This document shows, piece by piece, positions 1 to 64,000 of a stretch of DNA of 64,000 nucleotides (within the stretch, counting starts at the first letter, position 1; every line of letters begins with the position of its first letter). The DNA is from Nemertoderma westbladi. Lineage: Eukaryota; Animalia; Xenacoelomorpha. The notes below the pieces were generated by a model. The model searched no databases, was not told the DNA's origin, and was given only the letters and a program-made list of their open reading frames with translations. The DNA is taken from positions 1-64,000 of the forward strand of contig JAUCBJ010008930.1 in assembly GCA_032718475.1 (NCBI GenBank), written 5' to 3'. The translations under genes and the position numbers were made by a program.

Positions 1-55
1 TTACTCTGATAACCTACAGGAGCTTATCAACCAACAGGTTGATGCCATCAATGAT

Positions 56-941
56 TGTGACGGGATCCGAGTTGGCAAAAGGATCCCGACCGGTATTTGT
101 GTCGTGGTAATACGCGTCACCACGTCCGCCCAGTGCGATGGAATAAACTGAAGGCCGAAGGCCGTTTAAATAACAGAGTTTAATTGTTGTTATTAATGAT
201 CTCTGATATATGAGTACTGGTATAATACAGCACAATCAGTATAGCACAATATAGGCACTAACAACGACTATTTAAACCATTTGACTTCTACACTGATTAA
301 TAGCCAATTGAATATAATTAACATGGAGTAACGGTTATATAGTTATGGCTTAGAAGGTTGCATGTCTACCTACTCGACCTACCAATAGACGCACGCTAAT
401 TGATGGTGTGCCGCCCCACCATTGGTTGGTTTACCAACTGGCCACTCCATATCTTCAGTGGCCCTGTGCTGGCTTCCCCCTGAGATATATTGGTATCTAC
501 CTCCAACTGACACTATATTGCCCCGTTCCCTTCTGGTATGCATCGCATACCATCAATTAGCGCGCGTCTATTGGTAGGTCGAGTAGGTAGACATGCAACC
601 TTCTAAGCCATAACTATATAACCGTTACTCCATGTTAATTATATTCAATTGGCTATTAATCAGTGTAGAAGTCAAATGGTTTAAACAGTCGTCGTTAGTG
701 CCTATATTGTGCTATACTGATTGTGCTGTATTATACCAGTACTCATATATCAGAGATCATTAATAACAACAAAACAAACTCTGTTATTTAAACGGCCTTC
801 GGCCTTCAGTTTATTGCAATGCAATATTGTCAAACACAATATCGGATATTGTGTTTGACAATATTGCATACTTGAACATAATTCGTAAATTCGATTTCCC
901 ATTTTCTCGCTGGGTGGTGCAGTGGATTGGATCCACTAACA
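56..941 (-). mobile_element. Solo LTR (BEL/Pao-related, similar to the LTRs at 40916/50045) with internal inverted duplication
   Basis: TG...CA termini (tgtgacgggatcc...ccactaaca) and exact 5-bp TSD ATGAT (51-55, 942-946). Ends resemble the reverse complement of the 40916-41444 LTR (tgtgacgggatcc..ggatcccga..ccggtattt..acgcgtc; ttggat..ctaaca). Confidence 0.8.
142..815. repeat. Long inverted repeat (arms ~142-410 and ~547-815, spacer ~135 bp)
   Basis: aataaactgaaggccgaaggccgtttaaataacagag... is mirrored by ...ctctgttatttaaacggccttcggccttcagtttatt, with few mismatches across ~270 bp. Confidence 0.95.
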
Positions 942-1981
942 ATGATGCTGATGACAGCATGCATTCATCACAAGTATGGAAATCGATCAACTTGCTAACT
1001 AAGAGGAAAGGTCAACCAACCCCCAAAGTTAAGGTAGAATCACCAGCCGATCACCTCAATGGTTGGGTATGGAAGGCAGAATTGAAAAGCTCATAAATAA
1101 TTACATGTGATATTTTGGAATGAAAGGTGTATGAGTAATGTTCTTCCAGATATACCCATTTGTGACTTCTCCTTTGCTAAAAGTCGAAGGCTACCTGGAT
1201 TATGACCAATCGTAATTTTTGCCAGTTCACAAGAAGGGTAAACTAACATTCTTCAGATCCTTTCATAGAATTTCCTCGATCTCAAATGATGCAAAGCTAT
1301 ACACTAGAATTTAATTAAACCACACCAGGGATCACATTGAGAGACTGCTCCGTGGAAATCAGAATGGGTTCTTTAAAGGTCGTGGGACCATGGACCCCCA
1401 TTCTGGCTCTTAGAAGGATAATTGAAGAGTTGCCAAAATAAAGTTTGTTGAAATCTTTAAGACCTTCGGTTCAGTCTCTTAGTGTTCAGCATACTTGCAT
1501 TATATGGGATTCGTGAGGAAATTATTGCAGCAATTAGATCACTCTATACAGTGATTTGTCGACATTTGTGTCTACAGCAGATGTTGTCACAGATCCATTC
1601 GAAATTTTATTCTAAACATTGTAACCAGTATGGTAACACATCCTACTGGGTGCTCCAGAAGTAGGGAAATCAGCTAGGGATTTGTAGAGGTGCAATTTTG
1701 TTGATAAGCCGGCACAGCAATCTCAATGAATCTGCAATGCAGAAAGCCAATTATTGATAGATAACAAAAACCATTCCTTGGAATTTGGTTGCGTGATATT
1801 GGAGGTATATTTATTTAGAATTTCTACCAAATGATACAGAGATAATTGTTTACAATATGGAAAGCATAAATATACCACGATCGATCAGAATGAAACTATA
1901 TGAAATGATATTGTAAGTTTATATTCGAAAAATATAATAAATATTTGTTCTAGTTGTTCTACTTATATTATTATTTATTAG

Positions 1982-2291
1982 TTAATTAGCTTTGCGATTT
2001 TCGTTTTTGACCAATGGTGTCTTTTCGCCGACATGAGATACAGATTGATTTTGTTTCTTTAGTTGCATTCGTTTTATTCGATTCTTATTGAGTTGGTCAA
2101 TATTAGCGGATGCAAAGCAATCACAAAGGACATTGAGTGCAGTGCTGAACCTATCGAGCAACCAATCCAGGGCTATTAGTAATCCAACGTCCTCCAAAGG
2201 CAACCCAGCGGCAGGGAATATGATGAAGAACATCGCAGTCATTGCATTGGGAACTCCAGGTGCTCCCATTGATCCAATAGTAGCAGTGAGG
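1982..2291 (-). CDS. SLC1 (dicarboxylate/amino acid:cation symporter, EAAT/ASCT-like) last coding exon: HP2, TM8, C-terminus
   Basis: LTATIGSMGAPGVP..GLPLEDVGLLIALDWLLDRFSTALNVLCDCF. Acceptor ttctcacag ends at 2292; phase 2 matches the upstream exon; TAA stop at 1982-1984. Confidence 0.92.
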
Positions 2292-4199
2292 CTGTGAGAA
2301 AACATTAGAGCAAGAATTGGTTAGGCTACCTTATGAACTTTATTTCCGATTCTAGCAATACCAAAACCAAATAAATTTTCAAGAAAAGATCAACTTTCAG
2401 GTTACTCTAGCCAATACCGAATGACATAGTATTCCAATTAGTTTACAGATGTTTCAACGTTCATGGTGATTATGATATCTGTCTATCTACGATTCTCAAT
2501 TATATATAATATTCGAATATTCTGACAAAAAATATCAAAATTTGTAACACATGGACTTGCATCATTTATGCCACATTACAAAATATTTGTTCTTATTGCT
2601 AACTAACTAGTTTAATGATACATTTCGTATTCATTGAAAATTAAAAAAATATAATTCTTAATCTAGAAAACAAGTAGACTAGTCACTAGTTATTAACATT
2701 TTTATTCTAAAATTAAAAAAAATAGAATCACTTTAGAGATACTTTTTATTGGAAACGAGCACAACAATAAAACAGGCAACAGCTAGAATTATGTAACCAA
2801 TAAGTTGTTATTTGTAATTAAATCGAAATTCAAATTAAATTTAAAATTAAATTCATTACTGTAAAAGAATACGACAAAATTTTTCATGGTTGTTTTACGG
2901 TTAGCTAAGTATTATAGTATTGGTATTATCCTTAATATCTTTAATTACTCTGTTTACTTAAAAAATTTAATTTTTCCGTTAATTAAATTTTCCCGTAAGT
3001 ACTATTACGTTGATTGTTAATTAGCAACAGTTAAAAAAATAAAAACATGGTACTAAATAAATAAAGATGCGGGAAATCCCTATCTGTTGTTTGTCTCTGG
3101 AACCAAATATCAAGGTTTCAATGGACAACACGATTGTTGGTTCACCCTGTCCTCTGGTGAGCGGAAAAGAATCCTGGTTTGGCGCAGTGGAAGGGTTATT
3201 ATCCCGTTACGTTCGACCCCATCGCCACTTGCAGTGATACCACGACCCCATCTATCTCGTTTCAAGCTGCAGTATGGATATGAAAGACCCCCAGTCACTG
3301 CTTCGGTATCTGGCAATCTGGACCCACCATATATTATGTCGGGTTCTAAGTGTGTGTTGAGACCCCGATGTGAAGTGTCTCAACATATAGTGAGTGTAAT
3401 ATGAACTGCGATGTGAACTTGCGGGTAACCGGTCCATTAGGTAGCAGGTGCCATGGCACCCACAATACTTTCAGCCAGCCATCCCCCCAAATTAGTCATC
3501 CGCCATCATATTGGATTAGTCAGTGTGGTGCTTCTCCCAGGTATCAGTTCAGTCTGAGGTTCTTCTGTCAGTTTACTTATCATTAACTTACCAATACCCA
3601 CAAACATATTAGATGATTCTTCAGTACACCGATTGATGGAATGACTAATTGACTAATGGTGCTAAACTAATCCAAAGACCCTAGCGTGTCTGAGTCCGTA
3701 TGATGGCATAAAATATGGTGCCAGGTGACGGATATTGTACCATCACTCAACATTATTGGTGTGCAGCTGTTCGACACTTTGTGTCAGCTCTGTCCAGTGA
3801 GGTTGAAAAATTGGCATCAGATGTAACAACCTGTTTTAATGTTTGAGTCCCTTATGCTAGGAGATAGATATTAGTGAACGGTTCTGATATCCATCGACTA
3901 TTACCGCGTAAAATTTATGAGTGAATTTTAGCGTTGTAAGCGTACAAACCTAACAAAAATAGCCTCCGACACACGAGAGATAACATTTACCAAACGAAGA
4001 ATCAACGATGAGTCAGATCAGATGTTCGCTGGGTTACAGAGAGATGTGTGGGAGCAGTATTGGACCCCCAATCCAAGATTGAAGTCAAGGGTGAAGTTAA
4101 CAGGTGTTAGATGACTTTAATGTAAAACAAGTGCCCCGGGGGGGGGGGGGGTGGTTCACTTAATATGGGGGGGGGGGGGGGGGGGTGGGGGTCACATAG

Positions 4200-4530
4200 A
4201 CGGGTTATGTGCAAAAACACCGTGGGGTCGTGCAACTGTGTAGTGGATTGACTATTGGAATTGAGTCGGCTATACATGTTATTAGTGACCTCTGGGATGA
4301 AGATTCTAACCAGGGTTTATTAGTTGATGCGAAGAAATCCAGTTCCATCAATAGAATCACTGCATTGTGGAACATTCAGATTTTTTGGCCATGATGTGTG
4401 CGATTCGTGTTTGATAGATACTGAGGAAACACAATTGTGGTTCTACCTACATGCGACTTGCGGTACTCACCATTTACTCAGTAGGGAGGGAAGGGATCAC
4501 CCAGAGAGATCCATTGTTGATGCTTAATGC
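4200..4530 (+). mobile_element. Degenerate CRE-like non-LTR retrotransposon RT fragment
   Basis: VQLCSGLTIGIESAIHVISDLWDEDSNQGLLVDA..INRITALWNIQIFWP and LLSREG resemble CRE/SLACS-type RT motifs; frameshifted. Confidence 0.55.
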
Positions 4531-4734
4531 TGGGATATGCTGTTGCTGTTTACACTCTCATCTTAGAACTCAAAACTAGTGATCTATGGCTGTGGGCAAT
4601 AGATCCGGCCACCTTAGGTCCTATCTTTTAGGCAATAATATGGAATAATTTATTCTATTATCAAATAAGTAATTATTAAAAAAAAACAGAAAAGAAAGCT
4701 TCAAGATATTAAACACTATGTTACTTGTACTTAC

Positions 4735-4969
4735 CCTATTATAATAATTCTTTCTGGAGACAAGGGAATTCCTTCGAATTGTGCTACAAATAGAGATGCA
4801 ATTGTTCCATATATTGCAGCACCATCCATACCAATGGTACTACCTATTGGCACAACTACTTTATATATTTCTGGATCAACTTGTTCCTCACCAATACATT
4901 TCAATGTGACTGGCATTGCAGCTAGACTGCTGGCTGTTCCAAATGCAGTTAACATTGCTTCTACCATTC
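4735..4969 (-). CDS. SLC1 transporter internal exon (HP1, TM7)
   Basis: MVEAMLTAFGTASSLAAMPVTLKC..VPIGSTIGMDGAAIYGTIASLFVAQ. Acceptor gatttcag ends at 4970, donor gtaagt at 4734; 235 bp, phases 1/2 consistent with neighbouring exons. Confidence 0.92.
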
Positions 4970-5229
4970 CTGAAATCAAACCAGAGCAAACTGATAAAAA
5001 AGGTTTATTGTTTACCGTTAATTTTTAGTAAGATTAGTATTTTGAGTATGAAATGAAGTAATATTAAATGTATTGAGTATTACTATTTGTATTTTTAGTA
5101 CTTTGTACTGTGAACTATGTGTACTATAAGTGAACTGTGTGGACTCTTTGTGCGCCAGTCTCTTAAAAAACATCCATCTCAACAGTTAGGGTAAAAACGG
5201 AACGAAATGTATAAATTGTCCATGGTACT

Positions 5230-5780
5230 TTAAATACGTAAGCTTGAGCATGTAGTGCAACAAACTAATATATTTCGATTGGAGAAACCTGTTTGTTCCT
5301 CCATAGTCAGTTCATCATTGGTAGCGGCTTCAATTTCTCTTATGGTTTTACCATAGTCTATAGATGGGTACATGCCCATGACCTCTACGGATATGCCTCC
5401 ATTGTCACTACCATACCGTCTTTGAATCAATCACATTGTGGCCCAGTCCATCTTCGGTAACAAAGGTTGGATAACTGAATTCAAGAGTTGCGCTGGATAA
5501 ATCATCACTAATCTCGCTAATCATACCGGTTGCTGAGATAATCAGTGTCGCCTTTGGTCCCTGAATAATATATTGTTCCCCCAGTCCACCCATGCATTAT
5601 CTTATTCGTGGTCTTTTAACAGCTGGTATGTATAGCGTACAAACTGGTGGTTAGTTATTATATATGGTCTCAGCAACTCATCCTGCAGTTCTAACCATTT
5701 AACTGTCCTCTTCAATTCCACAGTGAATTTATTAGTTGGGTCGCCCTCAGCAGTGAATTTCTAATATGAGGTCGATTACT
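5230..5780 (-). mobile_element. Possible decayed Penelope-like RT fragment
   Basis: SVEVMGMYPSID resembles the PLE motif SxDVxxLYPSI, with a GDPT-like stretch near 5740; heavily degraded. Confidence 0.35.
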
Positions 5781-6715
5781 ATAAAGTAATGGACTGTAAT
5801 GTGGAATTTTATCCGGCAGAGCAAATAAGGAAATATTCGGATTACATACACCAGCATTTTATTGTAGGGTTATAAATTGTACTAATCAATTAAATTTTAT
5901 TTAATACCGGTTTAGCACACCATAACACAGAAGTATGCATGCAAAGTACAAAAGTAACAGTCAGAACAGAACCGGACCGCTATGGTACAATCCTAGCAAA
6001 TATAAGATCCTAATCAAAAGACAGTTTTGAATTTCCCACCCACCTAGAGTATGGAACAGTATTGAATCCTACACTTTCAACAAGTAACTTACTTGCCAAT
6101 ATAGATATCAGTATGTGTGTCGATTTCATTGCTATTCCCGGTTTTAGTGGGACTGACAAACTTTGACCCCAAACTTAAAACGTTCAGTTGGTTATCCTTT
6201 AAACTCACTGATGATAAGGTTTGTCACATTATCAAGCACATTTATAGTTGGATCACTTACAATAGCTGGTACTAGTGATATTTGTAGTGACCTAGCCCAT
6301 ACTGCCCACCCCGGTACTGCCTTCCACTCCCATTCTACCTTACATGCTTTCAAAGCTTCTAGATGAAGATTCCAGATCTGTTGGCAGTCTATGTGTTCTT
6401 TGGTACCAATCATATCACACCATTTAATTATATATAATAATGTACTGAAACTGCCGTTTGAGCCTATGGTACCAAAAGGGCAGGATCAGGATCTTATTAT
6501 AGGAACAGTAATTGTTTAAAGAGGATGGGAAGTAAAAAAAAATGTGGCAAGGTGACCTTTGGTAGATGCTATGGATCCTGACTGTTCTTTAAATACAGAC
6601 ATAGACAAGTCATAAAAAGACATTAATTTACAGAAAAAAGCTATTATTGTGCGAAACGGTTCCACTCAAAGAAAGGTTGGAATGAAGGGCTGAAATAATG
6701 ACAAATAATAAGAAA

Positions 6716-9700
6716 GTACTACTACTACTAGGTCGAGCAAACTCGGACAGTGGAAATGAGATCCTTCCAGGTTTCCCGATTCTCCATAGTTGTCGCAATT
6801 TCGTTTCTCCCAAGTTCAGTATCCTTTTCAAGTTGATCTATATATGTTATGGCTGGTCGTCCATGACTATGCTTTCAATGAGTTGGTTGCCAGATAAGTA
6901 GATCTGGTATGACCTCGTCTTTACTTCGCCAGCAATGTCCACTGAATCTTAATCTGCGTTCATGGAAGGTGGTTGATACGGGTGGTATTGTACCATAAAG
7001 CTTGGCGTTTGTCATGTGTTGTCTCCAGCTGATGTTTACAGCTGCCCTTAGTAGTCTTGTGTAGCAACCATTAATTCGTTGTTCAAGTGAGTTAGTCAGT
7101 GTCCAGGTCTCACCCCCATATAGAAATACACTTTCCACTGCGGCTTGAAAGAACTTAGTCTTCAGGTGCCTGGAGAGATCTGATTGCCAGATGGTATCCG
7201 TTTTTGATAGCTACCCAAACCTTCGCTTTCCTAACTTCTATGTCCTTTTTGCTACTCTCTATCCATGATCCTAGGTACTGGAAGTCGTCGACCTTCCTTA
7301 GTTGATTATTATCAATGGTTGTCAAGTTTCTATCAACATTAAAGGTCATGAATTCGGTCTTTGTAGCATTTATATGCAATCCAACCTCCTTAGCAGCCCT
7401 CTCCACATTATTTAGTAGAAGCTGTGCATCTGCTAGTGTATTAGAGAGCAGGGTGATGTCTACCGCAAAGTCGGTGTCTGTGACTGTAGTTGCTGGATAT
7501 CTACTACTTCTGCGTTCTTGAAGTGTGAATCCCAGATCTTCACCCTTTATGGCCGTCCTCTTTGCGTAATCCAGCACAATTACAAATAGTAATGGTGCTA
7601 ATGTGTCACCTTGCAGTACGCCAGACAGGATTGAGAAAACCTCAGTTTCACCATCTGGTGAGAAAAACTCAGTTTCACCATCTAGTGAGAGTACCTGCGC
7701 TTCTGTGTCACAATATAACAATCCAATGCCAGCAACAATTACTTCTGGAATTCCATAATCTCTTAGGATTTCAAGCATTTTACCTCAATGGATGGAGTCG
7801 AATGCCTTCTTGAAGTCCACAAAAGTCATGACTGCGGTTCATCATTCTTTGATTTAATTCCTTCAATCAGTCTGCGTATTGCAAGTATCTGAGCTATTGT
7901 TGATCTATTTGGTCAAAATCCGTTTTGGCTCTTACTCAGTAGTTTCTCTATGTGAGGCCTAATCCTATATAGAATCATTTTATTGTATATTTTGGCAGCT
8001 ACCACAAGCAGACAGATCCCACGATAGTTTGTTGGTATACCGAGTTCTCCTTTCTTGGGGAGAGGCTTTAGTTGACATTTAGTCCAAATTGGTGGTGGCT
8101 TTTTCCCTTTTTACATCCGGTTGCAAACATTCAATAATGGTCTGTATAGCACTCCTGTTTTCCATTCCTCCACTGGGATTTCATCTAATCCACTCGCTTT
8201 ATTATAGGACATGCTTTTAATGCTTCTTTGGAGTTCGGCAGGTGTGAAGTCCCCTGTTTCTATAGGTAGTGTCTTGTCATATATTTTCCTTGTAGGGCTG
8301 ATCTCAATGTTTGGTGGCTGCCCAAGCAAGTTGCTGAAGTGATTTTTCCACTTCCCAACACGTTCTTCAGGACTATCGGCTTTGAGGCGCCCCTTTACAC
8401 CTTTCCATCCAGTTACCTCATTTACAGTTTACCAGGTAAGTCTTGATTGTTGCTGTATGTGAGCAGTTGTAATTGCTTCAATTTTATCCTGTATGTACTT
8501 TTCCTGGCTGATGTTGTAGGCCAATTTAAGATCGTCCTTAGCTTTCTCAACCTTGTTAATGTTTTCAGTTGTTCGGTTTTAACTTTGTAGGCTATCTTAA
8601 GATCTTCTCTCTTAAAAGTAACTTCAGAGTTTTGTCATGCCACATACTGTCTTCGTTTGGATTACTGTCTTTGTGGGATATGCATCTTAACTGATTCCTT
8701 GTGGGCTGTTATTGTATTCTGGTATATTGAATCAGTGGACTGGTCTTAATCCATTGACTGAAGTGCTTCAAAGCAGTTTTTAGCTTCTACTGTGTAAGCA
8801 TCCTTTACAGCATTGTCAGTTCTGAGTTTCTCCCAGTCTTAGTTGATTTGCTTGCTTGTCCTGGGTTTGCTGGCTCTCAAACTGAGTCTGATCTCTGCAG
8901 TCACAATTCTGTGGTCCAAACCAATTAGGTTGAACAAGCTGTATGCCTCGCAGTTGATCATGCTGTTTCTCCACTTTTTGTTTATAAGGATGTAATCCAG
9001 TTGTGCTTTGGTTCCATTAGGGTATTGAAAGGTCCATAGCATAGCTTCCCCTTACTCTTTTCGAATGTGTTGTTTGTTGGTATCAATTCACATTCTTCCA
9101 TTAGTTCTAAAAGTAAGTACCCATTTCTGTTAGAACTGGTGTTATAGGTGTAACCCTTGATGTCTTCTGGGCCAATTTGCGCATTCAGGTCACCAGCAAT
9201 GACTTTAACATTGTGTTTCGGAATGTCCTTTATAAGTCCAGTCAGATCTTCATAAAACTTGACTGCTTGTTCTGGCTCTGAGGCATTGGTTGGACTGTAG
9301 CAACATATAACTGTTGTCTTGGGATTCCCATCAAATGATGTGATCATAACCCTGGAATTTATAGATTCGATGTTGTTTAGGGTCTTAAGTGCAAATGGGC
9401 TTAGCAGAATTCCTACTCCACCAATTGATGCATTGGCCGAGTTTCTTACTGCTGAGCTTGTTACTAACATCCATCCAATTCCAATGTCATTGTACTTCAT
9501 GGCAATGTCTTCAAATACAAATCCGAAGTTCTTGGATGCAGATGATTCTGATGTTATATTCCATTTCCAGAGTGACCATGTCACCCTGTTTGCGATGTGC
9601 TTTCAGCGTGCATGCGTTCATTGTAGCAGTCTTTAGTGTCTTTTTACATTTCAACAGGTTGGTTCTTCTTTCTTCTCTGTCTTCTGTTCCAGTAGCCAAT

Positions 9701-10297
9701 TTATCGACCCCAGCCTGGTGGATCCACTGAGGGATGCGGTCCTTGTTGACCCGGGCGACCCGGAGGGTCCTCATACTCATATCTTTCAGTTGCGAGAGTA
9801 AACTGCCTGTGGTCGCAACTCCTACAAGCGTCTTCACAGTAGGTTGTCATTGGTTGATTTCCTTCCGCCGACTTTGTCAGCATGTCTAGCCATTGGTTGA
9901 TTACCTCCCTATCCATGATGGATTACCTATCCATGGCCTACAGCCCTGCTGCCGACTGTAGGGGTCCTTTTGTTATACCCTGAACCAAGTGTGCCTCATG
10001 GGTTAGGTTACCTAACACTGGCTGACTGGTAGAGGAGCATCCAGTATAGATAGAGCGGGGCGTGTATCATCTCTATTGCAGATGCGTACTCAAGCCTTTG
10101 CCTTCAATGGTGCCCTAGGCGCTATAGCCCTCAATGACTTATTTAGTTGCCAGGGCTAATACCAACCCATTCTTGATCAACTAAATAATTAATAGGCTAC
10201 TGGTGCTTATCGGGCCTGCCCTACTGGGCTGACAGCTACAGGTAGTACCACATTACTGCCATAGTGGTAGCAGGATCTGGGGACCTGACCTGACTTG
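6716..10297 (-). mobile_element. Near full-length RTE-clade LINE (APE endonuclease + RT), inactivated by stops and frameshifts
   Basis: EN motifs (ATMNACTL, CIQE, CYSPT, AGDLNA, QLDYIL, DHRIV) and RT motifs (GVLQGDTLAPLLF, FAVDI, FQYLGS, RLRFSGHCWR). (TAG)n 3' tail at ~6716-6731. Exact 53-bp TSD at 6663-6715 and 10298-10350. Confidence 0.92.
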
Positions 10298-10366
10298 CAC
10301 TCAAAGAAAGGTTGGAATGAAGGGCTGAAATAATGACAAATAATAAGAAACAACATGTTGAATATA

Positions 10367-11252
10367 CCAGGTGTACCACAATAATATGTACCAATTCCAA
10401 AACGGCTAAATCTTATAAGATGTGTTGTAATGCGTTTAAAGTAGAATTTTAAATTAGTCTTACATTCAACTTAAATCAAGTTATGATAGCTTTTACTCAC
10501 GATCTTAGTAATATTAGAATAGATGGGAAATTTAAACTGTCAAATTTATTATAAAGTCTAGAAATCTGTATGGCCACCATTTGATTTAACAACAGCCTCC
10601 AAGCGCTTAGGATATGAACGCAACGCAATATTGCTTGAAATAAGTCTACCAGGTTTTCCAATTCGCATAGAGCCAGAAGAAGTTTCTCATGGAGTATAGG
10701 CCGAGTTAGTGGTTGGAGATGCATAAGCTTCTCCACCCTGCTCTTTAGGATTAGACCAATATCTTCAGCACCGTTTAAATCAGGAAAAGTGGCAGGCCAT
10801 TCTTCATTTCCAAAGAAATCTAAACCATTTGTTCGTAAGAATCATTCATCCCAATGCATGGAAGTTGATTGGGCATCGATTGATAGCGCTCCTCCTCTGG
10901 AATGTTATCTAATGTATGAGCCCAAATCCGGTCGTTCTGTGAATTAGGCCTACACACATAATGTATGAGCCCAAATCCGGTCGTTCTGTGAATTAGGCCT
11001 ACACACATAATGTATGAGCCCAAATCCGGTCGTTCTGTGAATTAGGCCTACACACAGTCCACAAAAAAAATATCATCAGATGGAGCAAGATGAATAAATA
11101 TCATCTTAAGCCTCCAATCCTCTAAATAGACCGCAAACCAGTCGATCCTCGCGATTTCGTTCCATCTTCAATGGTTTTTTGATAACCTTAAATTTATTGA
11201 TGCCCTCCCTCTCTCATTGCCGATCATTGTTGAAATATTCTGGTACACCTGG
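10367..11252 (-). mobile_element. Internally deleted Tc1/mariner DNA transposon
   Basis: TIRs ccaggtgtaccacaata / tattctggtacacctgg with TA on the left. The minus strand encodes FGNEEWPATFPDLNGAEDIGLILKE (WPxxSPDLNPIE-like) and SYPKRLEAVVKSNGGHTDF* (Tc1 C-terminus). Confidence 0.8.
10910..11056. repeat. 49-bp tandem repeat x3 inside the Tc1 remnant
   Basis: Unit aatgtatgagcccaaatccggtcgttctgtgaattaggcctacacacat at 10911, 10960, 11009. Confidence 0.95.
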
Positions 11253-12122
11253 TCCGGTACATATTTAATTGAATAATGTATTTGAAAGTTTAAGATAACT
11301 TCTATTATTATAACTTTATATTAATTAAAAGAAGAATACTTTATTAGTACTAGTAATGTGACCTAATATTTCAGCTGTGGAACAACATACATAATGTAGA
11401 GTGTAGCTACTACCTACTACAATAGGAGTGAACCACGGACTACTGAAGCAGTAGTCCTTGGAGTGAACATAGAGTAACGTAATCAAAATGGGCATCAACA
11501 ACACTCAATCTATACTGACTAAAAGTTATACATTACTGAAAACCTTAGAATGGTAGATTTACTTGAAGCTCGCATAATGTTGTAAAAGTTAAAAAATATC
11601 GCTGTGGTTTTGTTGCAGGAGGAGAACTCTCATGTGCTTTTTTATATTGTAAATTCACATCGTGTAGGGAAAACTCAATATGATAAATTATAACTATTTT
11701 TGATAAGTGAAACATGCAATTCATTACTTAATTTGGTTATCACATTTTAATTGATTTAGCTTAATAAGCCATAGAGACTCTTTTAACTATTCAATTTTAA
11801 AATTACTTAATAATCTTGCTCCACCTCCGGGGACCACGTTATAGTCTCCTTCCACCCCAGACTTAGGCCCCCCAAAGTCACATCTAGGTAGCCTTAAGGA
11901 GACCGAATTATGCACAATTTAAACAATATTTTAAGTTAAATTATAAATAATAATAATCATCTCTTTTTGACTAAAACTGATGTAAAAAATAATGTAAAGT
12001 GTAGCTGTAGCTAAAATGCAAGTGTTGGTACTATAATATTGACAATATATATATATGTGTGTTATTTTATTTTTAATAATGAACTTTAAGAAATAGCAAA
12101 TTTTATAAAATAGAACTCAAAC

Positions 12123-12313
12123 CTTTTAAATATTTGTATGGATTTCTCCTTGTGAAAGCGAAGTATATTCCAGGAAGAACTATAAATGTATGTGTTATGA
12201 ATCCAGCAAAGACTGTCACCACATAGAAACTTAAATCATTGACTACAGCCTCAAGGTCATCAACTTCCAGTATCTTACCTGCTATCAGAAATACAATTCC
12301 AAATGGCATATAC
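12123..12313 (-). CDS. SLC1 transporter internal exon (end of TM5, TM6)
   Basis: YMPFGIVFLIAGKILEVDDL..YVVTVFAGFITHTFIVLPGIYFAFTRRNPYKYLK. Acceptor ttttcag ends at 12314, donor gt at 12122; 191 bp, phase 1 joins the 4969 exon. Confidence 0.92.
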
Positions 12314-12400
12314 CTGAAAATGAGAACAGTATTATTTATAATTATAGTTATATTGTGGTTGGTTACCAGCATAGCAGTTAGTACATATATTTACACCCAA

Positions 12401-14314
12401 TAAATTGGAGAGATACGCCTATTCCTACTATCGGAAGAGACGGTAACAATACCTGCAATATCCTACTGTAAAGTTTGTAAATCAAATCATAAATCCGACC
12501 TTCTCACCAAAACAGTAAACCCCAAGTAAGCGAATATATTGCAGTATCGATCTCTTTTAACCGGTGAGGCAGAAAACAGTCTACGAGCAGACAAACTTCG
12601 ATAAAACAAAATCCCGCGCAGCGAATCCTAAAATCAGGCTGACTCACTGACGGACTAAGGGGCTCGTATACTTTGCCGCGGTGTGATTTATATGGTTGGG
12701 CAAAGGGACGCTAGCTAGGTACAGAGGCAGATATTTGGAGATGTCTAACTAGCGAGCAAAGTGCAGTAAGGACGAAAGTTAATTTTATATATTTTGAGGT
12801 GTAAATAATTTCTAACGCGCGTGTGTTAATTCTGAACGGTCAAAAGCAGTTTTGCTCCTTCACATATATAATTACTGGGTACGGTGTGCATTTTACGAAT
12901 ATTCTAATTTGTAACTTGTAGGTCCAATACTCACGAATGGTAAGGTTCCTTCCCCTCTTGCGTATTTCCAGGACTCAAATTCAGGCATAAGGTTAATACT
13001 ACGCCCAGAATTCGGCAATTTCAGGTACCAGGTCCCTGATACTAAGAAGAGATGTGTTAGTTTACTACTGTAGGCGTACGGGTACTAATAGCTATCCTGG
13101 CTCCTATCTAGAATTTTAGTCACCCAGGTAGTCCGGGTAACTTCCTATTAGGGCGTTGGCGGGGACACGGTAGATGTTAGTATATCCCTGATAGCCTCAA
13201 TTTATTTGCGCCTAGCGTAAACTGCCCTACCGCCTGAACGGTACAATCCCAATTCAGGTGAAAACACAGCAACCCCCTAGCCTACAAGTTCTGATGTAAC
13301 GGACACCGTTGTACGGCAAATAGTCGCACACACACCTGTACTTAGCAAGAGTTAAGCGTACAGTTTGCTGCACCCTAACCAATGTGTATGCCTTGTACCG
13401 GTGTGCCTACGTCCTATCTGCGTACTAGTATCTGCTCTCTCTCCCTCTCCCCCGTAGGAATATGAAGGTCTACTGCGGTTTTTCCCTGAATCAAGACAGT
13501 ACAGTCCCTATGATGTAATTTTGGGCTCACAGCGTGTCACTACGTCTACCTTTGATCTTTTGGTCTTACACTTAGGTAGCAAGGATCGAACGCTGTCTAA
13601 CCTTTCAGGCGATGGGCGAATAACGCTAGATGGTATTGCGGGTTGTCTCTCGTCTACATTCCCGTGATGTTCCCGTTCATTGCTGTGGCCCGATCTCTAG
13701 CTGGCCATCCTGTCCCTGAGTTTGTTCACCGTAGTGAAACCATATTAAAACAGATAGAAAGGCTGAGAGATGTGACTAGTATTTCTGACTTTATTACAAA
13801 ACATATAATAACTATTATACAATAAACAATGTAATCTGAAATAAGACAGAAAGTGAATGATGGAAATTGATTGAATAACTAATGAACGAATCGCACCTTT
13901 ATATACTAAATTTGTGCCGCAATCAATCGAGAAAATTCTCGATTGTTCTATAGATTCTAACAAGGTTTTAAAGATAGCTATTGGTCCAGCTAATATATAA
14001 CTTGCACGACATTGGTTACAATCAAATAACTACAGCCTTATTGGTACAGACAAATGCAATTAATTTGTAGCGGTTAATTTAAATGAGTTGAAATTCTACA
14101 CAAAAAATAATTCGCACTTACTAGGATTTGAACTCGATACCTACTATACTTATAATTTCCAACGCTCTACCAACTGAGCTACTGAACCACTTGACCGATA
14201 GATGCATAATAGATAGAACCAATACGAATGAGAACTCAAAGCAATCTTTACAAAGTTAATTCGAATAAAATAAATTTTTGAAAATCCACGGCATTTAGGG
14301 AATATAATTCTATA
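12401..14314 (-). repeat. 3' LTR of the BEL/Pao element (1914 bp)
   Basis: Near-identical to 29317-31245 from taaattggagag to gggaatataattctata, with scattered substitutions and small indels. Preceded on the sense strand by the short purine-rich ggagcgg. Confidence 0.92.
14102..14188 (-). ncRNA. tRNA-derived Pol III-type unit inside the 3' LTR (not a functional tRNA)
   Basis: Sense GGTTCAGTAGCTCAGTTGGTAGAGC (A box, D-arm) ... GAGTTCAAATCC (B box) ... TTTTTT. Acceptor and T stems do not pair. Confidence 0.65.
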
Positions 14315-14339
14315 CCGCTCCATGAAAACAGGATATTAT

Positions 14340-15120
14340 CGTGCATAAAATATACGGTTTTCACCAATAATCAATCAAACTATAGAATACTTAGGGCGTA
14401 CTTACATATTTACAATTAAGTTTCAAACAATACTTCCTTTCTACGTAATGATTCGATACAAAATAATTACAAATTCAAACTTTACGTATTTAAGGCTTTA
14501 CTAAGTAAGTACAATATAAATCTAAATTAAATTCACCAATATAAATCTATTGCATCTCAATATTGCATAAATTCAAACAATTACAAATACAAATAAATGA
14601 AAACAATAAGAAAGGCTCGCGAGTCTTCCATCTACTATTGCATCTCAAATATTGCATAAATTCAAGTAATTACAAATACTTTCGTACCTAAATGTAGATT
14701 GCATAAGTTTGGAATAATTACAAATATGAGTCTTTCTGAGCACAAATTTTTCTGTCTATAAAACTTTCTCTTTAGGTACAAATACTGCTTATAAGATATA
14801 AATTGCATAATATTCGGAACAATACAAATTGCATAAGTTTGGAATAATATAAATTGTATAAGTTCGGAATAATTACAAATATAAAATATAAATTCTTACT
14901 AAATATAAATCTTACTAACTATAAGTCTTTACTTAAATATAAATATAAACTGCATAAGTTTAGAATAATATAAACCTTTGCATCTCAAATATGAAACATA
15001 AATCTTTCAAATATAAGTTCCTTCTAAATATAAACTTTCTAAATTTCATAAATTCGGAACAATACAAATTGCATAAGTTTTCTAAATTTAAAACATATAA
15101 TTCAAAATAAATCACAAATC
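14340..15120. repeat. AT-rich degenerate short repeats in the element 3' UTR
   Basis: Recurrent aaattgcataagtttggaataattacaaat / ttgcatctcaaatatt variants. Confidence 0.7.
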
Positions 15121-15197
15121 ATAAGAAAGGCTCACGAGTCTTCCGTCCACCCTTGCCCTCCCTTTTATCGCTTAGTTGATCGAGCCCTGCCGCGTCC

Positions 15198-18100
15198 TCA
15201 AAAACTGCGCACAGGTGACTTTGCTCGCGATATGGGACTAATGGGGCGAGTCACTGGTTTACTTGGGACGTTGAGAGACGGTGCAACTATTTCCTCGCAA
15301 ATTCGTCTATTTGGCATCCCAAAACCTCGACCAATTCCTCGTGACCGATCAGTCGTCGCTACAGTTGGTAGAACGTCTGGGAACGCGTGAGAAGCGGACG
15401 ACGCAGACCCAAGAGTAGCTTGCGCCCCCTGTTGATCAGCTGGTGTATGTCCCGATCCTCCTACCGGTTCTCTTGGAAGTGATACCGTATCCCGAGTAAC
15501 TCGAATAGTCGGCTCAACTCCCTTGCGTTCTTCTACATTAATAATTTTCTTCAATTGTTGGCCCACCTTCTGGACCCGTATGATCCTACCCTGCCCGTCC
15601 TCCCGAGGGTGACGTGCAGACGGCGCAACCGGAGTGGCTGATATATTCGTCGCCTCTAGGACCTCTTCTTCCTCGAATACGCTCGCTCGTATACGTTTAT
15701 GGTAAAACGCGGCTCGGTACGCCCATGCGACGGTTAACCAAGCTCCTTTATTCCGCTTTTCGGTTCGGAAACGATCAAATTCACCATACGTGATACGATT
15801 TACGACTTTCTGAAAATTCCACGTGTTCTTGTTATCCGGGTGAATCTGTAACAGATACTCGCGCACTACTCGGAATCCGCTGTCGTGGGGCAAAATATCG
15901 ACAACCTCGATAAGTTCGTCATATTGGGGCATAGCGGAGATATATCCTTCCGACATCATCGTCTGGGGATTTACCGCCCAAAATCCGAGATGCGCTCTCA
16001 TCGGAAACCGTCTTCTTTGTGCCGATACATGTTCGTCGGCTAAATCTTCCCACTCATCAAATAACTTCCTCACGAGTTTTACAGATTCGTGTTCATAAGG
16101 TATGTCTCTCAGTTGGCATTCAGATGCTCGATGTCCCTTTATATTGCAGTAAGTACATTGAGCCATAAATCTCCAGCAAGTATAAAAGGTATGAGACCCT
16201 TGATCCCCACACCATCCACAGATTAGCTGAGTCGTAGTAATGTGCTTTCCACTGCACTTTGCCATATGATGTCCAGCGACGCCACATTTACTACACATCG
16301 TATTAGCAGGGTACCACACTCGTTCGTATATAAGATCTCCAATCGGTCGAGCGCTTCCTCCCATACTATAATCGTAATCATCTGGGTCTATGGGTTGGTA
16401 GGTTTCTGAAGGTTGTATACAAACTATAGCATCTGTTGCTTCAAGTTGTCGAATCTCCGTCTGAGATTTCTTCGGGAGGTTCCTTTCTATCTCAAGAAGT
16501 TCCTCTAAAGGATCGTCGGCGATCGTAGTAGTTACGTTGAAATCATCACCGAGGTGACCGATAGGCGCGCGCGTCTGCCGTGATTCATCCATAATTTCCA
16601 CGATACGTTCTCCTTCATAGGGTAACAATGTAAACATAGATGGTCTTTCGATAAGAGATCCCGCACAGCGAAGATACACGTCTCGAAATATGCTAAATCC
16701 TGCTCGAGTAAAGGCATTACACTGAGCGTCGGAGTTGTAGAAGGGTTCAAGGAATCGTCTAAACACGTCGGTACGAATTCTCCCTTCCATGTAGAACGTA
16801 TGATCTTCTCCGAGACAAAGTGGATGTCTTTTGAGAGTCCGAGACACAATGTCGGCGATTAGGCAAACATTCACTGACGACTCTATCGCTAAATAATATT
16901 GTAAGACCGCTCTTGGAGGTGACGTAATAGCCCAATACACGCATCCTCTCCATTTAAGCTGTGATTCAAACTCACTCATATCTGGAGTATCACCTTCTCC
17001 ATAAGTTTCAATATACTTGTTTCTTTTACCTTCCTTATAATCCCAATTGAATAACAGGTAGGAAATGTATCCAGTTCCAGTCTTCTGAGTATTATACTCA
17101 CGAAAATATCCCTGTTCTATAGACCACAGAATAAGAGGTCGAGTGTCGACGTATGGTGTCGGTAGTCGGTCATCGCTGTCCGTCATGCCGGCGAAGTCGC
17201 TAATTAAATCCTCCCTTACTCCTGATCCAACCTTTACAACAGTTTTATCTAAAATCATGTTTCTTACCATCTTCGGTAACATTCTAGCGTCAATATTACA
17301 AGCTTGGTCCATCTTCTTTACTATATCGGTGATAAGATGGTGTCGCTTTGTATTCGCTGGAGGTATCGGCATTCGTTTGTCGCTCCTCTGTCTACTGAAA
17401 ACGTGCAGGACTCCGTCCGCCGCTCTAATCTGTATAGTCTTAGAAGTCAAACTCTGCTGATGACTGCCGCCCTCGTTATCGTAAAACATATAACCGTTTT
17501 CCTGAAACGATCTAAACGTCCTAGTCCATTCATCCAACAATTCTTCCGAAGGTTGCCAAATCTTCTCTATATCCTTATCCTCATCGAAACGAATAACCTT
17601 ACCTCGCCAATCTGCGGCAATATCTGTATCCGACTCGAAGGTTCCGATTCCAATCCATAAACGAATCGTCTTGGTTAGATATCCTTTCAGATTACTCGGA
17701 GCTATGTCGGCACCAGCTCTATCCAGTTCCTTAAAATCTTGGATATGAGGTGGAACGTTGTTCACGACCTTTTGAGTAATATGTCTACGCAAATCATATA
17801 TCTTACTCATATCGCTGAAAACAACTGCAGGAAGAAACTCCAAGTTTGAAATGATTTCTGGATGATCCACGATGGGTATTTCGTACGTCGTATCCTGTCG
17901 GACTGGTATACTAATAGGGAAATTGAGTGTCGTACTCAATGGTTTCGTAGCTGAAGTACTATACGGTTGCATTTCTCTTGGCCTCTCCGGGGATGCAATC
18001 TGTAGTCTCTGAATAACGTTTTGAGCGAAGTTTATGCTCTCGAAAACTTCCGGTGTCATCTCCTTAGCTGAAGTTTGATCGTGTGACGTCCAATGGCAAG

Positions 18101-18890
18101 GTAGGCTCGCGAGTCTTCCACCCCATTCTTCCATCTCACCTTTCTCGAAAGCCTTGTAGGCTCTGTATAGGCTAAGAGCTTCTTTCTTTTCGCGGGTTGA
18201 CTGATTCGCCTCGTCCAGCGTAAGTTCAAATACATCGGGTTCAACAACCTTAGGTGGGTAAATGACAGTTTCTCCCGCCTTTGGTCCGGTCATAGCAAAT
18301 GAATGATATGGATTCGATAAAGGATACCCTCCTTCCTGGTAGCGTAGTTGTTGATGATTCGAACACCTCGCCAATATCGGTTCGGGATTTTCCTTATTCA
18401 AACGCATCGGAATCGCATTTCGTTGTTCGCGCATACAAGAACCGCATTGATAATAAAGTTTATAAACTGAAAATGCTTCCTTGGTTTCTCTATCGTCCCC
18501 TCGAGTTCGTCTGTAAAGATGCATTCCATCGAATTCATCGCGTACCGCGGGCATAGGTTCGTGCGCCTTTAGGTATTGCATGGTATGATACAAACGACTA
18601 ATTTCAGTATCGGGGTCTTCGCTAATGTCTCCCGTATCACACAAAGCATCGTACGGGTAAAGTTCGTTGAAGGTTTGGCGCAAACTTTCGATTCTTTCGT
18701 TCAATGCGTTTTGCCTTCTCTTTAATACATTCGAGTCATATTTAGTTCTCGCGAGTTTCGCTGTACTTTCCGATAATTCTTTTATACCAAATATAGTGTA
18801 ATCCTTGGCTCCAAATCTTTCGAATGGCGCTGCTGCCTCCTCTTGGATATCATATCCCCATCTCGGCTCTCCTTGTATCCCTTTCTCCAT
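15198..18890 (-). CDS. Retrotransposon ORF2, 1230 aa: putative DEDDy (WRN/EXD/mut-7-like) 3'-5' exonuclease domain plus 3 CCHC zinc knuckles
   Basis: Uninterrupted ORF. ExoI-like FYDNE, then IQI; ExoII-like LPKMVRNMILDKTVVKVGSGVRED; YVD; GxGxISYLLF; ExoIII-like W..PP...LQYYLAIES (~16870-17500). Knuckles CSKCGVAGHHMAKC, CGWCGDQGSHTFYTC, CTYCNIKGHRASEC (~16115-16296). No signal peptide or TM segment seen. Confidence 0.75.
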   Translation of the reverse strand: MEKGIQGEPRWGYDIQEEAAAPFERFGAKDYTIFGIKELSESTAKLARTKYDSNVLKRRQNALNERIESLRQTFNELYPYDALCDTGDISEDPDTEISRLYHTMQYLKAHEPMPAVRDEFDGMHLYRRTRGDDRETKEAFSVYKLYYQCGSCMREQRNAIPMRLNKENPEPILARCSNHQQLRYQEGGYPLSNPYHSFAMTGPKAGETVIYPPKVVEPDVFELTLDEANQSTREKKEALSLYRAYKAFEKGEMEEWGGRLASLPCHWTSHDQTSAKEMTPEVFESINFAQNVIQRLQIASPERPREMQPYSTSATKPLSTTLNFPISIPVRQDTTYEIPIVDHPEIISNLEFLPAVVFSDMSKIYDLRRHITQKVVNNVPPHIQDFKELDRAGADIAPSNLKGYLTKTIRLWIGIGTFESDTDIAADWRGKVIRFDEDKDIEKIWQPSEELLDEWTRTFRSFQENGYMFYDNEGGSHQQSLTSKTIQIRAADGVLHVFSRQRSDKRMPIPPANTKRHHLITDIVKKMDQACNIDARMLPKMVRNMILDKTVVKVGSGVREDLISDFAGMTDSDDRLPTPYVDTRPLILWSIEQGYFREYNTQKTGTGYISYLLFNWDYKEGKRNKYIETYGEGDTPDMSEFESQLKWRGCVYWAITSPPRAVLQYYLAIESSVNVCLIADIVSRTLKRHPLCLGEDHTFYMEGRIRTDVFRRFLEPFYNSDAQCNAFTRAGFSIFRDVYLRCAGSLIERPSMFTLLPYEGERIVEIMDESRQTRAPIGHLGDDFNVTTTIADDPLEELLEIERNLPKKSQTEIRQLEATDAIVCIQPSETYQPIDPDDYDYSMGGSARPIGDLIYERVWYPANTMCSKCGVAGHHMAKCSGKHITTTQLICGWCGDQGSHTFYTCWRFMAQCTYCNIKGHRASECQLRDIPYEHESVKLVRKLFDEWEDLADEHVSAQRRRFPMRAHLGFWAVNPQTMMSEGYISAMPQYDELIEVVDILPHDSGFRVVREYLLQIHPDNKNTWNFQKVVNRITYGEFDRFRTEKRNKGAWLTVAWAYRAAFYHKRIRASVFEEEEVLEATNISATPVAPSARHPREDGQGRIIRVQKVGQQLKKIINVEERKGVEPTIRVTRDTVSLPREPVGGSGHTPADQQGAQATLGSASSASHAFPDVLPTVATTDRSRGIGRGFGMPNRRICEEIVAPSLNVPSKPVTRPISPISRAKSPVRSF

Positions 18891-18920
18891 AATTAGGGTG
18901 TAGTTACATAATCATTACTA

Positions 18921-18951
18921 CTAGAGGGAATACAACAGAGTTTGTAGTTAG
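18921..18951 (-). promoter_or_regulatory. Candidate 3' splice acceptor for a subgenomic ORF2 mRNA
   Basis: Sense CTAAC branch point (18951-18947), then ctctgttgtattccctctAG ending at 18921, 30 nt upstream of the ORF2 ATG. Confidence 0.55.
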
Positions 18952-19548
18952 TTGTGAGGAGACGTGAGAGTTTCGTCTGCCCTTTGGGCTCGACAACGCT
19001 CTAACCTCCTACCCATAGCCTAAGATCTAGGGTTTCTTTAATGACACGCTGCTTCTTATCTAAAATTTTTTGCCGAAGTAAAAACGAATTTGGGCTAAAC
19101 TGGCCGTGAGTCTAAAATACTCACCTTTTGATCCCAAACTATTATCAGAAAATAAGCAATCAAGAATTAGTAATAAATATAGGGGAGTCTATTTTGACGT
19201 AACTTATTGAAACAAGACTGTGTAAAATTTAATTAAAATTTTAAGAAAGGCTCGCAAGTCTTCCTCTCTTGTTTCTCTAATTTTAAGTTCCACCCGACTG
19301 TACCCTGGAATCTATTCACTGGAGAAAATTTTAAAAATTTTTCAAATCCAAATGGATTGTCTAAAATTTCGAAAATGTCTCAATATTGTGAGTTCCAAGT
19401 AGAATTCCATTTCTTATACCTACAAATCCCGCTCCTATGTGACACATAAGGGTACTACCCTCAATGTTCACATAATATGACAATGGAATTCTACCGCTGT
19501 CCTTACTACGGTGTACAGGTACGTGGAAATCTATTTGTAAACTCCTAA

Positions 19549-22500
19549 TTATTTACTAGTATTAGGTGGAGATTTGTAATCTCCAGACTCGTTACGAGTC
19601 TCTTCAAGGAGTACGAGACGTTGAGTCGGTCTGTCTACTGTACGACCGTCAATTGTTCGTACCGTCACAGTTCTTGTCACTCCATCCATAGATGGATGTG
19701 TGGCTAAAATGACACCTGTTATCCAGAAGCGTCTTTTTAGATTCACTTCTGCCAACAGCACGTGATCTCCCGGCTTTAATGCGTGGGTGTTATTATACCA
19801 GTTTGTTCTGGCAGAAATAGAGGGCAAATAATGGTTTTGCCATATTTCCCAGAATTTGTTAGCCAGTAGTTGCGTGATTTTCCACGCTTTTCTCCCGTAA
19901 CTATCGCTTTCCATTGGAGTGGAAATCGGCGTTAATGTCGTCGGTGCCTGCATAAGCAGGTGTGCCGGTGTTAAAGCAAACTGGGATTGTTTGTCATCGG
20001 GTACTAATACTATTGGTCTAGTATTTAGTATTGCCTCGATTTCAACAAACAATGTTGTCAGTTGGTCGTCTGTTAATATGTGGTTTACTGGAATGACCTT
20101 TGCCATGGCCGTTTTGATAGATCTAATCAATCTCTCCCAGACTCCGCCTCTCCAAGGACTATCTGGAGGATTAAACTTCCAAACAATCTTGTGAGGTTGC
20201 AGTTCGTTCGAGATTTGATCATGATCTAATTTCTTAAAGGCTCTAGCAATCTCATTCCGAGCACCAACGAAGTTTGTCCCTTGGTCTGAGTACAAGCATT
20301 TTACTAGTCCGCGTCTAGCGATAAATCGCCGCAGTGCTAGTATAAACGCGTTGGTGGAAAGATCCATCACACGTTCAATATGAACTGCCCTACTGGACAT
20401 ACATGTGAAAATCAGTCCCCAGCGTTTTACTAGTATACGTCCACGTTTCGTATGTATGGGACCAAAGCAATCAATTCCAGTCTCTGTAAAAGGTGGTCTG
20501 AATGCTTGAAGTCGTGCTTGTGGTAGTTCACTCATTTCTTGGGTACCTATTCTAGAATGTACCTTTTTACAAATAATACACGTACGTGTCACTGAACTTA
20601 ATGCTTTACTGGGTCTAATCAATACAAATCTAGTACGTAAGTAGGAAAGACAGTGGTGTCTTCCAGCGTGTTTCAGATGTAGATGTGCATCCAGTATCAT
20701 TGCACGTTGTAGTTCGTGATGTTGCGGTATTATTATTGGGTACCTAAAGTTTGTGTTAAAGTCAATGTTTTGAAGCCGAGATTTATGACAAATTAAGCCA
20801 TTATAAATTATCGGACTCCAACTCAGTATTGGTGACGACTTGATTGGTTGACCTTGATGTATAGATGTGAATTCGCGCGCGAAATATCTCAGTTGGTAAT
20901 GGCGAATTAATTTAATCTCACACCTGTCAATCTCAGCCAATGTAAGTCGACGTGTAAAGTCACGTTTGCCTTTAACGTATTGTACAAAACGTACAATCCA
21001 CGCTAATTTTCGGCAAGCGTTTGACCAAGAGTCTGTTAAGTTTACGATACGGTCGACGTAAGTATTTGTGACGTCATCAGGTAAGTCAATGGAGAACTTG
21101 GAAGGTTTTGAATTACTAGAAGGGCCCACGGGTCCGCCGGTAAGTATTCCCTTGTTGACTGTTGATCCGTCCGGGTCTACAAGTAATTTGTCCTTCTTTG
21201 TCCTCTTACCTTGATTGTTGGTACTTTGTAAGTCGATCGTTAATGGTGGTTTGAACTCTATGGGGTCAGCAGGTTTCGGTAAACTTATTTTTCTGCCGAC
21301 ATTAATCCCAGGTCTCACCGTAGGTTGTAAGTTCGGTATGTCTCTTGAGCGCAAAGTAACACCTGTATTTACATTAGCGTAGGTACTACCCACATCTGTA
21401 ATACATGAGGTTTCACCGTGCTTATGGTTGCTCAAGTGTGTCAAAATCGGTAGTTTGTCAATACAAGGCCGCTCCAATAGGGAAACTGCGGCTTTATCGT
21501 TAGTCAATACATTACTAGTGTCTAGTCGACTGTCTAGTAATGTGTCTGGCGATACGTCTGGTAACGTATCTAGTTGTTTGTCAATAGAAGGCCGCTCCAA
21601 TAGAGAAACTGTGGCTTTACTGTTTGTCAGTGTGTTACTAGCGTCTGGTGGAACATTTTGTGATATGTCTGGCAAAATGTCTGGTTGACTGTCTAGTAAC
21701 GTGTCTGGTTGACTGTCTGGTAACGTGTCTGGTTGACCGTCTGGCGATATGTCTGGTGTAGAAAGGCTCGCAAGTCTTCCTCTCTTGACCTTTGAAGTTA
21801 TATCCTTCCATTTCGCCTTCGGTTTTTTCTTGAGTTTTGTCGCCGTTGTCTTTTTCTTTGTCTTCCCCTTTTTTGGTTTCTTGATTTCGGCGTCCTTGGG
21901 AATGGTGTTGGACTTGTTGTCGTATAACGGAGGCCAATCTTGTGTCGATTTCTGCAAGAACTGGGGTCCGTGTTGCCAAAACTCTTTGTTCTCCGGTTTA
22001 CAGAATTCCTCAGGCATCATTCCTCGCGACGCAATATCAGCTGGGTTTTGTGGTCCGGGACAATGTCGCCAATCCTCTTTTATCGAATGGTCTAGAATCT
22101 CTGCGCGACGGTTAGCTACGAATGTCTTGAATTCGAGTGTGTCGTTGTTTATGTAAAATAAAACCAACGTCGCGTCAGTCCAATAAAATATCTGTAAACT
22201 CGACTGTAGTTCTGTCTGTATGAGGTTCACGATGGTGGTTGACAGGGTCGCGGCTTGTAGCTCGGCTCGTGGTGTCGTCATATACTTAGTAGGCATGGTC
22301 TTAGCCTTAGAAGTAATGAGCGAAACATCGAACTCGTCCGATTCTACTTGTCTGCGCAAATACGCTGCCACACCAAAACCGTTGTCACTGGCGTCAGAAA
22401 AACAGTGTAGTTCCAAGTTGTCAGGAAATGTACTCTGTAATGGAAAGTAAACCCTGGGTATGAAATAATCCTCTAGTGAAGATAATTCCGCCTCCCAGGT

Positions 22501-25500
22501 CTTCCATAAGTCCACTTGGTCTGATGAGATCGGCTCGTCCCACGTTAGTCCATCCTTCCATATACTGTGCATATAAATGCGAGCTTGCAGTATCACTGGA
22601 CTGATGAATCCTAACGGGTCGAACAATCGGCTCAACTTTGACAAGCATGATCTCTTGGTCAGTGTGTTTCCTTGACTGTCCAGTCTCACCTTCACTCGAA
22701 AGTTGTCTGTGTTTGGGTCCCAAAAGAGCCCCAACACCTTAGTCGTCGGTAGTGGTTCGAACTCTAGGTCTATGTCACCACCTCCACGCTCAGTAGTTCC
22801 GAATGAGTCAACTAATTCGGCACTGTTTGAGGCGAATTTGGTGAGGTTAAAACCTCCGCCCGCCAAGCAGTCCCGTAATTGATGTGCTACTGTTGTAGCA
22901 CGTTCTACTGTGTCGCAACTCTGTAATCCGTCATCAACGTAAAAGTCACGTTCTACAATTCTAATTATCTCTGGGTCATACAGATGTTTCTGATCTCTAG
23001 CGGCTTGCTTCAAGGCGTACATCGTACAATTCGGGCTGTCTCTGGCACCGAAAACGCGAACTTGCATTTGGTAAGTCGCTGGTGGTAGACTTAAGTCCCC
23101 TTCCGGATACCAGAGAAACCGCAAACTGTCTCTGTCTCGCTCTAACGCTTTTACTTGGTGAAACATCGCTTCAACGTCGCAAGTAAAGGCTACTTGACGC
23201 TGACGGAAGCGCATAATCACCCCCATAAGATAATTATTCATGTTCGGTCCATCCATCAACTCACTATTGAGGGACATTCCCTCAAACAGAGCCGCACAGT
23301 CATTGACTACGCGTACTTTATCTGGTTTGTCGGGATGTCTCACATAGTGATGTGGCAAGTAGTACGTCTGGTCTGTCACTCGCTCCGGGTTAGTCATTCG
23401 GATAGCGTATCCCTTTGTCAAATACGTCTCCATCTGAGTGTTATACTGCAGATGGGCTTTCTCGTCCTTTAATAGACGTTGTCGGATTGAGTGTAGACGT
23501 CTTAAAGCCAGTGGGTAGTTGTTTATAAGTTTAGGACTTTGGCTACGCCATAACATACCCACCTCGTAATGTCCGTCCTCCGTCTGTCGGATAGTATCCT
23601 CCATGATCTTTAGAGATTGTTTCTCCTGTTCCGACATACAAGGGTCGTAGCTACCAGGTTCAGCTGTATCTTGTTCTAACCACCTGATAGTCTTCTCCGT
23701 TAATTCTTTGTCCAAGGCGGCTTGTTCCAACTGATGAATTTTCAACGCGTCATCGTCGATATCGACGGGCACTGTTGAGGTTATTGGGGTAGGTAGACTC
23801 GCAAGCCTATCATCTGTCGTCGATGGAATCTCTAGCTGATTCGTCTTCCCCCCAATTTCTAAACTCACCTTGTGGGTTAGCTGCTCCTTGTGACTTATCA
23901 TACTAGTTACACGTCTGTCATGTTTTGTCGACTGTAGTGTAGTATGGTTCACGTCGTGTGAAAAGGAATGAATTGAGTTTGTAGTCAATAAACTACATGT
24001 ACTCTGTACGTCGTCTTCCTCGTCACTTACGTCTAGTGTGCGCACAGGCGCTCGAGTATACCACCCTATCGGCGTTCTGCAGGCGTATGCGTTTCCTGCT
24101 ACAACTGCCGATGGTCTGGTTTCCCACACCTGGTGTAGGTTGAATTGGTCCGTCCCGATCAGCATTGCTACCGATCTATAATTGACAGGACATTCGGGCA
24201 CACCAAGGTGTCTGAAATACTTACGGTCCTCCAAAGATTGTTCCGGCACTGGACCTAGTAGGTTACTAAAGTCCTTCGTGGCCGCAAAGGTTAGATCTCT
24301 AAAGGGCAACAAAGACCTCTCCCTCTCGCTGTGCTGCGATTTTGGAAGAAGAGAGTCTAAGTCCAACTTAACTCGTGTCACTGGTATTGCACGCTGTCCG
24401 TGCATACTACTTACTGTATAACTGACGTGCTTACCTTGTCTAAGATCTGTTACGACGTCAGCTATCTTTTCATCTACGTAACTGTGAGATGAGGCTGAGT
24501 CTAGAATCGCGTAAATCCTCTTACTCCCTTTTGTGCCAGTAACTTTAATCGGGATTACACTGAATCCCTTCAGTTGGTCAGTGGTCAGGAGCGCGATTGA
24601 CGGTTGTTCGTCTCCATTTGAATATTCGTCGTCTTCTGATTCTTCGTCCGACGATCCGGATTGTTCTGAAAAGCAATCCTCTATATGGGTCACGAAAGTC
24701 GGAGTCGTTTTCGATTCCCGTTTTCGGTAAGCCGCATCACATCTCGCTGCTGCTTCCGGGTGTTCCCTGGCGAAGCGTTTCGTCGGCGTGTGGCTGTCTG
24801 TGTGGAGCAGACCGTCGTGGTTGCGTCCACAGGATGGACAAGTGTCGGTATTTGGGCAATCCTTACGGACGTGTCCGTGTCGCGTACACCGCCAACAAGA
24901 GTCCAGTGGCCGTATCTGCAGCCGTCGTTCTTCTGAGTTCAACTCGCGAAATTGTCGACAACCCCGTAACTTGTGACCAATATACCGCTTACCTAAATGT
25001 TCGCAGTATTGGCAGCCGTTGAAGTCGGCGCTGAGTTGCTGTCTCGTCTGTTTCGTCCCAATGGGCGCAGATACTCTATTACCGTCTGAGAATTGTCGTG
25101 ATTCCGTCGGTGTGGCGTAAGTGGCCGTCTTTGTGGATGTTGTCTGGGGTTTTTGTCGGTTTGAAGAGGGCAATGTGATTCCTTCTGCCACGATGTGCTG
25201 GTCGGTATAGTTAGATCGAGTTTCTACTACCGCCTCCCTGGATATTAAAAGGTACACATCTTCTAATTTTAAGAATCCTCCCCGCTCCTCTCGCTGGTAT
25301 TCGACCTTCCTCCACTCCCGACGAAGTCGATGGTGGAGTCGTCCTATGATTTTTAATAGGACTGTAGGGGTATTTCCGTAATCAAGTTGTCCAATTGATC
25401 TTAAGGTAGTGATAGCGTTCTTGATTTCGTCAGCTAGTTTTAGTAAGTCGATGGGTTTAGTGATAGCCCCTCCCTTACAGAGTTCTTCTATTACTGACCT

Positions 25501-28473
25501 GGCCATACTCACTGTACCTCCGTATATCGAAGTCAAACGATCGTACGCTAGTTCGAAAGCGTCTGGTACACCGACGAAAGTCTCCGCCAAACGTTTAGGT
25601 TCTCCTGACAACGTTTGGAGCAGGTAATTGAACTTCTCCCGTGATGTAAAGGCGCACACGGCGATCTGGGATTCGATATAGTCTACGAAGGTATGCCAGT
25701 GTTTTGAGCTACCGGAGAACTTCGGTGGTTGTTGTACCGGCAATCCCTGTCTGGCTGCGAATTTCGCTATCTCCTCGGCAACGTTCAGAGTTTCGCGTCC
25801 TTGGTTGGTAGTCTGGTTGATGTTCTCCCTTCTTGGCGCTTTTCCCTGATACGATGTGGGGTTTGAAGGTACTGGTCTTTGTGGTCCCTTCGGGTGTCTA
25901 TTGTGTTCGAATTCGGAATTTCTCGAACTGTCGGTGTAACCTTCCTCCAGACGTTCCTCAATCCGGGCCAACTTGTTGACAATGTCGGCGAACTGTTGCG
26001 CACCGATCGCGCCCGCTGGTGGTAACGCCTTCTGTGTCGGTGTATTCTGTGGAGGATTGTCTGCAAAGGAGTTGTCTGAACGCTCGCGTTTATATTCATC
26101 GGCCGCCCCCGTTCTAAATACCTCGCGTATCGGGTAATCCGATTCGCTCGAAGTACTACTATCATCTGGATATGGTGGTCGACGTGCTCGCGTCCGTTGC
26201 GTCGTTCGAATTCTAACGGCTCGTTTCGGAACATCGTCCACTGATCTCCGTTGTTCGGTAGGCTCACAAGTCTTCCTCGAAGTCGTAGATTGCGATGTAA
26301 ACTGGTTGAACGGTCGCGTCTCCACTGTTCTCCGTTGTTCGGTAGGCTCACAAGTCTTCCTCGAAGTCGTAGATTGCGATGTAAACTGGTTGAACGGTCG
26401 CGTCTCCACTGTTCTCCGTTGTTCGGTAGGCTCACAAGTCTTCCTCGAAGTCGTAGATTGCGATGTAAACTGGTTGAACGGTCGCGTCTCCACTGTTCTC
26501 CGTTGTTCGGTAGGCTCACAAGTCTTCCTCGAAGTCGTAGATTGCGATGTAAACTGGTTGAACGGTCGCGTCTCCACTGTTCTCCGTTGTTCGGTAGGCT
26601 CACAAGTCTTCCTCGAAGTCGTAGATTGCGATGTAAACTGAACCGGTGGGCGAATGACAGCATTTGAAACAACTGGCCTTGTAGGTCGAAACGTCATTGG
26701 GTAAGCGTAATGTGTAACGGGTTTAGGCGTCAAAGGTGGACTCACCTGTTTTGTCGTCAGTAGCGCAGGTCCGGTCAATAAACTACTACGATCTGTAATC
26801 GGTGGGTTACTTACCTTGACTCTCGGAATAGGCGACGACGTTGCTCTTGGCGGTATAAACTCGTTCGGAATAACAAACCTGTGTTCCGTCGCACCATGGA
26901 TAGGAGAAATATCACTACTACCCGCAATCGAAACAGGTTCCTTAGTCGTAACCGGTGCAAACATATGAGTTACCTGTGGGAATCGTTGACACACGTCTTT
27001 TACTAATTGTCGTTCCCGTCCGGGTGCTCCTACGCTTCCTTCCTTCTTCCGTTCCTGAATTTGGCGATGTCTTACCTCTAACTGGTCCAAATCATGTCCG
27101 TCGCGAGATCTCATCGATCGATCGCGGGCTAGAAGATCCAGATTTTCCTTAGTTTCGGCTAATTCTCTCGCCCTCTTCTCAAGTTCGAAACGAAGTTTAA
27201 CTTCCTTTTCTCGTTGTTCCGTTTGTTGTTGTTGCGCCTCGAACTCTGCTTGTCGTATCGCTTGTTGGGCTTTTATTTGCCGTGTCTTCATCTCGACTCT
27301 GGCTTCCAAAACTACTCTTTGTCGCTCTAACTCTGCCGCAGCCGTTTGTCGCTCTAACTCTGCCGCAGCCGTTTGTCGCTCTAACTCAGCCGCTGCAGCT
27401 GCCGCTGCCGTTTGTCGCTCTAACTCGGCTGTTGCCGTTCGTTGCGCTAACTCGGCCGTTGCCGCTTGTTGGGCAATGTCCAACTCTAACCTTTCCATTT
27501 CGGCCGCTTCGAGTTCGGCTTGTTCCTGCAGATGAGAGATTCTCGCTACATTCGCAACACGTATTTTCTCTTCCTCTACTGCTGTTTGTATCATTAGAAG
27601 TTGAGCTTGTTCTTCTATCTCGTGTTGCTGTCTGTAGAACTGCTGCTGTTGTCGAGCAACTTCTGACGTGACTATACTTCCTTCGCAGATTTCGCTACGA
27701 ATACTTACCAATGATTGATTTAGTATTCCCGGTGCCGATTCGATTTGTGCGAATGAAGTTTCCCTCGTGTATTCCGGCACGGTTTCCAAATCGCCGACGT
27801 CTTCGCCGCACATGCGTAAGTGGTCCGTCAGATGTTTCAATTGTCCATCCAGTCGGTACAATTCCTGTTCTTCCTCGGGTTGTAATAATTCGTCCGAAAC
27901 TGACTCACCTAACAACTGGTCCGCTTGTTCCTGTTGTATCTGTCTAATCGTCGACTTAAACTGAATCAGTTTCTCTCTAGTGATCATTAGTTTCTCGAGG
28001 ATTCTAAGTTGAGTATCCATGTCCTGTCTCTGTCTAGCTAGATCTTGTAGGCCAACTAGATTATCTACGGACTTATATACTTTACTCTGTACTCTAACCT
28101 GGAGGGTGTAGAACTCGAATCGAGACATCGGAGCGGTCAACCCGTCTAATATGCGTTGGCCTTCTCCAATACTCCTGGTTATATGCGCCATGTATCCACC
28201 GACGCTTCTAACCACACTTTCTGTGCTTCCTGCTGAACTTACCAATTCCGTTTCCCTATATCTAGGTTGCGGAACAGTTAGAAAGTCCTCGGTCCTGCCG
28301 TCGCCTCGTACTACGGCATCCGGTACTCCCGTTGGATGTACTGGTGACGCACACGGTGTAGGTTCGGTAGGCTCGCGAGTCTTCCCCTGTGGTTCTTCCG
28401 CTGCTGACTTATCCGCGTCACATGAGTCATAGTCGGTTTGTGTATTCTTCGTATAGTCTTGTTTGTCACTCAT
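19549..28473 (-). CDS. BEL/Pao Gag-Pol polyprotein, 2974 aa
   Basis: DUF1759-type gag (PKFSGSSKHWHTF..EKFNYLLQTLSGEP); three Cys/His knuckles; protease ILDSAS; RT (YLPHH, RVVND, DVEAMFHQV, FGARDSP, FYVDD); RNase H (FSDAS, PRAELQAA, WTDA, NPADIASRG); integrase (H..H..CIIC, GIDCFGP, SDQGTNF, WERLIRSIK). Confidence 0.96.
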   Translation of the reverse strand: MSDKQDYTKNTQTDYDSCDADKSAAEEPQGKTREPTEPTPCASPVHPTGVPDAVVRGDGRTEDFLTVPQPRYRETELVSSAGSTESVVRSVGGYMAHITRSIGEGQRILDGLTAPMSRFEFYTLQVRVQSKVYKSVDNLVGLQDLARQRQDMDTQLRILEKLMITREKLIQFKSTIRQIQQEQADQLLGESVSDELLQPEEEQELYRLDGQLKHLTDHLRMCGEDVGDLETVPEYTRETSFAQIESAPGILNQSLVSIRSEICEGSIVTSEVARQQQQFYRQQHEIEEQAQLLMIQTAVEEEKIRVANVARISHLQEQAELEAAEMERLELDIAQQAATAELAQRTATAELERQTAAAAAAAELERQTAAAELERQTAAAELERQRVVLEARVEMKTRQIKAQQAIRQAEFEAQQQQTEQREKEVKLRFELEKRARELAETKENLDLLARDRSMRSRDGHDLDQLEVRHRQIQERKKEGSVGAPGRERQLVKDVCQRFPQVTHMFAPVTTKEPVSIAGSSDISPIHGATEHRFVIPNEFIPPRATSSPIPRVKVSNPPITDRSSLLTGPALLTTKQVSPPLTPKPVTHYAYPMTFRPTRPVVSNAVIRPPVQFTSQSTTSRKTCEPTEQRRTVETRPFNQFTSQSTTSRKTCEPTEQRRTVETRPFNQFTSQSTTSRKTCEPTEQRRTVETRPFNQFTSQSTTSRKTCEPTEQRRTVETRPFNQFTSQSTTSRKTCEPTEQRRSVDDVPKRAVRIRTTQRTRARRPPYPDDSSTSSESDYPIREVFRTGAADEYKRERSDNSFADNPPQNTPTQKALPPAGAIGAQQFADIVNKLARIEERLEEGYTDSSRNSEFEHNRHPKGPQRPVPSNPTSYQGKAPRRENINQTTNQGRETLNVAEEIAKFAARQGLPVQQPPKFSGSSKHWHTFVDYIESQIAVCAFTSREKFNYLLQTLSGEPKRLAETFVGVPDAFELAYDRLTSIYGGTVSMARSVIEELCKGGAITKPIDLLKLADEIKNAITTLRSIGQLDYGNTPTVLLKIIGRLHHRLRREWRKVEYQREERGGFLKLEDVYLLISREAVVETRSNYTDQHIVAEGITLPSSNRQKPQTTSTKTATYATPTESRQFSDGNRVSAPIGTKQTRQQLSADFNGCQYCEHLGKRYIGHKLRGCRQFRELNSEERRLQIRPLDSCWRCTRHGHVRKDCPNTDTCPSCGRNHDGLLHTDSHTPTKRFAREHPEAAARCDAAYRKRESKTTPTFVTHIEDCFSEQSGSSDEESEDDEYSNGDEQPSIALLTTDQLKGFSVIPIKVTGTKGSKRIYAILDSASSHSYVDEKIADVVTDLRQGKHVSYTVSSMHGQRAIPVTRVKLDLDSLLPKSQHSERERSLLPFRDLTFAATKDFSNLLGPVPEQSLEDRKYFRHLGVPECPVNYRSVAMLIGTDQFNLHQVWETRPSAVVAGNAYACRTPIGWYTRAPVRTLDVSDEEDDVQSTCSLLTTNSIHSFSHDVNHTTLQSTKHDRRVTSMISHKEQLTHKVSLEIGGKTNQLEIPSTTDDRLASLPTPITSTVPVDIDDDALKIHQLEQAALDKELTEKTIRWLEQDTAEPGSYDPCMSEQEKQSLKIMEDTIRQTEDGHYEVGMLWRSQSPKLINNYPLALRRLHSIRQRLLKDEKAHLQYNTQMETYLTKGYAIRMTNPERVTDQTYYLPHHYVRHPDKPDKVRVVNDCAALFEGMSLNSELMDGPNMNNYLMGVIMRFRQRQVAFTCDVEAMFHQVKALERDRDSLRFLWYPEGDLSLPPATYQMQVRVFGARDSPNCTMYALKQAARDQKHLYDPEIIRIVERDFYVDDGLQSCDTVERATTVAHQLRDCLAGGGFNLTKFASNSAELVDSFGTTERGGGDIDLEFEPLPTTKVLGLFWDPNTDNFRVKVRLDSQGNTLTKRSCLSKLSRLFDPLGFISPVILQARIYMHSIWKDGLTWDEPISSDQVDLWKTWEAELSSLEDYFIPRVYFPLQSTFPDNLELHCFSDASDNGFGVAAYLRRQVESDEFDVSLITSKAKTMPTKYMTTPRAELQAATLSTTIVNLIQTELQSSLQIFYWTDATLVLFYINNDTLEFKTFVANRRAEILDHSIKEDWRHCPGPQNPADIASRGMMPEEFCKPENKEFWQHGPQFLQKSTQDWPPLYDNKSNTIPKDAEIKKPKKGKTKKKTTATKLKKKPKAKWKDITSKVKRGRLASLSTPDISPDGQPDTLPDSQPDTLLDSQPDILPDISQNVPPDASNTLTNSKATVSLLERPSIDKQLDTLPDVSPDTLLDSRLDTSNVLTNDKAAVSLLERPCIDKLPILTHLSNHKHGETSCITDVGSTYANVNTGVTLRSRDIPNLQPTVRPGINVGRKISLPKPADPIEFKPPLTIDLQSTNNQGKRTKKDKLLVDPDGSTVNKGILTGGPVGPSSNSKPSKFSIDLPDDVTNTYVDRIVNLTDSWSNACRKLAWIVRFVQYVKGKRDFTRRLTLAEIDRCEIKLIRHYQLRYFAREFTSIHQGQPIKSSPILSWSPIIYNGLICHKSRLQNIDFNTNFRYPIIIPQHHELQRAMILDAHLHLKHAGRHHCLSYLRTRFVLIRPSKALSSVTRTCIICKKVHSRIGTQEMSELPQARLQAFRPPFTETGIDCFGPIHTKRGRILVKRWGLIFTCMSSRAVHIERVMDLSTNAFILALRRFIARRGLVKCLYSDQGTNFVGARNEIARAFKKLDHDQISNELQPHKIVWKFNPPDSPWRGGVWERLIRSIKTAMAKVIPVNHILTDDQLTTLFVEIEAILNTRPIVLVPDDKQSQFALTPAHLLMQAPTTLTPISTPMESDSYGRKAWKITQLLANKFWEIWQNHYLPSISARTNWYNNTHALKPGDHVLLAEVNLKRRFWITGVILATHPSMDGVTRTVTVRTIDGRTVDRPTQRLVLLEETRNESGDYKSPPNTSK
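26238..26641. repeat. 84-bp coding tandem repeat x~4.8 in gag (FTSQSTTSRKTCEPTEQRRTVETRPFNQ)
   Basis: Essentially identical units with period 84 (aggctcacaagtcttcc at 26260, 26344, 26428, 26512, 26596). Confidence 0.97.
27318..27465. repeat. 27-bp coding repeat (AAAELERQT) in the gag coiled-coil
   Basis: gtttgtcgctctaactctgccgcagcc repeated with variants. Confidence 0.85.
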
Positions 28474-28558
28474 TTCGGTAGTTGTAAGTCAAGTGAAGTG
28501 AGTGTAAAAGTATCGAGTTTACCGTATTTGTATAAAACGGTACTAATTACAGTCATAT

Positions 28559-28678
28559 AAAATTAGCCTACCGGCCGATTTTATAGCAGATGGATAAAAT
28601 TAGCCTAAACGGCCAATTTTACAGCAAATAAATGTCACGGAATAAGTATATAATAAAATTAGCCTAGCGGCCAATTTT
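28559..28678 (-). promoter_or_regulatory. Three repeated stem-loops in the 5' leader just upstream of the gag ATG
   Basis: Sense AAAAT(T/C)GGCC-loop(GCTA/GTTTA/GGTA)-GGCTAATTTT at 28655-28678, 28596-28620, 28559-28582. Confidence 0.7.
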
Positions 28679-30827
28679 ACAACAAATAAATCGGATAACG
28701 ATATGCGTTATCAAAAGGTAAATTAAATACAATAATACGGACTAATTCAGCAATGAACAAAGAAATCATACGGAATGCATAAATACTTGAGACAGTGGAA
28801 CCCACAATAATTTTAACTAATACGGTAATGCCTAACTTATTTATGCAACTTTTCGAACTCACCCACTCCAATAATTCTCCAGAAAAACAGATTCCCAGAT
28901 ACAAACCGGACGTGAACCTTTCCGTTTTTAACGTTGCGGACGAAACGCGATTTTCCCAACCAAAGTTGTTGGGTTATCTATCTCCCAAACTTGCTAAACA
29001 CGGTCTTGCTCCCGTTACAGTCTAGAAATGAGTTCTGAATCCTGAAAAACAAAAGAGTTAGGTTTTACTTTACGAAATTTTGTACCGGTACAATATGGTA
29101 TTTAAACCCTTTTTAAACACCGGTATTCAATTCCAAAATATTTTACACGCGGTTCAAATCAAATTTTATTTCAAAAAATTAGCACTTAGCTAATCAAATA
29201 TAAATTTTTACCTCAAAATACAAAATTTTCAAATAACTTTAGTCCTACCGAACCGTAGTTCAGTAAAACATATTCCTACTAAATTAGGAAATATGTTAAA
29301 ATAATCATATTCCTACTAAATTGGAGAGATACGCCTATTCCTACTAATTGGAAGAGACGGTAACAATACCTGCAATATCCTACTGTAAAGTTTGTAAATC
29401 AAATCATAAATCCGACCTTCTCACCAAAACAGTAAACCCCAAGTAAGCGAATATATTGCAGTATCGATCTCTTTTAACCGGTGAGGCAGAAAACAGTCTA
29501 CGAGCAGACAAACTTCGATAAAACAAAATCCCGCGCAGCGAATCCTAAAATCAGGCTGACTCACTGACGGACTAAGGGGCTCGTATACTTTGCCGCGGTG
29601 TGATTTATATGGTTGGGCAAAGGGACGCTAGCTAGGTACAGAGCAGATTTGGAGATGTCTAACTAGCGGGCAAAGCACAGTACGGACTAAGTTAATTTTA
29701 TATATTTTGAGGTGTAAATAATTTCTAACGCGCGTGTGTTAATTCTGAACGGTCAAAAGCAGTTTTGCTCCTTCACATATATAATTACTGGGTACGGTGT
29801 GCATTTTACGAATATTCTAATTTGTAACTTGTAGGTCCAATACTCACGAATGGTAAGGTTCCTTCCCCTCTTGCGTATTTCCAGGACTCAAATTCAGGCA
29901 TAAGGTTAATACTACGCCCAGAATTCGGCAATTTTAGGTACCAGGTCCCTGATACTAAGAAGAGATGTGTTAGTTTACTACTGTAGGCGTACGGGTACTA
30001 ATAGCTATCCTGGCTCCTATCTAGAATTTTAGTCACCCAGGTAGTCCGGGTAACTTCCTATTAGGGCGTTGGCGGGGACACGGTAGATGTTAGTATATCC
30101 CTGATAGCCTCAATTTATTTGCGCCTAGCGTAAACTGCCCTACCGCCTGAATGGTACAATCCCAATTCAGGTGAAAACACAGCAACCCCCTAGCCTACAA
30201 GTTCTGATGTAATGGACACCGTTGTACGGCAAATAGTCGCACACACACCTGTACTTAGCAAGAGTTAAGCGTACAGTTTGCTGCACCCTAACCAATGTGT
30301 ATGCCTTGTACTGGTGTGCCTACGTCCTATCTGCGTACTAGTATCTGCTCTCTCTCCCTCTCCCCCGTAGGAATATGAAGGTCTACTGCGGTTTTTCCCT
30401 GAATCAAGACAGTACAGTCCCTATGATGTAATTTTGGGCTCACAGCGTGTCACTACGTCTACCTTTGATCTTTTGGTCTTACACTTAGGTAGCAAGGATC
30501 GAACGCTGTCTAACCTTTCAGGCGATGGGCGAATAACGCTAGATGGTATTGCGGGTTGTCTCTCGTCTACATTCCCGTGATGTTCCCGTTCATTGCTGTG
30601 GCCCGATCTCTAGCTGGCCATCCTGTCCCTGAGTTTGTTCACCGTAGTGAAACCATATTAAAACAGATAGAAAGGCTGAGAGATGTGACTAGTATTTCTG
30701 ACTTTATTACAAAACATATAATAACTATTATACAATAAACAATGTAATCTGAAATAAGACAGAAAGTGAATGATGGAAATTGATTGAATGTGATTGAGAT
30801 TGAGATAACTAATGAACGAATCGCACC

Positions 30828-30975
30828 TTTATATACTAAATTTGTGCTGCAATCAATCGAGAAAATTCTCGATTGTTCTATGGGTTCTAACAAGGTTTTA
30901 AAGATAGCTTATTGGTCCAGCTAATATATAACTTGCACTACATTGGTTACAATCAAATAACTACAGCCTTATTGG
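30828..30975 (-). promoter_or_regulatory. LTR Pol II promoter: three CCAAT boxes ~30 bp apart, then TATATAAA
   Basis: Plus-strand attgg at 30971, 30942, 30911; tttatata at 30828-30835; sense AATAAA at 30708-30703. Same layout in the 3' LTR. Confidence 0.6.
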
Positions 30976-31032
30976 TACAGACAAATGCAATTAATTTGTA
31001 GCGGTTAATTTAAATGAGTTGAAATTCTGCAC

Positions 31033-31119
31033 AAAAAATAATTCGCACTTACTAGGATTCGAACTCGATACCTACTACACATATAATTTCCAACGCTCTA
31101 CCAACTGAGCTACTGAACC
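31033..31119 (-). ncRNA. tRNA-derived Pol III-type unit inside the 5' LTR
   Basis: Sense TAGCTCAGTTGGTAGAGC (A box), GTTCGAATCC (consensus B box), T6 terminator. Confidence 0.65.
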
Positions 31120-32484
31120 ACTTGACCGATAGATACACAATAAATAGAACCAATACTAATGAGAACTCAAAGCAATCTTTACAAAGTTAATTCGAATAAA
31201 ATAAAATTTTGAAAATCCACGGCATTTAGGGAATATAATTCTATAACAATATTATAATGTAAAATTTCTAAGCAATGACTGGTATGAAAAATGCTGATCT
31301 TCGAACTATGGTTCTGTAATTAAATTTTATTACTTCAACTTTTATACGGATTTACCAGTGAAAGAAACCTAGAATCCATTATCACAATGTAACAGTATCA
31401 ATAACCATATCTATTCTATGTAGATCATAAGAGAGACATCCTTGATTCATATATTATAATTTCCGAGCTGAAATGTTTCAGTGACTATAACTTACAGGCT
31501 TCGTATTATGTACAAACGACTGAGTAGTATATATTAATATTAATGGGTTACCGGTATATAGAACGAGTGTAGACTGGGAGCGAAAATATATTACATACAA
31601 TTTCGAGTAATATAAAATTAACGAGTCCAGTTCGTCTCCCCTCGTGTCATTCGACGCATACCCCCCCCCCCCCCCCCCCTCCACACTTTTCCCTTTACCT
31701 CGTGGTCTTTCTTTAAGCATAACTTCATTTTGGGTCCACCTTGGTGGAGAGGGCCCTTTCCCTGCAAGAAAACCGGCGCGGTAGCTACCAAGATAAAGCG
31801 CCGTCCCAGATTGTGAGAACCCTATACCCATGACCTAGGCACATTGTAGTACATCTCAGCAACTGCCCAGACGATTTTCTTGAAATTTGCACACGACCTG
31901 CGCCGCGGTTCCATATAACCCTATACCAAATTTCAAATAAATTCATAAATTAGGGGCCGAGTGAGAATGTTTTAAAGTTATTAAAAATTAATAAAAACTA
32001 TTAGAAATAAATCTTGCCGATATCTGATTGGGAAGAGCACCGAGGCAGTTCGCTGGTAGAATTAATTCAGAGTTGGCTTGGCAACCACAGTAGGTAGGTT
32101 GAGCTGCTAGTATGCCGTTATCTCAGTAGTAATATGGCCGCCATCTAATGTGTACTATTTATAGACAATTTGATTTAATGATAACCACAGTGTCTGACTA
32201 CTGGGGTTGTTTAATGACGGATGTTATACTATAGCCAGTCTGCCCAGCAATACACATATCCATTATATGAACAATGTTTACAGTTAATCTATTGAATGGG
32301 GCTAATCAGTAGTGGGTAAATGATGCGAATTATAATGGTAGTGGCAAAGCAGTATATATGCACACTCTAGTCCTAAATCAGTCGATCTCAGGAACTGCAG
32401 ATACGATTTTTTTTTAATTTGCACACAATATGAAGGGGGGTACCAGAAATAAGTGTACCAAATTTCAAGTAAATTGATCAATTT

Positions 32485-32965
32485 ACTAATATATTTATAA
32501 TTAAAAAGGTAATAAATTTCGCTATTTAAGGAAACTATAGGTCCTATGGGAAAATGATGAAATTCAAAGTTGTAGATAATCATCCGCGTAGCCCATCGGT
32601 GGAATAAAATGTTGACTTTATTTATAACTAATATATTTATAATTAAAAAGGTAATAAATTTCGCTATTTAAGAAAACTATAGGTCCTATAGGAAAATGAT
32701 GAAATTCAAAGTTGTAGATAATCATCCGCGTAGCCCATCGGTGAAATAAAATGTTGACTTTATTTATAACTAATATATTTATAGGCCCTAATTAAAAAGG
32801 TAATAAATTTCGCTATTTAAGAAAACTATAGGTCCTATAGGAAAGTGATGAAACTCAAAGTTGTAGATAATCATCCGCATATCCCATCGGTGGAATAAAA
32901 TTTTGATTTTATTTATAACTAATTTATTTATAATTAAAAAGTTTATAAATTTAACTATTTAAGTA
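32485..32965. repeat. ~142-bp tandem repeat x~3.3, probably within a non-autonomous DNA element
   Basis: aattcaaagttgtagataatcatccgc recurs at 32561, 32703, 32852. Confidence 0.85.
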
Positions 32966-33637
32966 AATAATCCGAAACGTTTATTTCCGAAATGTTTAAT
33001 TGTACAATGCGAATTCGAATCTACCAATTATTTTTAGGAACGATTAGAAGACCACCGGGGCTACATGTTTAGATTATGATTTATTTGTTCCAGAACGTTG
33101 TTACAGCTGTACAGGGTGGGTGGGCAATTTGGTGCTAGTGAATATTTAGAGTTCATTTATTTAGCTCAAAATGCTTAGAATTCTCAAGTTGTTTACATTG
33201 ATATCACAATTTTGAAAGAAATATTTATCAAGAAGGTCAAAACTGAAGCCATTCTCGGACGTCCGCTCTTGGTGGAAGGGGAGGTCTGGCGCTGTGTTTA
33301 TTTATATTTATTTAGGAACCTTGAAAGGAATTTAACAATTAATTCGTGTATACAACTTTGGAAGACGAAGTTATAACAGGTAGATGGCATTGCGGGTAGA
33401 TGACACATATTGTACTGTTTTTGTATCCCTTGTACATCATTACTTAACCGAGATTCTACACCATAAATAAGAGAGTTTGGTATACAAACTTCAAACACTT
33501 GAAATTTAAATTTTAATGGCATCGACGAATTACTGAATTGTTAAAATGGTTGTTGCATTAAGGAAGATGGTGTAGTATAAAATCTGTCCTGCATTCTCCT
33601 CGAAAACTCTCAGTTATATACCTGTAGGCCTTAAAGA

Positions 33638-35033
33638 CCCTATTAAACCCGGGGGGGGGGGGGGTGTGTGACCCCCCCCGTGTTTTTTTTATTATAATTC
33701 TGAAACAAACGCAGTTGGGAATCTGAAATTTTTTGACTTTTCCTAAAAATCTATTGTCTTCCTCTTAGTGAAAACCGTTTTCAAAAATATAGGGTAGTTT
33801 TCGTGTTATAGCACCATTTTTTAACCCTACTTTTGGCACTTTTTTTTGAGACGTCTTTTGAATATTACATTTCATTAAATATGAATTGTAACATCTCAAT
33901 TTTTGATTTACACCGGTATTTTGATGTTAGCAATATAAATATATATTGATATATCATTGATATATTAATATATATCGATATAAATTGATTTAGAAATTTC
34001 AAACTTGTTTTTTTCGGTGGGTGCCAAATTTTGGTGCCAGCACCAAATTTTGAAATATGTAAATTTTGTAAATTGATTGTTTGAAACTTGTTATTTACGC
34101 AATTTGGGTTTTTTGGGGTTCTGGTTTCGATGAAATATATACGAGTTGCACCAAGCGTATCAAACTTGTATTTTTCGGTGCTGTGTGCAAATTTTGGTGC
34201 TAGCACGAAATTTTGAAAATTTATTCAATAGATAAAATTGCTTGTGACAATTTATTTCTTGCGTTGTAGAGGTTTATGGCTGTTCTGAATTCAATGGAAT
34301 ATCTAATTATCGAACTAGACATCTCAAACTTGTATTTTTCGGAAGTGGGTGCAAAATGTGGTGCTCGCACCAAATTTTGAAAACCATCATATATAATAAA
34401 TTGATTGTGCACCTTGTTTCTTGCGTTATACGGGTTTGTGAGGGTTCTGAATCCGAAGGAATCAATAAAACAGCACTGGTCATCGCAAACTTGTACTTTT
34501 TGGTGATTGGTATGAAATTTGGTGCTAGCACCAAAATTTGCCAAATTACGCCGAAAAATACAAGTAGCAATGATGTGGCATATTAGAAATGTATTCCATT
34601 AGAATCAGCGCCCTAGAAAACCTGAAAATGTGAATTTATAGCATCGTATAAGTGAATTAAAAATTTTGTGTTCTAACTGAAAAGTGCTGGTTAGTGGTTA
34701 CTTGTTTTTTTCATTTTTTTCCTACGCAGAGAGGACTAAACAGCCATTTATAGTAATCATATCATTTTTAAATATTTTCCAATGTATTTTGCGCCCCAGA
34801 AATCCTGTATTGAATAACAATTAGCCGAAAAATGAAACTTTCAAATTTTGTGAAAATTCTGCACTACTTGTAATTTTGGTGCTGCAATATAACCACCCCA
34901 GTACATTTTTTCGAAAATTTTTTTTCGGTCGGATCCAGACTAATGATACCTACGTACAAACAAAAAATCAGACGTTTTGTAAAAATGTATTTGTACAACA
35001 TTTTATAGCCCGGTATTTTATAGCCTAATAGGG
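33638..35033. mobile_element. TTAA-type (piggyBac-like) MITE with internal palindromic repeats
   Basis: CCCTATTA...TAATAGGG followed by TTAA (left TTAA offset by 3 nt). Internal aaatttggtgctagcaccaaatttt-type palindromes. Confidence 0.5.
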
Positions 35034-35037
35034 TTAA

Positions 35038-35800
35038 GCCACGGTTATACTTCGCCTGATGTCAGACATTCAGCCATTTTCTATTATTCTTTATAATCCT
35101 TTCTACCTGATTGTTACCAGACACTCTAGACTTCCGACTGAGTTTTTGTGAGGTCTTTACTTGTCTTACAGCAATTTCCCAGTCTGCCTCTAGGTGATAA
35201 AAGTGATTATGGAACATCTGCTTCGAATTTGCATAAACTTGACACTTGACATAAGTTTATGTCACGTGCTGCGCGAAATCCCCACTTCATGATGTTATAT
35301 CCCAATGTCATTACCCTAGAAACACTATAGCTATAACATGGCTCGCCCTCCATATAGGCCTATACCTGGTGATGTAGTACCGTATCAATTAGGCCTATTA
35401 GTGCTATAGACAGCGCAGTGTCTGATATCATGATACTGTGATATATACTGATATATTATTACGATATTAACAATACGGACATATTACATATTATTATGAT
35501 ATTATGTTTTATATTATATCTGACCGCCTAGTTCATTTACCCGCGGTCCAAGACATAACACATGACATATTTTTTTTAACCATGTATAAAACGCCACAGA
35601 CGTAATTGTGTCTGTCACAGACATTGGTGAGCATGTACTGTATGTGGCGTGTCGGTGGTGTGTCTGTGGCAGACACTATCAGACACGCGACAGACGCCAC
35701 AGACATCAGACACTGAAGCAGTCTGATGGTGTCTGACGCAGACTATGGATGGTGCCATAGTCGTGTCTGTTGATGTCTGCAGACGAAGTATAAACAGGGC
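35038..35800. mobile_element. MITE with imperfect TIRs, flanked by TTAA
   Basis: gccacggttatacttcgcctg ... cagacgaagtataaacagggc; TTAA at 35034-35037 and 35801-35804. Confidence 0.65.
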
Positions 35801-36540
35801 TTAAGTGAACATCTTCACTATTCTCAATATTTCTTATATATATTATATATATATATATATATAAATATAATTGTAAGGAAACCAAGATCAACCACGTTAA
35901 GTAAAAATTATAAGTCACAACAAATTACAGGTAATTGGAACTTAACAGGTAAACGGATTGCGTGGAAGTTGACGTACTGTAGGCCCTACAACATAATTAA
36001 TTCGTACCCAACGCCATCAAAAACGGTATTACTGTATGGATAGATGATTGATGACCTTGAAAACGTTCCTTCTGAGAAATAACTGTGGAAAAACTTATAT
36101 AAATACATTAATAGTGTGATTGTTTCGAATCTAGCATAGTATTTCAATCAACAGCAAGCATGCTTCTTAGAATCAAAATGCAAAATTCGGCATGGAAGGG
36201 ATATCACACCATTTGCCAAAAATGTGGAAATTCAAAAATTGTTATAGAATACATATATGTATCAAGTTAGGTTCCATTTCATCAAAGATTGACAGTAGCA
36301 CTAACTACACATTAACCGTTTAACGCCCACCCCTACTTCCCCATGTCAAAAATGTTTTATATTTTGGAAACTAACTCAAAATGGCCCAATAAAAAAACTT
36401 TACTTTTACACTTTTGCAAAAAAAGTGTTTGTTCAGAAGTTACAGCTATGTTCCATTTAAGGTGCGTTGGGCATTAGAGCATATATTTTTTTCTAATTTT
36501 TTTGGAAAGGCATTCTCCAACTTTTCTTTACTTTATAACA

Positions 36541-39500
36541 CATACTTGATACTTGATATTTATTTCTTTCTGCTGGTTACATATTAAATACATATTAACA
36601 ACATTAAACAATAAAATTTAACCAATATTTAAAAAAAAAAGAAAAAATGTATAGTGTGAGACGACCCCCACAAAAGACTAATAGCCAGGCTAGTGCCGTC
36701 TTGCTGTGGTGGCCAGAACCAACAGGAGGGGGGGGGGGGGGGGGGGGGGTGCCTGGTCCTTTTGAAATTTCGAATGTAGGCCTATATTACCGAACACATA
36801 CACGTATGTATTGTGTAACGTAAATCAAATAGTTTAACTATATTGTGGTTTGCATATATTTTAATTCTAATTTTAATTTTAATTTTCAATTTTTATTGGG
36901 ATTATTACCTTTATTTTTGTACGATTGAATATTAAAATTAAAATTAACGGTAAATGCTATAGCTCAGAAAATAAGTGGTTTTTTAAGTTTGACGTAAAAG
37001 ACTATTTTGATTTTTTATTGCGTATCTCTAGTGGCACAGAATTCCAGATCGAGGGTCCTCGAAAACTCACTGATCTCTGTGGGGAAGTTAGGTGACATAG
37101 TGGTATTGAGAAGTTGCCATGGGAAGCGCTGTGGGTATGTTAGTTGTGGACTGAAGAACGTTTTTGGAATAGTTTACCGAGGGTGGAATTTGGGCTTATG
37201 GTTTTCGAATAAATATCGTACATGAAGGTGCAAACTGACAGTTCATAGAGTTTGTTAAGTGGTAAAATATTTAATTGTTTGTAAATGGGAATTGATGACG
37301 ATCTGTAGTGTGAAAATGTAATACAGCGTAAAAGTTTATTGATTTTTGTACGTAGTGGTTTCAGTGTGGTGGAATGTGTGCTACCCCATACCAGGATCCA
37401 ATAATTAACGTAGGGATGGATCAGTGAAAAGTAGAGGGTTCTGAGTATATGTAGAGGAAATATGTGCCTAAGTTTATAGAAAATACCGCTGGATTTAGAA
37501 ATTTTTTTGAGTACCTGATTTATATGTGTTTTCCACTTTAGTTTTGAATCTATCCAAATGCCAAGTAATTTTGTGTTGTCTGTCTGTTTGATATCGGTGT
37601 TGTTAATTTTAAGTTGTAATCTGTTGTTATCGGTGGTAGTAGGAATAGGAAGGTTAGTAAATATGGTGTACTCAGTTTTCTTCAGGTTTAGTAATAGTTT
37701 ATTGTCACGTAACCAGTCGTAGATTTTAGTTAATTCACTGTTTGTACTAGATATTAATGAGTGGATATCACGATGTGAGTTGAGTAGAGTTGTGTCGTCA
37801 GCGAAAAGTGTACAAAGTAAGTTTGTTGCTTTGGGTAAGTCATTAATAAAAATGCTGCAGCCTAGCCCAACCCCGGCTTTCATCCTTCAGTGGTCGATAA
37901 ATGGGAACCAAGGCAACTTGGGAAACAGAGTGGAAGGGTTTCCTGTGGAAGATCACCCATGGTGGTGAGCAGGCATTCCTTGGCTTAACGAGCCTAAAAG
38001 ATTCTCCCATTCATTAATAATAAAAATGAGAAATAGTATGGGAGAGAGGACCGATCCCTGGGGAACACCACAAATGAGAGGTAATAAAGTTGAATTAATG
38101 CCGTCGATGGAGACAAATTGTTTGCGATTAGAGAGGAAACTAGAAATAAGTTGAAGTCTGATACCATAGGTCTCAAGCTTATTAATAAGGATTTTGTGGT
38201 CTATGGTATCAAAGGCCTTTTTAAGGTCAATGTATAAGGCGCATGTTGAATGATGGCAATCAAACATAGAGTTAATTTTTTCGGTTATAGATAGTAGTGC
38301 ATGAGAGGTGGTTGTTTTTGGTCTGAAGCCGTATTGGGATTCTGTAATTATGGAGTATTTGTTTAAGTAGGATTGTAGTTGTTCATTAATTAATTGTTCT
38401 AGAATTTTGCTTAGTACTGGTAGTAACGATATAGGACGGTAATTATTCGGGTCTGTAGGATCGTCTGATTTGAATAGTGGTATAACTTTAGCAATTTTTA
38501 ATGAATCGGGAAAAAAGCCTTACTTTATTGAAAGGTTGAATAAGTAGCACAGGTGTTGGGAAAGTGGTTTGGCAACAAGTCGGAGTAGTTTGGTGGGGAA
38601 CGGATCGTTAGAACTGCAGTTTAATTTGAGGTTGAAGATTCGGTATTGTAATTCTATTGGAGATGTTTCTGTTGATGTATAAGAGTTCACTCTAGTATTT
38701 GAAATATGGCGTCGGGGGGATCGGGGTGTGCAAGTCGGTGAGGTACTTTGGAGTTTAGTTCCAATGGTTGAAAAGTGTTCGTTGAATATTTCTGTAATTT
38801 GAGTTGGGTCTGATACAATTTGTGCGGAGGTATTTGTTTTTATAATAAGTTTTTTGGGTGATGATTTAGAAGTTGTTTTGTGGAGTACAGTATTAATTAT
38901 CGACCAAGTAATTGTAATGTTGTTATCAAATTGTTGCGAATAATATTTTTTCGGCAATTTTTAAGGTTTTTTTGAGATGATTACGATACTGTAGTCGGTA
39001 AAACATTTACGGTTGGTTTCAGTTCGGTTTTTTAAATAGTTCCTGTATAATTTGTCTTTAGTTCTGATTGATTTGAGTAGACTTTCAGTGATCCATGCTT
39101 TGAGGGGCCGAGTTTTGTGTGTATATGATTTTGAAGGGATATGAGAGGAGCAAATGTTGGTGAGATTATCGTAAAAACAGTCAAACTTTGAGGTGATGGC
39201 TATTGATTTATCGGTGTAGGACCAGTTGGAGGGTTTATTAATGTCACGAAGGAAAGAAGATTCGTCAAGTTTTGAATAGTCGAAAGTGTGGCGTGGTTTA
39301 GGTTCATTGAAAATACAGCTAAATTTTTGTAAAATGATAAATGTTGCGTGGTGATCTGAATTACCTATTTTACAGTTAAAAGTACCCGCATTGGAAACTG
39401 AGGTGGTTATATTGGTAATTATGTGGTCTATCAGTGTTTCTGAATTACGTTTTGGGTCAATTCGAGTGGCATGGTTTATAAGCTGTATGTACCCGTAAGA

Positions 39501-39545
39501 GTTAAGAAGGTTTATATATCTTTTCTGTATTTGGTTGTTGTTCGC
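36541..39545 (-). mobile_element. 5'-truncated degenerate L2/CR1-group LINE
   Basis: EN end (ATRID..TLIDHIITN, SDHHATF) and RT (NYRPISLLPVLSKILE, QYGFR, DLKKAFDTIDH, GVPQGSVLSPILF, FADDT, KLLGIWID). 3' end aataaa + (tatcaag)n at ~36541-36565. Confidence 0.88.
37855..38017 (+). mobile_element. Truncated SINE fragment inserted in the LINE RT
   Basis: 11-bp TSD taataaaaatg (37844-37854, 38018-38028) splits LFLIFI/NDLPK. Core gctttcatccttcagtggtcgataaatgggaacca resembles the Nin/Deu SINE domain (recalled consensus, not searched). Confidence 0.65.
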
Positions 39546-40224
39546 TTTATAAGTTCTTACATAAATTATATAGGACCCCATTGATTGTTCAGAAGCTACT
39601 GCAGTTAGTTAGGCTATTCAGCTACGGTATGGATAAGCAGTTCATCGGCTTACTGATATAAACTAACTGGGAAAAGTCACTGTTGTTAAGATAGGTTCCG
39701 GTAGCCGTTTAGCAGATGATGTATACCGGGATGTTCTGTAAGATTTATTTTCGGTTTATCGAGTTCTGTTTATAGGCCTATAGGTATGCGAACCCCAGGC
39801 AGTTTAGTGGGACCATTACTTTGTCATATAATTGATTACGGGTATATATATCAACCGATAGTAATCCTATAGTCAACCTATAGGTATAGTATATAATGCC
39901 TAATGCCTTACCTCTAGAGTGGGCCTACACGTGCAATGTACACATGCTACACAGACTATGCCTATCAAGTTATCGACTATTGTATCAAGAAGTACAGTGT
40001 GCACAAAAGTACTGCTGTTCCGATATACTGATGCTGATCCTTATACTGTTATGGGACGGATCAATAAAGGTCCGTGCCATAATTGCATGCCTGCCAGACC
40101 TGCAAGACTCACAGATAGAAACTGCCCTCCACCGCTCCTGCTTGCCCCAAGGTCGGCTTCGCCCTGCGCTGTTGCCCTCCATCTCTGGTAGTGCAGTATT
40201 CCTTGGAATTCGAACTCATCATGC

Positions 40225-40540
40225 GTGACTCCTTGTCTGACCTGGTCGGAGGTTCGCTCTCCGACTGGTCATGCATGCGTTCCAACCGCTATGGGAGGTC
40301 TCGGCCTGCGCAAGGGAACTGACCATGCACCAGCTGCATATGTAGACTCCGTTTGCCCGGCTGGACCCCTTGTTTCCCTCATCATTGGCCACCCTCCAGC
40401 CAACCCACACGTAGATCCTGCCCTAACCTCTCTGTCCACATCTGCAGAGGAAGAGGAACCCGAGAAGACTCAACCTCCGCTCATTCTGTCCCCACCACCC
40501 AGCAAACCTGGATATGCCCTCATTGAGGCCGGGAGCGTAA
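40225..40540 (+). mobile_element. CRE-like non-LTR fragment (post-RT region)
   Basis: HACVPTAMGGLGLRKGTDHAPAAYVDS fits the LPxxxGGLGLR..HAPAAY motif. Confidence 0.5.
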
Positions 40541-41504
40541 GATCGTGGCCCACGCCGAGGAGTGTCACAGCTCCGGGGTCGGGTTCACACCATTCGTTTC
40601 TGCTGTCTCTTCGTTTGTCCTTTCTTATAAATATAACCTTATTAATTAATAAAAAATATTGTTACATTGAAAAAAAAATAGTAGCCTAATACGAACTAGC
40701 TAAAAAAATATTCTTATCTACACTGTGTTCTGATGTACCTGCCTGGACTGTACCTACAGTATAGACCTATGCAATGTACAGTACAGTACACTCGACAATC
40801 GAGTTATGTTCTTTACATTTCCACTGGTCATTTGGACAACTTGTAGACATTTTTTCAAAGTTGATCAAAATCAGGTCAAGAAAATGCAATTTATTCGAGT
40901 CAGGTCTAGAATGTGTGTTAGCTTATCCAATTCCGCTAACATCCCATAAAGTTATAAGCCGATAAGCAATATTGGGAGCCGCGAGATTGGGTAATAACCA
41001 ACTCGTGCCATCCCAATAAGAGTGGGAAGGAAGCACACAATAAAGGGTCAGGGGCCAAACCCCTAACCCAGAGAGAACAGATGGAGTGAACGGGAACACT
41101 CCACGGGGTGCCAACAAGGGTATCAACCAATCAGAGGGGGGCAAGGCATCGATTAGGTAGTAATTAGGCCAACCGTGCAATATAACCAGTAACCCAATAT
41201 CAGTAATTCAGTTATCTCAGTGCAGTAGTGCTAGCATAGGTTAATTAGTTTAGATAGGGGAGCACGGGACTTTTAGTTACCGTATCCCGCCTTCCATATA
41301 CTATACAATATATCTATATCTTATACCTTTATTATTATACACCGAACTTCAGAACTCATTTTACTTTCATTCACTCTTTATACACGGCGGGGACGCGTGA
41401 ACTAAATACCGGATAAATCGGGATCCCTCCTGGATCCCGTCACAGTAACTAAAACCAACCGCTGCCCTAGCTAGCCAAACCATCAGCCACCAATCACCAG
41501 CGAG

Positions 41505-44500
41505 ATGAGTCAATCGGGCGAGACACCGACGCGGACCCCGGACGAAGACCAAACGATCCGTGAGGCCGCAACCAGGCGATATAGACCCACGACGCCGGAG
41601 CCATCGATAACGGGCGAACCGGAAGTTCAAGACGAGGGGAGCCTGGAACAAGAGGTCGAGCCAAGAGGAAGGGAGAGCGAGACGGAGGGAGACGGAGATG
41701 AGTCGACACGGGACGGAGATCGGCGCACCGATGTCGCCGGCCAGCTACAGGCCGAGGGCGACGAGCGGCCCACCGAAACGGCGACGGTGGGGCCGACGGT
41801 GCGACGCCGGACGCGAAGAGACGGAGGAGACATCGGTACCGATGTCGCCGGCCAGCTACAGGCCGAGGGCGACGGACGGCCCACCGGAACGGCGACGGTG
41901 GAGCCGCCGGTACGACGTCGAACCCGGAGGGACGGAGGAGAGGTCGGCGACGAGGACGTCGGGGTTTCAGAGCGACTTCGACGGGCCTACAACGCGACCC
42001 GGAAGCTAATAAAGGACGCCAAGAAGGAAGGGGCGAAGGTAGACGAGGTGAGACTGAGAAAGCGACTAGGTGAGTCGGATAGACACTTTAATTACCTAAT
42101 ACGTTTTGGGCAGAGAGAACTAGCCGAGGGGAGAGCAAAAGGGGTTGCCGGCGAACTGTTTGAACTATGGGAGTGTGGGAGTATGGAACCTAGCGTAGCG
42201 CCAGTGTACATAGGGCCATACTTGGTCGATGCCCGGGGAGTAAAATTAGTGGGTTGGAGGGGACCCGAGGGGGGCGAATCCGAGGTTAACCCCGAGGATT
42301 CGGCCTCGTCGGTCGGAGAAAGTTCCGGGAAGCGGGGGAAAGTTAGTAGGTCGGGAAGGCGGAGGGGGTCCGTCGTAACCGATAAGTCTGCTACATCCTC
42401 CGCGAAAGAAAGAGTGGTGAGAGAGATAGGTGCCGCATACCGTCTCAACATGGCAGAGCAAGGTCAGAGGGAAATGGAGGAACGGTTAGAGGAGGGGAGA
42501 GTGCGGTTAGAGAGGGAAGCGGCATTGATTAGAGAAACCGGAGAGAGGGCCGAAAGGGCTTTGAGAAGCCTTAGGGAGTGTGAGGAAATAGAGGAAAAGG
42601 AGTGTAGGGAGCGTGAGGCGGAACGCAAGGAATATGAGGCAAGAGAGGAAAGGGAATGCAAGGAGCGTGAGGCAAGGGAGGAAAGGGAACGCAAAGAGCG
42701 TGAGGCGGAACGCAAGGAACATGAGGCGAGAAGGGAAAAGGAACGCAAGGAGCGCGAGGTGAGACGAAGGGAGAGCGCTAGGAGTGTAGCAGAGTCGGCC
42801 GCCCGGGACACCCAGGAGTGTGAGAGGAGAATGGCAGAGGCTGAACGAGAGCACAAGGAATTAAAGAGACGCCAGAGTGAGCTTGCGGAACATAGGATTA
42901 GACGGGCGCACGAGCTGCAACTGGTGCGAGCGTCGCCGTCTGAAAGCGGGGCCGGCTCGAGTATTTTTGGGGAGCCGGGGGCCGTAGATACATTTATTAA
43001 TACCCCACTGACAGGGACCGCGCGACAGACCCAAAACTGGTGTGACCGTACGGGCGGGGGGGGGGGGGTAACGACAATAATGATACAGTAGACGTTGTTA
43101 ATGTTGATAGTACCGTATGGGACAACTCTAATCAAACCTTTATTGCAGGAAATACTTTGCCTAGTGGTAGTAATTTAAATTTAAATCAGAACAATCCTAA
43201 TATTAATGTAGAAAATAATTCTAATATTAATGTAATTACGCAAAATAATTCAAATAATCAAAATAATAACCCAAATTCGAACCTACAAAATAATTTAAAT
43301 AACGCGATTACGCAAAATAATCCAAATAATTTAAATAATGATCCAAGCCCGAATTTACAAAATAATTCAGATAGCGTAGTCGCGCAGAATAATACAAATG
43401 ATTTCGTTCCAAACGAGCAAATCAATTCTGTTTCCAATATGGGTGCTATTAACGTAAACACGTCGGACGTGTATAGCCAGGCAGATGAGGGCCTGGTAGG
43501 CCACGTAGTTGGTAGGCAGGGAGCAGAGGGCCTGGTAGGCCATGTAGTTGGTAGGCAGGGAGCAGAGGGCCTGGTAGGCCACGTAGTTGGTAGGCAGGGA
43601 GTAGAGGGCCTGGAAGGCCACGCAATAGCAGGAGGAGAAGCGGGGGTGAATAGACCCGACCGCGGTAGGGTTGATGTGTCGACTAGAGAGGTATATAGTA
43701 GCGGGGTGAGAGGTAGCGAAGTAAAATGTAGCGAGTGGGGGGGGGGGCTACAAGGGCCCCACAACGGAAAGTTAGCGGCGAGTGGGGGGGGGGCTACGAG
43801 GGCCCCACAACAGAGAGTTAGCGGCGAGAGGGGGGGGGGGGCAGAGAGTGTCCCACAGCCGTCAGCGGACAATGCGCGGGCCGAAATAGGTAAACCGCAA
43901 CAACCGGCGACGGAAAGTAATAGGGGGATTGCGGATATCCCCAGCGGCGTGCGACCGAGCAGAGAGAGACGGGTTGACGTCGCGAGAGGGCGGACGAAGC
44001 GTCGAGCCCGATCAGAGGAAGGAAGAAGAACAGTGGGGTTTAACCGGGAGGTCGACGAGAGATCTCACGAGCGGGAATATTCCACTGATAGGAGAAGAAA
44101 GGAAGACAGTAGTAGAAGTATCGCCGCGAACGATAGAAGAGCGAGGACGGATAGCGAGCCGTCGGTAGTCGAGATGAGAACGGAGAGTCAGTGGGGTCGG
44201 ACTCCGGGAGATTGCCGTCGCCCCGGAGAGATGCGACCCGGCGAGGCGCACTACGCGCCGAGAGAGGGGTACGCGATGTACCGGTACGAAGATGAGAACA
44301 GTAGAGAGGGGGGTCGAAGAGAAACTTTCCGACGGAATATACCTACCGATCGAGAATACGGTAGCCGCGGGGAGGATTATTCGAGAAGAATAAACTTCGA
44401 TCCCGAACAACACATGCAGACTGTAGGACATACTGTAGGCCTTACTGCACATACCATAGGCCATACTGAGAGAGGCAATGTAGGCGATAGGATAGCGTGG

Positions 44501-46057
44501 ACAACGGGATTAAACCCGGAAGTCGCGGAATACATACCGGCGGGTAGGCCAGAAGCTGATAGGCCTATACCGGTACCAGTACAACAGTACGACTACAGCA
44601 TGCAGGGACATAACATATACCCAGGGGAGGGGGGAATTATTGCGGATAGGTGCATGGGCCCCAATATATTAACATCAACCCCAGTACCAAACATACCGGT
44701 GGGGGGGGGGGGACAGGGTGACATTCCCCCATCACAATATCAACAATATACCCCGATAGGAGCAAGAACAACGAGACCCTTGGATGAGAATAAGTCGTGT
44801 GACACAGAAATATGGAGGGGGCCGCTACCCCCGATGACATACCCAAGTCAGAGAAGATCGAGAAATAGGACGGACGAACCGCACCAGACAGGAGAAACTA
44901 TACAGCACCCGTCGAATCCATTGGAAGCGCAGGCGATGGGGATGGCCACGTTGATCGATGCGTTGAAAACGAGGATCGAGCTACCACCCGTGGAACCATT
45001 CAAATTCGATGGGAGTAGGCCGGAAGAATATCTACAGTTTCGGCGCATGTATAGTAACGAAATACTAACAAAAAACTTGACGCAGGCGGAGTGCCTAAAG
45101 TATCTACAAGTGTACACGGGAGGCCCAGCATACGACATCGTGAGGCAATATCAAGGAATAGAGGGCGGCTTCACGACAGCATGGCGGGCACTGGATAGGG
45201 AATACGGGCACCCGGCCAAGATCATCAGGCAGACGCTGAGGGGCATAACATCGGGTGGCCTGCAGGATAATCCCGTTAGCATTAAGACGTTCGCTAACAA
45301 AGTCGAAAAGGCGCTGATCGTGCTGAAGACGCTAGACGCGCCATACGAGCTCAATGCGTCCAATAACATCACCACGATAGCGCAGGCACTACCGAGTTGG
45401 ATGCGCAACAAGTGGAGGAAAATTGCTTTCTCCACTCGAGACAAGAAGGGTGCGGAACCGGGTTTAGAAGAAATGTCAAACTTCTTAAACTACGAGGCTG
45501 AGCTAATAACTGACCCAGTCTATAGCGAAGATAGCCTGGGAAAGGGACCGAAGATAGATTATCATAGACCGAAACCAGAGCACAATACATCAAACGCATT
45601 ACCGAGACTCAGGCAATCATTGCCATATGCAGCGACGCAGGGGACTGCAAGTCCACAGCTAGCCGAAGATGAGACCACACCATGGAACGGACAGGGGAAC
45701 AATAACAGCACGAATAAACATAACCCCAGTACGTCCAGTAGGCTGAATCCAAACAATAAGAATAGTAGGGACTTTGGTACGAATGCAACTGCGATACGCA
45801 ATGCACTGTATAAAGAGGGCTACGACCCAAAGAGCAAATGCCAGTTACACGCAAATGCGCTTCATAAAACCATGAACTGCAGGTACTGGCAGGCGCTACC
45901 TAGGCAAGATCAGATAGATTATGCGTTCAGCAATAAAATCTGCTCGCGATGTGTAATGAGTGGACATAGAGCAAGGGAGTGCAAGGAGAAGCCAATGAAA
46001 TTTGGTCAAAGGAGAGGCCAAACGATGGCGACGAGCACAGTAGGGGCGAAGAAGTGA
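41505..46057 (+). pseudogene. BEL/Pao gag, split by a frameshift in a G-run near 43060
   Basis: ORFs 41505-43091 and 43157-46057; the duplicate copy reads open through the same (shorter) G-run. DUF1759-like KFDGSRPEEYLQF..LKYLQVYTGGPA; knuckles CQLHANALHKTMNC and CSRCVMSGHRAREC; 39-bp EGLVGHVVGRQGA repeats. Confidence 0.85.
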
Positions 46058-46666
46058 GGAACGGTGCTACTTGGAGTAGTACCAGTACGAGTGATCGGGG
46101 AAGGCAATCGATCAGTAACAACACTAATGCTGGTTGATAGTGGAGCTGCCTTCACATTAGTTGAGGAATGGGTGGCCGAAGAAATAGGATTGAGAACGAG
46201 GCCAAGCAGAATGGCGGTAACAACCATCTCTAGCAAAGATGAGATCCTAGAGATGAGGACAGGACGGTGCGCAATTGCAGCAGTGGCACCAGGATGCGAC
46301 TATGGGGCAACCATCGACCCCATTCAAGTGATAGAGTCAATTAATATCAATGCCAGGCGGCCAACCAACATCGAGGTCGAGCAGTATAAATTCCTGGACA
46401 ACATTGACTTCTCAATCCCAGACGTGGACGTTAGAAAGGTATCCATCATAGTAGGTATGGACTGCCCAACGGCCCACGAAAGAATGCAAACGGTCTTCGG
46501 CGAAGACAAGCAGAGTGACCCGGTGGCCATATTAACACCATTCGGGTGGACGCTGAGTGGTCCAATCAAGAGCAAGATACCATTTAGGATGTCGGAGACA
46601 TCAGGATGCATGTTCGCGGGAACAATGCAGGAAATGAGTGTTAGAGGTAGCAGAGAGGGCACATAG
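46058..46666 (+). CDS. BEL/Pao aspartic protease, in frame with gag after a single TGA
   Basis: VLLGVVPVRV..MLVDSGAAFTLV..IIVGMD..PVAILTPFGWTLSGP; ends in a non-coding repeat block. Confidence 0.85.
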   Translation, partial: GTVLLGVVPVRVIGEGNRSVTTLMLVDSGAAFTLVEEWVAEEIGLRTRPSRMAVTTISSKDEILEMRTGRCAIAAVAPGCDYGATIDPIQVIESININARRPTNIEVEQYKFLDNIDFSIPDVDVRKVSIIVGMDCPTAHERMQTVFGEDKQSDPVAILTPFGWTLSGPIKSKIPFRMSETSGCMFAGTMQEMSVRGSREGT

Positions 46667-47006
46667 GGTGCCAGAGAGTAGAATAGTAGAAGGGCACATA
46701 GGGTGCCAGGTAGTAGAGTTAGAGAGGTAGTTGAGTAGTAGAGGGGCACATAGGGTGCCAGATAGTAGAGTGGTTGTGGGCACCGCAAGCGCCACGTAGT
46801 TAGAAGAGTGGGTAGAGTTAGGGAGTTCTAGTTAAAGGGCTAGAGAGTTGGTAGACTTAGATGAGTCAAGTAGAGTTAGTAGAAGTAGAGAGTTAGTAGG
46901 AGTTAGCTAGACTTAGTAGAGAGTTAGAGTCAGTAGAAAGTTAGATGCTCTCAGTTAGAGCTAGAAGTAGTAAGAGTTAGTAGTTAGCAGAGTTAGTTAG
47001 ATAGTT

Positions 47007-49990
47007 AGTAACTAAAACCAACCGCTGCCCTAGCTAGCCAAACCATCAGCCACCAATCACCAGTGAGATGAGTCAATCGGGCGAGACACCGACGCGGACC
47101 CCGGACGAAGACCAAACGATCCGTGAGGCCGCAACCAGGCGATATAGACCCACGACGCCGGAGCCATCGATAACGGGCGAACCGGAAGTTCAAGACGAGG
47201 GGAGCCTGGAACAAGAGGTCGAGCCAAGAGGAAGGGAGAGCGAGACGGAGGGAGACGGAGATGAGTCGACACGGGACGGAGATCGGCGCACCGATGTCGC
47301 CGGCCAGCTACAGGCCGAGGGCGACGAGCGGCCCACCGAAACGGCGACGGTGGGGCCGACGGTGCGACGCCGGACGCGAAGAGACGGAGGAGACATCGGT
47401 ACCGATGTCGCCGGCCAGCTACAGGCCGAGGGCGACGGACGGCCCACCGGAACGGCGACGGTGGAGCCGCCGGTACGACGTCGAACCCGAGGGACGGAGG
47501 AGAGGTCGGCGACGAGGACGTCGGGGTTTCAGAGCGACTTCGACGGGCCTACAACGCGACCCGGAAGCTAATAAAGGACGCCAAGAAGGAAGGGGCGAAG
47601 GTAGACGAGGTGAGACTGAGAAAGCGACTAGGTGAGTCGGATAGACACTTTAATTACCTAATACGTTTTGGGCAGAGAGAACTAGCCGAGGGGAGAGCAA
47701 AAGGGGTTGCCGGCGAACTGTTTGAACTATGGGAGTGTGGGAGTATGGAACCTAGCGTAGCGCCAGTGTACATAGGGCCATACTTGGTCGATGCCCGGGG
47801 AGTAAAATTAGTGGGTTGGAGGGGACCCGAGGGGGGCGAATCCGAGGTTAACCCCGAGGATTCGGCCTCGTCGGTCGGAGAAAGTTCCGGGAAGCGGGGG
47901 AAAGTTAGTAGGTCGGGAAGGCGGAGGGGGTCCGTCGTAACCGATAAGTCTGCTACATCCTCCGCGAAAGAAAGAGTGGTGAGAGAGATAGGTGCCGCAT
48001 ACCGTCTCAACATGGCAGAGCAAGGTCAGAGGGAAATGGAGGAACGGTTAGAGGAGGGGAGAGTGCGGTTAGAGAGGGAAGCGGCATTGATTAGAGAAAC
48101 CGGAGAGAGGGCCGAAAGGGCTTTGAGAATCCTTAGGGAGTGTGAGGAAATAGAGGAAAAGGAGTGTAGGGAGCGTGAGGCGGAACGCAAGGAATATGAG
48201 GCAAGAGAGGAAAGGGAACGCAAGGAGCGTGAGGCAAGGGAGGAAAGGGAACGCAAAGAGCGTGAGGCGGAACGCAAGGAACATGAGGCGAGAAGGGAAA
48301 AGGAACGCAAGGAGTGCGAGGTGAGACGAAGGGAGAGCGCTAGGAGTGTAGCAGAGTCGGCCGCCCGGGACACCCAGGAGTGTGAGAGGAGAATGGCAGA
48401 GGCTGAACGAGAGCACAAGGAATTAAAGAGACGCCAGAGTGAGCTTGCGGAACATAGGATTAGACGGGCGCACGAGCTGCAACTGGTGCGAGCGTCGCCG
48501 TCTGAAAGCGGGGCCGGCTCGAGTATTTTTGGGGAGCCGGGGGCCGTAGATACATTTATTAATACCCCACTGACAGGGACCGCGCGACAGACCCAAAACT
48601 GGTGTGACCGTACGGGCGGGGGGGGTAACGACAATAATGATACAGTAGACGTTGTTAATGTTGATAGTACCGTATGGGACAACTCTAATCAAACCTTTAT
48701 TGCAGGAAATACTTTGCCTAGTGGTAGTAATTTAAATTTAAATCAGAACAATCCTAATATTAATGTAGAAAATAATTCTAATATTAATGTAATTACGCAA
48801 AATAATTCAAATAATCAAAATAATAACCCAAATTCGAACCTACAAAATAATTTAAATAACGCGATTACGCAAAATAATCCAAATAATTTAAATAATGATC
48901 CAAGCCCGAATTTACAAAATAATTCAGATAGCGTAGTCGCGCAGAATAATACAAATGATTTCGTTCCAAGCGAGCAAATCAATTCTGTTTCCAATATGGG
49001 TGCTATTAACGTAAACACGTCGGACGTGTATAGCCAGGCAGATGAGGGCCTGGTAGGCCACGTAGTTGGTAGGCAGGGAGCAGAGGGCCTGGTAGGCCAT
49101 GTAGTTGGTAGGCAGGGAGCAGAGGGCCTGGTAGGCCATGTAGTTGGTAGGCAGGGAGTAGAGGGCCTGGAAGGCCACGCAATAGCAGGAGGAGAAGCGG
49201 GGGTGAATAGACCCGACCGCGGTAGGGTTGATGTGTCGACTAGAGAGGTATATAGTAGCGGGGTGAGAGGTAGCGAAGTAAAATGTAGCGAGTGGGGGGG
49301 GGGGGGCTACAAGGGCCCCACAACGGAAAGTTAGCGGCGAGTGGGGGGGGGGGCTACGAGGGCCCCACAACAGAGCGTTAGTGGCGAGAGGGGGGGGGGG
49401 GCAGAGAGTGTCCCACAGCCGTCAGCGGACAATGCGCGGGCCGAAATAGGTAAACCGCAACAACCGGCGACGGAAAGTGATAGGGGGATTGCGGATATCC
49501 CCAGCGGCGTGCGACCGAGCAGAGAGAGACGGGTTGACGTCGCGAGAGGGCGGACGAAGCGTCGAGCCTGATCAGAGGAAGGAAGAAGAACAGTGGGGTT
49601 TAACCGGGAGGTCGACGAGAGATCTCACGAGCGGGAATATTCCACTGATAGGAGAAGAAAGGAAGACAGTGGTAGAAGTATCGCCGCGAACGATAGAAGA
49701 GCGAGGACGGATAGCGAGCCGTCGGTAGTCGAGATGAGAACGGAGAGTCAGTGGGGTCGGACTCCGGGAGATTGCCGTCGCCCCGGAGAGATGCGACCCG
49801 GCGAGGCGCACTACGCGCCGAGAGAGGGGTACGCGATGTACCGGTACGAAGATGAGAACAGTAGAGAGGGGGGTCGAAGAGAAACTTTCCGACGGAATAT
49901 ACCTACCGATCGAGAATACGGTAGCCGCGGGGAGGATTATTCGAGAAGAATAAACTTCGATCCCGAACAACACATGCAGACTGTAGGACA
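47007..49990 (+). repeat. Internal ~3-kb duplicate of 41444-44430 (leader + 5' gag)
   Basis: Near-identical sequence; 1-bp deletion near 47489, different G-run lengths, CGA>TGA at ~49569. Confidence 0.95.
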
Positions 49991-52390
49991 GTAGCCCTTA
50001 GTTGGATGCTATCTTCTCACCGGGAAGATAGCATGGGGGGGGAGTGTTAGCTTATCCAATTCCGCTAACATCCCATAAAGTTATAAGCCGATAAGCAATA
50101 TTGGGAGCCGCGAGATTGGGTAATAACCAACTCGTGCCATCCCAATAAGAGTGGGAAGGAAGCACACAATAAAGGGTCAGGGGCCAAACCCCTAACCCAG
50201 AGAGAACAGATGGAGTGAACGGGAACACTCCACGGGGTGCCAACAAGGGTATCAACCAATCAGAGGGGGGCAAGGCATCGATTAGGTAGTAATTGGGCCA
50301 ACCGTGCAATATAACCAGTAACCCGATATCAGTAATTCAGTTATCTCAGTGCAGTAGTGCTAGCATAGGTTAATTAGTTTAGATAGGGGAGCACGGGACT
50401 TTTAGTTAACGTATCCCGCCTTCCATATACTATACAATATATCTATATCTTATACCTTTATTATTATACACCGAACTTCAGAACTCATTTTACTTTCATT
50501 CACTCTTTATACACGGCGGGGACGCGTGAACTAAATACCGGATAAATCGGGATCCCTCCTGGATCCCGTCACAATGTGGACTGTATGACAGCTAAACGAG
50601 GTTAAATGATGCGTAATAGCAACATAATTGTACAGTAAATATAACTGTTAGTATATGAAGCAATTTTCAAAAAAAATGTAAAAAAAAATGTGTTTGAAGT
50701 CCCAACGCACTTTAAATGGAACATTTCACTTTGCTGCTGTATTAAACATTGTTAAATAAAAATTTGAAAGCTAAAACTGATAAAATGATTAACATCCAGG
50801 CCAACAGGAAAGCTAATTTTCGAAAATGTTTGACCATCCCACATCTAATAATTTTAAGATTCAAAAAGACACCTAAATTTTTCAAAAATGGCACTTTTCA
50901 ACAGGCAATTTCCAGTTTTGAAATTGATAGAATTTGGTCAAGTAAAGTGTTATTATGTGAGGAAACTTGCAATTTACTCATATAAAAAAAAATCACTTTT
51001 TTTTCAAAGCAGCAGCCGCCCATGTCTCTCCATATACCATGTTCAATTTAAGGTGCAATGGGCGTTAAACGGTTAAGGCTCAACTGGACTTACATGGGTA
51101 TCGTTATCGATCGCCCCACATGTCTAACGGAACATTCATCATACATAGAAATAAGCACTAAAGCAAAGTAATACACGTTCGTGTGGCCTTCGCGCAGCAC
51201 GAGAGCCTATATTAGAAAGTACATTATACTAATCTCTATTAGATATACGAAAACTGTCTTTCCTAAAATATATATGAGTGAAGGCGATGCTATCAGTTTG
51301 TGATCAACTAGTAAAAACAAAAATCCATTTCAGTTTGCCCTTACACACTTAAACTGTCATTTGTAAACCTTCTAACTAGTGCTATTTAAGAAAAGTATGA
51401 CATTTTTAGTTTTACAATACTCTTCTCCTTCATTAGCCTCGTTGCGCTCGTCGTGTTTTGTCTTAAAATAATTTTCCTAAACGGAGACTAACGACCATTA
51501 TAACTGCTGATTTATGGCAGATAGATTCTCATGTTCACTGTAAACTCGTTGCGTTCGTTCGTTTTTGACCAAACTTGAGATTCTTTCTAAACTTTTGCCG
51601 GACTACATACGTACCTACGTATACGTATACATACTACATAAGTTTCGTTTAATTTCATCAATGAATAACCGAGTTATTAGCGATCAAAAATTTACATCGA
51701 CGACGACGACAGACAACTCGTTAATCGCACCCATATGCTAAGGCTCACTTCGTGGCTCGCCCCACAAACTAGGGTAGTTGTTACTCATTAATAAATTAAT
51801 TGGCAACAAATAATGGCAAAACTATTTGCAAAGAAAATGAAGAATTAAGATTATTGCATCATCATGTTCTATGTACAGTATACAACACGTTGTGGGGTCT
51901 TCGAGCAGCACGTGTTCAAATGTTCAATGACTGAGCAGCGACTAATTAACAAATTTATGAGAGATTCATTGACCAGCTACAGAAAGACCAATATTGTGAC
52001 ATATATTTTAGTTTATTGTTTGATTCAATTAAAGGCACAAATTAAAAAGGCTACAAATATATAGGGGTGAATAATTAAATTAGTCACCCATTAGGCCTAA
52101 AAGGTAGCCAAATAAAAGTTGCAATCTATATAAATTTTTAAATTCAGTAGTGTGCGTGTGTTGTGTATTGATTCCGTAGATTTCATGTTGAAATAGCGTT
52201 CATTAATTTAATTTCTATTTAATTATTCAGGCATACTAATACCCACTTTAAATTAGTTCGTGTGTGTTAAGTGTGTAAGATTTTATTGTTTCGTCACGAA
52301 ACCATTAGGGCACAGAAACTGACGGATTCTTCGCGAATTTCGCAAACGTCGCAAACTTCGGGAATTTTTTCTACAATTTTGACTCCTTAA

Positions 52391-53835
52391 CCCTTTCACT
52401 ACTATGGCATAACAGTTAGGTCACACCTACTGTACTATGGCCTAGGTGTTATGCCACGAAGTACTAGGAGCTCTATGGCCACCTAAACATGTCAGTCTGA
52501 TAGCTGACACACCCATTACATGTTCAGTACTCTTCCTCATAACAAAATTAAGTGGTAATTTCAAATTTTAATTGGTTGTTTTGGTTTTTGGTAGGGCTGT
52601 AGAGCAGTAAGTATAATGGAATATAAAGGCCTGCTGGTACTGGTAATAAAATGTCTGTCAGTCTGTCTGTCAAAAAATAAGGAAGCATATTATCTAATAA
52701 AAACATTCGCCATGGGGGTTTTCCAGGTAGCTGATCTCATTTCTGATGTCAGTTTTTACGACTGACCAACTCTAGGCTGTCTGTGTCTGTATGTATGTCT
52801 GTTTGTCTGTCAGTCAAAAAATACGGAAGCATATTATGTAATGAAAACATTCGCCATGGGGGTTTTCCAGGTCTCTGATTTCATTTCTGATGTCAGTTTT
52901 TACGACTGACCAACTCTAGGCTGTCCGTGTCTGTATGTATGTCTGTATGTCTGTTTGTCTGTCAGTCAAAAAATACGGAAGCATATTATGTAATGAAAAC
53001 ATTCGCCATGGGGGTTTTCCAGGTCTCTGATTTCATTTCTGATGTCAGTTTTTACGACTGACCAACTCTAGGCTGTCTGTGTCTGTATGTATGTCTGTAT
53101 ATCTGTTTGTCTGTCTGTCAGTCTGTCTGTCAAAAAATAAGTGGGGGTTTTCCAGGTCCAGACTGATAGACAAACAGACATACATACAGACACAGACAGC
53201 CTAGATTTGGTCAGTCGTAAAAACTGACATCAGAAATGAAATCAGAGACCTCGAAACCCCCATAGCGAATGTTTTTATTACATAATATGCTTCCTTATTT
53301 TTTGACAAACAGACTGACAGAGAAACATACATACATACAGACACACTCAGCCTAGAGTTGGTCAGTCGTAAAAACTGACATCAGAAATGAAATCAGAGAC
53401 CTAGAAAACCCCCATAGCGAATGTTTTTATTACATAATATGCTTCCTTATTTTTTGACAAACAGACTGACAGACAAACATACATACATACAGACACAGTC
53501 AGCCTAGAGTTTGTCAGTCGTAAAAAAGGGCATCAGAAATGAAATCAGAGACCTAGAAAACCCCATAGCGAATGTTTTTATTACATAATATGCTACCTTA
53601 TTTTTTGACAGACAGACTGACAGACAAACAGACATACATACAGACACAGACAGCCTAGAGTTGGTCAGTCGTAAAAACTGACATCAGAAATGAAATCACC
53701 AACCCTTAAAACCCCCAAAGCGAGAATGTTAGTAGATTTAATTCTTTCTTAAGTCTTGACAGACAAACTGACAGAAAGACCGACAGACATCAGTACGTGG
53801 GGAACACATACAATCTTGAATCAGTAGTGAAAGGG
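52391..53835. mobile_element. piggyBac-like MITE with internal ~125-150-bp repeats arranged head-to-head
   Basis: TTAA-CCCTTTCACTACT ... AGTAGTGAAAGGG-TTAA. Repeat ttctgatgtcagtttttacgac x3, then inverted copies gtcgtaaaaactgacatcagaa after ~53158. Confidence 0.85.
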
Positions 53836-53839
53836 TTAA

Positions 53840-54226
53840 GCAAATAGGTCCCGAATGAGTTTTTTAACCTTTATTTTTTTGTGATTTTGAGTGCTTTTTT
53901 ATATTATTAGTAAATGTTCTAGAACCTTAGTAGATTTTTTAATGGTATAATGCTAGTATTTTTTACTAGCTAGTAATTTTTGGAAATTATTTTGGTCATT
54001 AATATATTCTTCAACAGTTTAACCTGAAATATCATGGACTTTCACATTTTTTATAATTTCTAAAAATACTAGCTAGCAAAAAAAACACTACCGGTAGCTA
54101 TCATAAAAAACATATCTACTAATGTTCTAGAACTTTCACCAATACCAAAAAAATTAAAAAAACTCTACAAAAGGATTGGTGAAAAATGGCTGGGGTGTCG
54201 ACAGGGCGAAGTAGGGACCGTGTTGC
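53840..54226. mobile_element. Small TTAA-flanked MITE
   Basis: TTAA-gcaaataggtccc ... gggaccgtgttgc-TTAA, with internal inverted segments. Confidence 0.6.
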
Positions 54227-54230
54227 TTAA

Positions 54231-55415
54231 CCCCTTAGAGCCTATGACCTCCAGTGCATGTCAACATGGACAACACTAAGACGTGCAGTGGACGCCATGC
54301 TGCAATACATGTTTTATTGGAAGGCTCTTGGTCTAGGTATACTGGTGGACAGTATTAAAGACATTTAGTGCTCTTCATGGGAAAAAATCCATTCTGTACT
54401 GTAGATAGGCTGTATTGTAGACTGTACTATCAATGTTAGGTATATGGCGTAATGCCAACCACAGTACAGTAGTACAGACTGACAGTAAGACCGACAGACA
54501 GACAGACTAGATTTATGTAAACGTGTAAACTGACATCAGAAATAAAATCAGCAACCCTTAAAACCCCTATAGCGGGAATGTTGGTTAGTTAGTATACTTT
54601 CTTAAGTTTTGACAGACTGACTGACAGAAAGACCGACAGCCAGACGGACTAGATTTATTAAACGTGAAAACTGACATCTGAAATGAAATCAGCACCCATT
54701 AAAATCCCCATAACGAGAATGTTAGTTAGTTTGTATTCTTTTTTAAGTTTTGACAGACTGACTGACTGACAAAAAGACCGACAGACCGACAAACAGACAG
54801 ACTAGATTTATGTAAACCTGAAAACTGACATCAGAAATGAAATCAGCACCCCTTAAAACCCCCATAGCGAGAATGTTAGTTAATTTGAATTATTTTTTAC
54901 ACTTTAAATTTTTTATAATTTTTTATTTTGACAGACTGACTAACAGAATGACCGACAGACAGACAGACTAGATTTATTTAAACGTGAAAACTGACATCAG
55001 AAATGCAATCAGCCCCCCGCTAGCGAGAATGTTAGCGACAAGTTCTAATTATTAACCATATTTCGTAAGATATATTTTAAAACATTATTTATTAATAATG
55101 CAATAACTGAATAACCAGATAACGGAAAGATAAACCGAATTGAAACTTTTAAATACTAATAATAATTGTGGTGAGAGGTGATTGGAAATCAAGGATATAT
55201 GTTATGTTATGGTAGGCACAGGCAAATGAATTGATGTCTGTTGAGATGTATTGAAGGAGCACTATTCCTTCTGCAAGACTACTACAGTTATGTCCTTGTG
55301 TGCTAGCCTAGGCACTGGCTTGGTCAATGACTTTAGCTTGCCATGTTAATAATGTACAACTTCAAGAAATATTATTGGGCACGGCTGCCCTTGCCATGCC
55401 TTAGGCTCTATGGGG
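54231..55415. mobile_element. piggyBac-like MITE related to 52391-53835
   Basis: TTAA-CCCCTTAGAGCCTA ... TAGGCTCTATGGGG (right TTAA absent); same aaaactgacatcagaaatgaaatcagc internal repeat. Confidence 0.55.
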
Positions 55416-55710
55416 GAGAATGGAATCAGCGTATGAATTTACAATGTTAATTATGTTTAAATCAATGAAAAATACCTTTATTAACGCAAATCACTTGAAA
55501 AAATAAAAAACTATAATGGAATGGGGTACATGGATTCCAGATATCTAATTTCTGTGCAAAATAACTTTAATCGTATGGTGCTAAATAATTAATTTCCATG
55601 GAGAGACCGTTCAAAATGACTCAACCATACAATTTAGTTGAAGATATTAATTTAGATTATGGCTTCCGACATTTATGGCTTCCGACACACACACAGACTT
55701 TTGAAAAACG

Positions 55711-56078
55711 GCCATAGTATAATTATATCAGTTCGCGGATGGCTCGCCATTCGTGTCTCGCCCCACATTAAATACAACACCATGCTTACTTATTTTTCAC
55801 CTCTTACATATTTTTCACCTATCAGATTTACACATTTTGCACATGGACTGTACCTCTGCAGTGTCTGGCGGAATCCACAGCAACGGAACCGACAGCCATA
55901 GTATAATTATATCAGTTCGCGGATGGCTCGCCATTCGTGTCTCGCCCCACATTAAATACAACACCATGCTTACTTATTTTTCACCTCTTACATATTTTTC
56001 ACCTATCAGATTTACACATTTTGCACATGGACTGTACCTCTGCAGTGTCTGGCGGAATCCACAGCAACGGAACCGACA
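55711..56078. repeat. 184-bp tandem duplication
   Basis: gccatagtataattatatcagttcgcgg at 55711 and 55895; identical units. Confidence 0.95.
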
Positions 56079-56648
56079 TTTGGTAACAAGACTCTCGGCA
56101 CATGGTTTTCCTTATAAAGTCTGTGATAATTCAAAGCCATTCCACCCAATCACAAAGGACTGTAGTTCCAAATACTGCAATGATGTATCTATAAATAGAT
56201 ACCATGTTCTTACTGCATTGCAAAAAATGTCCGTCTGTCGTCCAGCTTGGTGCCAAATCAGTTTAAGTTTAATTCACATTTTTTATAAACAGGTTCACTT
56301 TTTTATGTTTTGTTGTTTACACCAAATTTTAGATGACATTGTTTCAATTTACAGTATGCATACGTTATATATTTTATTAATATAATAAATTTACTCCTCT
56401 CGGAGTGTATATATTTAAAAAAAGTGGTAGGTATAAATGAACATTTCATTTTTAGATTAAGCCCTCTAGCGGGAGAACATTGAACTAATCTCGAGTAGGT
56501 CTACTTAAATAATGAATGCCTCTGTCCCTCCATCCATCCCCATTTGCCCCCCAATACAGTTACAGTGTTACATTGAGTGCTATGAGTTAACTCCAATATC
56601 ACCCATCTATATGACCAGAGACTGTTCACCTTCTTATACTGATTGCAG

Positions 56649-56843
56649 TACGGGATTGCAGAACACTGGAAGGACCACGACCCAACTGGAACTGCGTCTT
56701 CCCATTCACCGACAATGGAAATGAGTACACCAACTGCGCTATTGAACCTAAAACCCAGCCATGGTGTGCAACTCAAGTAGAAAGCGGTGGGAATTTCATA
56801 TCCAGTTCAGGGCATTGGGGTTTCTGTTCTAATCAATGTGAAG
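56649..56843 (+). CDS. Fibronectin type II domain exon (phase 1-1), missed by the ORF track
   Basis: Acceptor ttgcag; RDCRTLEGPRPNWNCVFPFTDNGNEYTNCAIEPKTQPWCATQVESGGNFISSSGHWGFCSNQCE; donor gttggt; 195 bp. Confidence 0.88.
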
Positions 56844-57799
56844 GTTGGTGGGTTTATTTAATACAGTACAACACATAATGATACAGCAGTACCCATGTCA
56901 ATGTCTGACCCTGTCAACCCTGACAGGGTATTGCCTTTTTTAATGACATGGTTTTCTGGTCGCAGAATTCATTTCGAGTGCTAGTTTTAACATTTTCAGG
57001 ACTTTCAAATTGTCTGTTTGGCTTTTAGTCTGTCGGTTATATTATGACGGACAGACTGACAGGCATACAGACAAAAATGACGATTTTGAATAATGACATC
57101 AGAAATGAAATCCGGACCCCAAAAACCCATATAGGAAATTTTTTTGACAGATAAGTATGCTTTTTATTGACGGACAGACATAATGACGGACAGACCGACA
57201 GTCAAACGGATAGTCAGTCATATCTCGAGAAGGACGGACCAGTGCAGTAACCTGATACACATAATAAATAAACAATAACAACAATAAAAATATAATATAA
57301 AGCGATAACTTACTGAATCCATCGTTACATATATCACAAGACGACTGTCAATTCTTAAACATATCTTTTTGACTAGATTCACAATTACCTTCGGACGTCA
57401 TGGCAGCGCAAGTTATCATGTTGTCTTCATCTTCACTACAAGCTGATAAATATTATATAAAATATTATAAATAAATAAATGAATAATATTATAAATTTAT
57501 AAAAAATAAATAACATTATAGGTTGTGGCAACCATACATAAGCCATGGCCTTACTAGTAACAACTATTAACTCTTAACAACATTGCCAAATGAATGGCCT
57601 AGTTGTATCAGAAATAACTAATTAATGTGCACAATGCATTCAAATATGCACAGTAACAATATACAAACAAAAGTAAATAAAAGACGAGGCTTACATTACC
57701 GTCTGAATGAATATGAATATCTCTTTATTTTTTCCACATTAAGGTAATAGATGAAATAAAAGCAAAAAAAACAAAGCTATGCCAAAGCAATACCCTGTC

Positions 57800-59200
57800 A
57801 TTATTGAGGAGCTTTTCAAAGTGGGCCTTCCAACCATTGAGGCGATCGGCTGGTGATTCAGCCTCAACCTTGGTGGTTGGTTGGCTTTTCCGACCACTAA
57901 GCAAGTTGATCGATTTCCATGCCTGGGATGATTGCCTGCTGTCGTCGCAACATTGATGGCATCAACCTGTTGGTTTATTAGCTCCTGTAGATTAACAGAG
58001 TACTGCCTATTCTGGGACCTACATGCGGCCTTAACTGCATTATTGGCCGCTGTAGTCTGTTTGAGTCGGGACTCATTCTACGCCTTATGAAGGTCATTTC
58101 GGCACTTCTGAATTTTGTTGTCAGTCCAGGGGACCCTTTTCCCTTTTCGAGGGTATACAGGAACTGTTTCTGCAGCTGCTAACATAACTGCTTCTGTGAA
58201 GGCAGTATAGCCCTCACAGTGATCTGCCGCCTCAGAGGCAAGAACCTCATACCTGTTGCTCAGCTGTAGTGTGAAGCTGAATCTCACACTTGGCTGTTGC
58301 AACAGAGAGGACCAGTCATGCCGCGGCAAGGCATATTTCGTTGTTCTGCTAACATGCAGACTAAGTCTTACCTTGGCCACAATAAGGCGGTGATCACTGG
58401 AGAAGGGTCGAAATGTAAATGCATTACAGTCTTGTATAGAGCTCCTGTATTTCCTACGAAACAGAATATGGTCTATCTGGGACTTGTGACCACTGGGTCC
58501 ACAGCTTTCCAGTTCGCTTCTTGAACTGCGTTCCAGCCGAAAACAATCCATTTCCAGATATAAAATCCTGAAGATGGACGGAATTTCGGTTAACACTATT
58601 GCTATAGACCCAGGGCGATATAGGAGATTGATGCAGACTTGCATTAAAGTCTCCCAGGAATGTTAATAATGCATGCTGATCCACTCCATCAGTAGTTGCT
58701 TGTAGATTGTGGTAGAAATTGTCCACCTACAGGGGCAACACTAGTTGGAGAGTAGCACACAATCAGAACCACCTTAGGAAACTTCTTAGCCAGTCTTCCA
58801 GAACATGAGAAGTGACAACGGATGATGTGGTTAGAGATTTGGTCTATTTTGTCCAATGCTGCATGTGCAGTTGGATTCATCAATAGACCAATTCCACTAT
58901 CATCTGCTTAAGTGAGCCTGATCGCCAACCGCCCGCCTCCCATGTCCTTAATCAGAACCTCATCAGTCTGTCCAGTCTGCATTCTGTGGTCTTGAACACC
59001 CACTGCGCTAAGAGAAAGCTTATCTGCCAAGGCAGTCAGCTCACCTTGGCGCATTGGGGACCCGAGTGTTAGAGTGTTTACTGAGGCTAGTCTAGTGACT
59101 TGCTTCAGATTCACCAATTGCTTTGTTGGTCGGGGTGGAACATGAGAGTAGCCTCCAACTCCAGAATCCCTCGTACAAGAAAACCTTTGTGGTACAAGAT
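57800..59200 (-). mobile_element. RTE-clade LINE 5' fragment (endonuclease), degenerate
   Basis: LASVNTLTL, VGVQDHR, CYSPT, LGDFNA, SQIDHIL, SDHRLIVAK; same family as 1-1560. Confidence 0.85.
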
Positions 59201-59784
59201 CGTAATTCTTTTGTAAAAACCATACAATTAAAATATAGTTGTTTTTCTCAAAGCAAGTGTTAACCGTATGCCAACCTTAAAGCCATCACATATGAGATAC
59301 CTTTGTCACCTGAGAGATCAAATTGTGACACAACATCAAAGATCTCAAACTCAAAATCGAAAATTTAGAGAATTCAGTTAGAGAATTCCCCGTTTTGTAA
59401 GTCAGACTACATTCCAATAAGACCAGTAGCACTTAGCAGTAATATAGTGAACGCCCCCCTACTGTGGTCAATTAGGCTCCCTTTTCCAAGTAACAATGCA
59501 ATATTTAGAGACACTGCTAAAGAAAGGTTATTTATGTAATATTTATATAAGAAAGGCTGATTATTGAGTAATGAATTAAGGTTATAAAACAGGTGTAGCT
59601 GGAGTATGTCTCCATCTGCACAATAATGTTTTCGTTGTACACAGACCTGGGAAGGGATAATGTGAATTCTATCTGGTCTGGCGGGCTGGCACTAATGTAA
59701 CTTCAACACAGTGACGCACGCCTGAGGGGACTTTTTCAATATGGAATAATACCGCAATACCGGTATGTGCTCCTACCAACGTTT

Positions 59785-60060
59785 GAAACTACTACTAGGA
59801 TCGGCATGCTGCATTGCAGCTGCATTTTTAAGAATGCTCTGCCGGCTTGTTGACAAAATTGCGCCGCCACAACTCCCTATCACCCATGACATTTGCTAGA
59901 TCATCCGCATCTTCAAGGCCAGTGTCCTTTAAGATGCATCTCAAGAAAGTCATGGGCTGCCCACCATGCTTATTCACTCCATGAGGCTGCCAAAGTACAA
60001 GATTAGGCACTGACTGGTCCTCACGGCGAAAGCAATGTCCTGCAAAGCGGAGGTGATTTG
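59785..60060 (-). mobile_element. RTE-clade LINE 3' end fragment
   Basis: HLRFAGHCFRREDQSVPNLVLWQPHG..MGDRELWR; actactact tail near 59788. Confidence 0.75.
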
Positions 60061-60281
60061 TTCTAGTGTCAAGCTTGGGGGACGCACAGAGCAACACGGG
60101 AGCATCACGGGGAGCAACACGGCCCAATATTCCAGAAATAACAGGTATCTACACATTTTTCTAGGACATAGCTTAACATGAAGATGCTAAGGCTTGCCTT
60201 ACAAAAGTCCGTAAAATATACAGCTGATATCAGATTAGTACCACATCTGAAAGCATTCTTCTTTTTTACATGTCTAATGTT

Positions 60282-61345
60282 GGATAGGTCTAATTAAGGA
60301 CAATACTATTGTATTGAGGACAACAGTCAAAAAGACCTACCAACAGTCTGAAAAACTCACCAACAGTCAGAAAGCAATTCCAGATAGTCTACCAACAGTC
60401 AAGGGCTTTAAAAAATTTCCGATTATCTAAATAGGATTCCTTTAATTCGAAATAATCAAAATAATATCAACTGATAGCCGTAACTCAGGAAATTACGTCA
60501 TTCTGTAGTACTGTACTCTGTTGCAGTAGGCCTACCGAGCTGACAGTTGTTTAACACAGTATTATGGAGTCCAGGAACGGCATGGACGTTTGTCTGATCG
60601 CTTCTGAAAGTCAAAAAACCTGCCAACGGCTATAAGCATTAGGCTTATTAAATCATGTTAGTTTGCAGTATACTGACACAAGTCAACACGCATTGCAGCA
60701 TTTTGGATTATGATGCGACAGAATACCCGATGCCGGCATCCAGGCATCCTACGAATTCGTACCGCAATATTTTACAATCGCATAATTACATATCGCCATC
60801 AACATAGCCTCAATATTATTAGGAAATGTATTCGAAAAAAAAAGTACCCAGTACCGGTGCTACTAGTATGATAAAATAACAGTCTGTCGCAACGTAATCC
60901 GGTAATTTGTACAATAATTTGCACAATAATTACACAATAATTTGTGTCGGTAGCGCAAACTAAAACCGGTAATCGTTATATAATATATAACCGTTGGCAG
61001 GTTTTTTGGACTTTCAGAAGCGATCAGACAAAGGTCCATGCCATTGTTCCCGGATTCCATAATACTGTGTTAAACAACTGTCAGCTCGGTAGGCCTACTG
61101 CAGTACAGAGTACAGTACTACAGAATGACATAATTTCCTTAGTTACGGCTCAGCTGATATTATCTTCACGATTTCGAATTTAAGGAATCCTATTTATTAG
61201 ATAATCGGAAATTTTTTGAAGCCCTTGTTTGTTGGCAGACTATCTGGAACTGTTTTCTGACTGTTGGTGAGTTTTTCAGACTGTTGTTAGGTCTTTTTGA
61301 CGGTTGTCCTCAATACATTAGTATTGTCCTTAATTAGACCTATCC
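60282..61345. mobile_element. Mutator-like foldback MITE
   Basis: ~350-bp TIRs GGATAGGTCTAATTAAGG.../...CCTTAATTAGACCTATCC; exact 9-bp TSD tctaatgtt (60273-60281, 61346-61354). Confidence 0.9.
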
Positions 61346-61532
61346 TCTAATGTTGGACAATTTATTCATATTCATACCATATTCATCAAGAGGGATACAC
61401 TGGATATATTACAGTGACATACCGGTTGGTACTTAAAAATGTGAAACTGCATTTTTTCACATCCTTTTCATATTCCCTTGAAGTTCAGAGAATTACAACA
61501 CAATCATAAAAGTATCATGTTTCCGTGTTTAG

Positions 61533-61730
61533 ATATATGCTATACTGATTCTGGAACTGATGCATACAAGTTTTGCGCTTTTCCGTTCAACTACTTTGGA
61601 GTCCAATACACTAAATGTACAACAGTTGGAGAAACTCAACCTTGGTGCCCCACTGAACTGACTGCAGGAGCTTTTATTCCAGGTTCCGGAAAGTGGGGTT
61701 ACTGTGTGTCTGATACAGATATATGTGATG
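61533..61730 (+). CDS. Fibronectin type II domain exon (phase 1-1)
   Basis: Acceptor gtttag; ICYTDSGTDAYKFCAFPFNYFGVQYTKCTTVGETQPWCPTELTAGAFIPGSGKWGYCVSDTDICD; donor gtaggt; 198 bp; splices in frame to 56649-56843. Confidence 0.88.
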
Positions 61731-62556
61731 GTAGGTGATATTGTATTTAGTCAACTAAATAATATATTATGCATATTTTTTTTATTTTAATTGTTATTCA
61801 TCAGATCTAGGCCGAAAACCTAACATCACAAAGGACTCAAAATCCAATATTTATACAATCAAGTATGTCACGCATACAATCAGTTTTGGTGTTGAAATCA
61901 ATAACTTTATTTTTGAAATCAATCAGTTTATTATTGATATCAATCAGCTTACATTGAATTACTTACATGAAATTCTGTTAATTATTAATTAAAATTTATT
62001 AAAATTTGATTAATTATTATTAATAGTACATGTAAAGATCAAATTTATAATATATATAGTATTATATAATAATAGTAATAATAATACTCTTTTTTTTCTC
62101 CATATACTCAATTTAAAACCATTGCACAAACGCCCAGGTAAAAACTGAGGTCACAGCAGGTACATAATTGGGAGGAGTAAAAGCGTCAGTGGGGCTCTGT
62201 CAGTACAGCAGTAGTAACTACTGTACATTACGCTACATTATTATAATACTGGATAAATCAATAATATATAACATATAATTACGATGAACGGAATTCACAC
62301 TGAATTTTGAATAATAAGTGAATTATGTAATTACGTATTATAATTACGTTTTCGCATCTCTCTCATGTGTTTTTTTATGTTACGAATTTCTTTATGTAGG
62401 CCGTTCCAGATACGTGGTTGTACTGACTATAAATCTGTAGAATGCTATGCTATGTTTTGTTGTTGGAATTTTGATGTTATTGGTCCTAGGATTGAGTGTG
62501 TTTGTGTTATTATTACTTAGAAATGGCAGACTAATTTGTTGAAATGGTTTGCTTAT

Positions 62557-63290
62557 TCAATATTTATTTGTATAAAAAAAATTAATTGCAAATTTCTTAC
62601 GAGTAGCGTAAATATAGAGTTGGTAATTTTGATTTTGTCCACAGATGTTTTCCTGACATATCTCTAATTTTTTACAAACCCGCAACCCATAATATTCTAT
62701 TTTTTCAAGATTATACAGAGAAAATTTGAAGCCATGTCTGTCGTGTAAAGAAACTAGTAGTTCACAGCAGTAGTTATATATGTTAAGTTTGAACTGGACT
62801 ATGTTAGCTGACCCTTTATTTGGCGTATAGCTGATATTGCGTGATTTATTTTGGACGAGATTTCTTTGATATGTTCCCTCCATTCCAAAAAAAAATTTAT
62901 TGATAAAGATTCCCAAGTATTTTATTTTTTCCGGTTGTTTATTTATGATTTTTGTTGATGTTAAGTTATTATTTTTAGAGATATTATTATTATTTTTTAG
63001 GTTTAAAGTGATATTACCGGAATCAGGTGTAATTTTATGTAGTGTTATTAGCATGAATTCTGTTTTTGCATTATTCAATTTTAGGTTGAGAGCATTTAGT
63101 TCAGTTTCGATTTGTTTAATTTCTAAGGCTAAGAATTGAGTCGCTTCTTGTGGGTTTTTATGAGAGCAATATGTAAGGGTATCATCTTCATATTGCATTA
63201 TTTTTATATTAATAAGTATTCCTATTGATTTTACATATATTAGGAACAAGATGGGACCCGGGGAAATTGAAACGGGGGTGTAAAAAGCTA
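62557..63290 (-). mobile_element. Degenerate L2/CR1-like RT fragment
   Basis: PGPILFLIYV, QYEDDT, LKLNNAKTEFM, KIKYLGIFI. Confidence 0.7.
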
Positions 63291-63412
63291 TGTATATTGT
63301 ATAAGTCTGGTAGCGGAGCTGTGAAATCCTATATCGTTTAGTTTGTATGTTGCAAGATGAAATCAGCCCTTTCATGCCCGTCATCAGTTACCTAGACAAC
63401 CAGAGTGCCAAA

Positions 63413-64000
63413 ACTGATTGAATGTGTTTACTGATTGAATGTGTTTACAGATTGGATGTGTTTACTGATTGAATGTGTTTACTGATTGAATGTGTTTACT
63501 GATTGAATGTGTTTACTGATTGAATGTGTTTACTGATTGAATGTGTTTACTGATTGAATGTGTTTACTGATTGAATGTGTTTACTGATTGAATGTGTTTA
63601 CTGATTGAATGTGTTTACAGATTGGATGTGTTTACTGATTGAATGTGTTTACTGATTGAATGTGTTTACTGATTGAATGTGTTTACTGATTGAATGTGTT
63701 TACTGATTGAATGTGTTTACTGATTGAATGTGTTTACTGATTGAATGTGTTTACTGATTGAATGTGTTTACTGATTGAATGTGTTTACTGATTGAATGTG
63801 TTTACTGATTGAATGTGTTTACTGATTGAATGTGTTTACTGATTGAATGTGTTTACTGATTGAATGTGTTTACTGATTGGATGATTTTACTGATTGAATG
63901 TGTTTACTGATTGAATGTGTTTACTGATTGAATGTGTTTACTGATTGAATGTGTTTACTGTTTGAATGTGTTTACTGATTGAATGTGTTTACTGATTGAA
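63413..64000. repeat. 17-bp satellite/minisatellite array running off the window end
   Basis: (actgattgaatgtgttt)n, about 34 copies visible. Confidence 0.97.

Follow-up and report, generated by a model that had tools for sequence, protein, structure and literature searches.

The window analysed here (64,000 nucleotides of Nemertoderma westbladi DNA, contig JAUCBJ010008930.1, positions 1 to 64,000) contains a BEL/Pao LTR retrotransposon of 18.8 kb (Table 1). Its LTRs, of 1.9 kb each, are 97.6% identical over 1933 nt, and the element is young. One 2979-aa ORF holds Pao-type pol and gag domains (PF05380 with E 2e-41, PF18701, PF03564 and an integrase zinc domain), and the Cys/His knuckle motifs of its Gag form the cluster of three that is a BEL/Pao trait. 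The RT/RNase H region of ORF1 is 38-44% identical to the best 120 of 991 matches, the nearest proteins have the same domains, and the named sources among these 120 are molluscs, echinoderms, a nemertean, a coral, a tunicate and a barnacle; the pol search found no relative in viral contigs. TG..CA ends, a tRNA primer site and an exact target duplication are typical of LTR elements without defining a clade. This element ends in TA..TA or TA..TT and not in TG..CA, its 5-bp flanks agree at 4/5 positions, and no TGG primer-binding site is evident. A short unit resembling CAATT(T)AGTAGGAAT occurs about three times across the U5/leader junction (29240-29350), together with a small inverted repeat, and the priming mode may be unusual. 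By eye, a tRNA-like A-box and B-box can be recognised at the start of the LTR (31050-31119) and in its 3' LTR twin (minus strand); ARAGORN called no tRNA, and the boxes could possibly represent a captured tRNA or SINE piece, or a Pol III promoter. Tandem repeats with units of 123, 24, 27 and 66 nt, at 21453-21757 and 27306-27491, add length to gag and to the RNase H-integrase linker, and ORF1 is about 1000 aa longer than most relatives among the matches listed.

The second gene, ORF2, follows pol and carries three more knuckle motifs, with a Pfam zf-CCHC match (E 0.0037) that lies below the cut-off. No homologue of ORF2 was found at near or shorter lengths, and it has no match among PDB sequences. 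In the ESM Atlas it lies nearest to PF01612+PF00098 clusters, which combine a 3'-5' exonuclease domain with CCHC knuckles (0.83 and 0.78, scores <0.9 that are rated as leads), with 10 and 9 of the ten best matches in one family or clan. Pfam found nothing in the putative exonuclease segment, and two single-sequence structure predictions reached pLDDT 30 and 32; a 3'-5' exonuclease-like fold for ORF2 is a lead only. A contig of run X1 (1/4 runs) contains a joint between 18920 and 28863 with ends CT..AC (GT..AG on the element strand), a GG/GTGAGT donor, a branch-like CTAAC and a pyrimidine tract ahead of the AG. With its textbook donor and acceptor, the joint suggests either a spliced message for ORF2 or a DNA copy made from such a message, and ORF2 seems likely to be expressed from spliced RNA, as env is in retroviruses. 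One X1 contig has a loose end at 29043, by a pyrimidine tract and an AG; this end is similar to the LTR sequence next to a GT near 30514, and it hints at a second intron at about 29042-30514 (minus strand), whose removal would leave some transcripts without the U5/primer region.

Table 1. Features of the retrotransposon and copies of the 20-nt hairpin (window coordinates; loops and peptides read on the element strand)
Feature	Coordinates	Strand	Remarks
BEL/Pao LTR retrotransposon, 18.8 kb	12401..31245	-	LTR pair; Pfam Peptidase_A17, DUF1759, DUF5641
5' LTR	29317..31245	-	no motif copy
3' LTR	12401..14314	-	no motif copy
ORF1, gag-pol in one frame, 2979 aa	19549..28488	-	three Cys/His knuckle motifs, aa 1159-1233
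ORF2, 1237 aa	15198..18911	-	three knuckle motifs, aa 873-932
Intron (likely)	18921..28862	-	GT..AG; removes gag-pol, joins ORF2 to leader
Hairpin copy 1	28366..28385	-	CGCG loop; gag N-terminus, KTREP
Hairpin copies 2-6	26257..26612	-	UGUG loop; one per 84-bp gag tandem unit, KTCEP; one independent locus
Hairpin copies 2-6, starts	26612, 26528, 26444, 26360, 26276	-	
Hairpin copy 7	23792..23811	-	UGCG loop, G.U replacing A.C; protease-RT linker, RLASL
Hairpin copy 8	21761..21780	-	UGCG loop; RNase H-integrase linker, RLASL
Hairpin copy 9 (new, weaker)	21119..21138	-	CGUG loop; A-U swapped to G-C and U-A to C-G; GPVGP
Hairpin copy 10	19245..19264	-	UGCG loop; non-coding spacer, ORF1/ORF2
Hairpin copy 11	18100..18119	-	CGCG loop; ORF2, RLASL
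Hairpin copy 12 (new)	16560..16579	-	CGCG loop; U-A swapped to G-C; ORF2, QTRAP
Hairpin copy 13	15125..15144	-	CGUG loop; 3' UTR
Hairpin copy 14	14610..14629	-	CGCG loop; 3' UTR

The original prediction had described a 17-nt hairpin motif dispersed 11-12 times through this element. An exact scan of the window recovered all 11 of its plus-strand matches to AGGCTC(G/A)C(G/A)AGTCTTCC at the positions given for them, and no exact match on the opposite (minus) strand. The twelfth variant, at 23795-23808, is also present as described, with G.U replacing A.C and the loop kept. The dispersal thus stood, while the length and the count had to be revised. The motif is 20 nt long, GGAAGACTYGYGAGCCTWYC on the element sense strand, and all 20 positions are matched by each of the 11 exact copies; because 5/11 of these are units of one 84-bp tandem array in gag, they mark seven independent loci. 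A combined scan for identity and structure added two further copies, at 16560-16579 and, weaker, at 21119-21138. This makes 14 copies at 10 independent loci, every one between the LTRs. With up to three mismatches allowed, 16 matches were found against 0.31 expected (100 shuffles, largest 2), and after masking of the 20-mer every other approximate 14-mer recurs at four internal-region loci at most, the one at four being AT-rich. The loci follow one another about every 1.5 kb between the LTRs, with a spacing more even than random (P 0.04 for the largest gap and 0.017 for the CV, both post hoc). Seven of the ten are coding, in the two phases already recognised (KTREP/KTCEP and RLASL), and all seven lie in linker-like sequence (83rd-98th percentile); the other three are non-coding.

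As had been claimed, no copy occurs in either LTR (12401-14314, 29317-31245) or in the 45 kb of host flank in the window, the flank against which enrichment in the element is judged. The window also holds a neighbouring BEL/Pao-like element at 40915-50573 (plus strand), with 530-bp LTRs that are 99.4% alike, a gag (DUF1759), a protease-like ORF and a 3-kb internal duplication. The ORFs scanned in it contain no RT domain, and neither a motif copy nor an ORF2-like gene was seen in this one truncated control. A covariance model gave 27-33 bits for the 14 copies, which is circular because it was built from them, and found no extra site above 12.9 bits in the whole window. A borderline hairpin at 20645-20664 (CCAC loop, 12.9 bits, E 1.3) was left uncounted, as were six candidate hairpins with four changes, since their pairs are broken. 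Rfam had nothing at the motif and a single match elsewhere in 12000-31600 (E 3.9). Viral contigs (2 matches) and metagenome contigs (26) gave single motif matches only; none of these 28 loci resembles the element or contains the motif twice, and we regard them as chance. In public contigs the element belongs to a multi-copy family with many variants, some contigs being only about 81-86% alike, and 0/40 listed difference rows (of 803) fall within a motif copy, where 0.75 would be expected, a difference too small to be informative. At 14601-14769 a back-step of 169 nt is seen in contigs of runs X1 and X4, and some family members likely carry a tandem duplication spanning copy 14.

The original prediction confined the variation to the tetraloop, which is contradicted by the stems of the two new copies. 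All three stem-variant copies swap pairs: U8-A13 becomes G-C in copy 12, A4-U17 becomes G-C and U8-A13 becomes C-G in copy 9, and A6.C15 becomes G.U in copy 7, A.C and G.U having the same wobble geometry. No lone pair-breaking change was found in the core stem of any copy. Pair 8-13 is therefore seen as U-A, G-C and C-G, while G5-C16, C7-G14 and both loop G's are invariant. Position 6-15 is a wobble at 10/10 loci, A.C at nine of them, and never Watson-Crick. A reading of the loop as GNRA (Y-GYGA-G) was dropped, copies 9 and 12 being without the A. A strict descriptor (pair, G-C, wobble, C-G, pair, YGYG loop) has 14 matches on the sense strand, all between the LTRs, and 0 in 300 Markov simulations of 15 kb, with the proviso that it was tuned on these copies; its four plus-strand matches are the CGCG copies read in reverse. 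Because of this tuning, the denominator of candidate stems was also counted. Sense-strand 14-mers that have a YGYG loop and a stem one or three letters away from the core do not occur. Two have two stem changes and both keep the pairs (chance 13/405 each, 3.2%, or leniently 34/405, 8.4%), and seven have four changes, one of them pair-keeping (chance 66/17010, 0.4% each). By these counts copies 7 and 12 are firmly true copies and copy 9 probably is one. The covariation score was 0.250 against 0.158 shuffled (9/500 shuffles; 10 loci, 8 distinct rows), and two other measures were weaker (32/500 shuffles for one, and 72/500 for pairs with a change on both sides). These controls lean favourable and should be read as such, because the structure was drawn from these paralogous copies of one element.

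Could the coding copies simply follow from the peptides? Synonymous recoding that kept the peptide and the codon usage of the ORF retained the descriptor in 0.15-1.2% of draws at each of the seven coding loci, so that the motif is not forced by the protein. RLASL does occur three times, and a peptide-level cause was nevertheless rejected in view of the other phase, the non-coding copies and this rare retention. Recent internal duplication with long flanking identity had been named as what would speak against a signal, and no long shared flanks were found in any of the 45 pairs. Exact identity past the 20-mer covers 0-7 letters on the 5' side and 0-4 on the 3' side, the most being 7 nt 5' for copies 8 and 10, and on the 3' side the 3-4 nt that the non-coding copies share with one another, as do copies 1 and 2. 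The 40-nt flanks are 10-42% alike, rising to 55-60% on the 3' side among the three AT-rich non-coding copies. Flanks at background identity indicate that the copies are old enough to have lost their shared context while the core stayed fixed.

These data also bear on whether the array is a neutral by-product, a quasi-palindrome spread by template switching whose pair swaps come from palindrome correction. The few extra letters shared within subgroups of copies would fit, as would the growth in number through tandem duplication (the 84-bp array and the 169-nt back-step over copy 14) and the position of all coding copies in tolerant linkers. However, single pair-breaking changes would then be expected and none was found, palindrome correction should erase an A.C mismatch that persists at 9/10 loci, and the 5' flanks are at background identity (0.10-0.42) next to a fixed core. 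We consider this origin very unlikely.

A palindromic DNA site decaying at CpG had been offered as the alternative to an RNA signal, and it is disfavoured here. On the sense strand the element shows neither CpG depletion nor strand bias (observed/expected 1.20 for CpG, 0.88 for TG and 0.98 for CA), and CACG, CGCA and CACA are as common in it as TGCG, CGTG and TGTG. Loop changes from CGCG are nevertheless one-sided on that strand, 7 being C-to-T and 0 G-to-A (P about 0.016 in a two-sided comparison that treats them as independent, 0.03 with two related copies merged), which shows a strand-specific rule compatible with either strand. A duplex-DNA site recognised by a protein dimer, whether VANC-like in anti-silencing or an insulator factor, its loops varying by CpG decay, would make sense of the near-perfect 20-bp dyad with its central CGCG, and of copy 7, which can also be read, and reads best, as an inverted copy (18/20 on the plus strand). 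There is precedent in the VANC/VANDAL anti-silencing system, where, as described in the consulted part of PMC5735166, a transposon protein binds short DNA motifs repeated in non-coding regions of its own DNA transposon; the likeness extends to an extra protein and to motifs that multiply by tandem duplication. Those motifs are non-coding, read as duplex and free of pairing constraint in that account, whereas here 7/10 loci are coding, pairing is kept and the variation is strand-biased. A reader of duplex DNA needs no symmetric double swaps, and the LTR promoter is without a copy. A DNA site is therefore just as improbable to us as a neutral origin, or slightly more so.

Given the pair-keeping variants, and given that peptide, long duplication and CpG decay fail to explain the array, the motif is likely a selected self-pairing hairpin. 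The proposal of a multi-site cis signal holds as far as structure and multiplicity are concerned (pair swaps in 3/3 variants, no long shared flanks, no forcing by peptide), and less so in taking the sense strand as the working strand. The predicted sense-RNA fold, GGAAG-A-CU[YGYG]AG-C-CU(U/A), keeps its pairing, but is marginally stable and stronger on the antisense. Its energy is -0.4 to -2.0 kcal/mol at the seven exact-type loci, it is the minimum-energy fold in 3/8 contexts of 51 nt (z-scores -1.4 to +0.9, none significant), and in 140-nt context the upper two pairs reach a probability of 0.5 at 2/11 copies tested. The folding program credits no protonated A.C pair. The antisense hairpin, in which A.C becomes G.U, is the minimum-energy fold in 7/8 contexts. 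We nonetheless infer that the sense RNA is the working strand, because the ORFs and splice sites are there and because knuckles would read the fixed loop guanines. The more stable antisense fold would suit a hairpin acting on minus-strand cDNA, and a host protein (a transport, export or editing factor) might also be the reader, as host Egalitarian reads retrotransposon stem-loops such as ILS (PMC13186709, in the part consulted). Rfam has no match for it, however, the hairpin is far shorter than the multi-helix signals described there, and 45 kb of flanking DNA are without a copy; of all the explanations considered, a host reader or cDNA role seems to us the most improbable.

A further reading is pairing between RNAs. 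The 8-nt self-complementary cores could act as stickers, kissing or forming duplexes that dimerise or compact the genome. Predicted self-duplexes reach -17 to -24 kcal/mol at 9/10 loci against -0.4 to -4.2 for the hairpins, and since G-C and G.U pairs would let every YGYG loop pair with every other, the loop variation may be what wobble tolerates. In this the core resembles dimer initiation sites, and Ty1 PAL1/PAL2 in particular; Ty1 dimerisation is driven by such palindromes, which, like the retroviral ones, are self-complementary and confined to the 5' region according to the consulted text of PMC6844567, unlike the dispersed copies here. Against pairing as the function, copies 9 and 12 pair with the seven exact-type loci less strongly, by about 3-10 kcal/mol, yet neither the wobble nor the invariant letters of the stem are lost in them, as would better suit a protein reader. 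The five-copy UGUG locus self-pairs weakly (-8.2 kcal/mol), and pairing of each site with its own twin would require no sequence common to the loci. Because the variants lose pairing with the common copies yet keep the invariant letters, pure RNA-RNA pairing explains them less well, and we hold it to be improbable.

The fixed stem and loop letters, one free pair that needs only pairing and an obligatory wobble argue for a protein that reads one hairpin, and such docking, whoever the reader, is probable. The hairpin would fold on the element RNA as a G-C pair, an A.C or G.U wobble, a C-G pair, any Watson-Crick pair and a YGYG loop. A protein would read the two loop guanines and the wobble and stabilise a fold too weak alone. 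The element encodes two clusters of knuckles, in Gag and in ORF2, and the reader would be one of its own zinc-knuckle proteins, most likely the ORF2 product, apparently translated from spliced RNA. By coating the 17-kb RNA, this protein would label it as the element's own, to be exported and packaged. New copies probably originate when short patches are copied in the course of reverse transcription, and through tandem duplication, surviving only in tolerant linkers and untranslated DNA. To this reading as a whole, a selected hairpin docked by the element's knuckle protein for export and packaging, we give a probability of roughly 40%. The assignment to ORF2 is tentative and falls somewhat short of an even chance; it is narrowly favoured because one element combines an unusual RNA-binding gene with an unusually specific site in many copies, while the array is missing from the gag-bearing element nearby. 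Nothing in the present evidence separates ORF2 from Gag as the reader.

Were the nucleocapsid knuckles of Gag to read the hairpin, the copies would serve as dispersed packaging signals from which assembly starts at many points on an oversized genomic RNA. The even spacing across the entire internal region fits such signals, three knuckle motifs are present in Gag, and the unspliced RNA contains 14 copies against four in the spliced ORF2 RNA. Dispersed stem-loop signals are a recognised mechanism in RNA viruses. In MS2 and HBV, as described in the accessible part of PMC6281560, many small and individually weak stem-loops share a recognition motif, and the present array likewise has multiple stem-loops with a shared motif along the genome. 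In those viruses the signals vary around a short motif, whereas here seven loci share 15 fixed letters, the copies are near-identical 14-20-mers with an obligatory wobble, the carrier is an LTR retrotransposon and capsid binding is putative. A Gag-derived precedent exists in Rous sarcoma virus, where an NC zinc knuckle binds the UGCG tetraloop of muPsi SL-C (according to PMC8833184, seen in part). Here too the element encodes CCHC knuckles and 3/10 loci have a UGCG loop. But the RSV signal is a single one in the leader, while the ten loci here include none in the leader and also have CGCG, CGUG and UGUG loops, mostly closed by U-A, unlike the canonical UNCG loop. The leader, where retroviral and Ty1 signals sit (PMC6844567, in part), is thus without a copy, the first one lying inside gag; and whereas the retroviral Psi/dimer site is absent from spliced RNA, 4/14 copies lie past the splice acceptor and are still held by the spliced ORF2 RNA. 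We regard Gag as an unlikely reader, although less so than the explanations weighed above.

For ORF2 as the reader, the closest comparisons are Cer1 CERV and HIV Rev/RRE. In Cer1 CERV an accessory protein from spliced RNA sits on the genomic RNA and exports it (PMC10309623), and here, as in both systems, an accessory protein with Cys-rich RNA-binding motifs apparently comes from spliced RNA and the genomic RNA retains its splice sites. The consulted text of that report does not describe the RNA target, and the Cer1 protein is not known to be related to ORF2 in sequence. Rev binds one structured region, whereas these sites are scattered and occur in spliced RNA as well. The Rev response element is confined to the intron, while the intron here holds 10/14 copies and 6/10 loci for 66% of the internal length, in proportion and without enrichment. 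By analogy, the array would act in the manner of dispersed packaging signals, or of a Rev response element broken up into many sites, without the placement that defines Psi or the RRE. An extra ORF after pol is also known from bdelloid LTR retrotransposons of the Juno and Vesta lineages, whose ORF3 is a DEDDy exonuclease with its catalytic residues kept (PMC5408684, in part). ORF2 may carry a 3'-5' exonuclease fold too; it differs in its 1237 aa, its three knuckles and the putative nature of the fold, and the accessible text of PMC5408684 mentions no hairpin array. In Egalitarian an exonuclease-homology domain without catalytic residues binds RNA stems (PMC13186709, same part), which would be a precedent for ORF2 should its putative fold be correct. 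It is conceivable that the element has its own lock and key, a captured exonuclease-fold knuckle protein from spliced RNA and sequence-specific wobble hairpins about 1.5 kb apart in gag, pol, ORF2 and the UTRs, which together coat the 17-kb RNA, tell it from host RNA and take it past nuclear retention or small-RNA silencing, as a distributed Rev/RRE-like system of independent origin; we hold this extended form to be rather unlikely.

To our knowledge, the way in which LTR retrotransposons select, export and package their own RNA is understood for few elements, with the mapped signals near the 5' end. Large LTR elements are already known, and the consulted part of PMC6431247 mentions no hairpin array in them. 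In the literature covered, which was mostly open-access, we found no description of such an array in BEL/Pao or other LTR retrotransposons. A near-identical 20-nt hairpin present in two frames is a defined, synthesisable target, and two candidate readers are encoded by the same element; short RNAs and isolated domains are therefore enough to address the question directly. Should very large elements rely on dispersed arrays to manage an RNA of 17 kb, then the dispersed-signal model developed for RNA viruses would apply to retrotransposons as well.

The flanking DNA also contains repeats. At 52651-55065, 32485-32967 and 63413-64000 there are arrays whose units of 141-154 nt run in both orientations, a tandem repeat of 142 nt and a satellite of 17 nt. 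In translations read by eye, the stretches 1982-5028, 6875-9846, 37140-39608 and 58078-63387 appear to contain amino-acid-transporter-like exons and broken LINE-like elements.

Follow-up and report, generated by a model that had tools for sequence, protein, structure and literature searches.

The window, a stretch of 64,000 nucleotides, carries on its minus strand an 18.8-kb element bounded by two direct LTRs of 1.9 kb with 97.6% mutual identity (blastn).

29317..31245, minus strand: 5' LTR, 1929 bp; boundaries read from the sequence, ends TA...TA
19549..28473, minus strand: single gag-pol ORF, 2974 aa, of BEL/Pao type by its DSA protease motif, YVDD and domain matches
15198..18890, minus strand: ORF2, 1230 aa, in the env position, open for 1230 codons
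14315..14324, minus strand: polypurine-tract-like stretch abutting the 3' LTR (sequence reading)
12401..14314, minus strand: 3' LTR, 1914 bp, by blastn to the 5' LTR

The gag-pol product (P0002) matches Peptidase_A17 (E 2e-41), DUF1759, DUF5641 and Integrase_H2C2 in Pfam, and inspection of the sequence shows DSA, YVDD and DAS motifs; the order is the PR-RT-RH-IN of the Pao type. The gag part contains repeat expansions, as does the stretch separating RNase H from integrase, and the triple Cys-His box of gag is present at ~aa 1155-1225 by sequence reading, its middle motif being a weak zf-CCHC match. Pao-type gag-pol, triple Cys-His box, two direct LTRs and polypurine tract together are what is expected of a BEL/Pao element. 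At the 3' LTR, junction contigs from the public runs X2 and X3 end ~30 nt inside 12401, and two contigs from the public run X1 have loose ends at the inner edge, 14314. TG...CA termini are the general rule for LTRs and are found in a neighbouring BEL/Pao-type element of the window, in contrast to the TA...TA of the present element. Its flanks read TTGT/TTGG, with one mismatch, and an exact TATTG appears only with shifted ends, a reading that concerns this insertion and a few loose ends. ARAGORN and Rfam gave no match anywhere in the element.

ORF2 begins 658 nt past the gag-pol stop and ends 883 nt before the 3' LTR. The original prediction of an intact 1230-aa ORF between pol and the 3' LTR holds, the frame being uninterrupted and inside the LTR pair, and the following parts can be distinguished within it.

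18354..18446, minus strand: N-terminal CxxC (aa 149) ... CxxH (aa 176), a possible zinc site (motif reading)
16821..17528, minus strand: DEDDy (RNase D/EXD2/WRN-like) exonuclease-like domain, ~aa 455-690, predicted by homology via P0004, profile alignment and motif pattern
16116..16295, minus strand: three CCHC zinc knuckles, aa 866-925 (motif reading)
15891..16088, minus strand: post-knuckle region kept in P0004, ~aa 935-1000, of no known family (alignment)

All the motifs named beforehand were found, and in the order given: FYDNE at aa 469, IQI at 486, KVGSG at 553, REDL at 559, YVD at 580, W653 and YYLAIE at 665-670. Three knuckles come next (aa 866, 891, 912), of which the second reads CX2CX5HX4C where the standard is CX2CX4HX4C. 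The CxxC and CxxH pairs are likewise where they had been placed; the region that holds them has no homologue and is missing from P0004, the ORF2 relative introduced below, and a 400-aa N-terminal extension as a whole is without a homologue. Because its highest 19-residue Kyte-Doolittle mean is 1.38, ORF2 has no TM segment, as had been claimed, and no fusogen match was found in Pfam or PDB sequences. With neither a TM anchor nor a fusogen match, ORF2 does not qualify as an env/fusion glycoprotein.

The assignment of the central domain to the DEDDy exonucleases, proposed originally from motifs, gains support from homology. P0004, encoded on a 7460-nt contig, is the only full ORF2 homologue among 1.84 billion representatives (E 1.4e-5), with the same layout and 27% identity across the exonuclease, the knuckles and the C-terminal region. 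Its residues are the canonical D-E-D-Y-D, with D-x-E, K-x7-D and W-x11-Y-x3-D all kept. Aligned through P0004, the catalytic-type residues of ORF2 would be D471/E473 in ExoI, D561 in ExoII and Y666/E670 in ExoIII; inserts of ~25 and ~40 aa, the second common to P0004, set the domain apart from bacterial references. ExoI D-x-E, ExoII D and ExoIII Y thus occur in order, while the position Y+4 holds E670 instead of aspartate, a change already noticed in the original prediction; all 41 references have the aspartate, as does P0004.

Aligned with hhalign to the 41 bacterial RNase D/WRN-like domains, the ORF2+P0004 profile reached a probability of 58.6 (E 9.5e-5) and scored 33.9, whereas the best of 60 column shuffles scored 18.5; with ORF2 as the master row the probability went down to 11.9. 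The top PDB match of the two-sequence profile is human EXD2 (6K17), at ExoII (E 1.0), and hmmsearch of the reference profile gave ORF2 0.2-1.2 bits, equalled by 1 of 500 shuffles. An ordered ExoI-strand-ExoII-ExoIII pattern fits ORF2, 39 of 41 bacterial reference domains and 1 in 10,000 shuffles. This form had been relaxed once ORF2 was inspected, with longer gaps, W-x11/12-Y and either D or E as the last residue; ORF2 does not fit the strict form, and a first pattern, which matched 0 of 41 references, was discarded. In the ESM-Atlas, aa 400-780 gave 30 feature hits, 24 of them to a single cluster set; in its top cluster (score 0.92) 50% of the members carry PF01612. The Atlas model of P0004 gives TM 0.73 and 0.70 (by target) against single-domain PF01612 clusters, all structure rows being below the service's family-naming bar, and its best feature hit, a lead only, is a Euglenozoa PF01612 + zf-CCHC cluster (0.87). 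Neither ORF2 nor P0004 reaches the Pfam gathering score of PF01612, and Pfam, PHROG and NCBIfam gave no above-threshold exonuclease match (best NCBIfam, PRK06309, E 0.026). AlphaFold predictions of ORF2 aa 330-850 alone (pLDDT 29.8) were too low to show or dispute the fold, and those of the P0004 domain, run with ORF2 as its alignment partner (pLDDT 31.4; best Z 3.2 in a fold search), were uninformative.

Shared-word searches over limited length ranges returned none of 4163 candidates for ORF2 aa 330-1090, only P0004 from 7376 candidates for alignment A1, and none of 1254 candidates for the exonuclease-only alignment at E 10. No relative turned up in viral, JGI metagenome or GTDB contigs or in phages, E. 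coli gave no match, and the rotifer ORF3 sequences (Juno/Vesta/Athena) did not surface in the representative search. P0003 and P0005 were dropped as homologues, matching through generic knuckles only, and 16 weak matches of A3 in 401 bacterial genomes (E up to 1) were treated as noise.

Could ORF2 be a passenger, picked up from the host or a mobile element through template switching and of no benefit? We consider this very unlikely. The LTR pair and the depth in public runs place ORF2 in the env position, as originally claimed, and within a multi-copy element in which it travels with pol, its summed depth being 0.75 (X2) and 0.77 (X3) of pol depth. The copies are polymorphic, with 468 differences from the window over 13.8 kb. 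Among the best 12 of 41 indels none lies in ORF2, and of ten ORF2 substitutions (a sample from the best 40 of the 468 differences, picked by support and not amounting to a dN/dS test) six are synonymous and three of the other four fall in the linker. This synonymous excess and lack of indels among the differences listed argue against a passenger, as does the survival of catalytic and knuckle residues at 27% identity to the sole homologue. An independent nested insertion of ORF2 is not borne out either; no nested-element ends turned up around it, the 10-mers shared by its flanks being a repeated motif and one 11-nt match. On the other hand, a young element would be intact regardless of selection, P0004 on its short contig may be a host gene, and derivatives that skip the exonuclease reach sizeable depth: 491 in X3 for the joint 16606-18731 and 479 in X1 for the joint 16718-18751, compared with 39.9 for the junction contig of this site in X3. 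In X3, a contig spanning 16714-16968 (depth 7012) matches the window except for one letter of unplaced position; E670 is therefore probably, but not certainly, family-wide.

A second feature of the element, like its TA...TA termini additional to what the original prediction had noted, is a signature of self-priming.

30367..30378, minus strand: candidate self-primer, 12 nt (LTR nt 868-879), perfectly complementary to the 12 nt after the 5' LTR (second copy in the 3' LTR, 13454-13465)
29305..29316, minus strand: primer-binding position directly after the 5' LTR; starts GTAG, where a tRNA site would have TGG

No TGG tRNA primer-binding site lies directly after the 5' LTR, a departure from the ICTV description that does not override the BEL/Pao assignment based on pol. 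A TGG...GGAT stretch ~110 nt inside the LTR end was rejected as a tRNA primer site, being in both LTRs and not adjacent to the LTR end. Perfect LTR complements are held by 1 of 14,990 internal 12-mers, the one at the primer position, and none of 5000 resampled LTRs contains its complement. A TATA box lies upstream of the 12-mer, at LTR nt 411. In a predicted fold from LTR nt 868 to the PBS all 12 of 12 nt are paired (z -7.2 versus 25 shuffles), the region in between forming a highly structured U5-like rod. The arrangement resembles Tf1/sushi self-priming as set out in PMC7175516, with 11-12 nt directly after the 5' LTR pairing with the element's own LTR and further flanking pairing in both; however, Tf1 is a Ty3/gypsy element whose primer is a mapped RNA 5' end, whereas the one here belongs to BEL/Pao and is read from DNA sequence alone.

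One might then suppose that ORF2 helps replication, its nuclease trimming the 3' end of the element RNA for a self-made primer or tidying cDNA ends. The missing tRNA site with an LTR complement exactly at the primer position, the structured rod and the non-canonical termini speak for such a role, as does the 3'-end processing proposed for the DEDDy domains of Dada transposases in PMC3706591. We nevertheless hold it to be unlikely; the Tf1 primer is made by RNase H alone (PMC7175516), a fold started at LTR nt 440 pairs the 12-mer elsewhere, and the second BEL/Pao-type element of the window has a 10-nt complement at offset 0 and TG...CA ends with no ORF2, although an RT ORF is missing from it too. 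Quite unlikely, taken jointly, is the broader claim that a giant BEL/Pao lineage primes itself with a kit of its own in place of tRNA priming and the TG...CA end rule, and that a knuckle-anchored ORF2 exonuclease would trim the RNA to the 12-bp duplex as primer end. Tidying of cDNA ends by ORF2 could, separately, relate to the TA...TA termini.

The reading that we tentatively favour is that ORF2 is an accessory 3'-5' exoribonuclease of the RNase D/EXD type, predicted to act in trans against RNA-based restriction by the host. Its position, frame and motif order, the layout of P0004 and the co-occurrence with pol are direct observations. The zinc knuckles would grip single-stranded RNA and the active site would trim its 3' end, the RNA perhaps being fed to a two-metal site of D471, E473, D561 and E670, by analogy with trypanosome RND. 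ORF2 might be translated from a spliced or subgenomic RNA separate from that of gag-pol. Action in trans, likely blunting host restriction of the element, is suggested because exonuclease-skipping forms exist at the depths given above. Its targets, we speculate, might be small silencing RNAs or oligo-U tails on element RNA. Mature piRNA 3' ends are 2'-O-methylated and resistant to trimming, which narrows the range of possible targets. PMC7797062 describes trypanosome RND as an exonuclease with a CCHC array that strips U-tails from small guide RNAs, and PMC5408684 shows unrelated retroelements taking up DEDDy ORFs repeatedly, with no clear link between bdelloid DEDDy ORF3s and copy number.

E670 bears on this favoured reading from the other side. 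Since it replaces an invariant aspartate, and RND D230A, changed at the matching site, has trace activity only (PMC7797062), ORF2 may be weak or dead as a nuclease; no literature data were found on a D-to-E change at Klenow ExoIII. A weak or dead exonuclease fold might instead serve with the knuckles as an adaptor, whose binding would localise, package or shield the element RNA; Egalitarian and EXD1 use inactive EXD domains in this manner. Besides E670, the homologue-less 400-aa extension fits such an adaptor, RNA-binding inactive DEDD derivatives are discussed in PMC5408684, and a 23-nt motif that occurs three times after pol and ORF2 (19242, 15122 and 14607) could be its binding site. The three copies, however, fold neither alike nor strongly (z -2.3, -1.3 and -0.2), D471, E473, D561 and Y666 are retained, D-to-E is conservative and P0004 is fully canonical; we regard the adaptor as somewhat unlikely. 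That ORF2 is a DNA proofreader, removing mismatches in the manner of WRN/EXD2 during reverse transcription of an 18.8-kb genome, seems highly improbable. The nearest solved relative by sequence is indeed EXD2, and published BEL/Pao elements are about half as large (4.2-10 kb), but among the grounds originally given for proofreading the size is the sole support, CCHC arrays point to RNA, ORF2 is unfused to RT and the polymorphism of the family is plain to see.

The repeated capture of DEDDy exonucleases by unrelated retroelements has been a puzzle since the 2017 rotifer report, in which the families carrying them are low-copy and show no selection signal (PMC5408684). With ORF2 such capture reaches another LTR superfamily, the captured protein being apparently of an exonuclease + CCHC type, and the high-copy family with its natural exonuclease-deleted derivatives therefore makes selection, expression and substrate directly testable. 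Should ORF2 trim silencing RNAs, animals would offer a case of small-RNA defence being suppressed by an enzyme that a transposon encodes; should it mature a self-primer, retroelement replication would gain a new step, with a primer-maturation enzyme encoded by the retroelement.

The original claim of an undescribed architecture agrees with the papers searched, which yielded no DEDDy ORF for BEL/Pao, a result that Repbase/GyDB entries or supplements may alter. Frame et al. are said to have reported in 2001 that some C. elegans Cer BEL elements have an extra exoribonuclease-like 3' region, which, if true, lowers the novelty of ORF2. This region found no confirmation in the literature searched, including term look-ups in PMC554778, PMC3118150, PMC9094657 and PMC2774666, and passages of PMC4131045, PMC3601003, PMC6934838, PMC8556966 and PMC6431247 mention no BEL/Pao exonuclease. 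Among LTR elements at large such an arrangement has a precedent in the published Juno/Vesta ORF3 (PMC5408684).

Compared with Belpaoviridae in general, the element differs not only in size but in its LTRs (1.9 kb versus 0.2-1.2 kb), its missing tRNA-Arg/Gly primer site and its TA...TA ends. Elements with env-like ORFs such as roo, Tas, Cer7/Cer13 and Atlas share its gag-pol type and the position of the extra ORF, which here is a non-glycoprotein (PMC8742986, PMC3118150, PMC554778, PMC9094657 and PMC13524379). With EXD2, WRN-exo, EXD1, Egalitarian and Nibbler/mut-7 (PF01612) ORF2 shares K-x7-D and the W...Y spacing, yet it is very divergent, with two inserts and no Pfam match, and orthology to none of them is established. 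Trypanosoma brucei RND likewise has an RNase D-type exonuclease, a linker and then a CCHC array, a resemblance seen at the level of domain layout; RND is a host mitochondrial enzyme with four knuckles, canonical DEDD and U-tail specificity (PMC7797062). Dada elements also encode a DEDDy exonuclease, inserted there inside the DDE transposase of a DNA transposon (PMC3706591). Close in arrangement is ORF3 of bdelloid Juno/Vesta, whose DEDDy type also occurs on Athena/Terminon elements; according to PMC5408684 it too is an RNase D-like DEDDy protein, encoded after pol by an ORF of its own in the place of env and without a TM segment, its function, as for ORF2, being predicted only, with RNA 3' processing and mut-7-like or EXD1/Maelstrom-like roles as the guesses offered. 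Here, by contrast, the host element is BEL/Pao, the acidic set is D-E-D-E versus DEED (compared by description), and the exonuclease-like domain sits in a 1230-aa protein that also has a long N-terminal part, three CCHC knuckles in an array and, after them, a conserved region.

The 1230-aa open reading frame ORF2 (18890–15198, minus strand) occupies the env position of an LTR element that spans 18,845 bp of the window (minus strand) and whose gag-pol, a single ORF, is assigned to BEL/Pao by Pfam.

Features of the ORF2-carrying element and of the remainder of the window
29317–31245 and 12401–14314, minus strand: LTRs of the 18,845-bp element, 1.9 kb each, 97.6% identity (23 mismatches, 6 gaps)
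Between these LTRs, minus strand, in order: 843-nt leader, gag-pol (2974 aa), 658 nt, ORF2, 883 nt
29305–29316 with 30367–30378, minus strand: candidate primer site and LTR complement (LTR nt 868–879), 12/12 nt
40916–50573, plus strand: second BEL/Pao-type element, 529-bp LTRs, TG...CA ends, 5-bp duplication ATGTG
7155–9500, 37140–39581, 58078–58644, 62557–63384: LINE-type endonuclease/reverse transcriptase ORF fragments, read by eye
52651–55065, 32498–32967, 63260–63990: ~150-bp satellite-like tandem/inverted arrays and a 17-bp minisatellite

Published BEL/Pao elements measure 4.2–10 kb with LTRs of 0.2–1.2 kb, so this one is roughly double the largest usual size. A purine tract closes the 883-nt segment, and no clean target-site duplication was found at the element flanks. 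Its gag contains five 84-bp tandem repeats (26153–26656, minus strand) and its pol, between RNase H and integrase, a low-complexity insert of ~300 aa (about 21000–21900, minus strand). Near the LTR start, a tRNA-like stretch (31032–31122, minus strand), copied in the 3' LTR, has motifs resembling an A box and a B box, with a run of T after them; ARAGORN and Rfam made no call on it, and it is a possible Pol III promoter or insulator. The second BEL/Pao-type element has an internal duplication of ~5.56 kb and gag and protease ORFs, with no reverse transcriptase ORF of at least 150 aa.

As originally predicted, ORF2 is observed to be intact between pol and the 3' LTR, with no transmembrane-like segment; its two flanks carry no sign of a nested element, and no fusogen homology was matched in Pfam or among PDB sequences. 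Splice-like signals precede its start on the minus strand (acceptor-like 19139, donor-like 19124, acceptor-like 18918), suggesting, as sequence motifs, a spliced ORF2 RNA, and a 3-codon upstream ORF lies immediately 5' of its ATG. One copy of a 23-nt motif follows pol (19242) and two follow ORF2 (15122, 14607), with no consistent fold; it may mark a 3' UTR duplicated in a capture event, or a binding site.

The DEDDy exonuclease proposed in the original prediction, with E in place of D in ExoIII, gains support from homology. Pfam found only the knuckles in ORF2, NCBIfam a DnaQ-family model (E 0.026), and two AlphaFold runs with one or two input sequences gave no usable fold model of ORF2 or its homologue. 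An exhaustive search of 1.84 billion representatives found three proteins, two of which were rejected as generic knuckle matches. The third, P0004, a 558-aa singleton from a 7460-nt ENA contig, aligns with ORF2 at 27% identity through the exonuclease-like region, acidic linker, three Cys-His motifs and post-knuckle region. Pfam detected no exonuclease in it either, and its catalytic residues are canonical (S-V-D-T-E, L-Q-I, K-x7-D, W-x11-Y-x3-D), the last spacing being shared by 41/41 bacterial RNase D/WRN-like references. ORF2 itself has D471-x-E473, K-x7-D561 and W653...Y666-x3-E670. An ordered motif pattern, relaxed to let in the longer gaps and final E of ORF2, fits 39/41 references, ORF2, and 1 of 10,000 shuffles. 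The two-sequence profile matched the reference profile with probability 58.6 (E 9.5e-5), scoring 33.9, where none of 60 column shuffles exceeded 18.5; when ORF2 is made the master row, probability drops to 11.9 (E 0.0025). Its best PDB match was the ExoII helix of human EXD2 (E 1.0), and single-sequence hmmsearch gave a weak 0.2–1.2 bits, picking the same segment in both proteins. The profile evidence is modest, though consistent. ESM Atlas features of ORF2 aa 400–780 scored 0.92–0.93, with 24/30 matches in the cluster set of the RNase D-type family PF01612, and the Atlas model of P0004 reached TM 0.70–0.73 by target against PF01612 domains, below the family-naming bar. We consider that ORF2 very probably carries a DEDDy fold, while catalytic activity is predicted with slightly better than even confidence.

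In trypanosomes, RND couples an RNase D domain to a CCHC array; it binds the 3' U-tails of small guide RNAs and takes them off, and its overexpression depletes these RNAs (PMC7797062). Because this is the nearest functional analogue of ORF2, we tentatively choose the reading in which ORF2 would be an accessory 3'-5' exoribonuclease acting in trans on RNA 3' ends, the trimming of which might weaken host restriction; the analysis shows the anatomy, and substrate and benefit we infer. As a rival to this reading, an inactive RNA-binding adaptor seems to us rather doubtful, and DNA proofreading highly improbable.

Four public runs from three studies of one organism contain 69–83% of ORF2 words, and a fifth, from a different organism, 23%. 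Contigs were mapped over 11900–25700. In run X3, ORF2 contigs have depths of 10,304 and 7,012, pol 12,362 and the junction contig of the window insertion 39.9, the plain reading of which is a family on the order of a hundred copies, contig depth not being equal to copy number. Summed ORF2/pol depth is 0.75–0.77 in runs X2 and X3. In small samples picked by support, the 12 indels listed of 41 comprise 11 non-coding ones and one 3-nt insertion in pol, with none in ORF2, and 6 of 10 listed ORF2 substitutions are synonymous; that ORF2 is a mere passenger appears improbable. Two joints delete ~2 kb of ORF2 including the entire exonuclease domain (depth 491 in X3, 479 in run X1), which counts against a need for ORF2 in cis.

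The original description of the element overlooked its LTR termini, TA...TA and not TG...CA (31245 and 12401), and a self-priming signature. No tRNA-type primer site follows the 5' LTR. The candidate primer site is the sole perfect LTR complement among 14,990 internal 12-mers, and 0/5000 resampled LTRs contained its complement. Folded from LTR nt 868 to the primer site, 12/12 bases pair (z −7.2 vs 25 shuffles); in a fold started near the upstream TATA box, the 12-nt segment pairs elsewhere. The G-T-A-G-G-A-A-T-A core of the pair has further copies at 29344 and 29279. This LTR-complement signature, here at the BEL/Pao primer position, is that of Tf1-type self-priming (PMC7175516). Since the neighboring BEL/Pao-type element has a 10-nt LTR complement at its primer position, the signature looks, by sequence comparison, lineage-wide and not tied to ORF2; that ORF2 matures the self-primer or the genome ends we regard as unlikely.

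The claim of an undescribed architecture needs narrowing. DEDDy ORFs 3' of pol are reported, with the same set of possible roles, for bdelloid Juno and Vesta and also Athena (PMC5408684), and Dada transposases likewise carry a DEDDy domain (PMC3706591). A literature search, thin on older and subscription papers and with Repbase outside it, found no published BEL/Pao exonuclease. What appears to be new against these precedents is the BEL/Pao host superfamily, the combination of exonuclease, CCHC array and conserved C-terminal region, the D-E-D-E site (D471, E473, D561, E670), and the location of the ORF within a giant, high-copy element that also carries a self-priming signature.
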